From: Bacteroidales bacterium
GTDB lineage: Bacteria; Bacteroidota; Bacteroidia; Bacteroidales; NBLH01
NCBI GenBank assembly: GCA_046329965.1
Contig: JAXLTR010000016.1
Span: 127,598 to 191,597 of the forward strand
Direction of reading: 5' to 3'
DNA: 64,000 nucleotides
The notes beneath the pieces were generated by a model. It did no database searches and had not been told where the DNA came from. It worked only from the letters and a program-made list of their open reading frames with translations. Shown here in pieces: positions 1-64,000 of this stretch (positions within the stretch are counted from its first letter, which is position 1; each line of letters starts with the position of its first letter). A program made the position numbers and the translations under genes.

Positions 1-116
1 GATGCGCATGGTGAATACGAAAGAAGATAAACCCACTTTTGTTTTCAATTTTAAAAAGTAATAAATTTCATATTTTAAATAAAAACAACATTTTTTAAAC
101 CTTAAATTATATTAAT

Positions 117-536
117 ATGGCAACACGCATTGCAAAAGCAAAATGGAACGGAACCCTTAAAGATGGTAAAGGCCTTATGAGTTTTAGTAATTATGACGGG
201 CCTTTTACTTTCGCTTCACGATTTGAATCGGGTAATGGAACTAACCCGGAGGAACTAGTAGGTGCAGCACAGGCTGGATGCTACTCAATGTTTTTATCTG
301 CACTTATCAGTGGTGAAAATTTAGTTCCTGAAAGTGTTGAAACTACTGCAAAAGTTCACCTCGGCAAAGATGATATTGGCCCCGTAATTACTACAATAGA
401 ACTTGATTGTCAGGTTAAATGTGCTGGCTTATCGCAAACAAAGTTTGAAGAACTGGCCAATGCAAGTAAGGAAAAATGTCCCATTTCAAGGCTATACAAA
501 GGAACTGAAATAAAACTAAATGCAAAATTATTATAA
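117..536 (+). CDS. osmC: OsmC family peroxiredoxin
   Basis: 139 aa; GTNPEELVGAAQAGCYSM and KCPIS carry the two conserved OsmC/Ohr cysteines. Confidence 0.92.
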   Translation: MATRIAKAKWNGTLKDGKGLMSFSNYDGPFTFASRFESGNGTNPEELVGAAQAGCYSMFLSALISGENLVPESVETTAKVHLGKDDIGPVITTIELDCQVKCAGLSQTKFEELANASKEKCPISRLYKGTEIKLNAKLL

Positions 537-616
537 TTTGAATTTTTGCTTATTATAATAATGAATGCAAGTTAGTTATTGAACAACTTGCTGACATTAT
601 GAAAATTGCATGAAAT

Positions 617-649
617 AAAAAACCCCGGTAGATAATACCGGGGTTTTTT
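617..649. terminator. Bidirectional intrinsic terminator between convergent osmC and M16 protease genes
   Basis: aaaaaaccccggta-gataa-taccggggtttttt perfect stem with A/T tails. Confidence 0.85.
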
Positions 650-661
650 ACTTTTCACTTT

Positions 662-3487
662 TTATTGGTTTTTAATCAATATCGGATCACCAAATCCCAG
701 ATTTTTCAATGGTTCAAGCTGGGTGGCAGCATCTCCCACCACCAGGTAAACCATTTTATCTGGTACAATGTATTTTTGGGCCAGTTGTTTATGGCTATCC
801 AAAGTCATACTTTTCACAATTCCTTCTTCTTTTTTAACATAATCGAAAGGAAGATTATACGAAGAAATTTCATTTAACATTCCTATCAGACTTCCCAATG
901 TTTCAAAACGAAGGGCATTTGATTTTAACAATGTGTTTTTTGTAAACTCAAGATCTTCGGCTGAAATACCCTGACGGTATTTTTCCATAATATCTTTGAA
1001 AATCTGCACTGATTCAAAAGTTGAATTGGAGCGAACACTTGAAGATGCCCAGAAAGGACCATTAAATTTATAGGGTGTAAATCCTGTATAAGCACCATAA
1101 GTAAATCCTTTTTCCTCACGCAAAACCAGGTTAACCATTCCACTAAATGAACCACCTAATTTTTCGTTCATCACTACAGCAGGATAATAATCGCTGTTCA
1201 GGCGCGATAAAGAAAGATAGCCTATCCTTATCACCGATTGTTTGGCTCCCGGAACATCTACAAAATATATTTTTGATTTGTCAACAGCCGGAAAATCCTT
1301 GAATTCGGGGATTTTTACCTCCTTTTTGGTCCATTCTTTTGCCAAAGCCTGAAGGGATTTTAAAACCAAATCTTTTTTAATACTTCCGGCCACCATGAAT
1401 GAGGCCACCGATGGGGAGAAATTTTTCTCATAATAAGCCTTTAAATCATCCAGGGTTATACTTTGAACCGAAGCAACTGTTCCCATCTTATCAAAACCAA
1501 GAATACTGCTTTCTCCGTAAAGAAGTTTATTAAAATTGAGTGATGATAGATAGTTCGGATTGGCCTGGTTACGCTGAAGAATATTTATAATTTTTGATTT
1601 TGCAAGTTCAAATTCTTCTGCATCCCACCTTGGTTTTAGAATCATTTCCTGTACCAAATCCAATGTTTTCTGGTAATTCCGTGCCAATGTATTTACTGAT
1701 ATATTAATTCCTTCTTTGGTAGAGGAAACATAAACACTTGCACCCAGCATTTCAAGTTCTTCTTCGAGCTGAAGCGGAGTCTTATCTTTTGTTCCCTGCT
1801 TGAACAATTCAGCAACCAGGTTTGCTACTCCGATTTTGTTTTTATCTTCGAGCATCATTCCCCCATCTACTACTATATTAAATTGAACCAGAGGTAATTC
1901 CATCTGTTCAATGCCATAGACTTTCAATCCATTGGCCAATGTACTGTTCCATATTTTAGGAAGGTTAATAGCCGGATCAGGACCCAATGCAGGCATTTTG
2001 GATCGGTCAAGTTTTGTTTTGGTTTTTATAATTTCTTCATTGTCAACTACATCCTGCTTAACCTCGGTTGCATTTTTAATGTTCTCTTCCACTACATTTG
2101 CCTTAACTGAGTTCGCCACCATAAGGTTTAGCTGTCCTTTGGGCACAAAACTGGTTTCAACAAAAGGTTTTCCTTTAATATATTTCTCATACACCCGTTT
2201 AACATCTGACACGGTTACTGCACGGATTTTATCTATTTCTTTTTCAATATATGAAGGATCACCTATGTATTCATTATAATAGGCCAATTGATATGCTTTA
2301 TTAAAAACACTACTAATATTGTTATAATAATCGGTTTCGAGACTTGCTTTAATCCTTTCAAGGTCTTTATCAGTAAAACCCTCTTTTTCAAATAGATCAA
2401 ATGATTCGAAAACACCTTTTTCAATTTCATCAAGACTTATTCCACTATTGGCTGTAACCCTCACGTTAAAAGCACCTGCCAGTTCCATTGAACTATTGTA
2501 AGCGACCGGTCTCGATGCCAGTTTTTTCTCTTTTTCAATTACACGGTACAATGGTGCTTTTTTTCCTGATGAAAGAAGTTGAGCCAGAATATCAAGTGCA
2601 TACCCATCGTTGGAAAATTGTTCTACCGTTGGCCAAACCATAGTTAATTGAGCTGCTTTGGCAAAATTATCTTCATGATAAAGCTTTTTAGTTTCCTGGA
2701 GCTGAACAGGCATAGGTTTCATATCAACCACTTCTTTTCCTTTGGGAATTTCACCAAAATATTTCTCTATCAATACCCTTGCTGCTTTTGGATCAAAATC
2801 GCCTGCCAATACAAGTGTAGCATTGTTTGGAACGTAGTATTGCTGGTGAAATGCTTTAACATCTTCCACGGTGGCATTGAACAAATCTTCCATTTCACCA
2901 ATTACCTGCCAGTTGTAAGGATGACCTTCGGGATATAATGCTTTATTTAGAACGTAGCCTGTGTGGCCATAAGGGTTATTATCGACCCTTTGTCTTTTTT
3001 CATTTTGAACCACATTTTGCTGGTTGGCAAATGCAGCTTTGGTAACAGTATTGATCATATATCCCATTCTGTCTGATTCTAACCACAATGCCAATTCAAG
3101 AGCATTCCTCGGGACAATTTCATAATATACTGTACCATCGAAATTTGTACCCCCATTCAATTCTCCACCGGCATTCTGAATCAATTTAAAAAACTGGTCT
3201 TCGCCCACATTTTCAGATCTTTGGAACATCATGTGCTCAAAAAGGTGGGCAAAACCGGTGCGTCCTTTTACTTCTCGGTTCGATCCCACATGAAACTGAA
3301 TGGCAACTGCTACTATCGGATCTGACTTATCCACATGCAATATTACATCAAGGCCATTTGCAAGTTTAAATTGTTCGTATTTTACCGAAATTTTATTGTC
3401 AGCCTTTTGCCCCAAAATTAAAGACTGAGGTAAAAATAAAATAAGGGCTGTCAGGCCCAGCATAAAATGTTTAATTTTCTTTTTCAT
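662..3487 (-). CDS. M16 (pitrilysin/insulinase) family zinc protease, secreted
   Basis: 941 aa; signal peptide; inverted zinc motif GFAHLFEHMMF (HxxEH); LREEKGFTYGA in C-terminal half. Confidence 0.93.
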   Translation of the reverse strand: MKKKIKHFMLGLTALILFLPQSLILGQKADNKISVKYEQFKLANGLDVILHVDKSDPIVAVAIQFHVGSNREVKGRTGFAHLFEHMMFQRSENVGEDQFFKLIQNAGGELNGGTNFDGTVYYEIVPRNALELALWLESDRMGYMINTVTKAAFANQQNVVQNEKRQRVDNNPYGHTGYVLNKALYPEGHPYNWQVIGEMEDLFNATVEDVKAFHQQYYVPNNATLVLAGDFDPKAARVLIEKYFGEIPKGKEVVDMKPMPVQLQETKKLYHEDNFAKAAQLTMVWPTVEQFSNDGYALDILAQLLSSGKKAPLYRVIEKEKKLASRPVAYNSSMELAGAFNVRVTANSGISLDEIEKGVFESFDLFEKEGFTDKDLERIKASLETDYYNNISSVFNKAYQLAYYNEYIGDPSYIEKEIDKIRAVTVSDVKRVYEKYIKGKPFVETSFVPKGQLNLMVANSVKANVVEENIKNATEVKQDVVDNEEIIKTKTKLDRSKMPALGPDPAINLPKIWNSTLANGLKVYGIEQMELPLVQFNIVVDGGMMLEDKNKIGVANLVAELFKQGTKDKTPLQLEEELEMLGASVYVSSTKEGINISVNTLARNYQKTLDLVQEMILKPRWDAEEFELAKSKIINILQRNQANPNYLSSLNFNKLLYGESSILGFDKMGTVASVQSITLDDLKAYYEKNFSPSVASFMVAGSIKKDLVLKSLQALAKEWTKKEVKIPEFKDFPAVDKSKIYFVDVPGAKQSVIRIGYLSLSRLNSDYYPAVVMNEKLGGSFSGMVNLVLREEKGFTYGAYTGFTPYKFNGPFWASSSVRSNSTFESVQIFKDIMEKYRQGISAEDLEFTKNTLLKSNALRFETLGSLIGMLNEISSYNLPFDYVKKEEGIVKSMTLDSHKQLAQKYIVPDKMVYLVVGDAATQLEPLKNLGFGDPILIKNQ

Positions 3488-4116
3488 CCGTTTATTTTTT
3501 TTGTTTTTATTCGGTCGGACGAAACCCCCAAATAAACATCCGAGTTTGTGTAAGCAAGCAACATGGGGATTTCATAAAGTTTAATTTTTAAGTTTTTATC
3601 AGCATTTTATTGCTAATTATAGAAAAAAGATTTGCAATAAAATTACAATATTTGAAGAATTAAAAAAAAAATCAAAATCATTATCTTAAATCAGTTTGGA
3701 TATCAACAGGATACAAATAGGCAGGGCTATAGTATATTACTTGGATGCAAAGTGTATCATTTCATCCGGGAACAAACTAGTGTTACAGTCTCAAACTCAA
3801 TAATGTAATAAGTTTTGGTTTAATGATTTTATTCCTGACTAAGGTTTTTTTGTAAAAATAAGGTTAGCTTACTTTTAAAATATGCCTGGTAAAACCATAT
3901 TTTGTCTACTTCACCCTTTGTAAAATAATTGATATAGAAATTTAAACCTTATTACTTTAATATAGTCTCTGTTTGCAACTCTAACTTTATTGGCCATGGG
4001 TTTTTTATTGTAAAAAAATACAACCAAAAAGCAGGCAGGTCATACATTAATATGTTAAAAAAGAGAATTATTGTGATATTTTTTAATAAATTGATACATA
4101 GAAAGAAAAATTCAAC

Positions 4117-4124
4117 TACCTTTG
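4117..4124 (+). promoter_or_regulatory. Bacteroidota -7 promoter element for RRM gene
   Basis: TACCTTTG matches TAnnTTTG, 34 nt before ATG. Confidence 0.6.
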
Positions 4125-4158
4125 TTTGGATTAACAATTTTTAATTTTTTTCTATTTT

Positions 4159-4449
4159 ATGAACATTTATGTAGGAAATCTTCATTACGATGTAACAGAA
4201 GATTATTTAAAATCAATTTTTGAAGAGTATGGCGCAGTTGAATCCGCCAAGCTAATTATCGACAAGTTTTCGGGCAAAAGTAAAGGGTTTGGCTTTATCG
4301 AAATGCTAAACGACAATGAGGCCCAGGAGGCTGTTAACGCTCTGAATGGTTCCGAAATTAAAGGAAGGAACATGAAAGTAAACCTGGCCAGGGAAAAAAG
4401 TGAATCGAACGAAAAAAGACCACCACGAAGAAAAAGTAACTATCGCTAG
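4159..4449 (+). CDS. RRM (RNP-1) RNA-binding protein
   Basis: MNIYVGNL (RNP2) and SKGFGFIEM (RNP1); basic C-terminal tail. Confidence 0.95.
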   Translation: MNIYVGNLHYDVTEDYLKSIFEEYGAVESAKLIIDKFSGKSKGFGFIEMLNDNEAQEAVNALNGSEIKGRNMKVNLAREKSESNEKRPPRRKSNYR

Positions 4450-4621
4450 GATTTCGTCAAATTAGCCTTATTATATGGCAAAAGTCTAACCAATTGTTTA
4501 TCCTTGTTTTAAAAAGAATTAGTATTTGGAGTGTTCAAACTTTAAATTCTATTTTTTAACACAGTGATTTTATAAAATAAGGATTTTTACAATCACTTAA
4601 CACAGGATATTTAGAACTTCG

Positions 4622-4657
4622 AAAAAACTGTCTGTAATGTTCAGACAGTTTTTTTTA
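4622..4657 (+). terminator. Intrinsic terminator after RRM gene
   Basis: aaaaaactgtctg-taatgtt-cagacagttttttttt. Confidence 0.8.
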
Positions 4658-4726
4658 TGATAGATTAATTTTCCATTTTTAATTATATTTGTTTGAATTG
4701 TTTAATCTTTAATAAAACATTTTAAA

Positions 4727-5704
4727 ATGGACAGTTTCGAAGAAAAACTCAACAAACATATAGATAAAGTTCTTGAAATTCAACGCAATAAAGAAACAAA
4801 ACCTTTAACCCTTCAGGAATTAAAAGAAGTTGATCTAAGCCTGGGAATGACCGAAGAAGAATGGGATGCACTATTGAAAAAGGCTGAAGACCAGGTGAAA
4901 TTGGCCCAAAACCATCTGTCGTACGGCAATTTTCAGGAGGCCTATAAAGCTGCCGATCTCGCCGTTTCAATCAATCCTTACCACCAGGAAGCACTTTTAA
5001 TTTTGGCCATGGCTTCGTTGGGAAAATATGAATCGGATGAAAAAGATGAGTTTTTGGACACCGCGCATAATTACGCCAGCGAATTGCTGAAAATTAACCC
5101 AGACCAGAAGCAGGCCATTGAAATTCTGGCGAAAATCCGCAACCATCAGAAAACTGAAACCAACCAGCGTAAAAATTTCATTAAATATGGCGCAATTGGA
5201 TTATTTGTAATTATCGTAGTTACAGTATTATTTGTTTTTAAAAGCAAACAACCACATAAAGAAAATACGGAAAAAAAATTTCAACTTATTGAAGCTGAGG
5301 AAGCCGCAAACGCTGCCTGGGCACAGGTAGAAAATGTAATATCGCGCAGGGATCAACTTGTACCACAACTACTTGCATTGGCACCTTCTGCCACAACCGC
5401 TAATCTTAAAACAGATATTGAAAATCTGAATTCAGAAATAAAAAATACCGACAACTTAAATCGTAAAATTGAGCTTCAAACCAGTTTGCAGGAGAAATTA
5501 AAAGAATTATTGTCTGATTTAAACACAGGTAATTCGGACGAAAAAATTAAACTCATCCTTGTTCAGATTGAAGGTTCCTTTAACAGGATTTCAGTAGAAG
5601 GAATGAGGTACAATGAGGCTGCAAAACAATACAATATCCTTGTTAAAAAGTATGGCGATGAATTTCCTGATTTTAAGGAAAAACCTTATTTTATGGGAAA
5701 TTAA
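4727..5704 (+). CDS. LemA family protein with N-terminal TPR-like extension
   Basis: C-terminal AWAQVENVISRRDQLVPQL and LVQIEGSFNRISVEGMRYNEAAKQYN are LemA motifs; central TM helix; helical repeat N-terminus. Confidence 0.8.
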   Translation: MDSFEEKLNKHIDKVLEIQRNKETKPLTLQELKEVDLSLGMTEEEWDALLKKAEDQVKLAQNHLSYGNFQEAYKAADLAVSINPYHQEALLILAMASLGKYESDEKDEFLDTAHNYASELLKINPDQKQAIEILAKIRNHQKTETNQRKNFIKYGAIGLFVIIVVTVLFVFKSKQPHKENTEKKFQLIEAEEAANAAWAQVENVISRRDQLVPQLLALAPSATTANLKTDIENLNSEIKNTDNLNRKIELQTSLQEKLKELLSDLNTGNSDEKIKLILVQIEGSFNRISVEGMRYNEAAKQYNILVKKYGDEFPDFKEKPYFMGN

Positions 5705-5741
5705 AAGAGACAGACACCATAAATAGAAATTCTAAAACATC

Positions 5742-7001
5742 TTGATAATGAAAACAAAACTGCTCCTGTTTATTATTTTCATGTTATTGGTAAATTCCGG
5801 TTACGCACAATGGACAATACAAACTGTTCCAAATCCTAAAAAACTAAACAATACTTATGTAGCTAATCCCGACAATATCCTTTCGGTAAACGATGTAATG
5901 TCGCTTAATTCTTTAATAAAATCAGCAGATGATTCTGGTAAAATTCAAATAGCGGTTGTAATACTCAAATCAATTGGTAACGCTGTCCCCAAGGAATTTG
6001 CTACCTCATTGTTTAATTATTGGGGCGTGGGAGAAAAAAATGTTGACAATGGGCTGCTCATGCTTTTTGTTATGGATCAAAGGCGGATAGAATTTGAAAC
6101 CGGCTATGGAATGGAATCAATAATTACCGATGCAATTTCTTACCAGATTCAGCAGGAATATATGGTGCCAGAGTTTAAGGCAGGAAATTACGGATTAGGA
6201 ATGATAAAAGGTGTTTCAAGAGTGATTGAAGTTGCCGGCGGAACATCAGAAATAATTCAACCGGAAAGTACTGTAAATGAATATACTGGAAACAATACAA
6301 CAGAAACCAACTATTACGATAGTTCTCCGAAAAGGACTGATTATCATAGTTTTCTTGGATTTTATATAAGGGCAACTCTATTGATGAGCTTATTTTTTAT
6401 CATCATGTTTTGCATCACCATGTTTCAGGACGATTATTTTAAAAGGCATAAAACAATGCGGATTTTCAAGCTCTATATCTGGTTTTTACTTTTTCCGATA
6501 CCGTTTGCAGGGTTTTACTTTTGGACAAAAAAGCTTCTCGACAGTTGGAGAAACACACCACGAATAAGCCCGAAAACAGGACGGTTAATGCGGAAGTTAT
6601 CTGAAGATATTGACGATCAGTACCTTGAAAAAGGACAGGTTACTGAAGAACAAGTTAAATCAATTGATTATGATGTTTGGATTAGTGAAGAACCTGGCGA
6701 TATTCTGATTTTAGCTTATAAAAGATGGTTTTCGGCCTATAGTGCCTGTCCGATGTGTAAATTTAAAACATATTATAAAGAATATGACAGGGTAATCCGT
6801 TCGGCTACCTATTCAAGCTCAGGTGAAGGTGAACGCAGATATACCTGCAAGAACTGTAATCACAGTAAAACAACCAGGTATACTATTCCACGCAAGACGA
6901 AATCTTCGAGTAGCAGCTATCGTTCAGGTTCTTCAGGTGGAGGCAGTTCATCATTTGGTGGAGGCCGTTCAGGAGGCGGTGGTGCCGGAAGTAGCTGGTA
7001 G
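5742..7001 (+). CDS. TPM domain (DUF477) membrane protein with C-terminal Cys4 motif and Gly/Ser tail
   Basis: FATSLFNYWGVGEKNVDNGLLML...RRIEFETGYGME TPM motifs; two TM helices; CPMC...CKNC; ends SFGGGRSGGGGAGSSW. Confidence 0.88.
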   Translation: MIMKTKLLLFIIFMLLVNSGYAQWTIQTVPNPKKLNNTYVANPDNILSVNDVMSLNSLIKSADDSGKIQIAVVILKSIGNAVPKEFATSLFNYWGVGEKNVDNGLLMLFVMDQRRIEFETGYGMESIITDAISYQIQQEYMVPEFKAGNYGLGMIKGVSRVIEVAGGTSEIIQPESTVNEYTGNNTTETNYYDSSPKRTDYHSFLGFYIRATLLMSLFFIIMFCITMFQDDYFKRHKTMRIFKLYIWFLLFPIPFAGFYFWTKKLLDSWRNTPRISPKTGRLMRKLSEDIDDQYLEKGQVTEEQVKSIDYDVWISEEPGDILILAYKRWFSAYSACPMCKFKTYYKEYDRVIRSATYSSSGEGERRYTCKNCNHSKTTRYTIPRKTKSSSSSYRSGSSGGGSSSFGGGRSGGGGAGSSW

Positions 7002-7090
7002 TTTTAATATTCTGTGAAAGTAATAAAGTATATTGGCTTTTTAATTATTGTATAAAGTAGTTTACATTTGTTGCAATTTAATTTGCTAAA

Positions 7091-7345
7091 ATGGACAATA
7101 TTACTTTAACAGGTCTTTTGGCTGCTATATGCACCACTTCGGCTTATTTGCCACAGGCAATTAAAATAATCAGGACAAAGAAAACTTCGGATATTTCATT
7201 GCTAATGTACAGTGTAATGGCTTTGGGTACATTTCTTTGGCTGCTTTATGGTTTTTTTCTCCATAATTTTCCACTTATTTTAGCGAATGGTATCGGATTT
7301 TCATTAATTGCCACCATTTTTATAATGAAAATCAGGTATAAATAA
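7091..7345 (+). CDS. SemiSWEET (PQ-loop) sugar transporter
   Basis: 84 aa, 3 TM; CTTSAYLPQAIKIIRTKKTSDISLLMY, LWLLYG, PLILAN. Confidence 0.92.
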   Translation: MDNITLTGLLAAICTTSAYLPQAIKIIRTKKTSDISLLMYSVMALGTFLWLLYGFFLHNFPLILANGIGFSLIATIFIMKIRYK

Positions 7346-7504
7346 TCTGTTGGCCAAAATTGTACCCTTGCCTTTATAGTCCTTAATTTGGTTTTCGGCA
7401 AACCTGAATTATCCATCCTGAATATGAAAGTTAAAATCCGGTAATATTATAATGCTTAATGACTTATAATTTTGAACCTGAACCTTTTATATATTTATTA
7501 AACA

Positions 7505-10138
7505 CTAAAGCGACAACCAAAAATTCACTTTGACAAGAAATACATTATGTGGCTGATTTTGATATAGATTGCTTAAATCTTTTCCTAAAGCGAAATTCCC
7601 ATTTGTATCACTGGAATTTATGTCCTGCGACCAGACAAAATAGATTGTAGAACCAGGGGAATATTCCCAGCGAACAACCAGATTAGAACGATATTCACTG
7701 AAATTATAGTCTACTTTACTTATGTTGTAATCTGGGGTTCCATCATGGTTCTCATCAACCGCGTAATTCTCACTGGCTTCATTATAAACTATTTCAGAAT
7801 CGGTATAAGTATGATATCTATCTGTAAATTCACTGGCGTGTGTGTCTGTAATCATTTTGTATTTTGAATATTTCCCTGCCGAAATAAATGGCTGACCATA
7901 ATACTGAATTGTAAGTTCTGGGGTTATTGTGTAATTAATCCTTAAAGTAAAATTAAAAGTTTTCTGATCCAGATAAGCAAAAATATAGCGTGGCTCACCG
8001 TTAAACTCATTGGTTTCTACATATTGAAGTTCATTCAATGATTTGCCATACGAAGGATCAAAAGAAATTGAAAGCGCATTTATGGGTCTATAATAAACAC
8101 CAGCCCAATATTCTGTATAATTTGAACTTTTAAAATCGCCATGTCCCAGGTATCCGCCCAGGTTAAAAGCTACTTTTTTTGAAAAATCAGTATTAATATT
8201 AATATTTGTATTGATCATGCCGGGCATTAAAATGGATGGTCCGCCTCTTAACAATGTAGTTGATAAAACATGGTTTTGCCGGCTGAAATTCCCGTTTATC
8301 CTCCATTTATTTTTAAACTGGGAATTGAAATTTGTGTTTAAATTCGTTGATAATAGTTTTCCTTCAAAATTCCAATATAACCAGTAATTTGTGTTTAAAT
8401 AAAAATTCCTGAATATCCAAAAGGGATTGCGCACATAATAAGCTACCCAGGTGCCGTGATGAATAAAATCGGATGATCGCATGTAGCCTATATCATTAAA
8501 CTCCAACCCTGGTGAACGAAGTGTGAAACTGGTTTCGAACTGAATTTTCTTTTGCCCCATACGGCCAAATTTCCCGGAAATACCATAACCGCTTAAAGAA
8601 TTCAACGAAGAATCTACTGAGATATGCGTAGCATCTGGTCTCTGGAAATAGCGAGCAGACGAAATCTGGGTATTTATCAATGCGGAATTGCTACCATTTA
8701 CATTCGAAAATGCGCCTTCTCCGGCCACATACCAGGTTCTTTCTTTCCAGCTGTGCTTGAAATCAATACCTCCAGTATACGCCGATGAAAGCAGAAAGTT
8801 CATGGCAGGATTTGTAATATCGCGGTTAACCGAAGTAAACATACCACCCAGAGTAGTTTCGCCTTTGTTAAAATCTTGCTGTAGCCGCATTACAAAGTAA
8901 TTTGTGAATGGTTCAACACTTTCTTTTCGGCGTTGGCCCAAACTGTCTATTTCAGCTTTTGCATTACCTGTAAGGCTTTCAAGAATTCCAATGGATAAAC
9001 CTTTTTTGGTTTTACCGGATACTTTAAATGCCCCAAGTATTGTAGTCGATTCTGGCATTTTAACGTATTCATTTTCTGAAGTTTCGGGATAATATTGTGG
9101 ATACCTGCCAATTCTGCGCGAATAAAACAAATTGTCCTGCCCAAAATTATTGATAACAATAGGATTTGAAGGCCTGAACTGGTAAATGCTCTTGCCTTCA
9201 ATAAAAAATGGCCGCTGTTCAGAAAAATAGGTTTCAAAGGCAGTTAGGTTAACTTCGGAGGGATCGGCTTCTACCTGTCCAAAATCTGGATTTACAGTAA
9301 AATCGAGCGTTAAATCGTTAGTAATTCCAATCTTACCGTCAATACCACCTGAAAGTCTAGAAGTAAGGCCATCTGCATAAGGATTTCCATCTTCTTTTTG
9401 AAAAGTTTCGAGTTTGGCAACAATATAGGGTAAAATTTCAACCTGCCGCTTGGGTTCGATGTTTTTTATCCCTCGCAATTCGCCAAATAAATGAACAATT
9501 CCAGGTGAACCTTTGGGGATAAACTGCCAATGTGAGCGCTCTTCTTCACGGAATAAATGCCTCATAACCTGTATTCCCCAAACCTGTTCTTCTTTTTTGC
9601 CAAACCTGAGTTGGGTAAATGGAATTTTCATTTCGGCGTTCCATCCCTTATCATCAATTGATGTTTTAAGGAACCATACAGGGTTCCAGCTGTCGTCCCA
9701 GTTATTTCCATTCTGGCTTATGGCTTCGTCGCCTTTTGCACCCGATGCCATGGCCGAAAATGAAAAAGCAGTTTGTTTATCAAAATAACTGTCGATGTTG
9801 ATTTCTACCAAATCGCCCTCAAATTCATCACGGCGTGATAAAATGCGACTTATTTTGTCTGGTTCGGTATCATAAGCACGAATAAAAACATATAAATTGT
9901 CACTGTCGTACAAGATTTTAAAAGCAGTTTGCTGGGTAGGTGGTTGATTTTCAACGGGCATGGTTTGTGTAAAGTTTCCCGACCATTCAACCTGGTTCCA
10001 GCACGAATCATTCATTAATCCATCAATGTCTGGCGGAATATTGGTAAATTGAGTTTGATAAGTTCGTTGTTCAATTTGTTGCGGAAAGCATATAAAAGCA
10101 ATCAACAGAATATAAATAGTAAGAAGAAGTCTTGCCAT
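7505..10138 (-). CDS. CBM9-like sugar-binding plus DUF5916 domain outer-membrane/secreted protein
   Basis: 877 aa; signal peptide; PDIDGLMNDSCW CBM9-like start; DFTVNPDFGQVEADP and FFSEQRPFFIEG-type motifs; aromatic beta-strand C-terminus. Confidence 0.8.
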   Translation of the reverse strand: MARLLLTIYILLIAFICFPQQIEQRTYQTQFTNIPPDIDGLMNDSCWNQVEWSGNFTQTMPVENQPPTQQTAFKILYDSDNLYVFIRAYDTEPDKISRILSRRDEFEGDLVEINIDSYFDKQTAFSFSAMASGAKGDEAISQNGNNWDDSWNPVWFLKTSIDDKGWNAEMKIPFTQLRFGKKEEQVWGIQVMRHLFREEERSHWQFIPKGSPGIVHLFGELRGIKNIEPKRQVEILPYIVAKLETFQKEDGNPYADGLTSRLSGGIDGKIGITNDLTLDFTVNPDFGQVEADPSEVNLTAFETYFSEQRPFFIEGKSIYQFRPSNPIVINNFGQDNLFYSRRIGRYPQYYPETSENEYVKMPESTTILGAFKVSGKTKKGLSIGILESLTGNAKAEIDSLGQRRKESVEPFTNYFVMRLQQDFNKGETTLGGMFTSVNRDITNPAMNFLLSSAYTGGIDFKHSWKERTWYVAGEGAFSNVNGSNSALINTQISSARYFQRPDATHISVDSSLNSLSGYGISGKFGRMGQKKIQFETSFTLRSPGLEFNDIGYMRSSDFIHHGTWVAYYVRNPFWIFRNFYLNTNYWLYWNFEGKLLSTNLNTNFNSQFKNKWRINGNFSRQNHVLSTTLLRGGPSILMPGMINTNININTDFSKKVAFNLGGYLGHGDFKSSNYTEYWAGVYYRPINALSISFDPSYGKSLNELQYVETNEFNGEPRYIFAYLDQKTFNFTLRINYTITPELTIQYYGQPFISAGKYSKYKMITDTHASEFTDRYHTYTDSEIVYNEASENYAVDENHDGTPDYNISKVDYNFSEYRSNLVVRWEYSPGSTIYFVWSQDINSSDTNGNFALGKDLSNLYQNQPHNVFLVKVNFWLSL

Positions 10139-10736
10139 CTGGTTTAGTATAAGTTTAATTAATGTTTTTATTTAACTGGATATAATTCTGATGACGAAAA
10201 AATGAAAATAATGCTGCTTGATTATTTAATTTTTTCCAGGTCTCAAAACTTAATTCCTTTCGGCAAATAATACTGTCAAAATCCGAAATGGTTACAAAAA
10301 ATCTAAAAATAATTTGGGAGGGTTGTGCTGATGTTTTGTATAAATATTTGGCTTATTGATTAATACGCTATATAGTCATCACAAATTTAATCAATTGCTT
10401 AAAAGCTTATATTTCTTAATTGAAGAATAAAATGTTAATTTCTTTGCCGGCACTAAAAAAATCAAAGAAAAGAATTGGCAACAATTTAGAAATTTTTATT
10501 CCGGATTATGACGATTCTTTCAATTAACTTTCTAAATGCATGTTTTTGCAAAATCATTTGGTTAATACATCTTAACCTTCCTGGTTATAAATTTGGGTTT
10601 TAAAAGTAAAACAAAAATGATAAGCCCTGGAATTGGTTTCTGAAAGAGCATTTTTTTAGTACTGCCATTTTATTGAAACCGCGTTAATTAAAGGATGAAT
10701 AATAAAAAAAGCCTGAGTTTGAGAATGATCTGAATT

Positions 10737-11966
10737 TTATTTTTTGGCGTTTAATTCAACTATTTTTAAAATTACTTCCACAGCTTTCTCCATGGATTGC
10801 ACAGGTATAAACTCATACTTTCCATGGTAATTATGTCCTCCGCTGAAAAGGTTTGGGGTTGGCAATCCCATAAATGACAATCTTGAGCCGTCTGTTCCTC
10901 CTCTAACCGGTTTTATGATGGGCTCAACACCTACTTCGCGCATTGCTCTTTCAGCCAAATGGATAATTTGCATTACAGGTTCAATTTTTTCTTTCATGTT
11001 GAAATACTGGTCTTTAATATCAAGGTGAACACAATCATGTCCGTATTTTAGCCTGATTAATTCCACCGACTGGTTAAAAAACTCCTTTTTTTTCTTAAAC
11101 TTTTCCAAATCATGATCTCTGATAATGTATGTTAATTCTGAGTTTTCAACGCTTCCGGCAAAATCCGTCAACATATAAAAACCTTCGTATTTTTCTGTAA
11201 ATTCCGGCCTTTCGTTCACGGGCAACAAAGATTGGAATTCTATGGCCATCAAAATAGAATTTACCATTTTATTCTTTGCTGTTCCCGGGTGCACATTCCT
11301 GCCAAAGAATTTTAGTCTTGCCTGTGCCGCATTGAAATTTTCATATTCCAGTTCTCCCAATTCTCCTCCATCTACAGTATATGCAAAATCAGCAGCAAAT
11401 TTTTCAACGTCAAATTTATCAGCTCCCCGCCCTATTTCTTCATCAGGTGTAAAACCAATTTTAATTGTGCCATGTGGCAAATGAGGGTTTTCGGTCAGAA
11501 ATTCCACAGCACACATTATTTCAGCCGCTCCGGCTTTGTTATCGGCGCCAAGCAATGTATTCCCATCTGTGCATATTAAATCATTCCCAATGTATCTGAG
11601 CAACTCGGGAAAATCAACCGGTGACAGGACGATATTTTTCTTTTTATTCAGAATTATATCCCCGCCCTGGTAGTTTTTATGCAATTGGGGCTTAACCCCT
11701 GTTCCCGTAAAATCAGGACTGGTGTCCATGTGGGCCAATAATCCAATTACCGGAACTTCAAAATCAAGGTTCGAAGGTAGGGTGGCCATTACATATCCGT
11801 TCTTATCAAGCGATACGTCATGTAATCCCATACCATTTAATTCTTTAACAAGCTCCATGGCTAAATGAAGCTGTTTTTTGGTACTCGGGCAGGTTCCTGA
11901 TTTTGGGTCAGATTGTGTGTCAATTTTTGCATATCGGATAAACCGATCAGAAATTTTGGAGCGCAT
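10737..11966 (-). CDS. pepT: Peptidase T (tripeptide aminopeptidase, M20B)
   Basis: AHMDTS, LLGADNKAG, FTPDEEIGRG, RGGTDG, HNYHGKYE. Confidence 0.96.
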   Translation of the reverse strand: MRSKISDRFIRYAKIDTQSDPKSGTCPSTKKQLHLAMELVKELNGMGLHDVSLDKNGYVMATLPSNLDFEVPVIGLLAHMDTSPDFTGTGVKPQLHKNYQGGDIILNKKKNIVLSPVDFPELLRYIGNDLICTDGNTLLGADNKAGAAEIMCAVEFLTENPHLPHGTIKIGFTPDEEIGRGADKFDVEKFAADFAYTVDGGELGELEYENFNAAQARLKFFGRNVHPGTAKNKMVNSILMAIEFQSLLPVNERPEFTEKYEGFYMLTDFAGSVENSELTYIIRDHDLEKFKKKKEFFNQSVELIRLKYGHDCVHLDIKDQYFNMKEKIEPVMQIIHLAERAMREVGVEPIIKPVRGGTDGSRLSFMGLPTPNLFSGGHNYHGKYEFIPVQSMEKAVEVILKIVELNAKK

Positions 11967-12092
11967 TTTTTCTTTTATTTGATTTTAAAAAGGAAATTTT
12001 GTTTAGTTTTGATAACAAAGTTTATCAATATAGGCTTTTAACAAATTTAATAAATATTCTGTATTACATTAAATTATAATATTTAAAAAACT

Positions 12093-14285
12093 ATGAATAA
12101 AATTCTTCTAACAGCCATTATAGGCTTGCTGTTTTACTTTCCCGTTTCAGGACAACAAAAATTCAAGGAGATTACACTTGAAGACATTACGCGAAACTAT
12201 ACTTTCTATGCTCGCGGAGTTTCTGGCTTAAGGCCAATGAAAGATGGAATTCATTATTCCACTGTTGATTACCAGAAAAACCTCATTTTAAAACATAGCT
12301 ATCAAACCGGTCAGGTGACAGATACTTTATTAAAACTGGTGGGTTTAAAACTTGTTAACTTTTCGGATTATGAATTGAGCAATGACGAGTCAAAGGTTTT
12401 ACTTGAAACGAACTCAAAAAGTATTTATCGCCGATCATTCACCGCTGATTATTTTATTTATGATCTCAAATCCAGCCAATTAATTCCTGTTTCTGAGCGA
12501 AAGGACCAACAATTGGCCACATTTTCACCCGATGGGACTAAAGTTGCCTTTGTATGTGAAGACAATATTTATATAAAAGATATAAACTCTGGAAAGGAAA
12601 TAACTGTGACAACGGACGGACTCAAAAATAGTATAATTAATGGAGCCCCCGACTGGGTTTATGAAGAAGAATTTGAATTCAACAAAGCTTTCGACTGGAG
12701 TCCGGATAGTAAGAAACTGGCTTTTATACGGTTTGATGAGTCGAAGGTAAAAACTTTTGATATGACCGTATACTCCGGAATGGCTCCAAAGATTGAACAG
12801 AATAAGCTTTATCCCGAAAACAGGCAGTGGAAATACCCAAAAGCAGGTGAAGATAATTCCGTTGTTTCAGTCCTTATTTATAATTTATCCAATAACCAAA
12901 CTGTTAAGGCTGATGTTGGAAAAGAAACCGATATTTATATCCCCAGAATTAAATGGACAAAGGATCCTGGAAAATTAAGCATTTTAAAACTTAACCGCTT
13001 GCAAAACAAACTTGAAATTTTGCTGGCTGAGGCTGATAAAGGTTCAACATCTGCAATTTATACCGAAGAAAATAAGTATTACATAGATGAAACTCTATTT
13101 GACGACATTAACTTCCTGAACGATGGAAAACAATTTGTAATGACCAGTGAAAAAGATGGTTACAAACATATTTATATTTGTAGTTTAGATGGAAAATCGC
13201 AAAAACTAGTAACAAAAGGGAACTGGGATGTTGCTGATTTTATTGGATATGATGAAACTAACAAGTTGTTTTACTATACTTCATTTGAAACTTCGCCGGT
13301 GACTAAAGATCTTTATGTTGTTGACCTGGCCGGAAAACAGAAAAAAAAGCTAACCACTACCGAAGGCGTGAACAATTGCAGCTTTAGTGCCAATTATAAG
13401 TATTTCATCAATACAGTTTCAAATATTAATTTACCAACTTATGTTACCCTCCACGATTCGAAAGGCAATCTGATTAGAGTTTTAAAAGACAATAAAGCGC
13501 TGGCTGATAAAGTAAAAGAATATGGCGGCATTAATAAAACGTTTTTCACATTTAAAACCACTGAAGATACATTGCTTTATGGTATTATGACAAAACCTGC
13601 TGATTTTGACCCGAATAAAAAGTATCCTGTGCTGTTATACCAATATTCCGGACCCAATTCACAACAGGTTGTTAACCGGTGGTCGTTTGGTTGGAGCGAG
13701 CTACTCGCCCAAAAAGGCTATATAATAGTTACTGTTGATGGACGTGGTACAGGTGCCCGTGGCGAGAATTTCAGGAAAATGACTTATCTGCAACTTGGAA
13801 AATACGAAACCATCGACCAGATTGAAACAGCTAAATACCTGGCTACCTTGCCATATGTTGATAAAGACAGAATTGGAATCTGGGGCTGGAGCTTTGGTGG
13901 GTTCGAAACTTTATTGGCAATGACAAAAGGGGCTGATTATTTTAAGGCTGGAATTGCAGTTGCCCCTGTTACCAACTGGAGGTATTATGATAATATTTAC
14001 ACAGAGCGGTTTATGCGTAAACCGCAAGATAATCCTTCCGGATACGACGACAATTCACCGATTAACCATGCCGCAAAACTCAAAGGAAAACTTTTACTTG
14101 TACATGGAACTGCTGATGACAATGTGCATGTTCAGAATTCTATGGAAATGAGCGAAGCCCTGGTACAGGCAAACAAACAATTCCAGGTATTCTATTATAC
14201 CAACAGAAACCACGGAATCTATGGTGGCAATACGAGTTTACACCTTTATACCATGCTTACTGATTTTATCCTTAAAAATCTTTAA
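12093..14285 (+). CDS. Dipeptidyl-peptidase IV (S9B family)
   Basis: DWVYEEE propeller motif; catalytic GWSFGG, HGTADDNVH, NHGI. Confidence 0.95.
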   Translation: MNKILLTAIIGLLFYFPVSGQQKFKEITLEDITRNYTFYARGVSGLRPMKDGIHYSTVDYQKNLILKHSYQTGQVTDTLLKLVGLKLVNFSDYELSNDESKVLLETNSKSIYRRSFTADYFIYDLKSSQLIPVSERKDQQLATFSPDGTKVAFVCEDNIYIKDINSGKEITVTTDGLKNSIINGAPDWVYEEEFEFNKAFDWSPDSKKLAFIRFDESKVKTFDMTVYSGMAPKIEQNKLYPENRQWKYPKAGEDNSVVSVLIYNLSNNQTVKADVGKETDIYIPRIKWTKDPGKLSILKLNRLQNKLEILLAEADKGSTSAIYTEENKYYIDETLFDDINFLNDGKQFVMTSEKDGYKHIYICSLDGKSQKLVTKGNWDVADFIGYDETNKLFYYTSFETSPVTKDLYVVDLAGKQKKKLTTTEGVNNCSFSANYKYFINTVSNINLPTYVTLHDSKGNLIRVLKDNKALADKVKEYGGINKTFFTFKTTEDTLLYGIMTKPADFDPNKKYPVLLYQYSGPNSQQVVNRWSFGWSELLAQKGYIIVTVDGRGTGARGENFRKMTYLQLGKYETIDQIETAKYLATLPYVDKDRIGIWGWSFGGFETLLAMTKGADYFKAGIAVAPVTNWRYYDNIYTERFMRKPQDNPSGYDDNSPINHAAKLKGKLLLVHGTADDNVHVQNSMEMSEALVQANKQFQVFYYTNRNHGIYGGNTSLHLYTMLTDFILKNL

Positions 14286-14306
14286 ATTTGATATGGTGAA
14301 AAAGAA

Positions 14307-14330
14307 GGGCCGCTTAATCGCGGCTTTTTG
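14307..14330 (+). terminator. Intrinsic terminator after DPP-IV gene
   Basis: ggccgc-ttaatc-gcggct followed by T-tract. Confidence 0.65.
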
Positions 14331-14686
14331 CTTATAAAATCCTGGTATTTAGTCTCCTAATCCGGATATAAAATCAATAAAAATACATTTTTGTTGTTTT
14401 ACAATTTCCGGTTAATTGTTTATGAATATCAATGCCATTTAGTTAAGAAATTTTTGGTGGAAACTTGGTGTTTTAGTGTTTTGGTGGCAAAAAATAGGGC
14501 CGCATAATCCCCAATACACCAGGCTACATTAATTATTAATTGAAATAAACTGTTTTACTAACTAAACGACATTGCTATGAATATAGTTAATTTTAAGTTT
14601 TACATTAAATCAGAATTATCGGGTTTGATAAATACCTCTATTCTTAATTTTGTTTAAATTCCTTGCCGGTTTTGACAAAAATGATT

Positions 14687-14694
14687 TACTTTTG
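14687..14694 (+). promoter_or_regulatory. Bacteroidota -7 promoter element for secA
   Basis: TACTTTTG matches TAnnTTTG, 39 nt before ATG. Confidence 0.6.
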
Positions 14695-14733
14695 CGAGGC
14701 ATTTTTATAAAATTCAATTAAAACTATAAAATT

Positions 14734-17700
14734 ATGGGAATCACCGACTTTCTAAACAAAATGTTCGGAAAAAAGTCAGATCGCGATATCAAGGAAATTT
14801 GGCCTATTGTTGAAAAGATTAAAGAAGAATCCAATTATATTTCCACCTTATCTAATGACGATTTAAGAAAAAAAAGCAATGAGTTAAAAACTGAGATAAG
14901 GGAGTTTATTAAACCCGAGGAAGAAAAAATTGAACAGTTAAAAAGTTTGGCAGAGTCGGATGAAGAGGTTAAAGACAGGGAATCGTTGTACGAAGAAATT
15001 GATAAATTAGAGAAAAAAGTACTCGAAAAAACAGAATCAAAACTAAATGAAATTCTGCCTGTTGCATTTGCCATTGTGAAGGAAACAGCTAAAAGATTTA
15101 ATGAAAATGACAGCCTCGAAGTAGAAGCAACCGAATTTGACCGAAAAATTGCTTCTATGAAGAGTAATGTAACCATTTCGGGCGAAAAGGCTTACCATAG
15201 TAGCCGGTGGCTTGCCGGTGGCAACGAGCAGAAATGGGAAATGGTTCATTACGATGTTCAGCTCATGGGTGGTGTTGTTCTTCACCAGGGCAAAATTTCG
15301 GAAATGGCTACCGGTGAAGGAAAAACCCTTGTTGCCACATTACCGGTTTTTTTAAATGCGCTTGCCGGAAGGGGTGTTCATGTTGTTACTGTTAATGATT
15401 ACCTTGCCAAACGTGATGCAGAGTGGATGGGACCTATTTACGAGTTTCATGGTCTGTCAGTTGATTGTATTGATAAACACCAGCCAAATTCTGCAGAAAG
15501 AAGACAGGCCTATCTTGCTGATATTACTTTCGGTACCAACAATGAATTCGGGTTCGATTATCTAAGGGACAATATGGCCATTTCTCCTGAAGATTTGGTG
15601 CAGCGAAAACATCATTATGCCATTGTTGACGAGGTAGATTCAGTGCTGGTTGACGATGCACGTACACCTCTTATCATTTCAGGCCCCGTTCCAAAAGGCG
15701 ACCAACAATTGTTTGGTGAATTAAAACCTTATGTTGTTACCCTTGTAAACGCTCAGCGAAAGCTGGTTACACAGCTTTTAAGCGATGCCAAAAAACTTAT
15801 TTCTGAAGGAGACACCGTTCAGGGTGGAATATTGTTGCTGAGGGCATTTAAAGGATTGCCAAAAAACAAAGCACTGATTAAATTTTTAAGCGAACAGGGG
15901 ATGAAAACCCTTCTGCTAAAAACTGAAAACGTTTACCTGGCCGAAAATTCAAAACGAATGCCTGAGATTACCAATGAATTGTACTTTGTTATTGAAGAAA
16001 AGCTCAATTCTGTGGATATGACCGAAAAAGGCATTGATCTGATTTCCGGTGATGTTTCTGATTCCAGGTTTTTCATACTTCCGGATATAGGTTCTGAACT
16101 TGCTGAAATTGATAGGAATAGCCAGCTTAAAGATGTTGAAAAACTGGAACTTAAAGATAAATTACTCGCTGATTATTCTATTAAATCCGAAAGGGTTCAT
16201 ACTATACACCAGTTGCTAAAAGCATATGCCATGTTTGAACTTGATGTGGAATATGTTGTTATTGACAATAAAGTAAAAATTGTAGATGAGCAAACTGGTC
16301 GTATCATGGAAGGCAGGCGCTATTCCGATGGTTTGCATCAGGCAATTGAAGCCAAGGAAAATGTTAAAGTAGAAGCGGCTACCCAAACATTTGCTACTAT
16401 TACGCTTCAGAATTATTTCAGGATGTACCACAAACTGGCCGGTATGACAGGTACTGCTGAAACAGAAGCTGGTGAATTCTGGAATATTTATAAGCTAGAT
16501 GTAGTTGTTGTCCCCACCAACAAACCTGTGGTCAGAGATGATCGCAACGACCTGGTTTACAAAACCAAACGCGAAAAATATAATGCAGTTATTGATGAAA
16601 TAGAAAACCTGATAAAAAAAGACAGGCCAGTTCTTGTAGGTACCACATCTGTTGAAATTTCTGAATTGCTCAGCCGGATTCTAAAGCAAAAGGGAATTAA
16701 GCATAATGTGCTGAATGCGAAACTACATCAGCGCGAGGCTGATATTGTAGCAGAAGCAGGTAAGGAACGCACAGTTACAATAGCCACGAATATGGCTGGT
16801 CGTGGTACAGATATCAAATTAACAAATCATGTGCGAAACCAGGGAGGATTGGCTATACTTGGAACCGAACGCCACGATTCACGTAGGGTCGACAGGCAAT
16901 TGCGAGGACGTTCCGGCCGTCAGGGAGATCCAGGATCATCTCAATTTTTTGTATCGCTCGAAGATGATTTGATGCGTATGTTTGGTTCCGATCGAATTGC
17001 CAGGCTTATGGACAGAATGGGATTGGACGACGGGGAAGTTATCCAGCATTCCATGATTTCAAAATCCATTGAGCGTGCCCAGAAAAAAGTAGAAGAAAAT
17101 AATTTTGGAATCAGAAAAAGACTGCTTGAATATGACGATGTAATGAATTCGCAGCGTGAAGTTATTTACAGGCAGCGCAGGCATGCTTTGTTTGGCGAAA
17201 GGTTAAAAGTAGATATTGCCAATATGATGTTCGATGTTTGCGATAGTGTTGTAAACCAGCATCATGGATCTACCGAATTTGAAGATTTCAAAATTGAACT
17301 TATCAGGTTACTTTCTGTTGAATCACCCATTTCCGAAGCTGAATACCTTAAAATGCCCGCCCAGGAAATTGTGGAGGTTATATACGATAAAGTAATTAAA
17401 ACGTACCAGCACAAAATTAAAATTATTGCTGACAGGGCTTTCCCCGTTATCAAAGAGGTATATGAAAAGCAAGGCCATCAGTACGAAAATATCCTGGTTC
17501 CAATAACTGACGGAACAAGGATTTACCAGGTGCTCGTTAATCTTAAAAGAGCATACGAAACTGGCGGACGCGAAGTTGTTAAAGCTTTCGAAAAAACCAG
17601 TATTCTGGCTACAATCGATGAATCGTGGAAAGAACATTTACGCGAAATGGACGATTTAAAACAATCGGTTCAAAATGCATCCTACGAACAAAAAGACCCT

Positions 17701-18015
17701 CTTTTAATTTATAAGTTTGAGTCGTATGAATTGTTTAAAACCATGATTGACAAAAACAACAGGAGCGTAGTTTCAACACTGGCCAAAGCCCAGATAGCCT
17801 TACAGGATCCATCAACTGTTAGACAGGCACAGGCACCACGAAAACTGGATATGAGCAAATACAAAACTGAAAAATCTGATTCGAGCGGCTACGATGGACA
17901 AGATGGGAAAAAAGAACAAAAACTTGAACCTGTGAGGGTTGAAAAAAAGATAGGCAGAAATGAGCCTTGTCCTTGTGGAAGTGGAAAAAAGTACAAACAA
18001 TGTCATGGAAAATAA
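14734..18015 (+). CDS. secA: Preprotein translocase subunit SecA
   Basis: [36 protein letters not shown]; C-terminal [13 protein letters not shown]. Confidence 0.99.
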
Positions 18016-18047
18016 AAAAAAAGGGTTTAAACCCTTTTTTTTATTTT
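18009..18047. terminator. Bidirectional terminator between convergent secA and dapA
   Basis: Near-perfect palindrome aaaataaaaaaaaagggtttaaacccttttttttatttt. Confidence 0.75.
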
Positions 18048-18931
18048 AAATCTTCTATTTGTTTGGTTAAGCGCACTAAAGTATTTTTTGTGACCGGTAC
18101 TAACGGTAGACGAAGATAATCCTGCGTAATTCCAAAAATTTTAAGCGCAGCTTTTACGCCGGCCGGATTTCCATCTACAAATAGGGTATTCATTATTTCA
18201 AGCAGTTTTTGCTGAATCACCCAAGCTTCCTTAAATTTACCCTTCAAAGCCAGGTGCACCAATTCTGAAAATTCTTTGGGGAAAGCATTGGCAACAACTG
18301 ATATTACTCCTTCAACACCAACTGAAATCAGTGGAAGGGTTATCATATCATCGCCCGAAATTACTTTGAAATCGGATGGCTTATTTTTAACAATGGTCAT
18401 AATTTGTTCGAAATTTCCAGACGCCTCTTTTACAGCGATGATGTTTTTAAAATCATTGGCAATCTGAATTACAGTTTCTGCTGTCATGTTAACACCAGTC
18501 CTTCCCGGAACATTGTATAAAATTACCGGAACCGGAGCAGTTTTCGAAATAGCCTGGTAATGTTCGTATAAGCCCCGCTGACTGGGTTTGTTATAATAGG
18601 GAGTCACAGAAAGTATCCCATCAATACCGGTAAAATCGTAATTTTTAATGGAATTTACAATTTCGTGGGTGTTATTTCCACCAAATCCGGCAACTACCGG
18701 AACTTTTTTATCGGTATATTCAATTACAAAATTAAGAACAGCTTGTTTTTCTTCCTTGTTAAGCGTTACTGACTCACCTGTAGTTCCCAGTGCAACTATG
18801 TAATCCACACCGTTGTCTATTGTATGTTTTAAGAGTTTCTCGAGCGATAAAAAGTCAATACTCATATCTTTCCTGAATGGCGTAACAATGGCCACTCCTA
18901 CTCCAGTAATCCTATTTTGTAATTTATGCAT
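18041..18931 (-). CDS. dapA: 4-hydroxy-tetrahydrodipicolinate synthase
   Basis: GTTGES, PYYNKP, LYNVPGRTG, AVKEASG, SGDD. Confidence 0.97.
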   Translation of the reverse strand: MHKLQNRITGVGVAIVTPFRKDMSIDFLSLEKLLKHTIDNGVDYIVALGTTGESVTLNKEEKQAVLNFVIEYTDKKVPVVAGFGGNNTHEIVNSIKNYDFTGIDGILSVTPYYNKPSQRGLYEHYQAISKTAPVPVILYNVPGRTGVNMTAETVIQIANDFKNIIAVKEASGNFEQIMTIVKNKPSDFKVISGDDMITLPLISVGVEGVISVVANAFPKEFSELVHLALKGKFKEAWVIQQKLLEIMNTLFVDGNPAGVKAALKIFGITQDYLRLPLVPVTKNTLVRLTKQIEDLK

Positions 18932-19036
18932 GAATTATTTATTTAGATTCACCCTATTTCTAAAAGCTGTAAAATATAAATCGTATCTGTTAATTTCATT
19001 TCCGGAGCTGAATGCTGATAATACCGCTTAAGCCAA

Positions 19037-19585
19037 TTATTGTTTAATCTGCATAACACCAAGATAATGTTTGACCATGTTGATGTAGTTACCCAGCTTT
19101 TCTTTATTACTTACCTGGAGCACAAAATCGGCATATTCAGATTTTATTGAATCGTTGGTAATTTTAAATTTTGCAATGGACAAAGCAAATAAGTAATGTA
19201 TTGAAAATGAATCTGTAAGGGTTAAATCGAAAAGAATATCAAAATTCCTTTTAAGAAAATCATTTATCACAGGATTACTTGGTTTGCCATACCAGTTAAC
19301 TTCATTGGCACCAAAATAGTCAATGCCTTGTTTGTAAGGAAAATATGCTATCTGGTCATTTTTTGATGCAATACCAATTCCAAAAACCCGGGTATTGTTC
19401 TTTTCGATAAATTCAATGAATTCACGCGCCAATTGGTATTTTTCACGATCAACGGCATCAAAAATAACGCCTGCTGTTGAAGCTGTAGTGAAATTGTTGA
19501 TTGTAACAGCCCTTTTATGCATCTTCAATTCCTTCTTCAGGTTTAAGATGGCAGCCTTTTCCTTTATTTTATCTACTATTTTCAC
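19037..19585 (-). CDS. Conserved Bacteroidota hypothetical protein (DUF6913-like)
   Basis: 182 aa; NWYGKP and FDILFDLT motifs; position upstream of dapA as recalled for Bacteroidota. Confidence 0.6.
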   Translation of the reverse strand: MKIVDKIKEKAAILNLKKELKMHKRAVTINNFTTASTAGVIFDAVDREKYQLAREFIEFIEKNNTRVFGIGIASKNDQIAYFPYKQGIDYFGANEVNWYGKPSNPVINDFLKRNFDILFDLTLTDSFSIHYLFALSIAKFKITNDSIKSEYADFVLQVSNKEKLGNYINMVKHYLGVMQIKQ

Positions 19586-19738
19586 ATTGCAATATTACAA
19601 AAAAAAAGCTACTAAACAGCAAATCTATAATCAACCACCATTAAAACGCCTAATTTTTAACCAGAATAAAAAAATACATAATCTGCTTACCGGATTAATC
19701 CTTGCATTTCACATGCTATATTGTTAATATCCTGTTAA

Positions 19739-20479
19739 TTAATGGAAAAGCACCCATTCGATGGATTGTTTTAAGAGTTTTATATAGTTTGGATTTTTAA
19801 ATGTTGGAACACCGTGTCCGGACTGCAGGGTAACTACTTTTGATTTTCCGTATTTCCATTCCCAGCCAATGACCTTGTTGCTTGATGGTTCATCGGTGCC
19901 AAGCAGGGGAATTACCTTTTCATTCATATAAAATCCTTTATAGGTCTCGTCAAAAATTTGAAAATCTGTAATTCCTTTGGTCACCGGGTGTTCGCTATTT
20001 AAAATTTTAACATTGAATTCTAAATCATGGATATAAGAACAGGCTGGATATTCTGTACCATTTACTACAGTGGGTTTGTGAAAGTATTTTCCACCAATTA
20101 TATTAATGTATTCAGGCCAGTTGTCGAATGCACAAATGCTGTGATGTAACGCCACCAGGGGCTTTCCTTCTTTGATACATTCTGAAAGGTTCTTTTCCTG
20201 CACTTCAGTTATCTCCTGCCACATATGATAAAAAACTATGACATCGTATTTGTTCCTGTTCTTTGGCAAAAAGTAATCGAAAGCTTCCGGAAAATCTGCA
20301 TAGATGAAATTGAAATTATTTCCTAAAGATTCAAACATCTCCCTGAATTGCTGAATTTCGTAATCGTGACCACCTGTTATAACCAAAACTCTGGTAGTTT
20401 TGTAATTTTCAGTAGCTGAAAATAAGGTCACTAAACAATTCAGAAGAAAAAAAGTTACGAATAAATATCTTTTAATCAT
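19739..20479 (-). CDS. ThuA-like domain protein, exported
   Basis: Signal peptide; VLVITGGHDY, GKPLVALHHS, HPVTKG, FDETY, YGKSKVVTLQSGH. Confidence 0.85.
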   Translation of the reverse strand: MIKRYLFVTFFLLNCLVTLFSATENYKTTRVLVITGGHDYEIQQFREMFESLGNNFNFIYADFPEAFDYFLPKNRNKYDVIVFYHMWQEITEVQEKNLSECIKEGKPLVALHHSICAFDNWPEYINIIGGKYFHKPTVVNGTEYPACSYIHDLEFNVKILNSEHPVTKGITDFQIFDETYKGFYMNEKVIPLLGTDEPSSNKVIGWEWKYGKSKVVTLQSGHGVPTFKNPNYIKLLKQSIEWVLFH

Positions 20480-20500
20480 ATCATATTAATAATTAAAACA

Positions 20501-22411
20501 TTACATTTTTGAGGATTTTTTTAACCTGAAATATTCGATAAGATTTTTAAGATGTTCAGCCTGTGAAGCCATTTCTTCGGAATTTGCGGATAATTCTTCC
20601 GAAATTGAAGCATTTTGCTGGGTAACATCATTCAGTTGCTGCATAGAATGACTAACCTGAGAAGCCCCATCACTTTGTTCTTTACTCGCTATTTTAATTC
20701 CTTCAATTAATTCAGTGGTCTTTTGAATTTGTGGAATGATTTCGCTAAGCAGCCTTGTTGAATCTTCAGTTACCTTAACACTACTGGTTGATATATGGTT
20801 TATCTCATCGGAAGCAATTTTACTTCTTTCAGCCAGTTTTCTTACTTCTGAGGCAACTACAGCAAAACCTTTTCCGTTTACACCAGCGCGGGCAGCTTCT
20901 ACAGCTGCATTCAGAGCCAGTAAATTTGTCTGAAAAGCAATATCGTTTATAATTTCAACCTTTTTTGCAATATTCTTTATGGCATTCATACTATTTTGCG
21001 AGGAATTCATCACTTTTGAGGCATTGGATGAAACAAGGAATGCAATCTTATCGGTTTCAACAGCATTTGTTGTGTTTTGCTCAATATTGGCCATCATTTC
21101 TTCCATAGTAGCCGAAACTTCTTCTGTAGATGAAGCCATCTGGCTGGTTCCTGACGAAAGTTTCTGTGATGTTGCATTTATCTCCAGGCTGGCACCGGCT
21201 ATTATTCCTATTGCTTCGCGTAGCTCTCCAATTACTGATTGAAGTTTTTCATTCATTTTGTTTAATGAATGCATTAAAATACCAATTTCATCTTCTCTGT
21301 CAACTTCAATAATATTTCCAAGATTTCCATCCGCAATTTCCTTTGCTAAAACTACAGATTTATTAATCGGGTTTATAAAATTAACAGCCTGAAAGTAGAT
21401 TAAAAAGCTCAGGATAAGGAGACCGATAATTCCCATGACAATAGCTTTATAAAATAATGCGTTGGCTTCACCAAGCGCCTCGTTTTTAGGTACTACAATG
21501 CAAAGCGACCAGGGTGTTGTTGATTTTCCAATTGAAATTGGTGTAACTGAAATCATCATTTCCATTCCAAATTGGCCGGAATAAGTAATGGCGCTGAAAG
21601 GCTCGCCATTTTTAATTTTTAACAATAATTCTTCATTTGCAAAATCAAAATTCTCAATAAATTTCTTTTCCAGTAGTTTTTCTTCCTTGTAGGCAGAGAT
21701 TAGTCCCTGGTTCGAAACCAAAATTCCAAAACCTGAATTGAAAAGTGTGATTTTTGAAATTAACTTTGAAAGTTCTTTCAAATCAATGTCAATTCCAATA
21801 ACTCCAAGTGTCTTACCATTTTCAACAATAGGAATTACTGCACTTGTTTCAAAAAACAAATTCGTGGTATCATCGGTATATGCGTAAAAAAATGGCTCGA
21901 GTATGGTTTCTTGCTGGCTTTTGGCCGGTTCGGTGTAAAAAGTTTCGGAGTATTGCGATACACTGTTTTGTTCTTCAAGTATTTGACCCTTGTCTTTATA
22001 ACCTGTATAATTAAATCTTCCTTCTTCATCATATGGTAACTGTCCTTTATAAGCGATATCATTTCCATCTAATGCATCAGGCTCCCACATCGTCCATACA
22101 GCCAAAAAATCAGAATTGTTTACAAGTGAATTCCTCATTATATCAATATAATACATCCTATTTGAATTACCATTTTTTTTCAAAGCCTGAAAACTATAAG
22201 ATAACATTCGAGCCGACTCAATTGGCCTTTCAAGGTATAACTTTACCTGGTTCGACGTTTCAAGTGCTTTTCCAACAGCGATTTCCTTTGCTACCTTTAC
22301 GGCATTTTTCCGGTTTGAGATTGTAATAACCATTATGGTGGCAACATAGATGAGGATGGCAACACCAAGAATATTTATCAACATTTTGGTTTTCAGACTT
22401 TTAGTTTTCAT
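20501..22411 (-). CDS. Methyl-accepting chemotaxis protein with periplasmic Cache domain
   Basis: Two TM helices flanking Cache-like sensor; HAMP ([13 protein letters not shown]); hairpin [40 protein letters not shown]. Confidence 0.95.
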
Positions 22412-22609
22412 ATTTTTTTATTTCTGATAAAACTGATTATGAATGAAAGTTTTATAATCTCCTGCAAAGTTTATAGTTCTATAGAAAACAAGTTAAAATT
22501 AACAAAATTTTCATTATTTTATTGTCATATCCTGTTTGGTTTCTTTTTTTTAAATAGTTAATGTTGGTTCAAAGGAATTTAATTTATTTTTAGGCTTTTA
22601 AAATTTTAA

Positions 22610-24046
22610 ATGGTATTAGTTATAACTTTGATCTACAATTATATGCACAAATTTCTTTTTCACCAACCCTTTAAAATTACCCGTTGGGTTCTTGTATTTC
22701 TCTTCTTCCTTCTTCCATTTTCAATGCTGGCTTCAGGAGGGGAAAACCATTCAATTTCCGGTGTACGGATTGAATTTATTCTCTTTGGACTCACTTTGAT
22801 TAGTGTGGCACTTTTTCATAAACATACATTTTGGGTGGCCATAATTGGACTAACAACTATCGTTTTTTATAAATTAATATTCATTTCAGGTTATCCGTTT
22901 TATGAACATTTTTTCGGCACAATTTCTTTAAAAGAACAGTTGATTCATAAAGAATTACGACAGGGAGAATGGGGTATCTTATTGAATTTGTTTGGTTTGC
23001 TCCTTGGATTTGCAATTCTGGCCAAAATATTTGAAGATTCAGGAATTCCTGATATTCTTCCAAATTTTCTGCCTGATAATTGGAAAGGTCCCCTGGTACT
23101 GTTGTTTTTTGTATTTATTCTTTCTTCGTTCCTAGACAATATTGCAGCTGCCATTATAGGTGGAACAGTTGCCATGGTTGTATTTGAAAATAAAGTACAT
23201 ATCGGATATATCGCTGCTATTGTTGCCGCCTCAAATGCCGGTGGATCGGGCTCTGTAGTTGGTGATACAACCACAACAATGATGTGGATTGACGGGGTTT
23301 CAGCACTAAATGTATTGCATGGTTTTATTGCTGCCGGCGCTGCTTTGCTCGTTTTTGCATGGATTGCCGCACACCAGCAGGACAAATATCAAAGAATTAA
23401 AGCAGATGCTAAGCCAGGCGCTAAAATAGACTGGATAAACCTTATGATTGTTCTCCTCATGCTTGTTGGTGCAATTATTTCAAATGTTATTTATGATATG
23501 CCGGCACTTGGCGTTTGGGTTTCACTCCTAATTGGTTCTTTTTTCAGAAAAATTCCCTGGAAGGAAATTAATACTTCATTAAAGGGTTCTATTTTCCTAT
23601 TGTGTCTGGTTACAGCTGCCTCGTTTATGCCGGTTGAAACCTTGCCCGATGCATCCTGGATAACAGCTTTTATTTTGGGATTTGTTTCTGCTGTTTTCGA
23701 CAATATCCCTCTGACCAAACTTTGCCTGGAACAAGGACATTTTGACTGGGGAATCTTAGCTTACAGCGTTGGATTTGGCGGTTCAATGATTTGGTTCGGA
23801 TCTTCTGCTGGTGTTGCTATTAGTAACAAATATCCTGAATCGAGAAATGTTGTACTTTGGTTAAAAAAGGGATGGCACGTTAGCATAGCTTATGTTATCG
23901 GATTTTTTGTTTTGCTTTCTATAATGGGCTGGGAGCCTGCAAGCAATAACAAACATAAAGAGCCTGCCAGCGAATGTCCGGTTAAAAACTGTCCGGTTAA
24001 ATTGAAAGGTTCCGGCAACGTGGAAAATACATTGGAAATACAATAA
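22610..24046 (+). CDS. Ion transporter superfamily permease (CitMHS/NhaD-like)
   Basis: Many TM helices; LSSFLDNIAAA, SNAGGSGSVVGDTTT, SAVFDNIP, GGSMIWFGSSAGV; true start may be the Met at 22643. Confidence 0.8.
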   Translation: MVLVITLIYNYMHKFLFHQPFKITRWVLVFLFFLLPFSMLASGGENHSISGVRIEFILFGLTLISVALFHKHTFWVAIIGLTTIVFYKLIFISGYPFYEHFFGTISLKEQLIHKELRQGEWGILLNLFGLLLGFAILAKIFEDSGIPDILPNFLPDNWKGPLVLLFFVFILSSFLDNIAAAIIGGTVAMVVFENKVHIGYIAAIVAASNAGGSGSVVGDTTTTMMWIDGVSALNVLHGFIAAGAALLVFAWIAAHQQDKYQRIKADAKPGAKIDWINLMIVLLMLVGAIISNVIYDMPALGVWVSLLIGSFFRKIPWKEINTSLKGSIFLLCLVTAASFMPVETLPDASWITAFILGFVSAVFDNIPLTKLCLEQGHFDWGILAYSVGFGGSMIWFGSSAGVAISNKYPESRNVVLWLKKGWHVSIAYVIGFFVLLSIMGWEPASNNKHKEPASECPVKNCPVKLKGSGNVENTLEIQ

Positions 24047-24080
24047 TAAAAAAGGGAAAGCCTCGTCACTTTCCCTTCAT
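24047..24080. terminator. Terminator hairpin between convergent transporter and gyrB
   Basis: aagggaaag-cctcgtca-ctttccctt with A-run on the left. Confidence 0.7.
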
Positions 24081-24101
24081 TTTTATTAAACCAACCTATT
24101 T

Positions 24102-26087
<1,986 letters not shown>

Positions 26088-26377
26088 TTAAAATTCCTCT
26101 TTTTTTCCCTGGCAAACTATAATTTGTTAAGGAACACAAAAATAGTCTATTTTAACCCATCTTAAAAGCGAAACCATGTTATTTTATTAACTAAAAATGT
26201 GGATAAATAAACTATTTTTTTTAACCTCCATTTGGTTTTTATATGGCTGAATATTAGACGGTTAAAATTTCAGAAATGAATTGTTATTTTAAAGTTTGAT
26301 AATCCTTTCTATTTCCTGGATCCTTGTTCACTTTAAACAATAATTTTGTATCTTGTCACCCATTAAATCTGTAACCT

Positions 26378-26806
26378 ATGTCAAAGCTTTATACCGAGAT
26401 TGATAAATCCATTTTAAAAGCAGTTCCAAATCCAAGTAAAGAGGCATACGAAATTAAAATCAAGATTCCTGAATTTACTTTTTTGGGTGTGCAGGAACAA
26501 CCTGATTTTGCTGTTGTTTACCTGACATTTTATCCAAAAGATAAGATCATGGAAGTGAAATCGCTTAAACAATATGTTTATCATCTTCGCGACATAGTTG
26601 TTTCGTACGAAAGGCTTATAAATATTTTTTATGATCACCTTAAAGAAGTATATGATCCTGACCGGCTTAGAATTGTAATGGTATGCAACCCTCGTGGCGG
26701 TATAAGCTCAAAACTGACGATAGATTCTGATTGGAAAATAAGGGGTGGAGACGAAAAGTTTAACGACTGGACAAAAAATGAAGACATCTGGAATGTGACG
26801 ATGTAA
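26378..26806 (+). CDS. QueF-like T-fold protein lacking the catalytic cysteine
   Basis: PEFTFLGVQEQPDFA, EVKSLKQY, SYE and NPRGGIS align to unimodular QueF, but Gly37 occupies the catalytic Cys position. Confidence 0.8.
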   Translation: MSKLYTEIDKSILKAVPNPSKEAYEIKIKIPEFTFLGVQEQPDFAVVYLTFYPKDKIMEVKSLKQYVYHLRDIVVSYERLINIFYDHLKEVYDPDRLRIVMVCNPRGGISSKLTIDSDWKIRGGDEKFNDWTKNEDIWNVTM

Positions 26807-26827
26807 ATAGAACAAAATCTTTTTACG

Positions 26828-26860
26828 ACCGGATACCAATAAAAGTATCCGGTTTTTTTG
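26828..26860 (+). terminator. Intrinsic terminator after QueF-like gene
   Basis: accggatac-caataaaa-gtatccggt plus T-tract; gene is monocistronic. Confidence 0.85.
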
Positions 26861-26931
26861 TTTTAGTAAAATAAAAATGTAAAATGCACTGAACTTAAAT
26901 GAAACTAAGCTGTTATTAATAAAAAAAAGTT

Positions 26932-27849
26932 ATGAAAATTCTTATTACCGGTGGAAATGGCCTGATTGGGTCCGGATTGGCTGTTTTGCTTAAAAATGAA
27001 GGCCATGAGGTAGTTTTAATGGGCAGAAAAAGAACTTACAGGGCAAATTCTGAATTCAAAACTTTATTTTGGGATATTGAAAACCAAGAGTTGGATATTG
27101 ATGCCATAAAAAATACAAATGCAGTTATTCACCTGGCAGGCGAAAATATTTCAGACAAGCGATGGACGAAAAAACAAAAAAAAATCATAGAAGAAAGCAG
27201 GGTTAAATCAGCAGAATTCTTGTTTAGCCAGTTTAAAAAATATGGAAAAATGCCGGAAGTTTATGTAAGTTCTTCCGCTATTGGATATTACGGCAGCTTT
27301 ACTTCTTCTGTAATACTTTCAGAAGATAATCCAGCTGGTAAGGATTTTTTGGCAGGAGTTTGTGAAAAATGGGAAAAATCAACCCAATTATTTCAAAATG
27401 AGGGAGTAAGAACAGTAATTATTAGAACGGGGGTGGTTTTAAGCCCAAATGGAGGCGCCTTTATTAAACTTTACAACCTTGTAAAAAATGGTCTCGGTTC
27501 CAGCCTGGGAAACGGAAAACAATATATTCCCTGGATTCATATCGACGATATTGTTTCCATTTTTTACAGGGCCCTAACCCAACAAAACATGTCGGGTGTT
27601 TTTAATGGTGTAGCCCCATTTAACCTTACCAATTCTGAGTTGATAAGAATTATAGCTAAAAAAACCGGGCGCAGAATTATTTTACCTGCTGTGCCTGAAT
27701 TGCTTGTGCGTTTAATTTTTGGAGAAAGATCAATTATCCTTCTTAAAGGGACAAGAATATCTCCAGATAAAATAATAAGCTCAGGTTTTAAATTTAAATT
27801 TCCCGAGCCTGAAAAAGCCATTGAAAACTTAATTGAAAAACTCAAATGA
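26932..27849 (+). CDS. TIGR01777 family NAD(P)-dependent oxidoreductase/epimerase (YfcH/SDR39U1-like)
   Basis: ILITGGNGLIG, VIHLAGENI, SSSAIGYYG, GKQYIPWIHIDD. Confidence 0.92.
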   Translation: MKILITGGNGLIGSGLAVLLKNEGHEVVLMGRKRTYRANSEFKTLFWDIENQELDIDAIKNTNAVIHLAGENISDKRWTKKQKKIIEESRVKSAEFLFSQFKKYGKMPEVYVSSSAIGYYGSFTSSVILSEDNPAGKDFLAGVCEKWEKSTQLFQNEGVRTVIIRTGVVLSPNGGAFIKLYNLVKNGLGSSLGNGKQYIPWIHIDDIVSIFYRALTQQNMSGVFNGVAPFNLTNSELIRIIAKKTGRRIILPAVPELLVRLIFGERSIILLKGTRISPDKIISSGFKFKFPEPEKAIENLIEKLK

Positions 27850-28286
27850 GAATCTGGTCCTTACACCCCCGCTATTTAGATACCAAAGGTTTATTGGCGC
27901 TTTGGCGAGAATCACTACTGGCTAAAAATGTATTGCTGAACAATACAAAAGGTTATAAAAATCATCCACAGTTAATCCGGTTTAAAGAGTCGGAAAATCC
28001 TTTGCAGTCCATCGACTATTACCTTTCGGTAGTACATGCCGAAGCCGAAAAAAGAAACTATAAATTTTCGAAAGAAAAGTTTGCCAGCGTAAAATTTGCG
28101 CAAAAAATCCCTGTAACCTCCTCGCAGGTTGATTTTGAATGCGCTCATCTGCTTAATAAGCTTACTGTAAGGGATAAATTGAAATACGAGGAATTGCTTA
28201 AAGAGAAGGAAATTTTGCTGCACCCGCTTTTTTATTCAGTCAAGGGGGATATAGAACCATGGGAAAAGATTAAAAGTAATTTATGA
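27846..28286 (+). CDS. Pyrimidine dimer DNA glycosylase/endonuclease V family protein
   Basis: MRIWSLHPRYLDTKGLLALWRE, GYKNHPQL, EAEKRNYKF; ATGA overlap with upstream gene. Confidence 0.8.
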   Translation: MRIWSLHPRYLDTKGLLALWRESLLAKNVLLNNTKGYKNHPQLIRFKESENPLQSIDYYLSVVHAEAEKRNYKFSKEKFASVKFAQKIPVTSSQVDFECAHLLNKLTVRDKLKYEELLKEKEILLHPLFYSVKGDIEPWEKIKSNL

Positions 28287-28382
28287 GAATTACAGGAATT
28301 CAAAAATAATTTCTACATTTATCATATCAGAAAAAGAGGGAAAACAGCTTATACAATTTTATTAATTCTAAAATATCAAGAT

Positions 28383-29456
28383 ATGAAAACTTTGAATCTT
28401 CTAATATTCCTGCTATTTTCAGCACTTTTGTCGGCACAAAATAAGGGAAATTGCGTTACTCCCATTTCGAATTACGCATTTCAACCAAAGCTAAACAGCA
28501 TAACATCTCAAAAATCTGATGATCAAAAACTTACGTTGGCTGTAAAATTGGCAAAAGAAAATTGCCTGTCTACCAGCCAGGTTAAAGATGTGGCGGCTCT
28601 TTTCGAAAATGATTATAACAGGCTTGCTTTTGTTCAGGAAGCATACATCAACACCACCGATAAGGACAATTTTTATGAAGTTTACAATACATTTTTGTAT
28701 TTCTCAACTGTGTTCCGACTTCATGATTTTGTTATAGAACAAAGAGGTACTAAAACCGAAATTGTAACAGAACCGGTAAAAACAGAAATGACATTTCCTG
28801 ATCTCCAATATCCCGATTTCAGAAAATATTATGGCAAAACGGGTTGCAAAGATATTGTGAACGAAACGGAATTTATGGATATCGCTTACAAGGTTTTTAA
28901 TTCAAAATCAGAAGATTCGAAACTTTATCTGGCTAAAAGTACGTTTCAAAGCAGGTGCTTTTTAACCGCACAAGCCATGAAAATGGCTACTCTGCTTAAC
29001 AGTGAAGCAAACAGGTTCGAATTTCTTAAAATTGCCTATTACAGGGTCTATGATCCTGATAATTTTAAATATGCAAACCAATTGTTTAAAACCGAAAGTT
29101 ATAAAAAAGAACTTGCTACATTTATGGGTACAGCTAATAATGTTACTACCAATGATCCACCTTGCGAAGTTAATGCTTCTGAATTCCAGGCGGTTAAGGC
29201 ACAAATAAATAAAGAAAGTTTTAACAATACTAAAATAAATCTTGCCAAACAGATTTTAAAAACCAAAAAGTGTTTTAAAACAACACAAATAATTGAAATT
29301 CTGGGTTTATTTGCCTACAGCGATTCAAAAATGGATATTGCAAAATTTGCCTACGATTATACTACTGACAAGGAAAATTACTACAAAGTAGCAGATGCAT
29401 TTTCATTTTCAAATGACAAGGATGCTTTACTTAATTTTTTGAAAACAAAACAATAA
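28383..29456 (+). CDS. Exported protein with three DUF4476-like repeats
   Basis: Signal peptide; three repeats of type KL.LAK...CLST.QV..V..LF..D..RL.F...AY....DKDNFY.V...F. Confidence 0.75.
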   Translation: MKTLNLLIFLLFSALLSAQNKGNCVTPISNYAFQPKLNSITSQKSDDQKLTLAVKLAKENCLSTSQVKDVAALFENDYNRLAFVQEAYINTTDKDNFYEVYNTFLYFSTVFRLHDFVIEQRGTKTEIVTEPVKTEMTFPDLQYPDFRKYYGKTGCKDIVNETEFMDIAYKVFNSKSEDSKLYLAKSTFQSRCFLTAQAMKMATLLNSEANRFEFLKIAYYRVYDPDNFKYANQLFKTESYKKELATFMGTANNVTTNDPPCEVNASEFQAVKAQINKESFNNTKINLAKQILKTKKCFKTTQIIEILGLFAYSDSKMDIAKFAYDYTTDKENYYKVADAFSFSNDKDALLNFLKTKQ

Positions 29457-29469
29457 TTAGATTAATATT

Positions 29470-29498
29470 GTCCGGTGCCATAGAACACCGGACTTTTT
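29470..29498 (+). terminator. Intrinsic terminator
   Basis: gtccggtg-ccatagaa-caccggac-ttttt. Confidence 0.8.
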
Positions 29499-29519
29499 AC
29501 AAAATTTTAAAAAAAGAAG

Positions 29520-30398
29520 ATGAATATTCATCTGGTAGATATTTTAATAAATTCTGTACTTGCTTTTATTATGTTAGGGGTTGGTTTATCACTAACAGTT
29601 GAAGATTTTAAAAAAATTCTGATTTATCCAAAAGCATTAATTACCGGATTAACCGTACAGATATTTCTTGTTCCCGGTATTGCATTTTTAATCGCATTCC
29701 TTTCGCCTATCAGTGCGGAGCAAAAAGTTGGTATTGTATTGGTTTCTACCTGTGCCAGCGGGGCTTCTTCTAATCTTATTACCCATCTGGTCAGGGGAAA
29801 TGTGGCCCTTGCCATCTCCATGACAACCGTGAATAGTTTTTTAACACTTGTTACCCTGCCTTTCACTGTAAATATTGCGCTTTATATATTTTTACATTCC
29901 AACCAGGAAATTAACCTACCTTATCTGAATACCATTCTTCAGATTTTTATGGTTACTTTATTGCCTGCATTTATCGGAGTAATGCTCAGGAAAATAAGTA
30001 TTGGATTTGCCACTAAAATGGAAAAACCTTTGAAAATTATCCTGCCCACTATTTTATTCAGTGTTTTTGCAATTAAATTCCTTGCCGCTGAAAACCATGG
30101 AGGATCAGGAATAACAAGGCATGAAATGTTTGAGCTCTTTCCACCCATGTTGATTTTAAATTTTCTTGCCATGTTTGCCGGGTACATAATTGCAAAATTT
30201 ATGAAGCTCAACTTCCAGAAACAGTTCACAATAGCCATAGAAGTTGGTTTACACAATACAGCCCTTGCACTTGTAGTTGCTGGTACAATTATCAGGAGTC
30301 CGGAAATGGAAAAACCCGCCCTTGTCTATGCCTTGTTTACGATATTTTCGGCCATTTTATTTGTATATTTTCTAAAAGGGAAAAATATTTTAAAATAA
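29520..30398 (+). CDS. Bile acid:sodium symporter family transporter
   Basis: MLGVGLSLT, CASGASSNLITHLVRGNVALAISMT, IAIEVGLHNTALA. Confidence 0.92.
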   Translation: MNIHLVDILINSVLAFIMLGVGLSLTVEDFKKILIYPKALITGLTVQIFLVPGIAFLIAFLSPISAEQKVGIVLVSTCASGASSNLITHLVRGNVALAISMTTVNSFLTLVTLPFTVNIALYIFLHSNQEINLPYLNTILQIFMVTLLPAFIGVMLRKISIGFATKMEKPLKIILPTILFSVFAIKFLAAENHGGSGITRHEMFELFPPMLILNFLAMFAGYIIAKFMKLNFQKQFTIAIEVGLHNTALALVVAGTIIRSPEMEKPALVYALFTIFSAILFVYFLKGKNILK

Positions 30399-30414
30399 TA
30401 CCTGCCAAAGCATT

Positions 30415-33400
30415 TTATTCATCCTTTTTCTTTTGATTAGATTGGTCTGGCTTAAAGGAAGAATAAATTGCATCGTGTATTCTTTCCCTGATTTTAAAGG
30501 TATTTAACTTCCAGTTTTTTGAATTTGGATGATTCCGGTTCGAAAGAAAAACATAAACCAGCTTATTCTCCGGATCAACCCAAACGCAGGTTCCGGTATA
30601 GCCTGTGTGGCCATAGGTTGATTCAGGGGCTTTGGTTCCGACCGCGGCTTTCAGGTTTGGCATGTCAAAACCTAAACCTCTTTGGGTATCATCAAACCGC
30701 TTAGTGAATTTTTCAACCACATAGGGTTTTAAATACTCAATTCCTCCATAACTGCCTTTGTTCAACACCATTTGAAATAAAACACCTAAATCGTACGCGT
30801 TTGAATACAAGCCTGCGTTTCCTGCCATCCCACCCATTAAGGCTGCCGAGGGATCATGCACATAGCCATGTAAATAGCCGAAACGCCAGCTGTTGTCCAT
30901 TTCTGTCGGAACAATTCTATTTTTAGGGTAAATATTCAATGGATGGTATGTGATCGTTTTTAATCCGAGTGGCTTGAAAATATTCTTTTTCAAATATTCA
31001 TCCAATGACAACCGGTTTAATGAATCTATAGCCAATTGAAGCAAAATCATATTCACATCGCTATATTGAAATACTTTTTTCGAAAATACCGGTAATTGAC
31101 GTGTATCGCTCAAAATTGTATCGAAATATTTGTTTCGCAGGTATAAACTCTCAGTAAGCCTTATTTTGTCAGCTGAATCTTTAATCTGACCCGTGGAAAA
31201 ATATTCCTGGTATTGTTTTTTAAATCCGTTTTTTATTAATCTTTTTATACTGTCACTGAGGTTTGTCCCTTCAGGAAAATCGGGAGACAATTCAAAAGGA
31301 TTAATCCCTGAAAGGATGAGTTTATTATTTTCGTTACGCTTATAATTATTTTTTAATTGTTTAATAAAATACTCTTTGTAATACATATACCTGAAAATGG
31401 GCATTGCAGGTATAATTCCCGATTTATGCCTGAGTAAATCATACAACGAAACCTTGAATATATTTAACCGCGGGCTTAATTTGGTAATCACGGTGTCGAT
31501 TGTAACAAAGCAGGAATCATTCAGGTTTAAAGTGTCATTTTGTTCAAGAAAAGTTTTCCAGTTTTTTACTCCGGATACCATAAAAGTGTCTATTTTCACC
31601 AGGGTGTCAGGCTTAATCCGGGTATAATCAATAGTTGTGTTCCTGAAAAATTTACCCAGATGATCGTTCAGTGACATTTTTCTTTCTGATATCATTTTCA
31701 TAACAGCAACGGTAGTCGCCGCTATTTTGGTTACCGATGCAATATCGTATACATCATCTGGTTTTACTGGCGTTTCGCGCGAATAAGTATGGTAACCAAA
31801 TGATTTATTGTAAATTACTTGTCCATTTTTAGCAACAAAAACCTGGCACCCTGGAAATGCGCCGATGCTTATTCCTTCATTTACTATCTGATCTATTTTC
31901 TTTAGTTTATCCCCATCTACACCAACAACTTCCGGCGATCCGTAACTCAGCCGCGTCTTAATACTTTTTTCATATTTATCATACCTGTAATGGTTGCTTA
32001 CTGACCTGGCTAAATTTCCCTGCATGGAAACACCACCGAAAATGCATTGGGCAGCAATTCTGTAATCGCACATGGATTTATCCTGTACCTGAATGCACGG
32101 AATTGTGTCAGGGATGGCTAAAAGGTTATTGTAGGAAGAAAAATTGAGACAAATTGCATTATCTGCCATAAGGTAGCTTTTAATATTTTCAAATTGTTCT
32201 GATAGCCCTTGTGCATTAATTTCTTCATCCAGGACAATAATATTAAAACTCCCTTTAGCCTTTGACTTTATTTTTTTTTGCCAGGCATTGTCTGATTTTT
32301 TTACCAGAATCGTGGAAACTGGTGCATACAAATTGCAATAGTCCACAAATTCTCTGCTCACAGAATTTCCGAACCAAAATATATTAAAAGTCGTATTGTC
32401 AATTTTTTTAATTGGGATAAGAGAATCAGGGTTATTGAGCAAGCAAACTGATTTTTCTACCATCAATTGTTTCCAGGCTTCAACGGGCAAAACTTTTTCC
32501 ACTTCAACTGATGGCTTGTTTTTGGTTAACCAGAGTTTTGCTTTCACTGCTTTACTTAATTTTTCATCAATTACCTTTTCGTCAAGCAATCCTTTTTTAA
32601 TTATTTCCAGAATTTTTGCTTTTAGATTTTCTTTTTCGCTGGCCTTCACCAAATATAAATTAGCATTGTCGCTTAAAAGCATAATAAGACTTTTATTCTC
32701 CGAAAATCTTGAAAAAGAGGGCTTTTCAATCAATAATCCACTACAGTTAATAAAACCGGTATTGCCAATTCCGGCTGAATCAATCAGGATATAATCCAAA
32801 TCCTTTTTAAAATAATTAATCAGTTTATCAAGGCTTGAAAAAGATTTTGAATGAAGTAAATCCTTCTTTTTCAAATCATTGGCTGTTAACTGAATTCCAA
32901 AAACCGTTTTTTTACTTCTGAATACACGGGTAAACAACTGAAATCTTTCTGTAACATATTTTATATAAAGTGAATCATCCAAACTGCCTGGACAAAATCT
33001 TCGGAAATCAAGAAAAAGAAAATTATTTCCGGGTTTCAGGCTGTGTGGTCCGTTTCTTAAATAATCTTCAATAAACAAGGTGTCCGAAACTGATCTAAGA
33101 TATTGATGGTCAGTAATTTCAACTAAACCGGTGTGGATAAAATAATTGCCTGGTTTGGGCACCAATTCCATTATGAAATTAAGGAATTTGGAATCGTACT
33201 TTTTACTTGCCGGAATAGTTAATGTGGTTAAATCATTGTTCAAACCAAATGCAGTATCTGGAATTAGCAACATGGCAATTTTTTGTTCAGTAGTTAAATG
33301 TTTAACCAATGAATCAGCATACTGGTCTGAAATTGAAAGAAACTGTATACCAGCCTTTTCCTTTGACACAGATTTTGCCATTTTCAGGTAAACTATCCAG

Positions 33401-33498
33401 CCGGTAAGCGAAATTACTAGTGTTGCAATAGCAAGTATGAAAAGAAGTTTTTTATTTTTCATCATCAGATTAAAGCCAGTCAAAAATATCTTTTTCAT
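30415..33498 (-). CDS. Membrane-anchored serine hydrolase (class C beta-lactamase fold) with divergent GH3-like N-terminal region
   Basis: C-terminal DIASVTK (SxxK), YSDVN, GHTGYTGT; N-terminal TM; YADSLVKHLTTEQKIAML resembles the start of GH3. Confidence 0.75.
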   Translation of the reverse strand: MKKIFLTGFNLMMKNKKLLFILAIATLVISLTGWIVYLKMAKSVSKEKAGIQFLSISDQYADSLVKHLTTEQKIAMLLIPDTAFGLNNDLTTLTIPASKKYDSKFLNFIMELVPKPGNYFIHTGLVEITDHQYLRSVSDTLFIEDYLRNGPHSLKPGNNFLFLDFRRFCPGSLDDSLYIKYVTERFQLFTRVFRSKKTVFGIQLTANDLKKKDLLHSKSFSSLDKLINYFKKDLDYILIDSAGIGNTGFINCSGLLIEKPSFSRFSENKSLIMLLSDNANLYLVKASEKENLKAKILEIIKKGLLDEKVIDEKLSKAVKAKLWLTKNKPSVEVEKVLPVEAWKQLMVEKSVCLLNNPDSLIPIKKIDNTTFNIFWFGNSVSREFVDYCNLYAPVSTILVKKSDNAWQKKIKSKAKGSFNIIVLDEEINAQGLSEQFENIKSYLMADNAICLNFSSYNNLLAIPDTIPCIQVQDKSMCDYRIAAQCIFGGVSMQGNLARSVSNHYRYDKYEKSIKTRLSYGSPEVVGVDGDKLKKIDQIVNEGISIGAFPGCQVFVAKNGQVIYNKSFGYHTYSRETPVKPDDVYDIASVTKIAATTVAVMKMISERKMSLNDHLGKFFRNTTIDYTRIKPDTLVKIDTFMVSGVKNWKTFLEQNDTLNLNDSCFVTIDTVITKLSPRLNIFKVSLYDLLRHKSGIIPAMPIFRYMYYKEYFIKQLKNNYKRNENNKLILSGINPFELSPDFPEGTNLSDSIKRLIKNGFKKQYQEYFSTGQIKDSADKIRLTESLYLRNKYFDTILSDTRQLPVFSKKVFQYSDVNMILLQLAIDSLNRLSLDEYLKKNIFKPLGLKTITYHPLNIYPKNRIVPTEMDNSWRFGYLHGYVHDPSAALMGGMAGNAGLYSNAYDLGVLFQMVLNKGSYGGIEYLKPYVVEKFTKRFDDTQRGLGFDMPNLKAAVGTKAPESTYGHTGYTGTCVWVDPENKLVYVFLSNRNHPNSKNWKLNTFKIRERIHDAIYSSFKPDQSNQKKKDE

Positions 33499-33638
33499 CT
33501 TATTGTTAAATCAGATAATGATGAATTTCATTTAGTGTTTGACGAAAATCAGGTGAAGAATTATTCCAGAGAAATTAATTCTTTTGACAAAAATTCCAAT
33601 TTATTATATTTGTATAAGAAAAGTTTAATACTAAAAAT

Positions 33639-34136
33639 ATGAAACACCTCAAATTATTGGAAATTTTAGTTTGCACAGCCTTACTAACAGCCTGCGGACC
33701 CACAGTTGAAGAAGCAATAAAATACAACGACGAAATTATTACCAAGTCGGAAGATCTTAAAAATAAAATGATTACATTAAAAGATTCACACGACAATTTT
33801 AACGGCGATCAAACCGAAAAAGCTTATTCCGATGCAATGGCTGCCGTAAAAGATGGTCTGGATTTGCTTAATAAAATGGAACCATTTGATAAAGATTCCA
33901 CATTGAGAAATGCAGCTATTGGTTATTTTAAAATCTGCGAAGCGGTTCTTTCCAATGAACACCGCCGATTAATTGATTTAATGAAATTGCCTGACGAAAA
34001 ATATGGCGATGCAGAAGTAGCAGAATACGCAAGCTTAAGGGATGAATCGGATAAAAAGGTGAATCTGGAAATGGCCAAACTACTTAAAGTGCAACAGGAA
34101 TTTGCCAAAAAACATAATTTCAAACTTGAAGAATAG
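33639..34136 (+). CDS. Hypothetical helical lipoprotein
   Basis: 165 aa; lipobox LLTAC at end of signal peptide. Confidence 0.75.
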   Translation: MKHLKLLEILVCTALLTACGPTVEEAIKYNDEIITKSEDLKNKMITLKDSHDNFNGDQTEKAYSDAMAAVKDGLDLLNKMEPFDKDSTLRNAAIGYFKICEAVLSNEHRRLIDLMKLPDEKYGDAEVAEYASLRDESDKKVNLEMAKLLKVQQEFAKKHNFKLEE

Positions 34137-34174
34137 AAAAAAAATGTTGTCTCGTAATTAAGACAACATTTTTT
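34137..34174. terminator. Bidirectional terminator between convergent genes
   Basis: aaaatgttgtct-cgtaatta-agacaacatttt with A/T tails. Confidence 0.85.
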
Positions 34175-34192
34175 ATTTCAGTGTTTCAATAA

Positions 34193-36061
34193 TTAATCTG
34201 TTGAGCTGAATTTCAACTCTTTAGCAGTTTTAACCAATCTAATAAATTCTGCCCGGTATCCATCGCTGTCAGTTCCCCTGGCATTCTCGGCCTGGCTTAT
34301 TACCTGTTCATAACCAGCAGTTCCTTTAAATTCTGAATTCCTCAGTAACATCCCAAACATGGCTACAGCAGACGAAAACCTGCTGTTTTCTGACGCTTTA
34401 ATGTTTTCAATAATTGTATTGGCTACCGGAATATTATAATCAATCCCAGTGTTTCCATCCGGTAATTTATACCTCGTTTTAATAGTAGCCACCTCTTTGG
34501 TATCTTTTAACTCATTTTGATTGGTTTGGTATTTCAAATTGTCAACTTCCTTAATAAATTCGCTTTTTACCCCTACAGGAATAATTTCATAAATAGCTGT
34601 AACTGTGTGCCCTGCTCCCATTTCGCCGGCGTCTTTTTTATCATCTTTAAAATCTTCGGTATTGAGCATGCGGTTTTCATAACCTACAAGCCTGTATGCC
34701 TGCACCACAGAGGGATTAAATTCTACCTGTAGTTTTACATCTTTTGCTATTGTAAAAATTGTACTTCCAAATTCCGAAACCAGTGTTTTGTTGGCTTCCT
34801 GTATATTGTCAATGTATGCATAGTTTCCATTTCCTTTATTGGCAAGGGTTTCAATTTTATTGTCTTTGTAGTTTCCCATTCCAAAACCAAGGCAGGTTAA
34901 GAATACACCCGATTCCCTTTTTTTAACAATCAGGTCTTCCAATTCGTTTTGGTTCGACACCCCAACATTAAAATCTCCGTCTGTACACAAAATTATCCTG
35001 TTGTTGCCCCCTTTCAAAAAATTTTCTTCTGCAGTTTTGTAGGCTAAAAGTATCCCTTCACCTCCAGCTGTTGAACCGCCAGCCTGCAAATTATCAATGG
35101 CCTCGAGAATTTTTGCTTTATCGTTTCCTGGTGTTGAATTCAATACAATTCCGGCCGCTCCGGCATAAACCACAATCGAAATTTTATCTTTTTCGCGTAA
35201 ATTGTTTACAAGAAGTTTTATACCCGATTTTACAAGTGGCAGCTTATTTGCCTCATCCATTGAACCTGAAACATCAAGTAAAAAAACGATGTTGCTCGGT
35301 GGCAAATTATCGGTAGGAATTTTCTTGCCCTGAAGCCCTATATGAAGCAAATAATGTGAACTTTGCCACGGACATTCGGTATATTCGGCATTTATACTGT
35401 AAGGATGTTGATTGGTGGGTTGGGGATAATCGTAATTAAAATAATTTATCATTTCTTCAATTCTTACCGCATCGGCAGGAACCATTTGGCCGAGGTTTAA
35501 AAAACGGCGTATATTTGAATACGATGCACGATCAACATCTATTGAAAATGTGGACAGTGGATCCGATTTAACATTTTTAAATCCATTTTCATGGACTTTA
35601 TTGTACTCTTCTGTGCTGGGATTGTAATAGGTTGTGTTAGTTCTGCCCATGCCTGATGCAGATTTTGCTCCTTGTATTGAAAAAGACTCATAGACCAGAA
35701 TTTCACCTTCAACAGCCGGACCATCTTTAGCTGAAATTTCATCTACAATTGCGGGCCTCCTGAGTTTTGATTTATTTTCAACCGGTACCAGTATACAATT
35801 TACTACTGAGGCATTTATCAATAATTCTTTCCTGCCATAGCCTTCGAGGTTAAAAATCAATACTTTTTCATTTTGGGGTACTGAAATTTTATAGGTTCCG
35901 TCTTTACTGCTATTTACGGCTATTTTACTTATTTTACCGGTAATGCTTACATTTGCCAATGGCTGTTTTCTATTATCGGTAACTTTTCCTGTTATGGTTT
36001 TTTGGGCAAATGCAATTGAAACCAAAAGGAACAACTGGATAAAAATCAATATTGTTTTCAT
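34193..36061 (-). CDS. YfbK-like von Willebrand factor A domain protein with carboxypeptidase-regulatory-like N-terminus
   Basis: PLSTFSIDVDRASY, VRIEEMINYF, LLDVSGSM (MIDAS), TDGDFNVG, DDKKDAGEMGAGHTVTA. Confidence 0.92.
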   Translation of the reverse strand: MKTILIFIQLFLLVSIAFAQKTITGKVTDNRKQPLANVSITGKISKIAVNSSKDGTYKISVPQNEKVLIFNLEGYGRKELLINASVVNCILVPVENKSKLRRPAIVDEISAKDGPAVEGEILVYESFSIQGAKSASGMGRTNTTYYNPSTEEYNKVHENGFKNVKSDPLSTFSIDVDRASYSNIRRFLNLGQMVPADAVRIEEMINYFNYDYPQPTNQHPYSINAEYTECPWQSSHYLLHIGLQGKKIPTDNLPPSNIVFLLDVSGSMDEANKLPLVKSGIKLLVNNLREKDKISIVVYAGAAGIVLNSTPGNDKAKILEAIDNLQAGGSTAGGEGILLAYKTAEENFLKGGNNRIILCTDGDFNVGVSNQNELEDLIVKKRESGVFLTCLGFGMGNYKDNKIETLANKGNGNYAYIDNIQEANKTLVSEFGSTIFTIAKDVKLQVEFNPSVVQAYRLVGYENRMLNTEDFKDDKKDAGEMGAGHTVTAIYEIIPVGVKSEFIKEVDNLKYQTNQNELKDTKEVATIKTRYKLPDGNTGIDYNIPVANTIIENIKASENSRFSSAVAMFGMLLRNSEFKGTAGYEQVISQAENARGTDSDGYRAEFIRLVKTAKELKFSSTD

Positions 36062-36227
36062 GGAATTCTGTTTTAATTTTTAAGTGAGATGAATAAAACA
36101 TCCAAATTCCATAATTAAAATTATCGCATTTTTTATTAATGCGAATTTTGTACAATAAAGAATAAAAGGTAAAGTGTTGTATCTCAATTATAAAATAACA
36201 AATAAAAAAATTTGCGCTTGCCCTTTT

Positions 36228-36845
36228 TTAAGTGTTATTTCCCTTTTTTTTTCTGGCTTTATAAATCAGATAGATGATGAATATAATTCCTATTGAAATA
36301 AAACCCCAGGTAATTTCTTTAAAATAGGTTTCCCAGTGATCAATCAGAAAATAACTCATCAGCGCAAGGGTAGAATTCCAGATTAAGGATCCAATGAAGG
36401 TATAAAGTACAAAATTGCGGATATTCATTTTGGCTAAACCGGCAGGAATTGAAATCAGGTGTCTGATGCCCGGAATAAGCCGGCCTAAAAAAGTTGAAAT
36501 GTTCCCGTTCTGGATAAAATAATTTTCTGCATGTTGCACTTTGGCTGGTGTGATAAAAAATATGCGTGCCCATTTTGTAGCAGCCAGCGAATATACAATT
36601 TTCCGTCCCAGGTACAGCGATAAATAATAATTAAACAATGCCCCGATTATACAACCCAGGGTAGAAAAAACGATCACGAGTGAAAGGTCTAAATGCCCGG
36701 TTAATACAAGATATACAGCCGGCGGAATCACAAGTTCGGAGGGAAGTGGGACAAATGAACTTTCAATGGCCATAAATAAGGTGATTGTAAAATAATTCAG
36801 GTTTTCTTTGTACCAGGTTATAATTAAGTCGAATAGTTCACTCAT
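36228..36845 (-). CDS. DedA family membrane protein
   Basis: AIESSFVPLPSELVIPPA, FLGRLIPGIRHLISIPAG. Confidence 0.93.
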   Translation of the reverse strand: MSELFDLIITWYKENLNYFTITLFMAIESSFVPLPSELVIPPAVYLVLTGHLDLSLVIVFSTLGCIIGALFNYYLSLYLGRKIVYSLAATKWARIFFITPAKVQHAENYFIQNGNISTFLGRLIPGIRHLISIPAGLAKMNIRNFVLYTFIGSLIWNSTLALMSYFLIDHWETYFKEITWGFISIGIIFIIYLIYKARKKKGNNT

Positions 36846-37023
36846 ACTTTAAAAATTTGTCCACAAAAATAGATTTCTAATTCTATTCTGCAAATAAATA
36901 GAAAATAGTTTGTAGGATATTTTCTTAATAATAGCCTGATTTTTTGGAATTTAATTAATTGGCGACAATCAGTGAGATGTTTACGGGATTCATCAGAATC
37001 AAACCAGCCTTATGAATTATTGT

Positions 37024-39342
37024 TTATTCTGCTTTATGTACCATTGAATCAGTAATATCAACAGAAATATTAATTACTTTATAAGGATTTCCGCTTTTAT
37101 CATAAATTGGAGTATAAGCTTCTGAAAGCCAGATATCTTTTCCATTAATCTGGATATGTTGTATTGTTTTTTTAACAATTCCCCTTCTTAAGTCGTTCCA
37201 GAAATCCCTGAAAATATTTCGCCTGTCTTCCTTTGTCACTGCAAAAGCACCCTGGAAAGTACCCACCATAGCATCTTTGGTCGTATTCAAAAGCCTTAGA
37301 AAATCACGGTTTATTTCAATAAGGCGTCCCTGCATATCAAACTCTGCAATTAATGCCACAGAATGCAAAGCTTCAATAATGCCTTCATAGTCCAAGGCTT
37401 TTCGTTCAAGTTCTTCCTGGGTTGTTTTCATTTCTTCCAGGTTTTGTCTCATTTCTTCTTCTTGTGCAATTAATTCTTCCGATTGTATCCTGGATTCCTC
37501 CAGCAATTTGGCTGTTTGTTCGTTCATTTTCACGTTTGAAATGGTAGAACCAATACTTTCACCAATTCTTTCAACAAAATTTACCTGGTATTTTTCCAAT
37601 TCCCTGAAAGAAGCCATTTCAATTACGCCAAAAACCTTTTGGTTAAACATTATCGGAACCAGTAATAAGCAGCTCGGATTAGCCTGTCCCAATCCGGATG
37701 TTATATTCAGGTAATCTTCCGGAAAATCTGTCAGATAAATGGTTTCCTGTTCATTGATACAACGACCTACAAGGCCAACTCCCATTTTAATTTTCTTGTC
37801 AAGATATTTTCTTCTGTCGTAAGCGTAACTTGCTGAAAGTTCAATAAAAATATCTTCTTTATTGTTGTCGTTAATAATAAAAATTCCACCCTGACTTGCA
37901 TCGAGGTACCTTACCAGGTTGCTGATTATATTGTATGAAAATTCAGATAATTTATCAGTCTTTTCACGCATGAGTTCGGCAAATTTTGCCGCACCCTGGG
38001 TAGCCCAGTTCAACCGCATATCTTCGGCTTTCCGTTTGGCTTCGTCTTCAACGGCTTGTTTCAGGCTTTTCCGCATATTTAAAAGCGCGTTTCCAAGCAC
38101 ATCCTGACTGCTTGAAACCTGAAAATTAAAATTGAGGTTTCCTTTTCCAATTTCCAAAGCAAACCTGAGGTTGTTCTCAAGCCCGTCAATTAATGTATTC
38201 ACTGAATTGCCAATGTCACTTAATTCATTCTTTCCCCTTACCATTAATTTATGTTTAGCTGAAATATTCCCCTCGGCCAGTTGGCGTATGGTTTTTGATG
38301 CCTGCAACAAGGGATTTGTTATTCCCCTTGCTATCATCCAAATTACAAAGGATAATAAAATAAACCCAATGATGGCAATGGTTAATGAAATATAAAGGTT
38401 GTGCCGGGCTTTACTCACAATTACATCATGGGGCACAGCTACACCCAGCGACCAGTATTTCGATGAATTCCCAAACTTCATCGGGAAATACGAAACATAA
38501 AAAGCTTTACCCCTGTTGTCAATCCTGTTGTACGAAAAAGGTTTACCCCCACTAACATTTAAAAGTATATTGTGTTCCAAATTTTCTTCGGGAATTACTT
38601 TTTCAACAGTTTTGTTAAATACACTGTCAAACGGAATGGCTGCATAAACGCCTTTGTTAGAAACAATAAAACCAAACGAGTCATCGAAGGGCCTTATTTC
38701 ATTTACCATTCGTTTAAATCTTTCCAGTTCTACATCGAATTGGAGCAATCCTACAAATTGTTTTTGATCCAATACCGGTATTGAAATACTTGAAATCAGA
38801 ATTGAATCGGTTCTACTGCCACTTGCCGAAAACAAATAAGGTTCTGAAAGTTCTTCGCGCGGGTTAATTTTCATATCGTAATATTGACTCCCTATTGAAT
38901 CGCCCGTTAATTCAAGCGAATCAATCCTTTCGTTTATTAAGCCACTGGTTTTGAAGAAAATTTTGCGGAATCTTCCATAATCTTTATCATACTTGTTATT
39001 TAAGGCCGAAAGTTCAAAATTCAATGCACAATTTAAAAGCTGCGGATTGTTTGAAATAACATTTCGCAACATTTCGAAGTAAATCTGCTGTAAATTATTG
39101 TTATTGAAATCTTTATATTGCGAAAAAGACTGAACCAGGGTTCTTGCTATGGCCATATCCTGGTTCAGTTCGTTCATAATATTGTTTGCATATTTTTCAG
39201 AATAACTATCGGTTAGTTTTTCTGCTTCTGCCGTTGATCTTTCATAATCTTTGATATTCAGATACCCAAAGGCTACCACATAAATCAACGAAGCAGTGCT
39301 TAATATATAAACCAGAAGTTTAGTCTGTAAACCGAATCTCAT
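37024..39342 (-). CDS. Cache-HAMP-GAF-PAS membrane sensor without recognisable output domain
   Basis: Two TM helices, Cache sensor, HAMP; GAF (GVGLVGRC, LLLVPI, GVIEMAS); coiled coil EEEMRQNLEEM; PAS (IAEFDMQGRLIEIN, WLSEAYTPI). Confidence 0.85.
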   Translation of the reverse strand: MRFGLQTKLLVYILSTASLIYVVAFGYLNIKDYERSTAEAEKLTDSYSEKYANNIMNELNQDMAIARTLVQSFSQYKDFNNNNLQQIYFEMLRNVISNNPQLLNCALNFELSALNNKYDKDYGRFRKIFFKTSGLINERIDSLELTGDSIGSQYYDMKINPREELSEPYLFSASGSRTDSILISSISIPVLDQKQFVGLLQFDVELERFKRMVNEIRPFDDSFGFIVSNKGVYAAIPFDSVFNKTVEKVIPEENLEHNILLNVSGGKPFSYNRIDNRGKAFYVSYFPMKFGNSSKYWSLGVAVPHDVIVSKARHNLYISLTIAIIGFILLSFVIWMIARGITNPLLQASKTIRQLAEGNISAKHKLMVRGKNELSDIGNSVNTLIDGLENNLRFALEIGKGNLNFNFQVSSSQDVLGNALLNMRKSLKQAVEDEAKRKAEDMRLNWATQGAAKFAELMREKTDKLSEFSYNIISNLVRYLDASQGGIFIINDNNKEDIFIELSASYAYDRRKYLDKKIKMGVGLVGRCINEQETIYLTDFPEDYLNITSGLGQANPSCLLLVPIMFNQKVFGVIEMASFRELEKYQVNFVERIGESIGSTISNVKMNEQTAKLLEESRIQSEELIAQEEEMRQNLEEMKTTQEELERKALDYEGIIEALHSVALIAEFDMQGRLIEINRDFLRLLNTTKDAMVGTFQGAFAVTKEDRRNIFRDFWNDLRRGIVKKTIQHIQINGKDIWLSEAYTPIYDKSGNPYKVINISVDITDSMVHKAE

Positions 39343-39680
39343 AATACAAAAGTTAGTTTCTGGTAAAAACCATCATTGAATTTTTAAAAATTGTATCTGC
39401 AACCAATTCTACTGATAATGTTCTTTCTTGCAAGTTGCCCGAAAGGGTTAATATTTTGTTTGATAAAAGTACAATATTCTGTACAAATTAAAAAATTTAT
39501 TATTTTGTAACAGAATTACAAATAGTATACCCATTTAATGTTAATGTAACTGCAAAATAAAAATTGCCGGATTCTATCTGGAATTTCAAGATTTTATTTT
39601 AATATCAAATCTATTGAACGAACTATTTTTAATTCTTCGTTGTTTATGTTACATTTAAAAATTCATTATTGTAATTTTTT

Positions 39681-42497
39681 ATGAAAAAGCAACTTTTAGT
39701 TTACTCATTGTGGGTTATTTCTTTGTTTGTTCAAGCGCAGGATCAAAACCCACCGGACTTATTATGGAAAAGCATTCGAACAAAAAATTTTGAAGTAATT
39801 TTTCCGGTCGAAATAGAAAAGAGTGCACAAAGAGTTACCAATACGCTTGAATGGGTTTTTGCTAAAAATTTTCAATCAATGCATACAACCCCAAAACCTG
39901 TTGAACTTATTCTGTTTAACCAGTCAACCAATTCAAATGCCTATGCCAGTCTGGCACCCCGTTATATGGGATGGTACCTGACCCCTCCACAATCAGTTAT
40001 AGAACTGGGTAGTACAGAGTGGTTACAAACATTGTCATTGCATGAATTCCGCCACATAGTTCAATATTCTAAAAACAATTCGCATTTTACAAAATTTATG
40101 ACTTACCTGTTTGGCGATATTGGCCAGGTAATGATGCAATGGTCTATTCCCGACTGGTTTTTTGAGGGTGACGCCATTGTAATGGAAACTGCGCTGTCAA
40201 ATAGCGGGCGTGGAAGACTTCCGTCATTTTCGATGTACCAGCGAACCTATCAACTCAACGGGATTAAATTCAAATATGATCAGGCCTACCTGGGCTCGTA
40301 CAAAAAATTTTATCCCAACCATTATTACCTTGGCTATCCTTTAACCGCCTATGGCAGGAAAAATTTTGGGGTAAATTTCTGGGACAATGTTTTGGAAAAT
40401 ACTTCCAGGATTTCGTTTTGGCCTTATGCCTTTGCTACCAGTGTTAAAAAATATTCCGGAATGAATACCAAAAAGTTCTACGAAAGTGCTTTTAAAGATT
40501 TGGAGAAAATCTGGAAAGAACAGGAATTACAAATAATTCAAACCGGGGTGGATACGGTAAATATTAAAAAGAAAAAGAACTGGACCAATTATTATACACC
40601 TCAATTTGCTAATAGTCAGAATATTATTGCATTAAAGGAAAGCCTTGATAAAATACCTGCATTTTATATTCTTTCACTTGACGGACAAGAAGAAAAAATA
40701 AAAAATACCGATGCAGAATTATTTTCACTAGCAAATAATAAAATACTTTGGGCGCGGACCGTTCCGGATATCCGGTGGGGCGAGCAATCTTATACTGATA
40801 TCATAATCCTGGATTTAAAAACCAGGAAAGAAAAAAGACTGAGCTATAAGGAAAAGTACCTTTCCCCTTCCCTTTCGCCTGATGGAAAAAAAATTGCAGT
40901 TGTTGAATTCAATACCCGCCAGGAATCCAATTTATGCATACTTGATGCAGCCAACGGAAAAGTTATTAAAAAAATCAACATCTACACTGATTATATCCGT
41001 ACACCAAGATGGTCATCGGATGGAAATTCAATTGTGGTAGCCCATTCTGGTTTAAACGGGCAAGCCATAAGCATGGTGAATTTGAATTCTGATGAAATTA
41101 TAAAACTAGAACCATATGGCTGGGATAATCCAGGCCGGCCAGTTTTTTACAAAGATTTTGTTCTATACAACTCAGATTATTCCGGAATTGGGAATATTTA
41201 TGCCATAAATATTTTTACAAAACAAAAATACCAGGTAACTTCCCGATTATATGGTGCCTATAATCCTGAAGTTGACGAAATTACAGATAAAATGATATTC
41301 CAGGATTATTCAAAAAATGGCTTTGATATTGCCATTATGGATCTGGATAATGAAAAATGGATAAAAATTGAGCAGGTTCTTAAAACTGAACCCGGCTATG
41401 CTAAAATTCTGGCCGAGCAGGAAGGAAATCTGTCTTTAACTGAAGCCACAATCAACGATAGTATTTATCCAATCGAAAACTATAGAAAACAAAAAGATGT
41501 AATTAACATCCATTCATGGGGTGTTTTTCCTTATGTGCCCGACCTGGAAATTAGTGTTTTATCGAACAATATTTTGAACACTTTGTCCGCTTCTGCCGGT
41601 TACCGATATAATACCAATGAAAAAACCAATACCGGGTTTTTAAACCTTAGTTATGCAAAATTTTTTCCAGTTTTAGGATTCTCAGCTTCTTATGGAGGGC
41701 GCGAAGAATCAACAACTTTGGCGAATGACCAGTTTGTAACCGACAGATGGTCGGAATTCAACACTGCCTTGAGCATTACTGTCCCTCTAAATTTGACAAG
41801 GGGAGTATTTTACAATAATTTGTCATTTAGAACCGCCATTGGTTATACCTATACCTGGAATAGAGAACTGGCATCCCCTACCCGGAAGCCTCCCGGTGAT
41901 TTTACATTTTATTCGGTTTCAACAAATTTTAGTCGCATACGACAATATGCTTACCGTGATTTTGCCCCACGCTCTGGACAGCAAATTGCAATAAGCTACA
42001 GTGCGGTTTCGCCATTCAGCGATAAAGATGGTTATTTGTTTTCCGGACAGGCAGGGTTTTATTTTCCTGGAATTATGCAGCAGCATAGCCTTAAACTTGG
42101 TGGTGCCTTCGAAAAACAAGAATCTTACGTTGCTGCAAATCGCGATAATTTGTACTATTTTGCCAGCAGGGTGGCATTTCCACGCGGGTATCTGAACCAA
42201 ACCACCGACAAATTCTACAAATTCACATCCGATTACCAGTTTCCGGTTTGGTATCCTGATATTAATATAGGTCCGTTGGTTTATTTTAAAAGATTCAGAG
42301 CTGGTGTTTTTTATGATTATGGAACAGGTTATGTTTCAACCAGTAACTATGAATATCAATCAGTTGGAGGGAGCCTGATGGCTGAGATTAAACTGCTTCG
42401 GATAAACTATCCATTCGAAATCGGTATTCAGTATGCACATCGCCTCACCGACGGTCAGAACGAATATTCATTTCTGATCATGGGACTGCCATTTTAA
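39681..42497 (+). CDS. Outer-membrane protein: N-terminal HExxH metallopeptidase-like domain, TolB-like propeller, C-terminal Omp85-like barrel
   Basis: Signal peptide; SLHEFRHIVQ...WFFEGDA; PSLSPDGKKIA and PRWSSDG repeats; beta-strand C-terminus ending in Phe. Confidence 0.7.
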   Translation: MKKQLLVYSLWVISLFVQAQDQNPPDLLWKSIRTKNFEVIFPVEIEKSAQRVTNTLEWVFAKNFQSMHTTPKPVELILFNQSTNSNAYASLAPRYMGWYLTPPQSVIELGSTEWLQTLSLHEFRHIVQYSKNNSHFTKFMTYLFGDIGQVMMQWSIPDWFFEGDAIVMETALSNSGRGRLPSFSMYQRTYQLNGIKFKYDQAYLGSYKKFYPNHYYLGYPLTAYGRKNFGVNFWDNVLENTSRISFWPYAFATSVKKYSGMNTKKFYESAFKDLEKIWKEQELQIIQTGVDTVNIKKKKNWTNYYTPQFANSQNIIALKESLDKIPAFYILSLDGQEEKIKNTDAELFSLANNKILWARTVPDIRWGEQSYTDIIILDLKTRKEKRLSYKEKYLSPSLSPDGKKIAVVEFNTRQESNLCILDAANGKVIKKINIYTDYIRTPRWSSDGNSIVVAHSGLNGQAISMVNLNSDEIIKLEPYGWDNPGRPVFYKDFVLYNSDYSGIGNIYAINIFTKQKYQVTSRLYGAYNPEVDEITDKMIFQDYSKNGFDIAIMDLDNEKWIKIEQVLKTEPGYAKILAEQEGNLSLTEATINDSIYPIENYRKQKDVINIHSWGVFPYVPDLEISVLSNNILNTLSASAGYRYNTNEKTNTGFLNLSYAKFFPVLGFSASYGGREESTTLANDQFVTDRWSEFNTALSITVPLNLTRGVFYNNLSFRTAIGYTYTWNRELASPTRKPPGDFTFYSVSTNFSRIRQYAYRDFAPRSGQQIAISYSAVSPFSDKDGYLFSGQAGFYFPGIMQQHSLKLGGAFEKQESYVAANRDNLYYFASRVAFPRGYLNQTTDKFYKFTSDYQFPVWYPDINIGPLVYFKRFRAGVFYDYGTGYVSTSNYEYQSVGGSLMAEIKLLRINYPFEIGIQYAHRLTDGQNEYSFLIMGLPF

Positions 42498-42566
42498 ATT
42501 TTGAAAAAAGGCCGGGAACCATTTGTAATTCAGATAACCGGCTTTTAAATTTATAAGTAGGCTTTT

Positions 42567-44357
42567 TTACATTCTGTCGGGAACACTTATTCCGAGCAAT
42601 TCCATTCCGCTTTTTATCACCCGCCCCGTCATATCCGAGAGTTTTAGCCTGAATCGGGCTATTTCTTCATGGGCTTCTTTTAGGATGGGAAAATCGTGGT
42701 AATACTGATTGTATTCCTTTACCAGTTCATAAATGTAATTGGCCACAATTGACGGATTAAGCAATTCTGCCGATTCGGCAATGACCCCGGGAAACATAAG
42801 TATAGATTTTATAAGCTGAATTTCCTTCGCATCAGGTTGTTGAATGCTTTCAATTTCATTAAACCTTAGATGTTTCTCAAAAGCTTTGGTTTTTAACGAC
42901 TGGATGCGTGCATACGTGTATTGGATAAAAGGACCGGTATTTCCATTAAAATCAATCGATTCCTGTGGATTAAAGGTCATGTTTTTCCTGGGATCTACTT
43001 TTAACAGATAGTATTTTAATGCACCGAGTGCAATGGTATCTATGGTTTTTACTTTATCAGATTGCTCCAGGCCATCCAGTTTTCCAAGCTCTTCGGAAAT
43101 GGTTAATGCTGTTTTTTGCATTTCGGCAATCAAATCATCGGCATCTACCACAGTTCCTTCGCGGCTTTTCATTTTGCCTTCGGGCAGTTCAACCATACCA
43201 TACGAAAGATGATAAATATGGTGCCCCCATTCAAAACCAAGTTTTTCGAGTATAATTTTTAATACTTTGAAATGATGATCCTGCTCATTTCCAACTACAT
43301 AAATTTGCTGGTCGAATTTAAAATCCTTGTACCTGATGTAGGCAGTGCCAATGTCCTGGGTCATATAAACCGAAGTTCCGTCTGATCTGAGCAATAACTT
43401 ATGGTCCAGGCCTTCTGATTCAAGATTTACCCAAACACTAGTATCTTCCCGCAGTTCAAGTTTATTTTGTTTAACACCATCGAGTACAATTGATTTACCA
43501 AGTTTATAGGTATCCGATTCGTAATAAATCTTGTCGAAATCGACACCAAGCTTCTGGTACGTGATGTCAAAGCCGGCATATACCCATGAATTCATTTTTT
43601 CCCATAATTCAATGGTTGCTTTGTCCCCTGCTTCCCATTTTTGTAACAATTCCCTTGTTTCGTCCATTAAAGCTGAATTCTTTTCTGCTTCTTCTTTGGT
43701 CATTCCTTTGGCTTCCAGTAATACTAATTCTTTTTTGTACTCCTGGTCAAATTTTACATAGTATTTTCCAACCAAAAAATCACCTTTCATACCCGAAGAT
43801 TCAGGGGTTTCATCGTTTCCCCATTTTTTCCAGGCAAGCATTGATTTGCAAATGTGTATGCCCCTGTCGTTCACAATATTGGTTTTAATCACTTTTTTGC
43901 CTGTGGCAGCCAGTATTTTTGAAATGGAATATCCAATCAGGTTGTTTCTGATGTGTCCAAGATGCAAAGGTTTATTGGTGTTGGGGGACGAATATTCTAC
44001 TACTACTTTCTTTGAATCATCTGCTATTGGCGCAATTCCGAAATTCATCCTTTCAAAAGCTTCATTAAACTTCGACAGCCAGAAGCTAACTTTAAATTCC
44101 AGGTTTAAAAAGCCTTTTATGATATTATAAGTTTCCAGTTCGGGCAAATGCAAAAGAAGAAAATTTCCAATTTCTTCAGCTGTCTGGTCAGGTGTTTTTT
44201 TTGAATATTTCAGTAATGGAAAAGCCACTATGGTGAAATCGCCTTTAAATTCTTTACGTGTATGCTGCACCTGCACATGGTCAACATTAGGTTTACTGTG
44301 ATAAAGATTTACAATGGCTTCGAGCACCTTTTCCTTAATGTATAAGTCGAATTTCAT
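42567..44357 (-). CDS. argS: Arginine--tRNA ligase
   Basis: VEYSSPNTNKPLHLGHIRN (HIGH), KMKSREG, GNTGPFIQYTYARI. Confidence 0.97.
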   Translation of the reverse strand: MKFDLYIKEKVLEAIVNLYHSKPNVDHVQVQHTRKEFKGDFTIVAFPLLKYSKKTPDQTAEEIGNFLLLHLPELETYNIIKGFLNLEFKVSFWLSKFNEAFERMNFGIAPIADDSKKVVVEYSSPNTNKPLHLGHIRNNLIGYSISKILAATGKKVIKTNIVNDRGIHICKSMLAWKKWGNDETPESSGMKGDFLVGKYYVKFDQEYKKELVLLEAKGMTKEEAEKNSALMDETRELLQKWEAGDKATIELWEKMNSWVYAGFDITYQKLGVDFDKIYYESDTYKLGKSIVLDGVKQNKLELREDTSVWVNLESEGLDHKLLLRSDGTSVYMTQDIGTAYIRYKDFKFDQQIYVVGNEQDHHFKVLKIILEKLGFEWGHHIYHLSYGMVELPEGKMKSREGTVVDADDLIAEMQKTALTISEELGKLDGLEQSDKVKTIDTIALGALKYYLLKVDPRKNMTFNPQESIDFNGNTGPFIQYTYARIQSLKTKAFEKHLRFNEIESIQQPDAKEIQLIKSILMFPGVIAESAELLNPSIVANYIYELVKEYNQYYHDFPILKEAHEEIARFRLKLSDMTGRVIKSGMELLGISVPDRM

Positions 44358-44442
44358 GGTTGACGTTAAAGCTTTAAATTAATTAGTATTATTCAATAAA
44401 TCAATTGTTTAAATGATAAATGCCAGGGTTTTGATTTGTGTT

Positions 44443-44450
44443 CAAAGATA
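44443..44450 (-). promoter_or_regulatory. Bacteroidota -7 promoter element for argS
   Basis: TATCTTTG on minus strand. Confidence 0.55.
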
Positions 44451-44502
44451 GTAAACACAAAAAGGAATTAAAAAAGAATTTACATAAGGAGTATCTTGAG
44501 CA

Positions 44503-44587
44503 GAAAATAAAAAATGCCACCCGAAAGTGGCATTTCTAACCTTAACCTAAAACTAACTAATCAATTAACTTCATGCTGATTTAATTG
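44503..44587 (-). ncRNA. Candidate small RNA of about 85 nt
   Basis: TATTTTTG promoter box at 44593-44600 (-); 5' hairpin caattaa/ttaattg; U/G-rich linker; terminator atgccac-tttcgg-gtggcat plus U-tract. Confidence 0.5.
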
Positions 44588-44783
44588 CAGTGCAAAAATA
44601 CAATCAGAAATTCGATTTTAGAAAGTAAAAAAATATATTCTACAACATATTTTTAAAGTTTTCTATAAACTTATTCAAATTGCTTTTAGTTCGACTTTAT
44701 AATTTAGTTTTTACTGCTAAATATCAAAATTTTGAACTAATTACCTGAAATATTGAAAGGATTATTAAAATGCTTTTGTATTT

Positions 44784-45134
44784 TTGAAAACAAAACCTGT
44801 ATACCCTATGAAAACAAAACCGGGAAAGAAATTGAGTTTAGTTGTTCAAACTCTTTTTATTATTGTATTTATAGCTGTGTCTTCAATTCTTGTTATGAAA
44901 ATGATAGACAGGGATTCTGATTCCCTTACTGTTTTTTTTATAGGTTTCGCGATATGTGTGGTAGCCATTATAATAATTGCTATTTATATTAATTATTTAT
45001 CTAATCTGTATTCTCAAATAAAAAAGGCAGGTAAAGAACACAATATTGTTGAACTAACTACCATTCAGAGTGAGAAGGAGCACATGAAAACCATTCATTT
45101 CCACCAAATAAAAAAAGAAAAAAATTCTGAGTAA
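44784..45134 (+). CDS. Small hypothetical membrane protein (2 TM)
   Basis: Two hydrophobic helices; start probably ATG at 44808 rather than TTG at 44784. Confidence 0.6.
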   Translation: MKTKPVYPMKTKPGKKLSLVVQTLFIIVFIAVSSILVMKMIDRDSDSLTVFFIGFAICVVAIIIIAIYINYLSNLYSQIKKAGKEHNIVELTTIQSEKEHMKTIHFHQIKKEKNSE

Positions 45135-45375
45135 AAATTATATTTATTGTTATCGCCCAATTGTTTTTTTCCTGTTATTTTTTTTTTGTTTTTTTCTCTA
45201 AGTTTTAATTAGTCAATTTATTCCACTGTTTAATGCAAAAATACATACAGACACGACCTCGGTAAGCTATGCAAATTTTTGGATGTTGTTAATTAATTGA
45301 CAGTTAAAGAAATTTATTTTAAAACATAAAAAAATCCTGTGGTATTTTTTGTCATATAAAAAATTGTTGTATATT

Positions 45376-45395
45376 TGTATTATATGTATAGTACA
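45376..45395. promoter_or_regulatory. Putative YtrA-type GntR operator overlapping the promoter
   Basis: Imperfect palindrome TGTATTATATGTATAGTACA overlapping TATATTTG box (45370-45377) just upstream of the GntR gene. Confidence 0.7.
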
Positions 45396-45411
45396 TTAAT
45401 TATATATTGTT

Positions 45412-45792
45412 ATGATAAATTTTATTTTAGATCCCAAAGATGGTTCCCCGTTTTACAGGCAGATTATCGACCAGATTAAATTTGGAATCGCGTCGGGAAA
45501 ACTCCAGGTGGGCGAACAATTGCCAACAGTCAGGGCGCTGGCTGTGGAACTCAAAGTGAACCTCAATACGGTAGCTAAAGCTTATAAGGAGCTTGAAATA
45601 CAGCACATCCTCGAAACACAGCAAGGTACCGGTACTTTCATCAATTCGAACGATATCCTGTTATCTGAAAAAGAAAAACAAAAGAAAATTCAGGATATAT
45701 GCAGGGAATTTACTACCATAGCTTTTACCTATGGATTTACAATCGACCAAATTATCAATGAACTCCAAAAAATGAATCAAAATGAGAACTAA
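45412..45792 (+). CDS. GntR family regulator, YtrA subfamily
   Basis: 126 aa; PFYRQIIDQI, GEQLPTVRALA, NLNTVAKAYKELE, QGTGTFI; short helical C-terminus. Confidence 0.93.
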   Translation: MINFILDPKDGSPFYRQIIDQIKFGIASGKLQVGEQLPTVRALAVELKVNLNTVAKAYKELEIQHILETQQGTGTFINSNDILLSEKEKQKKIQDICREFTTIAFTYGFTIDQIINELQKMNQNEN

Positions 45793-46690
45793 CAATTTCA
45801 CCAAAAGCCTTTTTAACCCAATTTCAATTTCGATCTTGGTAATTCTTGCCGGTTCACTGGCGTTGCTCTTCTATCTTCAATTAATTAATCAACTGCTATT
45901 TGTAATTTTAATTATCCTCTCCATACTCATCACCAGTTCAATTCAGATAGCCGATCAATGGGAAAAAGCAGTGGTACTAAGGATGGGAAAGTTTATCGGT
46001 TTAAAAGGGCCTGGACTGTTTTTTATCATCCCCGTTATCGACAGGGTGATTAATTACATTGACCAGCGTATCAGGGTTACCGATTTTAAAGCCGATCAAA
46101 CCCTAACAAAAGACACGGTTCCGGTAAATGTTGTGGCTGTACTTTACTGGACTGTCTGGGATGTAGAAAAGGCTGCGCTTGAAGTTCAGGATTATACTTC
46201 AGCCATTCAATATATTGCGCAAACCGGATTGAGGGACATTATCGGGAAACATGAACTTGCGGATTTGCTCCAGGACAGGGAGAAAATTGCAGAAGATCTT
46301 CAGAAAGTTTTGGACGAGAATACTACACCCTGGGGAATTACCTGCCAGACAGTAGGAATAAAGGAAATTACTATTCCTCAAGGACTTGCTGATTCGATGA
46401 GTAAACAGGCCCAGGCCGAAAGGGAGCGACTGGCAAGGGTTATACTGGGTACCGCTGAAACCGAAATTGCAGAAAAATTCTCAATTGCCAGCCGACAATA
46501 TGTCGATAACCCGGTAGCTTTACAACTCAGGGCCATGAACTATATTGGCGAAGGCCTGAAAGAAAAAGGGTCGATGATTATTGTTCCGAGTTCGGCCCTG
46601 GATGGAATGAACCTGGGAACTTTCACCGGTCTTTCAGCTATTTCGGGCAATGTGCTTAAAAAACAAAGTGAAGAACCACTGGATCAATAA
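45782..46690 (+). CDS. Slipin/stomatin (SPFH, band 7) protein
   Basis: WEKAVVLRMGK, GPGLFFIIP, LTKDTVPVNV, KQAQAERERLA, ALQLR. Confidence 0.92.
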   Translation: MRTNNFTKSLFNPISISILVILAGSLALLFYLQLINQLLFVILIILSILITSSIQIADQWEKAVVLRMGKFIGLKGPGLFFIIPVIDRVINYIDQRIRVTDFKADQTLTKDTVPVNVVAVLYWTVWDVEKAALEVQDYTSAIQYIAQTGLRDIIGKHELADLLQDREKIAEDLQKVLDENTTPWGITCQTVGIKEITIPQGLADSMSKQAQAERERLARVILGTAETEIAEKFSIASRQYVDNPVALQLRAMNYIGEGLKEKGSMIIVPSSALDGMNLGTFTGLSAISGNVLKKQSEEPLDQ

Positions 46691-46710
46691 ATCAAACTTT
46701 ATAAAAAAAC

Positions 46711-46745
46711 AAATGCACCGGGTAGATATTCTGCCCGGTGCATTT
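46711..46745. terminator. Bidirectional terminator between slipin and ssb
   Basis: aaatgcaccgggtaga-tat-tctgcccggtgcattt. Confidence 0.8.
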
Positions 46746-46769
46746 AAGTTAATTTCTGAAAAATTAAAC

Positions 46770-47117
46770 CTAAGCTTGTGCTTCTGCAGCCTTTACCTGT
46801 TCTACTTTCTGGGCTACCACTTCGGTAATGTACTTCTCCTGGCCATTTTTATCGGTGTATTTACGGGTATTTAATTTGCCAATTACCGATACCATTTCCC
46901 CTTTTTTAAGAAAGTCGATGGTTTCATCTTTTTTGTTTTTCCAAATGGTTACGTTGTGCCAGGTGGTGGTGGTTACCCACTCGCCCTTATTGTTTTTGTA
47001 ACTCTCGCTGGTGGCCACGCTCATATTTATTAATGTGCGCCCGCTTTCGAATGTTTTTACTTCTGCATCGCGACCTAAAAAACCCTGAATTTCTACTTTG
47101 TTGATTGTTGTTTCCAT
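46770..47117 (-). CDS. ssb: Single-stranded DNA-binding protein, short form without acidic tail
   Basis: NKVEIQGFLGRDAE, SVATSESYK, TWHNVTIW, GKLNTRKYTDKNGQEKYITEV; no C-terminal acidic-PF motif. Confidence 0.9.
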   Translation of the reverse strand: METTINKVEIQGFLGRDAEVKTFESGRTLINMSVATSESYKNNKGEWVTTTTWHNVTIWKNKKDETIDFLKKGEMVSVIGKLNTRKYTDKNGQEKYITEVVAQKVEQVKAAEAQA

Positions 47118-47455
47118 GACTTAAAATTTTAAAAGTTTAACAAAAGTTTGATGAGACAAAGATGCAGGTGTTTTTGCAGCTGATTCGGTTATTAAATAAT
47201 TATAACCGTTTAATATTCGTTTGTAGCCGTTTACAAATGGTTAAAATTGTTTTTTAACTTGATTATTAGCATGTTAATTTTATTATATTCAAAAAAAAAA
47301 ATTAGCAGATATTTGGAAATTCTTTCTGAAATAGGACTGGATTTGATTCAAGTACATTATAAAATTAGTATATTTGTTTGATAGGTCAGGGAGGTATTTA
47401 ACTTGAGGATAGGTTAAACAAAAAGTATGTATATTATTTTACCATAATAAAAGTT

Positions 47456-47662
47456 ATGGAATATTTAGGAGTAGAAATTATTCTTTTTATTTTACTTGGC
47501 TTAATTGGGTTGTTCATTTATTTTTTACCAACTTTTATAGCTTCTGGTAGAAATTCCGCAGCTACATTTCTGATATTTCTGATAAATCTTTTTGGAGGAT
47601 GGACCATAGCCTTGTGGATTTTTGTTTTTATCTGGGCATTCATGGATAAAAAGAAAGTATAA
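47456..47662 (+). CDS. Superinfection immunity protein (T4 Imm-like)
   Basis: 68 aa hydrophobic; IYFLPTFIA...IFLINLFGGWT...WIFVFIWA; own TATATTTG box at 47369-47376. Confidence 0.8.
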   Translation: MEYLGVEIILFILLGLIGLFIYFLPTFIASGRNSAATFLIFLINLFGGWTIALWIFVFIWAFMDKKKV

Positions 47663-47765
47663 TTTAAATTTTAAGAGATGCGAGAATTTAAAAAATCAAC
47701 AATTTTGAAATAGGACAAATATTTATCCCTAATGCTATATTCGATTAACTTTTCAATTAAGTAAA

Positions 47766-48143
47766 ATGTCTGAAGCCAAACAACGAACATGCCCCGAATG
47801 TGGAGATAAGCTCCTTGGCAGGGCCGATAAAAAATTCTGTTCCGACCAGTGTCGTAACTCTTACAATAATCGCCTTAACAGCGATACAAGCAATACGGTA
47901 CGCAACATTAACAATATTTTGAGGAAAAACAGGCGGATTCTGCAGGAACTCAATAAACAGTCGGGCAAAACCATGGTTAGCAAAGAAACACTTATAAAAA
48001 AAGGGTTTGATTTTACCTATCTCACCCATACCTACAAGACACAAAAAGGGTTTACCTACCATTTTTGCTACGAACAGGGTTATCTTTATCTCGAAGATAA
48101 AAGCCTTTACCTGCTGGTAACAAGCAAAGACAAAGAGAATTAG
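47766..48143 (+). CDS. Conserved Zn-ribbon protein (DUF2116-like N-terminus)
   Basis: CPECGDKLLGRADKKFCSDQCRNSYNN; INNILRKNRRIL. Confidence 0.8.
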   Translation: MSEAKQRTCPECGDKLLGRADKKFCSDQCRNSYNNRLNSDTSNTVRNINNILRKNRRILQELNKQSGKTMVSKETLIKKGFDFTYLTHTYKTQKGFTYHFCYEQGYLYLEDKSLYLLVTSKDKEN

Positions 48144-48164
48144 CCTGCTCCTGCCCGGCTTGTT

Positions 48165-49592
48165 TTACACCAGTGTAGCCTTTAGCGTATTTGTACGTCC
48201 CTGAAGGTTTAACGGGGTACTGGCCACATGTACCACAATATTACCTTCGTGGATTAACTCCCTGCTTTTAAGGTATTCGAGTGATTCCTGAACGGCAAGG
48301 TCAATTTGTTCGTATTTTTCGAGTAATATGGTTTCAACTCCCCAAACCAGTGATAATTTGGTAATCAGCTTTTTGTTGTTGGTGAAGACAAAAATCTTTG
48401 CCGGTGGCCTGTGGCTCGACAACCGGTAGGCCGTAAACCCCGAATAGGTAAAAGCAATAATAGCTTCGGCATTCATTTGGGTAGCCATTTTGGCGGCATT
48501 AAAACAAATGGAATTTGGTATGTACGACGGCGTTCCTTCCAACGGTTTATGCGTTCGCTGGAATGGTTTTCCGGATTGCTCTGTATGGCTTATAATCCGC
48601 TGCATGTTTTGAATGGTTTCGCCCGGGTATTTGCCCACCGAAGTTTCGCCACTCAGCATCAGGGCATCGGCACCATCGAGCACCGCATTGGCCACATCTG
48701 TGGCTTCGGCCCGTGTGGGCGTGAAATTTGTAATCATGCTTTCCATCATCTGGGTAGCAATAATTACAGGTTTTGAAGCGGCAATGCACTTATTTACCAG
48801 CATTTTCTGTATCAGCGGCACTTCCTCGAACGAAACTTCAACACCTAAATCGCCACGGGCCACCATCACCCCGTCGGTCAGATCAATTATGGCATCAATT
48901 TCTTTAATGGCTTCGGGTTTTTCAATTTTGGCAATCACGCCGGCATGTCCTTTATGTTTTTTTATCAAATCCTTAAGGTCAATAATGTCCGAAGCCTTAC
49001 GTACAAAAGAAAGAGCAATCCAGTCTACCTCGTGTTCGAGTGCGAAAATGGCATTTGAAATATCTTCTTCGGTGAGTGAGGGCAGCGAAACTTTGGTATT
49101 GGGCAGGTTTACCCCTTTTTTTGAGGAGAGCGGGCCACCGTAAATGACTTTGGCTTTTACAGTGTCCTTTTTATTGGTATCAATCACCTGCAGCTTTAAT
49201 TTTCCATCGTCGATTAAAATGAATTCCCCTTCGTTTACATCTTTAGCAAACTCACTGTAGCTCATGTAAATATGGTCTATGGTACCCAGGCATTTTTCAG
49301 CTACAAAAGTAATGACTTCACCTTCCTTCAGGTCAAGATGGTTGTTTTCAATCTCTCCTACCCTTAATTTAGGTCCCTGCAAATCGGCCAGTATAGCAAC
49401 GTGGGTGCCCAGTTTCGTATTTATTTCACGAATGGTTTTGATGAGTTTAAGGTGCTCTTCCTGTCTTGAATGCGAAAAGTTAAGACGGAAAACATCCACC
49501 CCGTTTGTAATCATTTTTGCAAGTACTTCTTTTGATGAAGAAGCCGGGCCAAGTGTGGCCACAATTTTGGTGTGAGAGGTTTTAAGGGTCAT
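48165..49592 (-). CDS. pyk: Pyruvate kinase
   Basis: TKIVATLGPAS, DLQGPKLR, IAKIE, MVARGDLGVE, IIATQMMESM, MLSGETSVG. Confidence 0.98.
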   Translation of the reverse strand: MTLKTSHTKIVATLGPASSSKEVLAKMITNGVDVFRLNFSHSRQEEHLKLIKTIREINTKLGTHVAILADLQGPKLRVGEIENNHLDLKEGEVITFVAEKCLGTIDHIYMSYSEFAKDVNEGEFILIDDGKLKLQVIDTNKKDTVKAKVIYGGPLSSKKGVNLPNTKVSLPSLTEEDISNAIFALEHEVDWIALSFVRKASDIIDLKDLIKKHKGHAGVIAKIEKPEAIKEIDAIIDLTDGVMVARGDLGVEVSFEEVPLIQKMLVNKCIAASKPVIIATQMMESMITNFTPTRAEATDVANAVLDGADALMLSGETSVGKYPGETIQNMQRIISHTEQSGKPFQRTHKPLEGTPSYIPNSICFNAAKMATQMNAEAIIAFTYSGFTAYRLSSHRPPAKIFVFTNNKKLITKLSLVWGVETILLEKYEQIDLAVQESLEYLKSRELIHEGNIVVHVASTPLNLQGRTNTLKATLV

Positions 49593-49778
49593 AGCGCTGA
49601 ATTTTTGGTACAGGTTACATTATACAACCCGGCAAAAATAGGGAAATTATGCGAATGTTAAATGAAAGGTGGGGTAATTTTTGTAAATGAGAACCGAATA
49701 TAAGGTATCGTGAGCACAGTGATTGAAAAAAAAGCTATACACTTACTACTAATTTAAGGGCTTACCAATAATATTCTG

Positions 49779-50126
49779 TTACATCAAAAGCAATTCTGTA
49801 GTACCTTTTTCTTGCAATTGTCTTACTATATTTGTGATAGCAGTTTCTTTGATAAATCCTTTTAATGATAAATCTTCATCCAAATCTTCCCAATGAAGAC
49901 CTACTCCTCCACCAACAAGTTTCCAGTTATCAAGTTCCTTTTGACTTGCATTATTAAATAATTGTATTCCAGACACTTTTGTTTTTATTATTTTTCCATT
50001 TGTCAATATCAAAACCATCAAATCCAGTTCTTTATCAGAAATAACAGATTTTATTCTCAAACCTTTCTCAAAAATCAAAATATCCAAAGGATCTTTTGAT
50101 CTGATATTTTCAATTTTACTTTTCAT
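49779..50126 (-). CDS. DUF2442 family protein (putative antitoxin partner)
   Basis: ASQKELDNWKLVGGGVGLHWEDLDEDLSLKG; overlaps upstream DUF4160 gene. Confidence 0.85.
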   Translation of the reverse strand: MKSKIENIRSKDPLDILIFEKGLRIKSVISDKELDLMVLILTNGKIIKTKVSGIQLFNNASQKELDNWKLVGGGVGLHWEDLDEDLSLKGFIKETAITNIVRQLQEKGTTELLLM

Positions 50127-50352
50127 GGTACTCTTTCCATTTTAATTTAAATAACTCCAAATTTTGATTCACAATTTCTCTGATTTCTCTTATTTCTTTA
50201 GTTGTAAAACCATAGAAATAAGCATCTTGCACAGGATTAAGCCAAATTTTAGCATTTGCGTCAGCCTTTTCAACGTGGATATGCATAGGTTCTCCATCTT
50301 CTTTGCTCCAAAAGAAGAACCTGAAACCTTTTATTCTTAAAATTGTTGGCAT
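50116..50352 (-). CDS. DUF4160 family protein (putative toxin)
   Basis: MPTILRIKGFRFFFWSKEDGEPMHIHV...AKIWL...W..YH. Confidence 0.88.
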   Translation of the reverse strand: MPTILRIKGFRFFFWSKEDGEPMHIHVEKADANAKIWLNPVQDAYFYGFTTKEIREIREIVNQNLELFKLKWKEYHEK

Positions 50353-50696
50353 ATCATTGCAAAATTAATGTTTTTGGCTAAATTTTAAGTCTATTGCATT
50401 AAATTAATAAAATCATAAAATTTGGAAATAAAATAACCTGGAATAAGAGACAGGTATATTAATCAGGAATTCTTCATGCAGAATATATTTTTAAACCCAC
50501 GAATATTAGCTGAATTGTCAACATTTCTTTTAATGCAAAACAACAAAATTCTTCAATTTCAACTTAAAAGCCCATACTCCAAATATGAACCTCTTTGAAT
50601 AATTGAAACAGGTTGCAAATTAATATTTTAGAATAAGCAGATAATTAGCTGGAACCATGTTTTTTACGAAAAAGCCTGATCAATCGGGTACTTTTG

Positions 50697-51128
50697 TTAC
50701 TTATCCTCGTACTTTATAGACCAATCCACTTTATTGAGATATTCAATATCTATAAGGTACTTTTTTGTAAAAATACTTTTAGAAATAACCATCTTTAATC
50801 CATATTTATCAACAGAGTCCTTAGCTACTATAAATAATCTCATCTTACCATCTTGACAATCCTTAATATACTCTTCCCAATTGATTGGGTTATCAATAAA
50901 ATATGCTAATGTGTCTTGTTTTACTTTATCAACAGCATCAATAGCTTTCTCACTATAATCTTGATAAGGATCAGAAAACTCATCTTTTTCAGAAATAAAA
51001 AAATAAATTATATCATTTGATTTATTGTAAATCTTTAGTTTACGATTATCAGGTGCTCTATCTAAGCAACCACAAAATATTGAAACTAAAAGAAAAATTA
51101 AACAACAACTTTTCATTTTATAAATCAT
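50697..51128 (-). CDS. Lipoprotein, putative immunity protein for upstream RHS C-terminal domain
   Basis: Lipobox IFCGC (likely start at 51116); 4-bp overlap with RHS stop codon. Confidence 0.65.
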   Translation of the reverse strand: MIYKMKSCCLIFLLVSIFCGCLDRAPDNRKLKIYNKSNDIIYFFISEKDEFSDPYQDYSEKAIDAVDKVKQDTLAYFIDNPINWEEYIKDCQDGKMRLFIVAKDSVDKYGLKMVISKSIFTKKYLIDIEYLNKVDWSIKYEDK

Positions 51129-52153
51129 TTGTGAAAATATAGTTTGCTCTTAAGTTCGTCACTAATATAGCTTGAGTTTACAGGATAATTTTTAAAGTCC
51201 CAGAATGATGGATAATTAAAGTAATAATACGACATTGTAATTTCTTGAACTTTGGTCCAAGTTCTATTATACAAAAAATAGTTACTTGCTTTATTTATAT
51301 CAGATCCAAAATTTATCAAACTTGAAGGTACTACATTTAAATTATACCATAAACTACCACCATATTTGTTCTGAAGAAAATGACCAAATTCATGCATTAA
51401 ATGTTTACCAGCATTTGAATTCAGACCACGATTTTGATAAGTTAAAAGAATAGATTTCTTAGTATTGATAGCTCCAGCAAAATAGGAACTAGCAGTTGTG
51501 CTTTCAGAAATATATCTCACATCTGATTCATAGAATTTATCCTTTTGATTCGAAGGATCACTCCCAAGCACTTGAGGTGGATTACTTAAAATCTTATGCT
51601 GGAGATTATTACAGTTAAAAGTACCAAAAGCAAAAACTTTTTGCGATGCTATCGTAACTGGACTAATGATATAAGATTGAAAATCTTCATTCCAGGTATA
51701 GGTGGGAGTTCCTTTATTGTATTGGTTGGTTACATTTATATAAGTGTATCCAATAAAGTCTCCATCACCAAGATTTTCAAATTCAATTTTTCCATCTTGC
51801 ATATTATTAGCTATATTGAACATTCCCACCCAAAAATCGCGATAATCATTATTACCATATTTCTCCTGTACCCATCCCGGCAAAGCCCCTCCTCCTCCAA
51901 CATATCCTTCTCCATGTACATAAGGCATATAATCCGGGCAAAATGCCTGGCTTATAGAGGTATAGGCAGTAAAAGCTTTACCTAAATTCCAATATTCATC
52001 CAATGCTGCCATCTTGTACCAACTCGGGTCCGTATACTTAAGCGGGTTGTTAAGGCAATAGCTGTAGCGGTTAAAGTTTTGGGCAAAGGTGGGTTGCTGG
52101 TTTTTCAAAGAACGCAGCTCAAAGATAGGAAACTTAATTCTTTTTGCATACAA
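51125..52153 (-). pseudogene. Orphan RHS fragment: end of RHS core plus C-terminal toxin domain
   Basis: QNFNRYSYCLNNPLKYTDPS (52022-52081) is the RHS-associated core signature but no YD repeats precede it; DPSW instead of DPSG; HEFGH motif in C-terminal domain. Confidence 0.8.
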
Positions 52154-52314
52154 AGCGCAAATATTTTAATTTTTATCCTATGTTTCTGCTCATCAAATAC
52201 CATGAAACAGGATTTTTACGATGAATTCAAAACACGATAACCTGCTTTAAATTCAAAAATTATTATATTGCAAATAAAGTTATAAAATGTAGAGTTTCAG
52301 ATTAAATTCCTGAA

Positions 52315-54408
52315 GTGAAATTTAAAAAACCAATTTACTTTTTGATTTTAAGCTTATTGGGTATCAACCCGGTTTTACCCCAGACCGGGCCTGGCGGCTA
52401 TATCTATATTTCGCCCCTCGGTAACTCCGGGTTTCATAACCGCGAAACTTCAATCCTGGTTCGCTTTGGCGATAAAATAGATGCAAAAAGTTTAAAATCG
52501 GATTGTATTCAAGTAAATGGCCAGAAAAGTGGAACGCACCAACTTTCATTGAGTTTGTCGGCCGATAGTTCCACAATTATTGTAAAACCTTTGACTGCCT
52601 TTGAATATGGTGAAAAAGTTATTGTAAATGTTCTTGATGGCATTCATACCCTTACAAATAAAGAACTGCCCGAAGTTTCCTTCTGTTTTTATATTCGCCC
52701 TGCAAAACCGGCTGATGAAGCGGAATTCCCTGATTATTCTCCTGTTTTTCCGAAATCAGTACAAAATCTAAATACCACGGTTCATACTTTTGATATTTTT
52801 CACAATCCCCTTATAAAAATTAAATATTCAAACCATCCTGCTGAGGGAAATTTTTTTACTACGCTTTCCATTGGAAGCTCGAGTATACTTTACATCATGG
52901 ACAACCAGGGATTTCCTGTGTATATGAAGATAATGCCTGAAAAGGTGATTCATTTAAAACCCTGGCCTGGTGGTATTTGCAGCTATTTTGACTATGATAA
53001 ACTATCATTTATCACCCTCGACCAGGAAATGAATGTTCTGGGAAACTACCAGATGCAAAACGGCTACGAAACCAATATGCACGAATTTGTACTTTGCAGC
53101 AACGGCCACTCTTTTCTGATTGGATACGACAAACAAATTATGGATATGAGTGGAATTATTCCTGGTGGAAAAACCGAAGCTGTTGTAACCGGGGCAATTA
53201 TTCAGGAACTGGACGAATACAAAAATCTGATTTTTCAATGGCGCACCTGGGATCATTACAAAATTACCGATTCGTATCTCGATCTTACCGGATTATCAGT
53301 TGATTATGCCCATGTTAATTCCATTGATCCCGATACGGATTCAACCATTATTATTTCTGCCCGGCACATGAATGAAATAACCAGGATTAACAAAAAAAAT
53401 GGTTCTTTAATCTGGCGCATGGGGGGTCGCAGAAACCAGTTCCAGTTTAGTAATGATTACCGCAACTTTTCTGGTCAACATACTGCAATTATGCAAAAAA
53501 ACGGAATATTAACACTTTATGACAATGGCCTTGATGCTATGGCTGACTATTCGCGCGGTATTGAATATTTTGTGGACGAAAAAAACAAGCAGGTTCAGTT
53601 ACTTAAAGAGTATATTCATGCCCCCCCGGTTTTTGGTAAAGTAATGGGAAACATGCAGCAGCTTGAAAACGGAAATGTACTGGTTTATTGGGGCAGCCTT
53701 GCAAGCAGCGATACCATCGGGTTTTCTGAGTATGATGTTGATAATCAACTTTTATTTGAAGCCGGATTTTACAATTCAGGCACATTAAAAGCCCTGCCTG
53801 CCTATCGGGTGTACAAGGAAAAATGGGAACCTTCATTTTTTTCATTAAGTACCGATTCAATCCTTTTCGACAGTACAGAAACAGGACAGGTAAGGACTGC
53901 AACTGTTTCCATTAAAAACATTTCAAAAAGTATTAAAACGGTTGACAGTGTCTATTTTACGAGAGACGTTTACGAAATTTCCAATCCTTTTCCATTGGTA
54001 TTGTCGCCTGGGCAGGAAATAAACCTGGAAATCAGGTTTGCGCCTAAAGCGGATGGGAATTTTTCTGGCTATATCTTATTTTGTTCCGGATCTGATTCTG
54101 TATTTTATTCAAAAAAACTATGGGTGGATTCCAAATCATCTATAACCACTGGTCTGCATGAATTTGAACCAAGAAACCAAAATTTCCGGTTATGGCCTAA
54201 TCCGTTTACAGATGTTTTAAATTTCGATGCCCGGAAAATGGTAAAACAGATTGACCTTTTCGATTTTCATGGAAAAAGATGTTTTTACTCAAATATAAAT
54301 GTCAGGCAAGGCACCATTTATCCCAAAATGCTAAAAAGTGGAATTTACCTGCTACGTATTCTGTTCGCTGACAATTCGGCTTATACTGTGCAGGTAATCA
54401 AAATTTAA
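52315..54408 (+). CDS. Arylsulfotransferase (ASST) family protein with N-terminal Ig-like domain and T9SS-type C-terminal sorting domain
   Basis: GTG start, signal peptide; HEF, YAHVNSI, ISARHMNEI, GQHT, YSRGIEY; C-terminal LWPNPFTD...SGIYLLRI. Confidence 0.85.
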   Translation: MKFKKPIYFLILSLLGINPVLPQTGPGGYIYISPLGNSGFHNRETSILVRFGDKIDAKSLKSDCIQVNGQKSGTHQLSLSLSADSSTIIVKPLTAFEYGEKVIVNVLDGIHTLTNKELPEVSFCFYIRPAKPADEAEFPDYSPVFPKSVQNLNTTVHTFDIFHNPLIKIKYSNHPAEGNFFTTLSIGSSSILYIMDNQGFPVYMKIMPEKVIHLKPWPGGICSYFDYDKLSFITLDQEMNVLGNYQMQNGYETNMHEFVLCSNGHSFLIGYDKQIMDMSGIIPGGKTEAVVTGAIIQELDEYKNLIFQWRTWDHYKITDSYLDLTGLSVDYAHVNSIDPDTDSTIIISARHMNEITRINKKNGSLIWRMGGRRNQFQFSNDYRNFSGQHTAIMQKNGILTLYDNGLDAMADYSRGIEYFVDEKNKQVQLLKEYIHAPPVFGKVMGNMQQLENGNVLVYWGSLASSDTIGFSEYDVDNQLLFEAGFYNSGTLKALPAYRVYKEKWEPSFFSLSTDSILFDSTETGQVRTATVSIKNISKSIKTVDSVYFTRDVYEISNPFPLVLSPGQEINLEIRFAPKADGNFSGYILFCSGSDSVFYSKKLWVDSKSSITTGLHEFEPRNQNFRLWPNPFTDVLNFDARKMVKQIDLFDFHGKRCFYSNINVRQGTIYPKMLKSGIYLLRILFADNSAYTVQVIKI

Positions 54409-54431
54409 CCACTTTTCTAAACCTGAATTTT

Positions 54432-55670
54432 TCAATAAAACTTAATACATACAGGTGCAGGTACCGAAACGGATTTTTCTGTACTTTCCAGCCAACCATT
54501 TTCAGGGTCTATCTTAAATACCACAATATTGTTTGAATTCTGGTTGGCAACCAGCATAAATCTTCCACCCGGGGAAATCGCAAAATTTCTGGGCGTTTTT
54601 CCGCCGGTGCCCTGGAGACCCATAAATTTCAACTCACCCGATTGCTGGTTTATCTGGTACATGGCAATATTATTGATTTTTGCCCTGTTGCTGGCATATA
54701 GAAACTTACCAGAAGGACTGATATGTATATCGGCACTTGAAATGGTATCTGCTTTTCCCTGACCCAGCGTGGAAATTACCTGAAAACGGTTCCAGAATCC
54801 GATTTTCGAATCGGTACTGAAAGCTTCAATGGTGCCATTTAATTCGTTTAAAACATACACCCAGGGCATAAAGGGATGAAATTCGAAATGCCTTGGCCCA
54901 GCCCCTGATTGAGTGGGAATGTGAATTTTCGCCGGCTCAAGTTTTTCCTTGAGCGTGTCCAGAACATAAGCCCAAACCATATCGGTACCCAAATCTGTTG
55001 AAAAAACACCGGACGATAATTTAGCCTGCTGGATCATGTGGGCGTGCGGTACAACTTCAGGCCCGTCTGTCATCTTTCTGACATGTTGGTGAACATACTT
55101 TGCCGTGGTTAAAGAACCATCTGTATTTATGCCAAATAAAGCCACAGTGCCACTTCCGTAATTGGCATCCATAATATATTTACCCGAATTGTCAACAGAT
55201 AGATGGCAGGGCCAGGCGCCTTCGGATGGTACACTATTTATAAATGAAAGGGATTTACCATTGTCGCCAATTTTAAAAGCAGTCAGATAACCACCTCCGG
55301 TACTGTCATCCAGTTCATTTACACAATATAAATACTTTTTTGTAGCATGTATGGCAAGGTACGAAGGGTTTTCGGTTTGAGGTGAAGTGGAATTGTACTT
55401 CAAATCGCCTGTTTTATTGTTAAAACTATAAATATAAATCCCTTTTGAACCATTTGGTTTTCCAGCGTTATCAAGGGTGTAGGTTCCAATATAAACAAGC
55501 GATGTATCCGGGATGTTTTCATCATGGCCTGTATTATCAGATGGTTTACAACTAAGGTGAAAAATCAGGATGGCCAAAAAGATACCGGTTAATTTTAAAA
55601 TCTTTTTCATATCAGCAAAATAACAGGTGAATAATAAGAAATTGCGGACTTTTAATAATCCAGCTAACAA
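54432..55670 (-). CDS. Lactonase, 6-phosphogluconolactonase (Pgl/YbhE) family, lipoprotein
   Basis: YIGTYT, NPSYLA, PHAH, GAGPRHFEF, GKTPRNFAISP, LVANQNS; likely start 55610 with lipobox HLSC. Confidence 0.9.
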   Translation of the reverse strand: MLAGLLKVRNFLLFTCYFADMKKILKLTGIFLAILIFHLSCKPSDNTGHDENIPDTSLVYIGTYTLDNAGKPNGSKGIYIYSFNNKTGDLKYNSTSPQTENPSYLAIHATKKYLYCVNELDDSTGGGYLTAFKIGDNGKSLSFINSVPSEGAWPCHLSVDNSGKYIMDANYGSGTVALFGINTDGSLTTAKYVHQHVRKMTDGPEVVPHAHMIQQAKLSSGVFSTDLGTDMVWAYVLDTLKEKLEPAKIHIPTQSGAGPRHFEFHPFMPWVYVLNELNGTIEAFSTDSKIGFWNRFQVISTLGQGKADTISSADIHISPSGKFLYASNRAKINNIAMYQINQQSGELKFMGLQGTGGKTPRNFAISPGGRFMLVANQNSNNIVVFKIDPENGWLESTEKSVSVPAPVCIKFY

Positions 55671-55983
55671 ATATAACCATGATTTTCGATTTGAAGCCAG
55701 GAATTGTATTATAAGCTCTAAAACAAAATGATTTGTATATAAAACCGGATACTTATAATTCTCGGGAAAAAAGGATAATTCAAATACCGGGTTTAAAACT
55801 ACCTGGCATAAAATTATTGTACATTGTTACCTTTTATATCGCTATACATTGCAGACACTGGTATTTTTTTAACTTTTAAAGAATTTCATTTCATCGTCAA
55901 TTTCTCAACTTAATTTTTAAAAACAGATTCATTTATCTAAATTTGGCTAAAAATCTTCCATTTAACTTGAATAATATCAACTT

Positions 55984-56793
55984 ATGAGAATACTTATTCA
56001 CGAAAACTCAGATCGCCTTGACCTTTGGACGGCTCACTACATAGCGGCTAAAATTAAGTCTGCCAATCCAACCCCGGATAAGCCTTTTGTGCTTGGTTTA
56101 CCTACCGGGTCTTCGCCTGTAGGTATTTATAAAAACCTTGTAAAATTATGCCAAAGCGGTAAAATATCTTTTAAAAATGTGGTAACTTTTAATATGGATG
56201 AGTACGTTGGAATACCTGAAGATCATCCTCAAAGTTATCATTATTTTATGAACTACCATTTATTCAGTCATATCGATATTCCCACCGAAAATATTAACAT
56301 TCTTGATGGAAATGCAGTGGATCTTGACCTTGAATGTAAAAACTATGAAAAAAAGATAAAATCGTACGGAGGAATTGACCTCTTTGTGGGTGGGATTGGA
56401 ACAGATGGACATATTGCCTTTAATGAACCCGGCTCTTCACTTACCTCACGCACAAGAATAAAAACGCTGACCCAGGAAACTTTGGTGGCCAACAGCCGCT
56501 TTTTTGGCGGAGATATAGCAAAAGTACCAAAAACAGCATTAACTGTTGGGGTTGGAACTGTAATGGATGCAAAAGAAGTCCTTATCATTATCAGCGGCAT
56601 TTCTAAAGCGCATGCTGTTCGAAAAGGTATTGAAGAAGGTGTGAACCACATGTGGACCATTTCTATGCTACAACTCCATCAACATGGGGTTATCTGTTGC
56701 GACGATGAATCAACGATGGAACTTAAAGTTGGCACGGTTAAGTACTTTAAAGATATTGAAAAACAATCGCTTGCAAATATTCCTGAATTATAA
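55984..56793 (+). CDS. nagB: Glucosamine-6-phosphate deaminase
   Basis: [36 protein letters not shown]. Confidence 0.97.
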
Positions 56794-56809
56794 CTACTTC
56801 TAAAAAACT

Positions 56810-58810
56810 ATGGTAACCAGGGCTATTCATAAATCAGAAATAGAAAGGCTTGAAAACCAGGGCTGTACATGCGACGACTGGACAATGCTTATGGTAAAGG
56901 AGGGCTTTAACCCTTCAGCTGTGCGAAACAGCCACTTTTCAGGAAATGTCTCGCTTGGTTTGTTTCATAATTTAATTGAAGTGGAGCAGGACATTTACCG
57001 GCCCACAGGCGTTTATAATTCATTTATACAAAATTCAGGTATTGATGATAATTGCCTGGTGTCGAATGTGAATATTATGTGCAATTACCAGATTGCCAGC
57101 AATGTAGTTTTAGAAAACATTGGAAACCTGATTGTGCATGGCGAAGCTTATTTCGGAAACGGGGTTAAAATTGCCGTAATCAATGAAGCAGGTGGCAGGG
57201 AGTTGACCATGTACGAAGATTTAACTGCCCAAATTGCCTATTTAATGGTTTTGTACCGTCATGACAAGGCATTTACCGAAAGTATTCAAACCCTGGTGGA
57301 CAATTACGTAGATTCAAAAAAAAGTACATTTGGTAAAATTGATAAAAATGTATTTATCACCAACACAAAATCAATCAAGAACGTTAATATTGGCGAATCG
57401 GCAAAGATTGAAGGTGCCAATTTCCTGGAAAACGGTACTGTTTGCAGTAGTGAATTTTCGCCCGCATACATAGGATTTGGGGTAACTATCAAAGATTTTA
57501 TTGTTCATCATGGTTCAAAGATTGACGGGAACTCTGTCATCAACAATTGTTTCGTCGGACAGGGTGTGCAGCTGGGAAAATCATTTACAGCGGACCATTC
57601 TGCTTTTTTTGCGAATTGCGAAGGATTTCAAAGCGAAGTGTGTGCTGTTTTTGCAGGACCGTATACCATTACCCATCACAAACCCACCTTGCTCATTGCC
57701 GGGCTGTACTCTTTTTTCAACGCGGGCAGCGGAACCAACCAAAGCAACCACATGTATAAACTTGGCCCTGTGCACCAGGGCATTCTTGAGCGGGGGGTTA
57801 AAACCGGTTCTTTTTCATATATCATGTGGCCATCGCGCATTGGCGCCTATTCGGTGGTGATTGGAAAGCATTTAAGCAATTTTGATTCTTCCGATTTTCC
57901 ATTTTCATACATTAACGAAGCTGATGGAAAGACCAAGCTGATTCCGGGTTTTAACCTGTTTACTGTAGGTACCCGTCGCGATGTACTTAAATGGCAGCGC
58001 CGGGATAAAAGATACACCAATGACCGGTTGGATTTGATTCATTTTGAATTGTTAAACCCTCACATTGTCGGCAAAATACTGAATGCAATAAAAATACTTA
58101 AACGCCTTTCGGATAAAGCACCTTACGAACAAGAATCATTAACTTACAAGGGTTTGATAATACTAACTGTAATGTTAAAGAACGCCCTGAAATATTACGA
58201 TTTGGCGGTAAAAAGTTACATCGGTAATGAAATTGTCCACAAACTTGCTGATACAGGAAACCTCAAGTCGATGAAAACGATTTGGAGCCGCCTTGATACC
58301 CGAGATGAAGAAATTTCAGAAAAATGGGTGGATCTGGCAGGGATGTATATTCCAATAAATAAGATTACCTTACTTATAAATGCCATTAAATCATCTGAAA
58401 TAAATACCCTTGATTCCCTGGCAGAACAACTGAGGACTGAATATTTAAATTACCGGAAGTACAGCTGGGCCTGGTGTGCCAATTTAATTAAGGAATACTT
58501 TAAAATTAATATTAACCAAATTGAACCCAATCAGCTTATCGATATTTTAAATACCTGGAAAGAAAGCAGTTTACAGCTGAATAGCCTGACCCTGAAAGAT
58601 GCCGAGAAAGAATTTAATAAAAACAGCAGGATAGGATACGGTATTGATGCACAGGAAGAAAGCGGGGAAACCAGTTTAATGGATTTCGAAAATGTAAGGG
58701 GAAAAATGACAGATAATTCGTTTGTAAAATCAATACTCGATGAAAACAGCGAAATAAGCAATAAGTACAACCAGCTTGTCGAAGTTATCAATGGATTTAA
58801 ACAAGTCTAA
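56810..58810 (+). CDS. DUF4954 family protein
   Basis: 666 aa; FAGPYTITHHKPTLLIAG, FFNAGSGTNQSNHMYKLGPVHQG; hexapeptide-like stretches. Confidence 0.85.
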   Translation: MVTRAIHKSEIERLENQGCTCDDWTMLMVKEGFNPSAVRNSHFSGNVSLGLFHNLIEVEQDIYRPTGVYNSFIQNSGIDDNCLVSNVNIMCNYQIASNVVLENIGNLIVHGEAYFGNGVKIAVINEAGGRELTMYEDLTAQIAYLMVLYRHDKAFTESIQTLVDNYVDSKKSTFGKIDKNVFITNTKSIKNVNIGESAKIEGANFLENGTVCSSEFSPAYIGFGVTIKDFIVHHGSKIDGNSVINNCFVGQGVQLGKSFTADHSAFFANCEGFQSEVCAVFAGPYTITHHKPTLLIAGLYSFFNAGSGTNQSNHMYKLGPVHQGILERGVKTGSFSYIMWPSRIGAYSVVIGKHLSNFDSSDFPFSYINEADGKTKLIPGFNLFTVGTRRDVLKWQRRDKRYTNDRLDLIHFELLNPHIVGKILNAIKILKRLSDKAPYEQESLTYKGLIILTVMLKNALKYYDLAVKSYIGNEIVHKLADTGNLKSMKTIWSRLDTRDEEISEKWVDLAGMYIPINKITLLINAIKSSEINTLDSLAEQLRTEYLNYRKYSWAWCANLIKEYFKININQIEPNQLIDILNTWKESSLQLNSLTLKDAEKEFNKNSRIGYGIDAQEESGETSLMDFENVRGKMTDNSFVKSILDENSEISNKYNQLVEVINGFKQV

Positions 58811-58942
58811 ATGTGGCAATGGTTTTTCCTTTTCATAATTCGCAGTGTTTTTAAAACTTATTAAAATGTCCAGGTATTGAAATCAAATCGATTTGAATAT
58901 ACTAAACTGAACTAATTTCTAATCTAAATAAATCGCAACACA

Positions 58943-59773
58943 ATGAAAAAAACTTATCAAATCTGCCTGTTGGCCATTCTGGGATATATTTTTATATCTG
59001 GATGCAAATCAAAACAAGAAGAATGGATTTCTCTTTTTAATGGAAAGGATCTGACCGGTTGGACGCCAAAAATTTCGGGCTATGCTTTGAATGAAAATTT
59101 CAACAACACATTTACTGTTGACAGTGGAATTCTAAAGGTGGATTATTCCAAATATCAAAAATTCAATGGCGAATTTGGCCATATTTTCTACAAAACACCT
59201 TATTCGCATTACAAAATAAGGCTTGAATACCGATTTGTTGGTAAACAAACTGAAGGCGGCGCAGATTGGGCCAACCGTAACAGTGGTATAATGATACATT
59301 GCCAGGCACCCGAAACTATGGGAAAAGGACAAAGTTTCCCGGTTTCTATCGAAGTGCAATTATTGGGCGGATTAGGAGAAGGCGAAAGAACAACCGGAAA
59401 TGTGTGCACTCCGGGTACCCTCATTGATTATGAAGGAAAACCTTATCTGGAACATTGCCTCAGTTCAAAATCAAAAACCTACAATGGCGACAACTGGGTT
59501 AAATCAGAAGTGGTAGTTCTGGGCGATTCAATTATTCATCACATCATTGAAGGAGATACTGTGCTTACTTATACAAAAACCAGGATTGGCGGCGGTTACA
59601 TGCCAAAATTATCAGGAAATAAAGAAACTGATTTGGCTGATTCGCTTGAATATGTAAAAAATGAAGGCAAACCCTTATCGTCGGGCTACATTTCTCTGCA
59701 GGCTGAAAGTGGCCCCGTTGAATTCAGAAAAATTGAACTCCTTGATTTGGGAAACGAAGCGGAAAAGCCTTAA
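58943..59773 (+). CDS. DUF1080 (3-keto-disaccharide hydrolase-like) lipoprotein
   Basis: Lipobox ISGC; WISLFNGKDLTGW, NSGIMIH, GYISLQAE, VEFRKI. Confidence 0.9.
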   Translation: MKKTYQICLLAILGYIFISGCKSKQEEWISLFNGKDLTGWTPKISGYALNENFNNTFTVDSGILKVDYSKYQKFNGEFGHIFYKTPYSHYKIRLEYRFVGKQTEGGADWANRNSGIMIHCQAPETMGKGQSFPVSIEVQLLGGLGEGERTTGNVCTPGTLIDYEGKPYLEHCLSSKSKTYNGDNWVKSEVVVLGDSIIHHIIEGDTVLTYTKTRIGGGYMPKLSGNKETDLADSLEYVKNEGKPLSSGYISLQAESGPVEFRKIELLDLGNEAEKP

Positions 59774-59895
59774 TTTTTCTCTCCATGACAATATTCATAA
59801 ATTTATAAGTTTGATAAATTTGGACTCTTTCGTTGAATTTTTATCTTTGTCTGCTATTAATTTAAGCTTGAATTCTAACCTTTTAATTCCCGATT

Positions 59896-61254
59896 ATGTC
59901 TGATAATATTTCTGAAACTCAGGTACCTCAAAATAAAAGCAGTTACCTGGTTTCCATTACCATTATTGGTATTTTGTTTTTTGTTTTTGGATTTGTTACC
60001 TGGCTGAATGGTGCCTTAATGCCATTTTTGCAAACTGCCTGCGAGATAACTCCGTTTGAGGCCAGCCTGGTTACACTTGCATTTTATATTGCCTATTTTT
60101 TCATGGCTTTGCCTTCTTCTTTTGTTTTGAAAAGGACTGGTTATAAAAACGGGCTCTTTATTGGTCTTGTAGTAATGGCGCTAGGCGCATTATTATTTAT
60201 TCCCGCTGCTTATTCACGTACTTTCGGACTGTTTTTAACAGGATTGTTTGTTCTGGGTACCGGACTTGCTTTGTTGCAAACTGCGGTAAACCCTTTTCTT
60301 ACAGTAATTGGCCCGCGCGAAAGTGCTGCTGCCCGTATTTCAATTATGGGTATTTGCAACAAACTGGCTGGTTTTATTAGTCCTTTGGTACTTTCAGCCC
60401 TGGTAATGCATGGCATGGAAAGGTTTGCCCAAGATAAACTGGCTGTTCTTCAGATTGCCGATAAAGAAGTATTGTTAAACGAACTTGCAGCCAGGCTGGT
60501 TTGGCCCTACGCAATTATGGCTGTTGTGCTGGTTTTGTTTGGCATTGCGATAAAGTTTTCTGCCTTGCCCGATAAAGTGGAAGTGGATGAAGATGAGAAT
60601 GAATCCCTGCTTGATTTTATTAAACAAATCCCGCATGCATTAAAAATTCCACACCTGGCACTGGGTATTCTGACTATTTTCTTTTATGTTGGTGTTGAAG
60701 TTATGGCGGGCGACAGCCTTACCCAATTCGGGAAAAATCTGAACCTGGCCTATGCACCGAAGCTTACTTCATATACTATGGCCTTTATGATGCTGGGCTA
60801 TATTTTAGGCATATTGCTTATACCAAAGTATCTCAGCCAGAGCAAAGCGCTTATTGGTTCAGCCACATTGGGAATTTTATTTGCAATTGGTGCCAGCACT
60901 TCTTCAATTACCGACAATACCATGTTTGGCTCGGTTTTCGGATGGTTAAATACTGCGTTTGGGTTTGAAATTCCAATTATCCCGAACAGTGTATTTTTTG
61001 TTACCATGCTGGGACTGGCAAATGCATTAATGTGGCCTGCCATCTGGCCCCTGGTTTTGCACGATATCGGCAGTTTTACCAAAATTGCATCGGCACTTTT
61101 AATAATGGGTATTGCCGGTGGTGCCATTATTCCACCTATTTATGCCAAATTGGGGCAAAGCATTGGATTCCAGACGGCCCTGTGGATCATGGTTCCCCTT
61201 TATTTATATATCCTGTTTTTTGCCGTTTCTGGGCATAAAATCCGGAAAAAATAA
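59896..61254 (+). CDS. MFS sugar transporter, GluP/FucP (NagP-like) family
   Basis: LFFVFGFVTWLN, LQTAVNPFLTVIGP, FFYVGVEV, LLIMGIAGGAI. Confidence 0.93.
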   Translation: MSDNISETQVPQNKSSYLVSITIIGILFFVFGFVTWLNGALMPFLQTACEITPFEASLVTLAFYIAYFFMALPSSFVLKRTGYKNGLFIGLVVMALGALLFIPAAYSRTFGLFLTGLFVLGTGLALLQTAVNPFLTVIGPRESAAARISIMGICNKLAGFISPLVLSALVMHGMERFAQDKLAVLQIADKEVLLNELAARLVWPYAIMAVVLVLFGIAIKFSALPDKVEVDEDENESLLDFIKQIPHALKIPHLALGILTIFFYVGVEVMAGDSLTQFGKNLNLAYAPKLTSYTMAFMMLGYILGILLIPKYLSQSKALIGSATLGILFAIGASTSSITDNTMFGSVFGWLNTAFGFEIPIIPNSVFFVTMLGLANALMWPAIWPLVLHDIGSFTKIASALLIMGIAGGAIIPPIYAKLGQSIGFQTALWIMVPLYLYILFFAVSGHKIRKK

Positions 61255-61272
61255 TTTAACCTGATTTGTTTT

Positions 61273-61310
61273 TTAAAACCCTGCCTTTCTATGAATGTGC
61301 AGGGTTTTAA
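61273..61310. terminator. Intergenic hairpin between MFS and kinase genes (terminator or processing stem)
   Basis: ttaaaaccctgc...gcagggttttaa 12-bp inverted repeat. Confidence 0.55.
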
Positions 61311-61334
61311 TTCACCTGCCACTTAATACTTACT

Positions 61335-62408
61335 TTGATGGATATAAAAATAATTAAAATTGCCGGCCAGTTTGTTACAGATGGAAAAATTGAATCTGCA
61401 GTATCATACGGAGGAGGACACATTAATGATACTTTTAGGGTTACTGCTTCTTCAGGTTCAAATTACATTTTACAAAAAATAAATAAAAACGTTTTTAAAA
61501 CACCCCTAAACGTGGTGAATAATATTGAAAAACTGCTTCAACATTTTAACCATATTGGCAAAAATGCGCTTCAAACTTTTCCTGCTTTTGATGGAAAAAA
61601 GTATTACCTTGATGAGCAGGGCGACTATTGGCGGCTGTACAATTTTGTTTCAGATGCAAAATCTTACGAAGTAATTGAAAATGAAACCCAGGCTTTTGAA
61701 GCAGGTAAGGCGTTTGGATCCTTTTTACACGATACCCTTGCCTTAAATCCTTCGGAATTTAAAGAAACTATTCCCAACTTTCATCACCTGGGCAAGCGGT
61801 ACGAGAAATTCCGGTCTGTTATTGAACAAAATCCTGCCAAAAGGCTCGATTCTGTTAAAACAGAGGTAGATATTGCCCTTGCACATTTTCATATCGCCGA
61901 ATCAGTTGAAAAATCTATCGCATCCGGTGAATTACCGGTACGGGTTACCCATAACGATACAAAACTCAACAATGCCTTGTTCGACATAAATACAGGGAAA
62001 GGAATTTGCGTTATTGATTTAGATACCGTGATGCCCGGCCTTTTAATGTACGATTATGGCGATATGGTGCGCACTTTCACCAGTCCTTTGGCTGAGGACG
62101 ACACTCATTTTGAAAAGGTTAAAATGAGAATAGAAATTTTCAAGCAGCTTACGCACGGCTACATGTCAGAATTATCAAATGCCATAAAAAAAGCAGAAAT
62201 TGAAAACCTTGTTTTAGGCGCAAAATATATGACTCTAATCATGGCGGTCAGGTTTTTAACCGACTACATTGAAGGCGACGTATATTATAAAATTAAACAT
62301 CCAAACCATAATATTGACAGGGCACGCAACCAGTTTGCCCTTTTAAAAAGTATTGAAAACCACGAAGATGAACTTCAAAAATTCATCTACGATAATTATT
62401 TAAAATAA
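61335..62408 (+). CDS. APH-fold phosphotransferase, N-acetylhexosamine 1-kinase (NahK)-like
   Basis: YGGGHINDTF, YILQKIN, RVTHNDTKLNN, VIDLDTVMPG, YDYGD, RFLTDYIEGDVYYK. Confidence 0.85.
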   Translation: MMDIKIIKIAGQFVTDGKIESAVSYGGGHINDTFRVTASSGSNYILQKINKNVFKTPLNVVNNIEKLLQHFNHIGKNALQTFPAFDGKKYYLDEQGDYWRLYNFVSDAKSYEVIENETQAFEAGKAFGSFLHDTLALNPSEFKETIPNFHHLGKRYEKFRSVIEQNPAKRLDSVKTEVDIALAHFHIAESVEKSIASGELPVRVTHNDTKLNNALFDINTGKGICVIDLDTVMPGLLMYDYGDMVRTFTSPLAEDDTHFEKVKMRIEIFKQLTHGYMSELSNAIKKAEIENLVLGAKYMTLIMAVRFLTDYIEGDVYYKIKHPNHNIDRARNQFALLKSIENHEDELQKFIYDNYLK

Positions 62409-62487
62409 AAAGCAAGACTTTTTTGACTTCTTCACAATATAATATAATTTTAGGCTATCTGAATTAATCTTTCTGTCTTGAAATTAA

Positions 62488-63294
62488 ATGCTTAACAAAA
62501 TAAATCCTTATGTTATGAAAAGAAGAAAATTTATTACTACCGCAGCCCTTGGAGCTGCAGGACTTTCGACCGGATTTAAGGTAAAAGCCAGCCAAAATCA
62601 AAACACCGCTAATCAATTAATTGAATTCAGGGAATACCAGATGAAATTTGGTACTGACCATTCAATACTCGAAACCTATTTGAAAAATGCATTGATTCCG
62701 GCCCTCAATAAATATGGCATTGAAAAAGCAGGTGTTTTTCGCGAATACAGTAAAACTGAACCACCTAAAATATTCATGGTCACGCCTTTTCCTTCTTACG
62801 ATGAATACCCGGTAATTTTAAAAAAAGCTTATTCAGATAAAAATTTTTTAGCGGCGGCCGCAGCATACAATAGCACTCCACCTGCAAAAATTCCGTTTGA
62901 GCGCGTAAACACCTCTCTTTTAAATGCTTTTGACAGGCTTCCAAAAATTCAGATTCCTCAGCCCGGGGACAAACTTTTTGAATTAAGAATTTACGAAGGA
63001 CATAATGAAGATGCAGTTGCTAGAAAAGTAGGAATGTTTAATAAGGAAGAAATAGACCTGTTTTACAAAACAGGCTTTAAACCTGTCTATTTTGGGCAAA
63101 TGATAGCCGGTTTTCACACCCCTTGCCTGAATTACATGGTTTCATTTAAGGATATGGCTGAACGCGAGGCCATTTGGGCTAAATTTGTTGAAAGCCAGGA
63201 ATGGAAAACGATGAAAGACAAACCGGAATATGCCAATTCTGTTTCGAGTATCATACGAATATTTTTAGAACCCATGGAATATTCACAAATATAG
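62488..63294 (+). CDS. NIPSNAP family protein with twin-arginine signal peptide
   Basis: Likely start 62515: MKRRKFITTAA; two NIPSNAP-like domains (IEFREY; LFELRIYEGHNE). Confidence 0.85.
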   Translation: MLNKINPYVMKRRKFITTAALGAAGLSTGFKVKASQNQNTANQLIEFREYQMKFGTDHSILETYLKNALIPALNKYGIEKAGVFREYSKTEPPKIFMVTPFPSYDEYPVILKKAYSDKNFLAAAAAYNSTPPAKIPFERVNTSLLNAFDRLPKIQIPQPGDKLFELRIYEGHNEDAVARKVGMFNKEEIDLFYKTGFKPVYFGQMIAGFHTPCLNYMVSFKDMAEREAIWAKFVESQEWKTMKDKPEYANSVSSIIRIFLEPMEYSQI

Positions 63295-63540
63295 ACACTG
63301 TCTTTATTAATTTTTTGTTGAGGCAATTTTTTTTCATTTGATTCTTCTGAATTAAAATAATTTTGAAGGGTTGGATATTATTTTTTTGGGGTAATGCATA
63401 TTGAAGATGTTAATTTTTAATGGCTATCCGATGAATTTAACTTTTGGTGTTGAACCTTAGGAACAATCTTAACTTTAACTAAATTTTAGAAATAGGTAAT
63501 TTTCAATGAATTATTGTAGTTTTCAATCTTTTTTAATAAC

Positions 63541-64000
63541 ATGAAACTTAAACTTTGTCTGCTTACATATTTCTTTTTTTCTATATTAAATTTAATAGGA
63601 CAAATACCCGATTCCACCAACCTTCCATTGGTAGTTATTGATACAAAAGGACAGATCATAATCGAAGACAGTAAAATTACTGCTTCCATGAAAATAATAA
63701 GCAATGGGCCTCAGTTCATGAATCATCCCGGCGACAGCGGTAACAACTACAATGGTTTTATTGGAATAGAAATCCGTGGAAGGTATTCAGCCAGTCTGCC
63801 CCAAAAACCCTATGGGCTCGAAACACGCGATTCTGCTGGTAATAATTTGAATGTTAACCTTTTAGGTATGCCGAAAGAGAACGACTGGATTTTGCTGGCC
63901 AATTACAATGATAAATCGTTTGTAAGGAATGCCCTGGCGTTTAAATTATTCAGGCAAATGGGCCATTGGGCTCCACGGACAAGACTTTGCGAAGTGCTTA
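63541..64000 (+). CDS. CotH kinase family protein, N-terminal part (runs off the window; not in ORF track)
   Basis: Hand translation: MKLKLCLLTYFF...NLPLVVIDT...IGIEIRGRYSASLPQKPYGLETRD...LLGMPKENDWILLANYNDKSFVRN...WAPRTRLCEV. Confidence 0.88.
   Translation, partial: MKLKLCLLTYFFFSILNLIGQIPDSTNLPLVVIDTKGQIIIEDSKITASMKIISNGPQFMNHPGDSGNNYNGFIGIEIRGRYSASLPQKPYGLETRDSAGNNLNVNLLGMPKENDWILLANYNDKSFVRNALAFKLFRQMGHWAPRTRLCEVL

Follow-up and report, generated by a model that had tools for sequence, protein, structure and literature searches.

The five co-oriented amino-sugar genes of this Bacteroidales genome are two modules: a nagB–DUF4954 pair, and a GlcNAc salvage unit formed by a NagP-like MFS transporter and an NahK-like kinase. 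The DUF4954 protein is a probable N-acetyltransferase of hexosamine phosphates that would work at the level of glucosamine-6-phosphate (GlcN-6-P), a proposal that takes the fold and residues from models and alignments and infers the activity from them. The overall explanation, in which the two modules stand side by side and DUF4954 serves as a biosynthetic glucosamine-phosphate acetyltransferase, is one that we favour tentatively. The broader expectation of the initial annotation, that DUF4954 is an amino-sugar-phosphate enzyme, is supported and very probably correct.

Organization of the locus

The window, a stretch of 64,000 nucleotides, carries all five genes as plus-strand open reading frames in the arrangement first described, with DUF4954 beginning 16 nt after nagB (Table 1). 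The gaps that follow DUF4954 are longer (132, 122 and 80 nt, in order). Because of these gaps, the promoter-like motifs and a hairpin between the MFS and NahK genes (−18.2 kcal/mol computed for the 80-nt gap), transcription of the five genes as one unit is not established. Scans for sigma-70 promoters and terminators gave only chance-level results, and an Rfam search returned no match, hence no glmS ribozyme. The divergent lactonase gene upstream of nagB–DUF4954 is an arrangement shared with a relative from the same genus (G277).

Table 1. Features of the amino-sugar locus, in positions of the window
Feature	Position	Strand	Basis or remark
Divergent lactonase-family gene (6-phosphogluconolactonase-like)	54432..55670	-
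TAnnTTTG, Bacteroidetes -7 promoter-like motif, 46 nt 5' of nagB	55938..55945	+	consensus match only
nagB, glucosamine-6-phosphate deaminase, E. coli type	55984..56793	+	TIGR00502
DUF4954-DUF6819 protein, 666 aa	56810..58810	+	PF16314 and PF20683; predicted left-handed beta-helix (LbH) and helical C-terminal domain
Putative active-site segment E276-H290-N304-N313-S334-P341	57635..57832	+	register with E. coli GlmU E349-H363-N377-N386-S405-P412
Near-invariant helix R390-D391-x-x-K394-W395-x-x-R398-D399-x-R401, 3' of the beta-helix	57977..58012	+
DUF6819 domain, predicted helical, residues 488-658	58271..58783	+	Pfam and predicted model
DUF1080 / 3-keto-disaccharide hydrolase family protein, lipoprotein-like N-terminus	58943..59773	+
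Two adjoining TAnnTTTG motifs 5' of the MFS gene, possible second promoter	59806..59822	+	consensus match only; AT-rich DNA
NagP/GluP-like MFS sugar transporter, likely GlcNAc uptake	59896..61254	+	NF046060, TIGR01272
Hairpin between MFS and NahK genes, candidate terminator or mRNA stabiliser	61273..61310	+
NahK-like N-acetylhexosamine 1-kinase	61335..62408	+	homology to solved NahK

The nagB product passes the TIGR00502 equivalog cut-off (412 bits against 236.9) and is identical to E. coli NagB at 151 of 266 positions. The identities include D72, D141, H143 and E148, which we take to be catalytic, and S151, R158, K160, T161 and Y254, presumably the allosteric site. In the second module, the kinase matches the solved Bifidobacterium NahK over residues 7–353 (E about 1e-73) and carries APH-type kinase motifs. 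The best family for the transporter is NF046060 (NagP; E 4e-132), at 441 bits and thus below the cut-off of 625, and it passes the cut-off of TIGR01272, the GluP subfamily. Elsewhere in the genome lies a 303-aa nucleotidyltransferase of the PDB 3pnn family (C7:77515-78426), whose relatives sit beside NahK in 8 of 29 related loci and also in G277. We conclude that the transporter and kinase probably serve GlcNAc salvage: NagP would import GlcNAc, NahK would then make GlcNAc-1-P, and the stand-alone C7 enzyme, judging from gene neighbourhoods, would probably convert this to UDP-GlcNAc. The two modules would meet at GlcNAc-1-P, with DUF4954 no intermediate step of the salvage route.

This arrangement bears on the original suggestion that DUF4954 links the GlcNAc-1-P of NahK to NagB, as a nucleotidyltransferase, mutase or hydrolytic deacetylase, which we now regard as very improbable. 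The same five-gene order does recur around the closest homolog (L112, 63% identical), and some databases name family members 'NDP-sugar pyrophosphorylase family protein'. Against this, NahK or NagP lies near DUF4954 in none of 80 loci, NahK is recurrently partnered by its own nucleotidyltransferase, and 37 kb separates the two modules in G277. Moreover, Pfam and family profiles find no NTP-transferase, mutase or amidohydrolase domain in the protein, and its weak matches to GlgC and mannose-1-P guanylyltransferase are confined to the beta-helix tails of those enzymes. Among the three missing steps considered at the outset, the acetyl step alone stands, as a transfer rather than a hydrolysis. 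A DUF1080 gene beside DUF4954 is otherwise limited to the closest homolog and one of 80 other loci.

Predicted structure and active site of DUF4954

Both Pfam domains are matched at full model length, DUF4954 over residues 4–433 (594.5 bits, gathering cut-off 26.2, E 1e-178) and DUF6819 over residues 488–658 (154.4 bits, gathering cut-off 23.5, E 3e-45). The protein has no N-terminal nucleotidyltransferase domain and falls outside the bifunctional GlmU families (TIGR01173, TIGR03991, TIGR03992). It is not even among the genome's weak matches to TIGR01173 or TIGR03991, and the acetyltransferase portion of TIGR03991, used as an HMM against the genome, did not find it.

The GlmU-type left-handed beta-helix suspected in the initial annotation is borne out by structure prediction and Foldseek. 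An AlphaFold model built from a diverse alignment (a low-diversity alignment had left residues 272–355 unfolded) has a pLDDT of 96.9 and takes the form of a left-handed parallel beta-helix, nearest to the GlmU acetyltransferase domain; GlmU accounts for all top 22 Foldseek matches. Using VIA-align, the model scored Z 17.9 against QdtC (rmsd 3.0, 223 aligned), and its residues 175–373 scored Z 17.0 against the acetyltransferase domain of S. pneumoniae GlmU (1hm0; rmsd 2.2, 189 aligned). LpxA and LpxD also score high (Z about 15). Left-handed beta-helices score alike regardless of substrate. A PDB sequence search with the single protein gave no matches, and a profile search returned only eIF2B and GlmU beta-helix repeats, with eIF2B best.

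The strongly patterned HHK...NQSNHMYK...HQG segment, singled out from the start, spans residues 289–324 and is indeed the best-conserved part of the family. Among 107 classified members, E276, H290 and N304 are invariant, and the same holds for N313 outside the long subfamily. Their spacing (14/14/9) is that of E349, H363, N377 and N386 in E. coli GlmU, which we take to be catalytic. Profile alignment to the Bacteroidota GlmU (TIGR03991) by hhalign, at a probability of 93.5, pairs the His and an N-x-G-x-x-T-N-x-S-N motif. When E. coli GlmU was used alone, hhalign lost its register within the repeats, so the residue match is based on the spacing, on the TIGR03991 profile and on the ranges covered by the structural alignments. 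A trimer prediction for residues 100–432 scored 0.76 (best control 0.00) and clears a threshold that 20 of 30 solved pairs also clear, as does 1 of 23 single chains, with at least 84% contact agreement between runs and pLDDT of at least 80; this is a model, and since left-handed beta-helix trimers are an already solved arrangement, the pass may reflect likeness to them. In the predicted trimer, H290 contacts E276 of the neighbouring subunit.

Two GlmU residues that presumably bind the 1-phosphate, K351 and Y366, are not kept; in sequence register their DUF4954 equivalents are C278 and T293, and the conserved basic residues K291, K317, R328 and K331 could act as substitutes. Y366 of E. coli GlmU sits in the GlcN-1-P site (PMC3146400). 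This loss bears on the possibility that the acceptor is glucosamine-1-phosphate, with fold and chemistry unchanged and DUF4954 directly replacing the GlmU C-terminal domain after GlmM. We consider this unlikely, even though GlmU itself is the nearest match in fold and residues, the distribution of DUF4954 complements that of TIGR03991, E. coli glmU adjoins glmS, and the genome holds a GlmM-like mutase candidate (C20:372059). Beyond the two substituted positions, a GlmM-type mutase lies near DUF4954 in none of 80 loci, and a GlmU-C-like protein encoded elsewhere in the genome is better suited to the role.

Less likely again is that DUF4954 is no hexosamine-phosphate acetyltransferase at all, being instead a GlcN-6-P/acetyl-thioester sensor that regulates NagB or GlmS, or an enzyme that acylates another acceptor, either a protein or, in the manner of LpxA and LpxD, a UDP-sugar. 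The extensive additional helical regions, the eIF2B profile matches, the ACP partners typical of LpxA/LpxD (themselves at high Z) and a long subfamily beside glmS that retains E/H/N and has lost the NQSNH motif are all compatible with such a role. Arguing the other way, the entire catalytic set is invariant across phyla, and complementarity with GlmU would be unexpected for a regulator.

Gene neighbourhoods of DUF4954

The co-occurrence anticipated for this neighbourhood holds for nagB, which directly adjoins DUF4954 in 40 of 93 loci from many phyla, and fails for NahK and NagP. Other loci place DUF4954 next to glmS, or next to an ACP with an acetate-CoA ligase or Pta/AckA. Three different GlcN-6-P enzymes appear among its neighbours (NagB, GlmS and SIS-fold NagB-II-like proteins). 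A dedicated ACP is present in 26 of 93 loci. The ADP-forming acetate-CoA ligase occurs in 25 of 80, and pta-ackA takes its place at one locus (L093). The DUF4954 protein studied here falls inside this ACP/acetate-CoA-ligase/nagB operon clade (FastTree support 0.988). Its descent from that clade, whose loci have a catabolic-looking context, is a counterpoint to a biosynthetic role.

An alternative built on this clade is catabolic and energy-conserving. DUF4954 would stand in for NagA, with ACP or CoA receiving the acetyl group from GlcNAc-6-P, NagB would remove the GlcN-6-P, and the acetate-CoA ligase or Pta/AckA would yield ATP. Clade membership speaks for it, as do the ROK regulators and long NagB-like protein frequent beside DUF4954 and a genome without nagA. 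We nevertheless judge it unlikely, to the same degree as the glucosamine-1-phosphate alternative. The dedicated ACP is absent from this genome (best match E 4e-19, housekeeping type, against E 3e-37 in G186), and the only homolog of the sister loci's ligase is 30% identical and unlinked. One relative (G276) retains ligase–nagB without DUF4954, nagA itself adjoins DUF4954 at another locus (L039), and adjacency to glmS suggests synthesis. A rival candidate for the deacetylase is a NagB-like protein of 775 aa that has a weak PIG-L-like region. Finally, acetyl transfer from amide to thioester is energetically uphill.

The absence of nagA from the window, already noted in the initial annotation, extends to the whole 98%-complete genome. 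Across 121 genomes from 121 families of this Bacteroidota order, nagA is present in only 7, with or without DUF4954. We rejected its absence as evidence, since it is missing from the other 114 regardless.

Distribution of DUF4954 and GlmU

UDP-GlcNAc is required for peptidoglycan and LPS, yet in many Bacteroidota no GlmU acetyltransferase can be recognised. Renzi et al. reported nothing beyond a monofunctional uridylyltransferase for 30 of 45 genera and inferred that most depend on external amino sugars (PMC4358021). In our 121-genome sample, DUF4954 occurs in 26 of the 29 genomes without TIGR03991 GlmU and in 11 of the 92 with it, counts that are inflated by kinship. The Bacteroidota-type glmU is cleanly deleted here from its rpmE–lon site, mid-contig. 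Bacteroides thetaiotaomicron has DUF4954 yet passes neither GlmU cut-off.

DUF4954 as a strict replacement for glmU was rejected, both being present in 11 genomes and in G277, where a DUF4954 protein 56% identical to ours coexists with a full glmU; other members of the same clade likewise coexist with full glmU. The genome also encodes a second candidate acetyltransferase, a 214-aa stand-alone GlmU-C-like protein (C9:22153-22797; TIGR03992, E 9e-41), which could complete the de novo pathway in the absence of DUF4954. The eukaryote-type UDP-GlcNAc pyrophosphorylase (PF01704) was found in none of 5 genomes, and no positive control matched either. In the literature library searched, DUF4954 was mentioned in two lists only, with no functional account, and BT2257 and TP0851, which we take to be DUF4954 locus tags, gave nothing relevant. 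The family is annotated in Treponema pallidum (PMC6953169).

Proposed pathway and significance

The GlmU-like shape, the catalytic residues and the frequency of DUF4954 in GlmU-less bacteria lead us to suggest that it may be the missing acetyl step. As a homotrimeric left-handed beta-helix acyltransferase, DUF4954 would use His290, held in orientation by Glu276 from the adjacent subunit, to deprotonate the amine of the glucosamine-phosphate, which would then attack the acetyl thioester. GlcN-6-P is the most likely acceptor, supplied by GlmS or by reversed NagB from fructose-6-phosphate and ammonia. Since this genome lacks the dedicated ACP and acetate-CoA ligase found at the sister loci, acetyl-CoA is the probable donor here. 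A mutase could convert the resulting GlcNAc-6-P to GlcNAc-1-P, the precursor of UDP-GlcNAc, and in this biosynthetic role the DUF4954 route may cover for the deleted Bacteroidota glmU.

More speculatively, and with greater doubt than attaches to the two-module explanation, DUF4954 may represent a glucosamine-6-phosphate N-acetyltransferase, built on a GlmU-like beta-helix, of a kind not yet described in bacteria. Together with GlmS or reversed NagB it would form a eukaryote-like UDP-GlcNAc route, in which acetylation of the 6-phosphate comes first, in GlmU-less Bacteroidales and other phyla, and the ACP-linked sister clade would use a protein thioester to tie this reaction to acetate and ATP. 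DUF4954 may thus be the missing cell-wall-sugar step of many gut and sediment bacteria. If so, the inference of GlcNAc auxotrophy for GlmU-less bacteria would be overturned, metabolic models for anaerobes from gut and sediment would be corrected, and a possible clade-specific antibacterial target would emerge.

Comparison with known systems

The closest known counterpart is the GlmU C-terminal domain, a glucosamine-1-phosphate N-acetyltransferase (EC 2.3.1.157; structures 2oi6 from E. coli and 1hm0 from S. pneumoniae), which shares with DUF4954 the beta-helix (rmsd 2.2 over 189 residues), the predicted trimer, Glu/His/Asn/Asn/Ser/Pro at identical spacing and linkage to glmS. Unlike GlmU, DUF4954 has no uridylyltransferase domain and carries about 170 additional N-terminal residues and a 300-residue helical C-terminus. 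It has lost the K351/Y366 equivalents, has its own NQSNHMYK loop and an RDxxKWxxRD helix for which we found no GlmU counterpart, and is linked to nagB, ACP and acetate-CoA ligase. The Bacteroidota (TIGR03991) and archaeal (TIGR03992, ST0452) GlmU proteins can be aligned through the His...N-x-G-x-x-T-N-x-S-N motif (probability 93.5). DUF4954 appears to occupy the same slot across genomes, with a largely complementary distribution, although it has no TIGR03991 profile score and is twice as long. The sugar-nucleotide N-acetyltransferases QdtC, FdtC and WlbB and the ACP-dependent LpxA and LpxD belong to the same fold class, with a helical domain following the beta-helix, and the ACP partner of the sister loci recalls LpxA/LpxD. 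In contrast to these enzymes, DUF4954 lies outside any sugar-nucleotide or lipid A gene context and its His/Asn spacing is GlmU-like.

For the salvage module, the kinase resembles NahK of the Bifidobacterium lnp pathway, and Capnocytophaga GlmUCc is a monofunctional GlcNAc-1-P uridylyltransferase (PMC4358021). A stand-alone nucleotidyltransferase likewise partners NahK in relatives, but its gene lies outside this cluster, and we do not equate the 3pnn family with that of GlmUCc (Ccan_15070). Eukaryotic GNA1 (EC 2.3.1.4) is a glucosamine-6-phosphate N-acetyltransferase that is paired with a reversible NagB in Giardia. Its GNAT fold is unlike that of DUF4954 and we claim no homology; what the two systems would share is the proposed reaction and its logic, with acetylation pulling the formation of GlcN-6-P.

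Fold and putative active site of DUF4954

The initial annotation suspected a GlmU-type beta-helix in the DUF4954 protein, and structure prediction with a Foldseek search upheld this, the top 22 matches all being GlmU. The AlphaFold2 model (diverse alignment; pLDDT 96.9, pTM 0.94) comprises a long beta-helix that carries a helical insertion; its C-terminal half is helical. A wide VIA-align search ranked QdtC (Z 17.9) and GlmU (Z 17.1 and 17.0) best, then LpxD and LpxA (Z about 15); residues 175-373 fit S. pneumoniae GlmU 246-441 with an rmsd of 2.2. Three copies of residues 100-432 are predicted to form a trimer in which H290 touches the neighbouring subunit's E276. Its score of 0.76 (best control 0.00) passes a mark that 20 of 30 solved pairs attain, as does 1 of 23 single chains (contact agreement at least 84%, pLDDT at least 80); the pass may reflect likeness only, because such trimers are well known.

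Five residues are invariant (E276, H290, N304, N313, S334) and P341 nearly so, spaced as are E349, H363, N377, N386, S405 and P412 of E. coli GlmU, where we take H363 to be the catalytic base. In a profile alignment with Bacteroidota GlmU, the catalytic-position His and a T-N-x-S-N motif are in register (probability 93.5). GlmU K351 and Y366 have no equivalents in DUF4954, which hints that the phosphate may be placed differently than in GlmU, where N377 and Y366 are located in the GlcN-1-P site (PMC3146400). These missing counterparts, and the lack of a GlmM-type mutase in 80 DUF4954 loci, speak against GlcN-1-P as acceptor, an option we hold unlikely. A role as nucleotidyltransferase, mutase or hydrolase is very improbable; domain and family scans of the protein found no nucleotidyltransferase domain.

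Genomic context

All five genes of the cluster exist, co-oriented and as first named, with the 16-nt spacing between nagB and DUF4954; the later gaps are 132, 122 and 80 nt. Bacteroidetes promoter-like motifs lie 5' of nagB and of the MFS gene. NagB belongs to the E. coli type, being identical to that enzyme at 151 of 266 positions, with the catalytic and allosteric ones retained. Elsewhere in the window, the region beginning with the 342-aa ORF looks, by eye, like an orphan bacterial polymorphic toxin-immunity module.

Our collection of 93 DUF4954 loci combines a phylum sample (13 loci) with the best 80 matches, a set biased towards the query, from species genomes of Bacteroidota, Spirochaetes, Ignavibacteria, KSB1, Calditrichota, Marinimicrobia, Planctomycetota, Omnitrophota and Chloroflexi. 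The immediate neighbour is nagB (either side) in 40 of the 93 and glmS in 6, and a distinct ACP subfamily occurs in 26. An ADP-forming acetate-CoA ligase homolog is present in 25 of the 80, with pta-ackA in its place at one locus (L093); DUF1080 occurs in one, NahK and NagP in none. When this bias was reduced by taking a single genome from each family, 13 of 37 loci had nagB, glmS or a SIS-fold NagB-II-like gene in the vicinity. DUF4954 is therefore linked to glucosamine-6-phosphate and acetyl thioesters, not to GlcNAc-1-phosphate salvage: of the co-occurrence first proposed, the nagB part is supported and the NahK part is not. A long subfamily (about 740 aa; L009-L013, L147-L152, L160) retains E276/H290/N304, has the NQSNHMYK motif replaced, and adjoins glmS, nagB or SIS-fold NagB-II-like genes.

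Apart from this window, all five genes stand in this order only at the closest homolog (locus L112, 63% identical), there with a class D beta-lactamase inserted between DUF1080 and MFS. In the genus relative G277, a NagP-nucleotidyltransferase-NahK operon lies 37 kb from nagB-DUF4954. Among 29 NahK loci from different families, a nucleotidyltransferase of this type is adjacent in 8 and NagP in 5, with neither nagB nor DUF4954 within 1.5 kb. The genome under study encodes one too, 48% identical to that of G277. Thus, the nucleotidyl transfer, a missing step for which DUF4954 had been a candidate, is most likely supplied in trans from outside the cluster. The family of this nucleotidyltransferase is a candidate for that of the monofunctional GlcNAc-1-P uridylyltransferase known from Bacteroidetes (PMC4358021).

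Features discussed, by position in the window, contig or locus
Sequence	Coordinates	Strand	Feature
Window	49779-52153		342-aa ORF, start resembling an RHS-repeat C-terminal fragment (NRYSYCLNNPLKYTDP); small lipoprotein; 115-aa DUF2442-like gene
Window	55984-56793	+	nagB
Window	56810-58810	+	DUF4954 protein, 666 aa
Window	58943-59773	+	DUF1080
Window	59896-61254	+	NagP/GluP-like MFS
Window	61335-62408	+	NahK-like kinase
Window	62488-63294	+	NIPSNAP protein, two-domain-sized, twin-arginine-like signal; 3' of NahK
Contig C2	262309-262576		rpmE-lon gap, 266 bp, mid-contig
Contig C7	77515-78426		Nucleotidyltransferase, PDB 3pnn family
Contig C7 (L119)	133014-135205		AmgK/RapZ-like kinase and MurU-like nucleotidyltransferase; likely a separate MurNAc recycling route
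Contig C9 (L117)	22153-22797		214-aa stand-alone protein resembling the acetyltransferase half of archaeal GlmU (TIGR03992, E 9e-41)
Contig C19 (L118)	307847-310174		NagB-like protein, about 775 aa
Genome G243, C1	3332824-3333447		369-aa ORF, match to C-terminal half of canonical GlmU (E 2e-59)
Locus L112	6779-7585		Class D beta-lactamase (NF012161 over cut-off)
Genome G276, C88 (L178)	4000-22000		SusC/SusD-like genes, long NagB, NagP, acetate-CoA ligase, nagB, probable glycoside hydrolase; ACP and DUF4954 absent

Loss of GlmU and distribution of DUF4954

The genome (6.6 Mb, 98% complete) holds one DUF4954 copy; searches of it for nagA, canonical glmU and Bacteroidota-type glmU (TIGR03991) gave nothing above cut-off. 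TIGR03991 GlmU is present in 9 of 11 genus relatives, between rpmE and lon in the four genomes checked. Here only 266 bp separate rpmE and lon, in mid-contig, and tblastn found no glmU remnant; the loss is therefore real. DUF4954 is an accessory gene within the genus (2 of 12 genomes), and G277 carries it together with glmU. In a sample of the order with a single genome for each of 121 families, DUF4954 occurs in 26 of the 29 without full-length TIGR03991 GlmU and in 11 of the 92 with it (Fisher's test, odds ratio 64, overstated through kinship among the genomes). Three genomes have neither; one of them, G243, has a canonical GlmU C-terminal-half match. Judging from its sequence, the GlmU-like protein on contig C9, which was not found in the 11 genus relatives, could be a GlcN-1-P acetyltransferase rivalling DUF4954.

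Ancestry and the question of NagA

In the tree, the window's copy nests within an ACP-ligase-nagB clade (support 0.988), separate from the clade of Bacteroides-like copies. This position favours catabolic acetyl transfer to ACP or CoA, but ACP and ligase are missing at the loci of its subclade, and the ACP subfamily of the sister loci was not found in this genome; we doubt that reading. This is a copy that has lost its ACP and ligase as partners. Whereas 96% of ACP-linked copies have R453, the residue here is Thr, a weak hint from a single position.

The order lacks nagA in 114 of the 121 genomes, and at L039 nagA adjoins DUF4954. The long NagB-like protein, whose C-terminal region is weakly PIG-L-like, exceeds the known 650-aa type; it also occurs at L028, L029, L032, L033, L039, L040, L063 and L080, is widespread in the genus and often adjoins the ACP-ligase-nagB-DUF4954 operon. 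Its sequence makes it a possible NagA substitute or alternative deacetylase. Given these three points, replacement of NagA by DUF4954 is not compelled.

Comparison with known systems

It is likely that DUF4954 moves an acetyl group between a thioester and some glucosamine phosphate, be it biosynthetically with GlcN-6-P as acceptor, with GlcN-1-P as acceptor, or catabolically; a regulator, or an enzyme acylating another acceptor, seems quite improbable. The analysis shows what the genes are, which neighbours they have and how they are distributed, together with the predicted fold and the conserved residues; substrate, donor and direction are inferred, and we tentatively favour biosynthetic acetylation of GlcN-6-P in this genome. 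The locus contributes a clean glmU deletion, a family-level DUF4954/GlmU contingency table, a NahK module shown to be separate with its own nucleotidyltransferase, and a DUF4954 copy minus its ACP and ligase partners. A literature search found no functional paper on DUF4954; the family and its architecture are undescribed, as probably is its acceptor. Its fold and chemistry are already known in kind.
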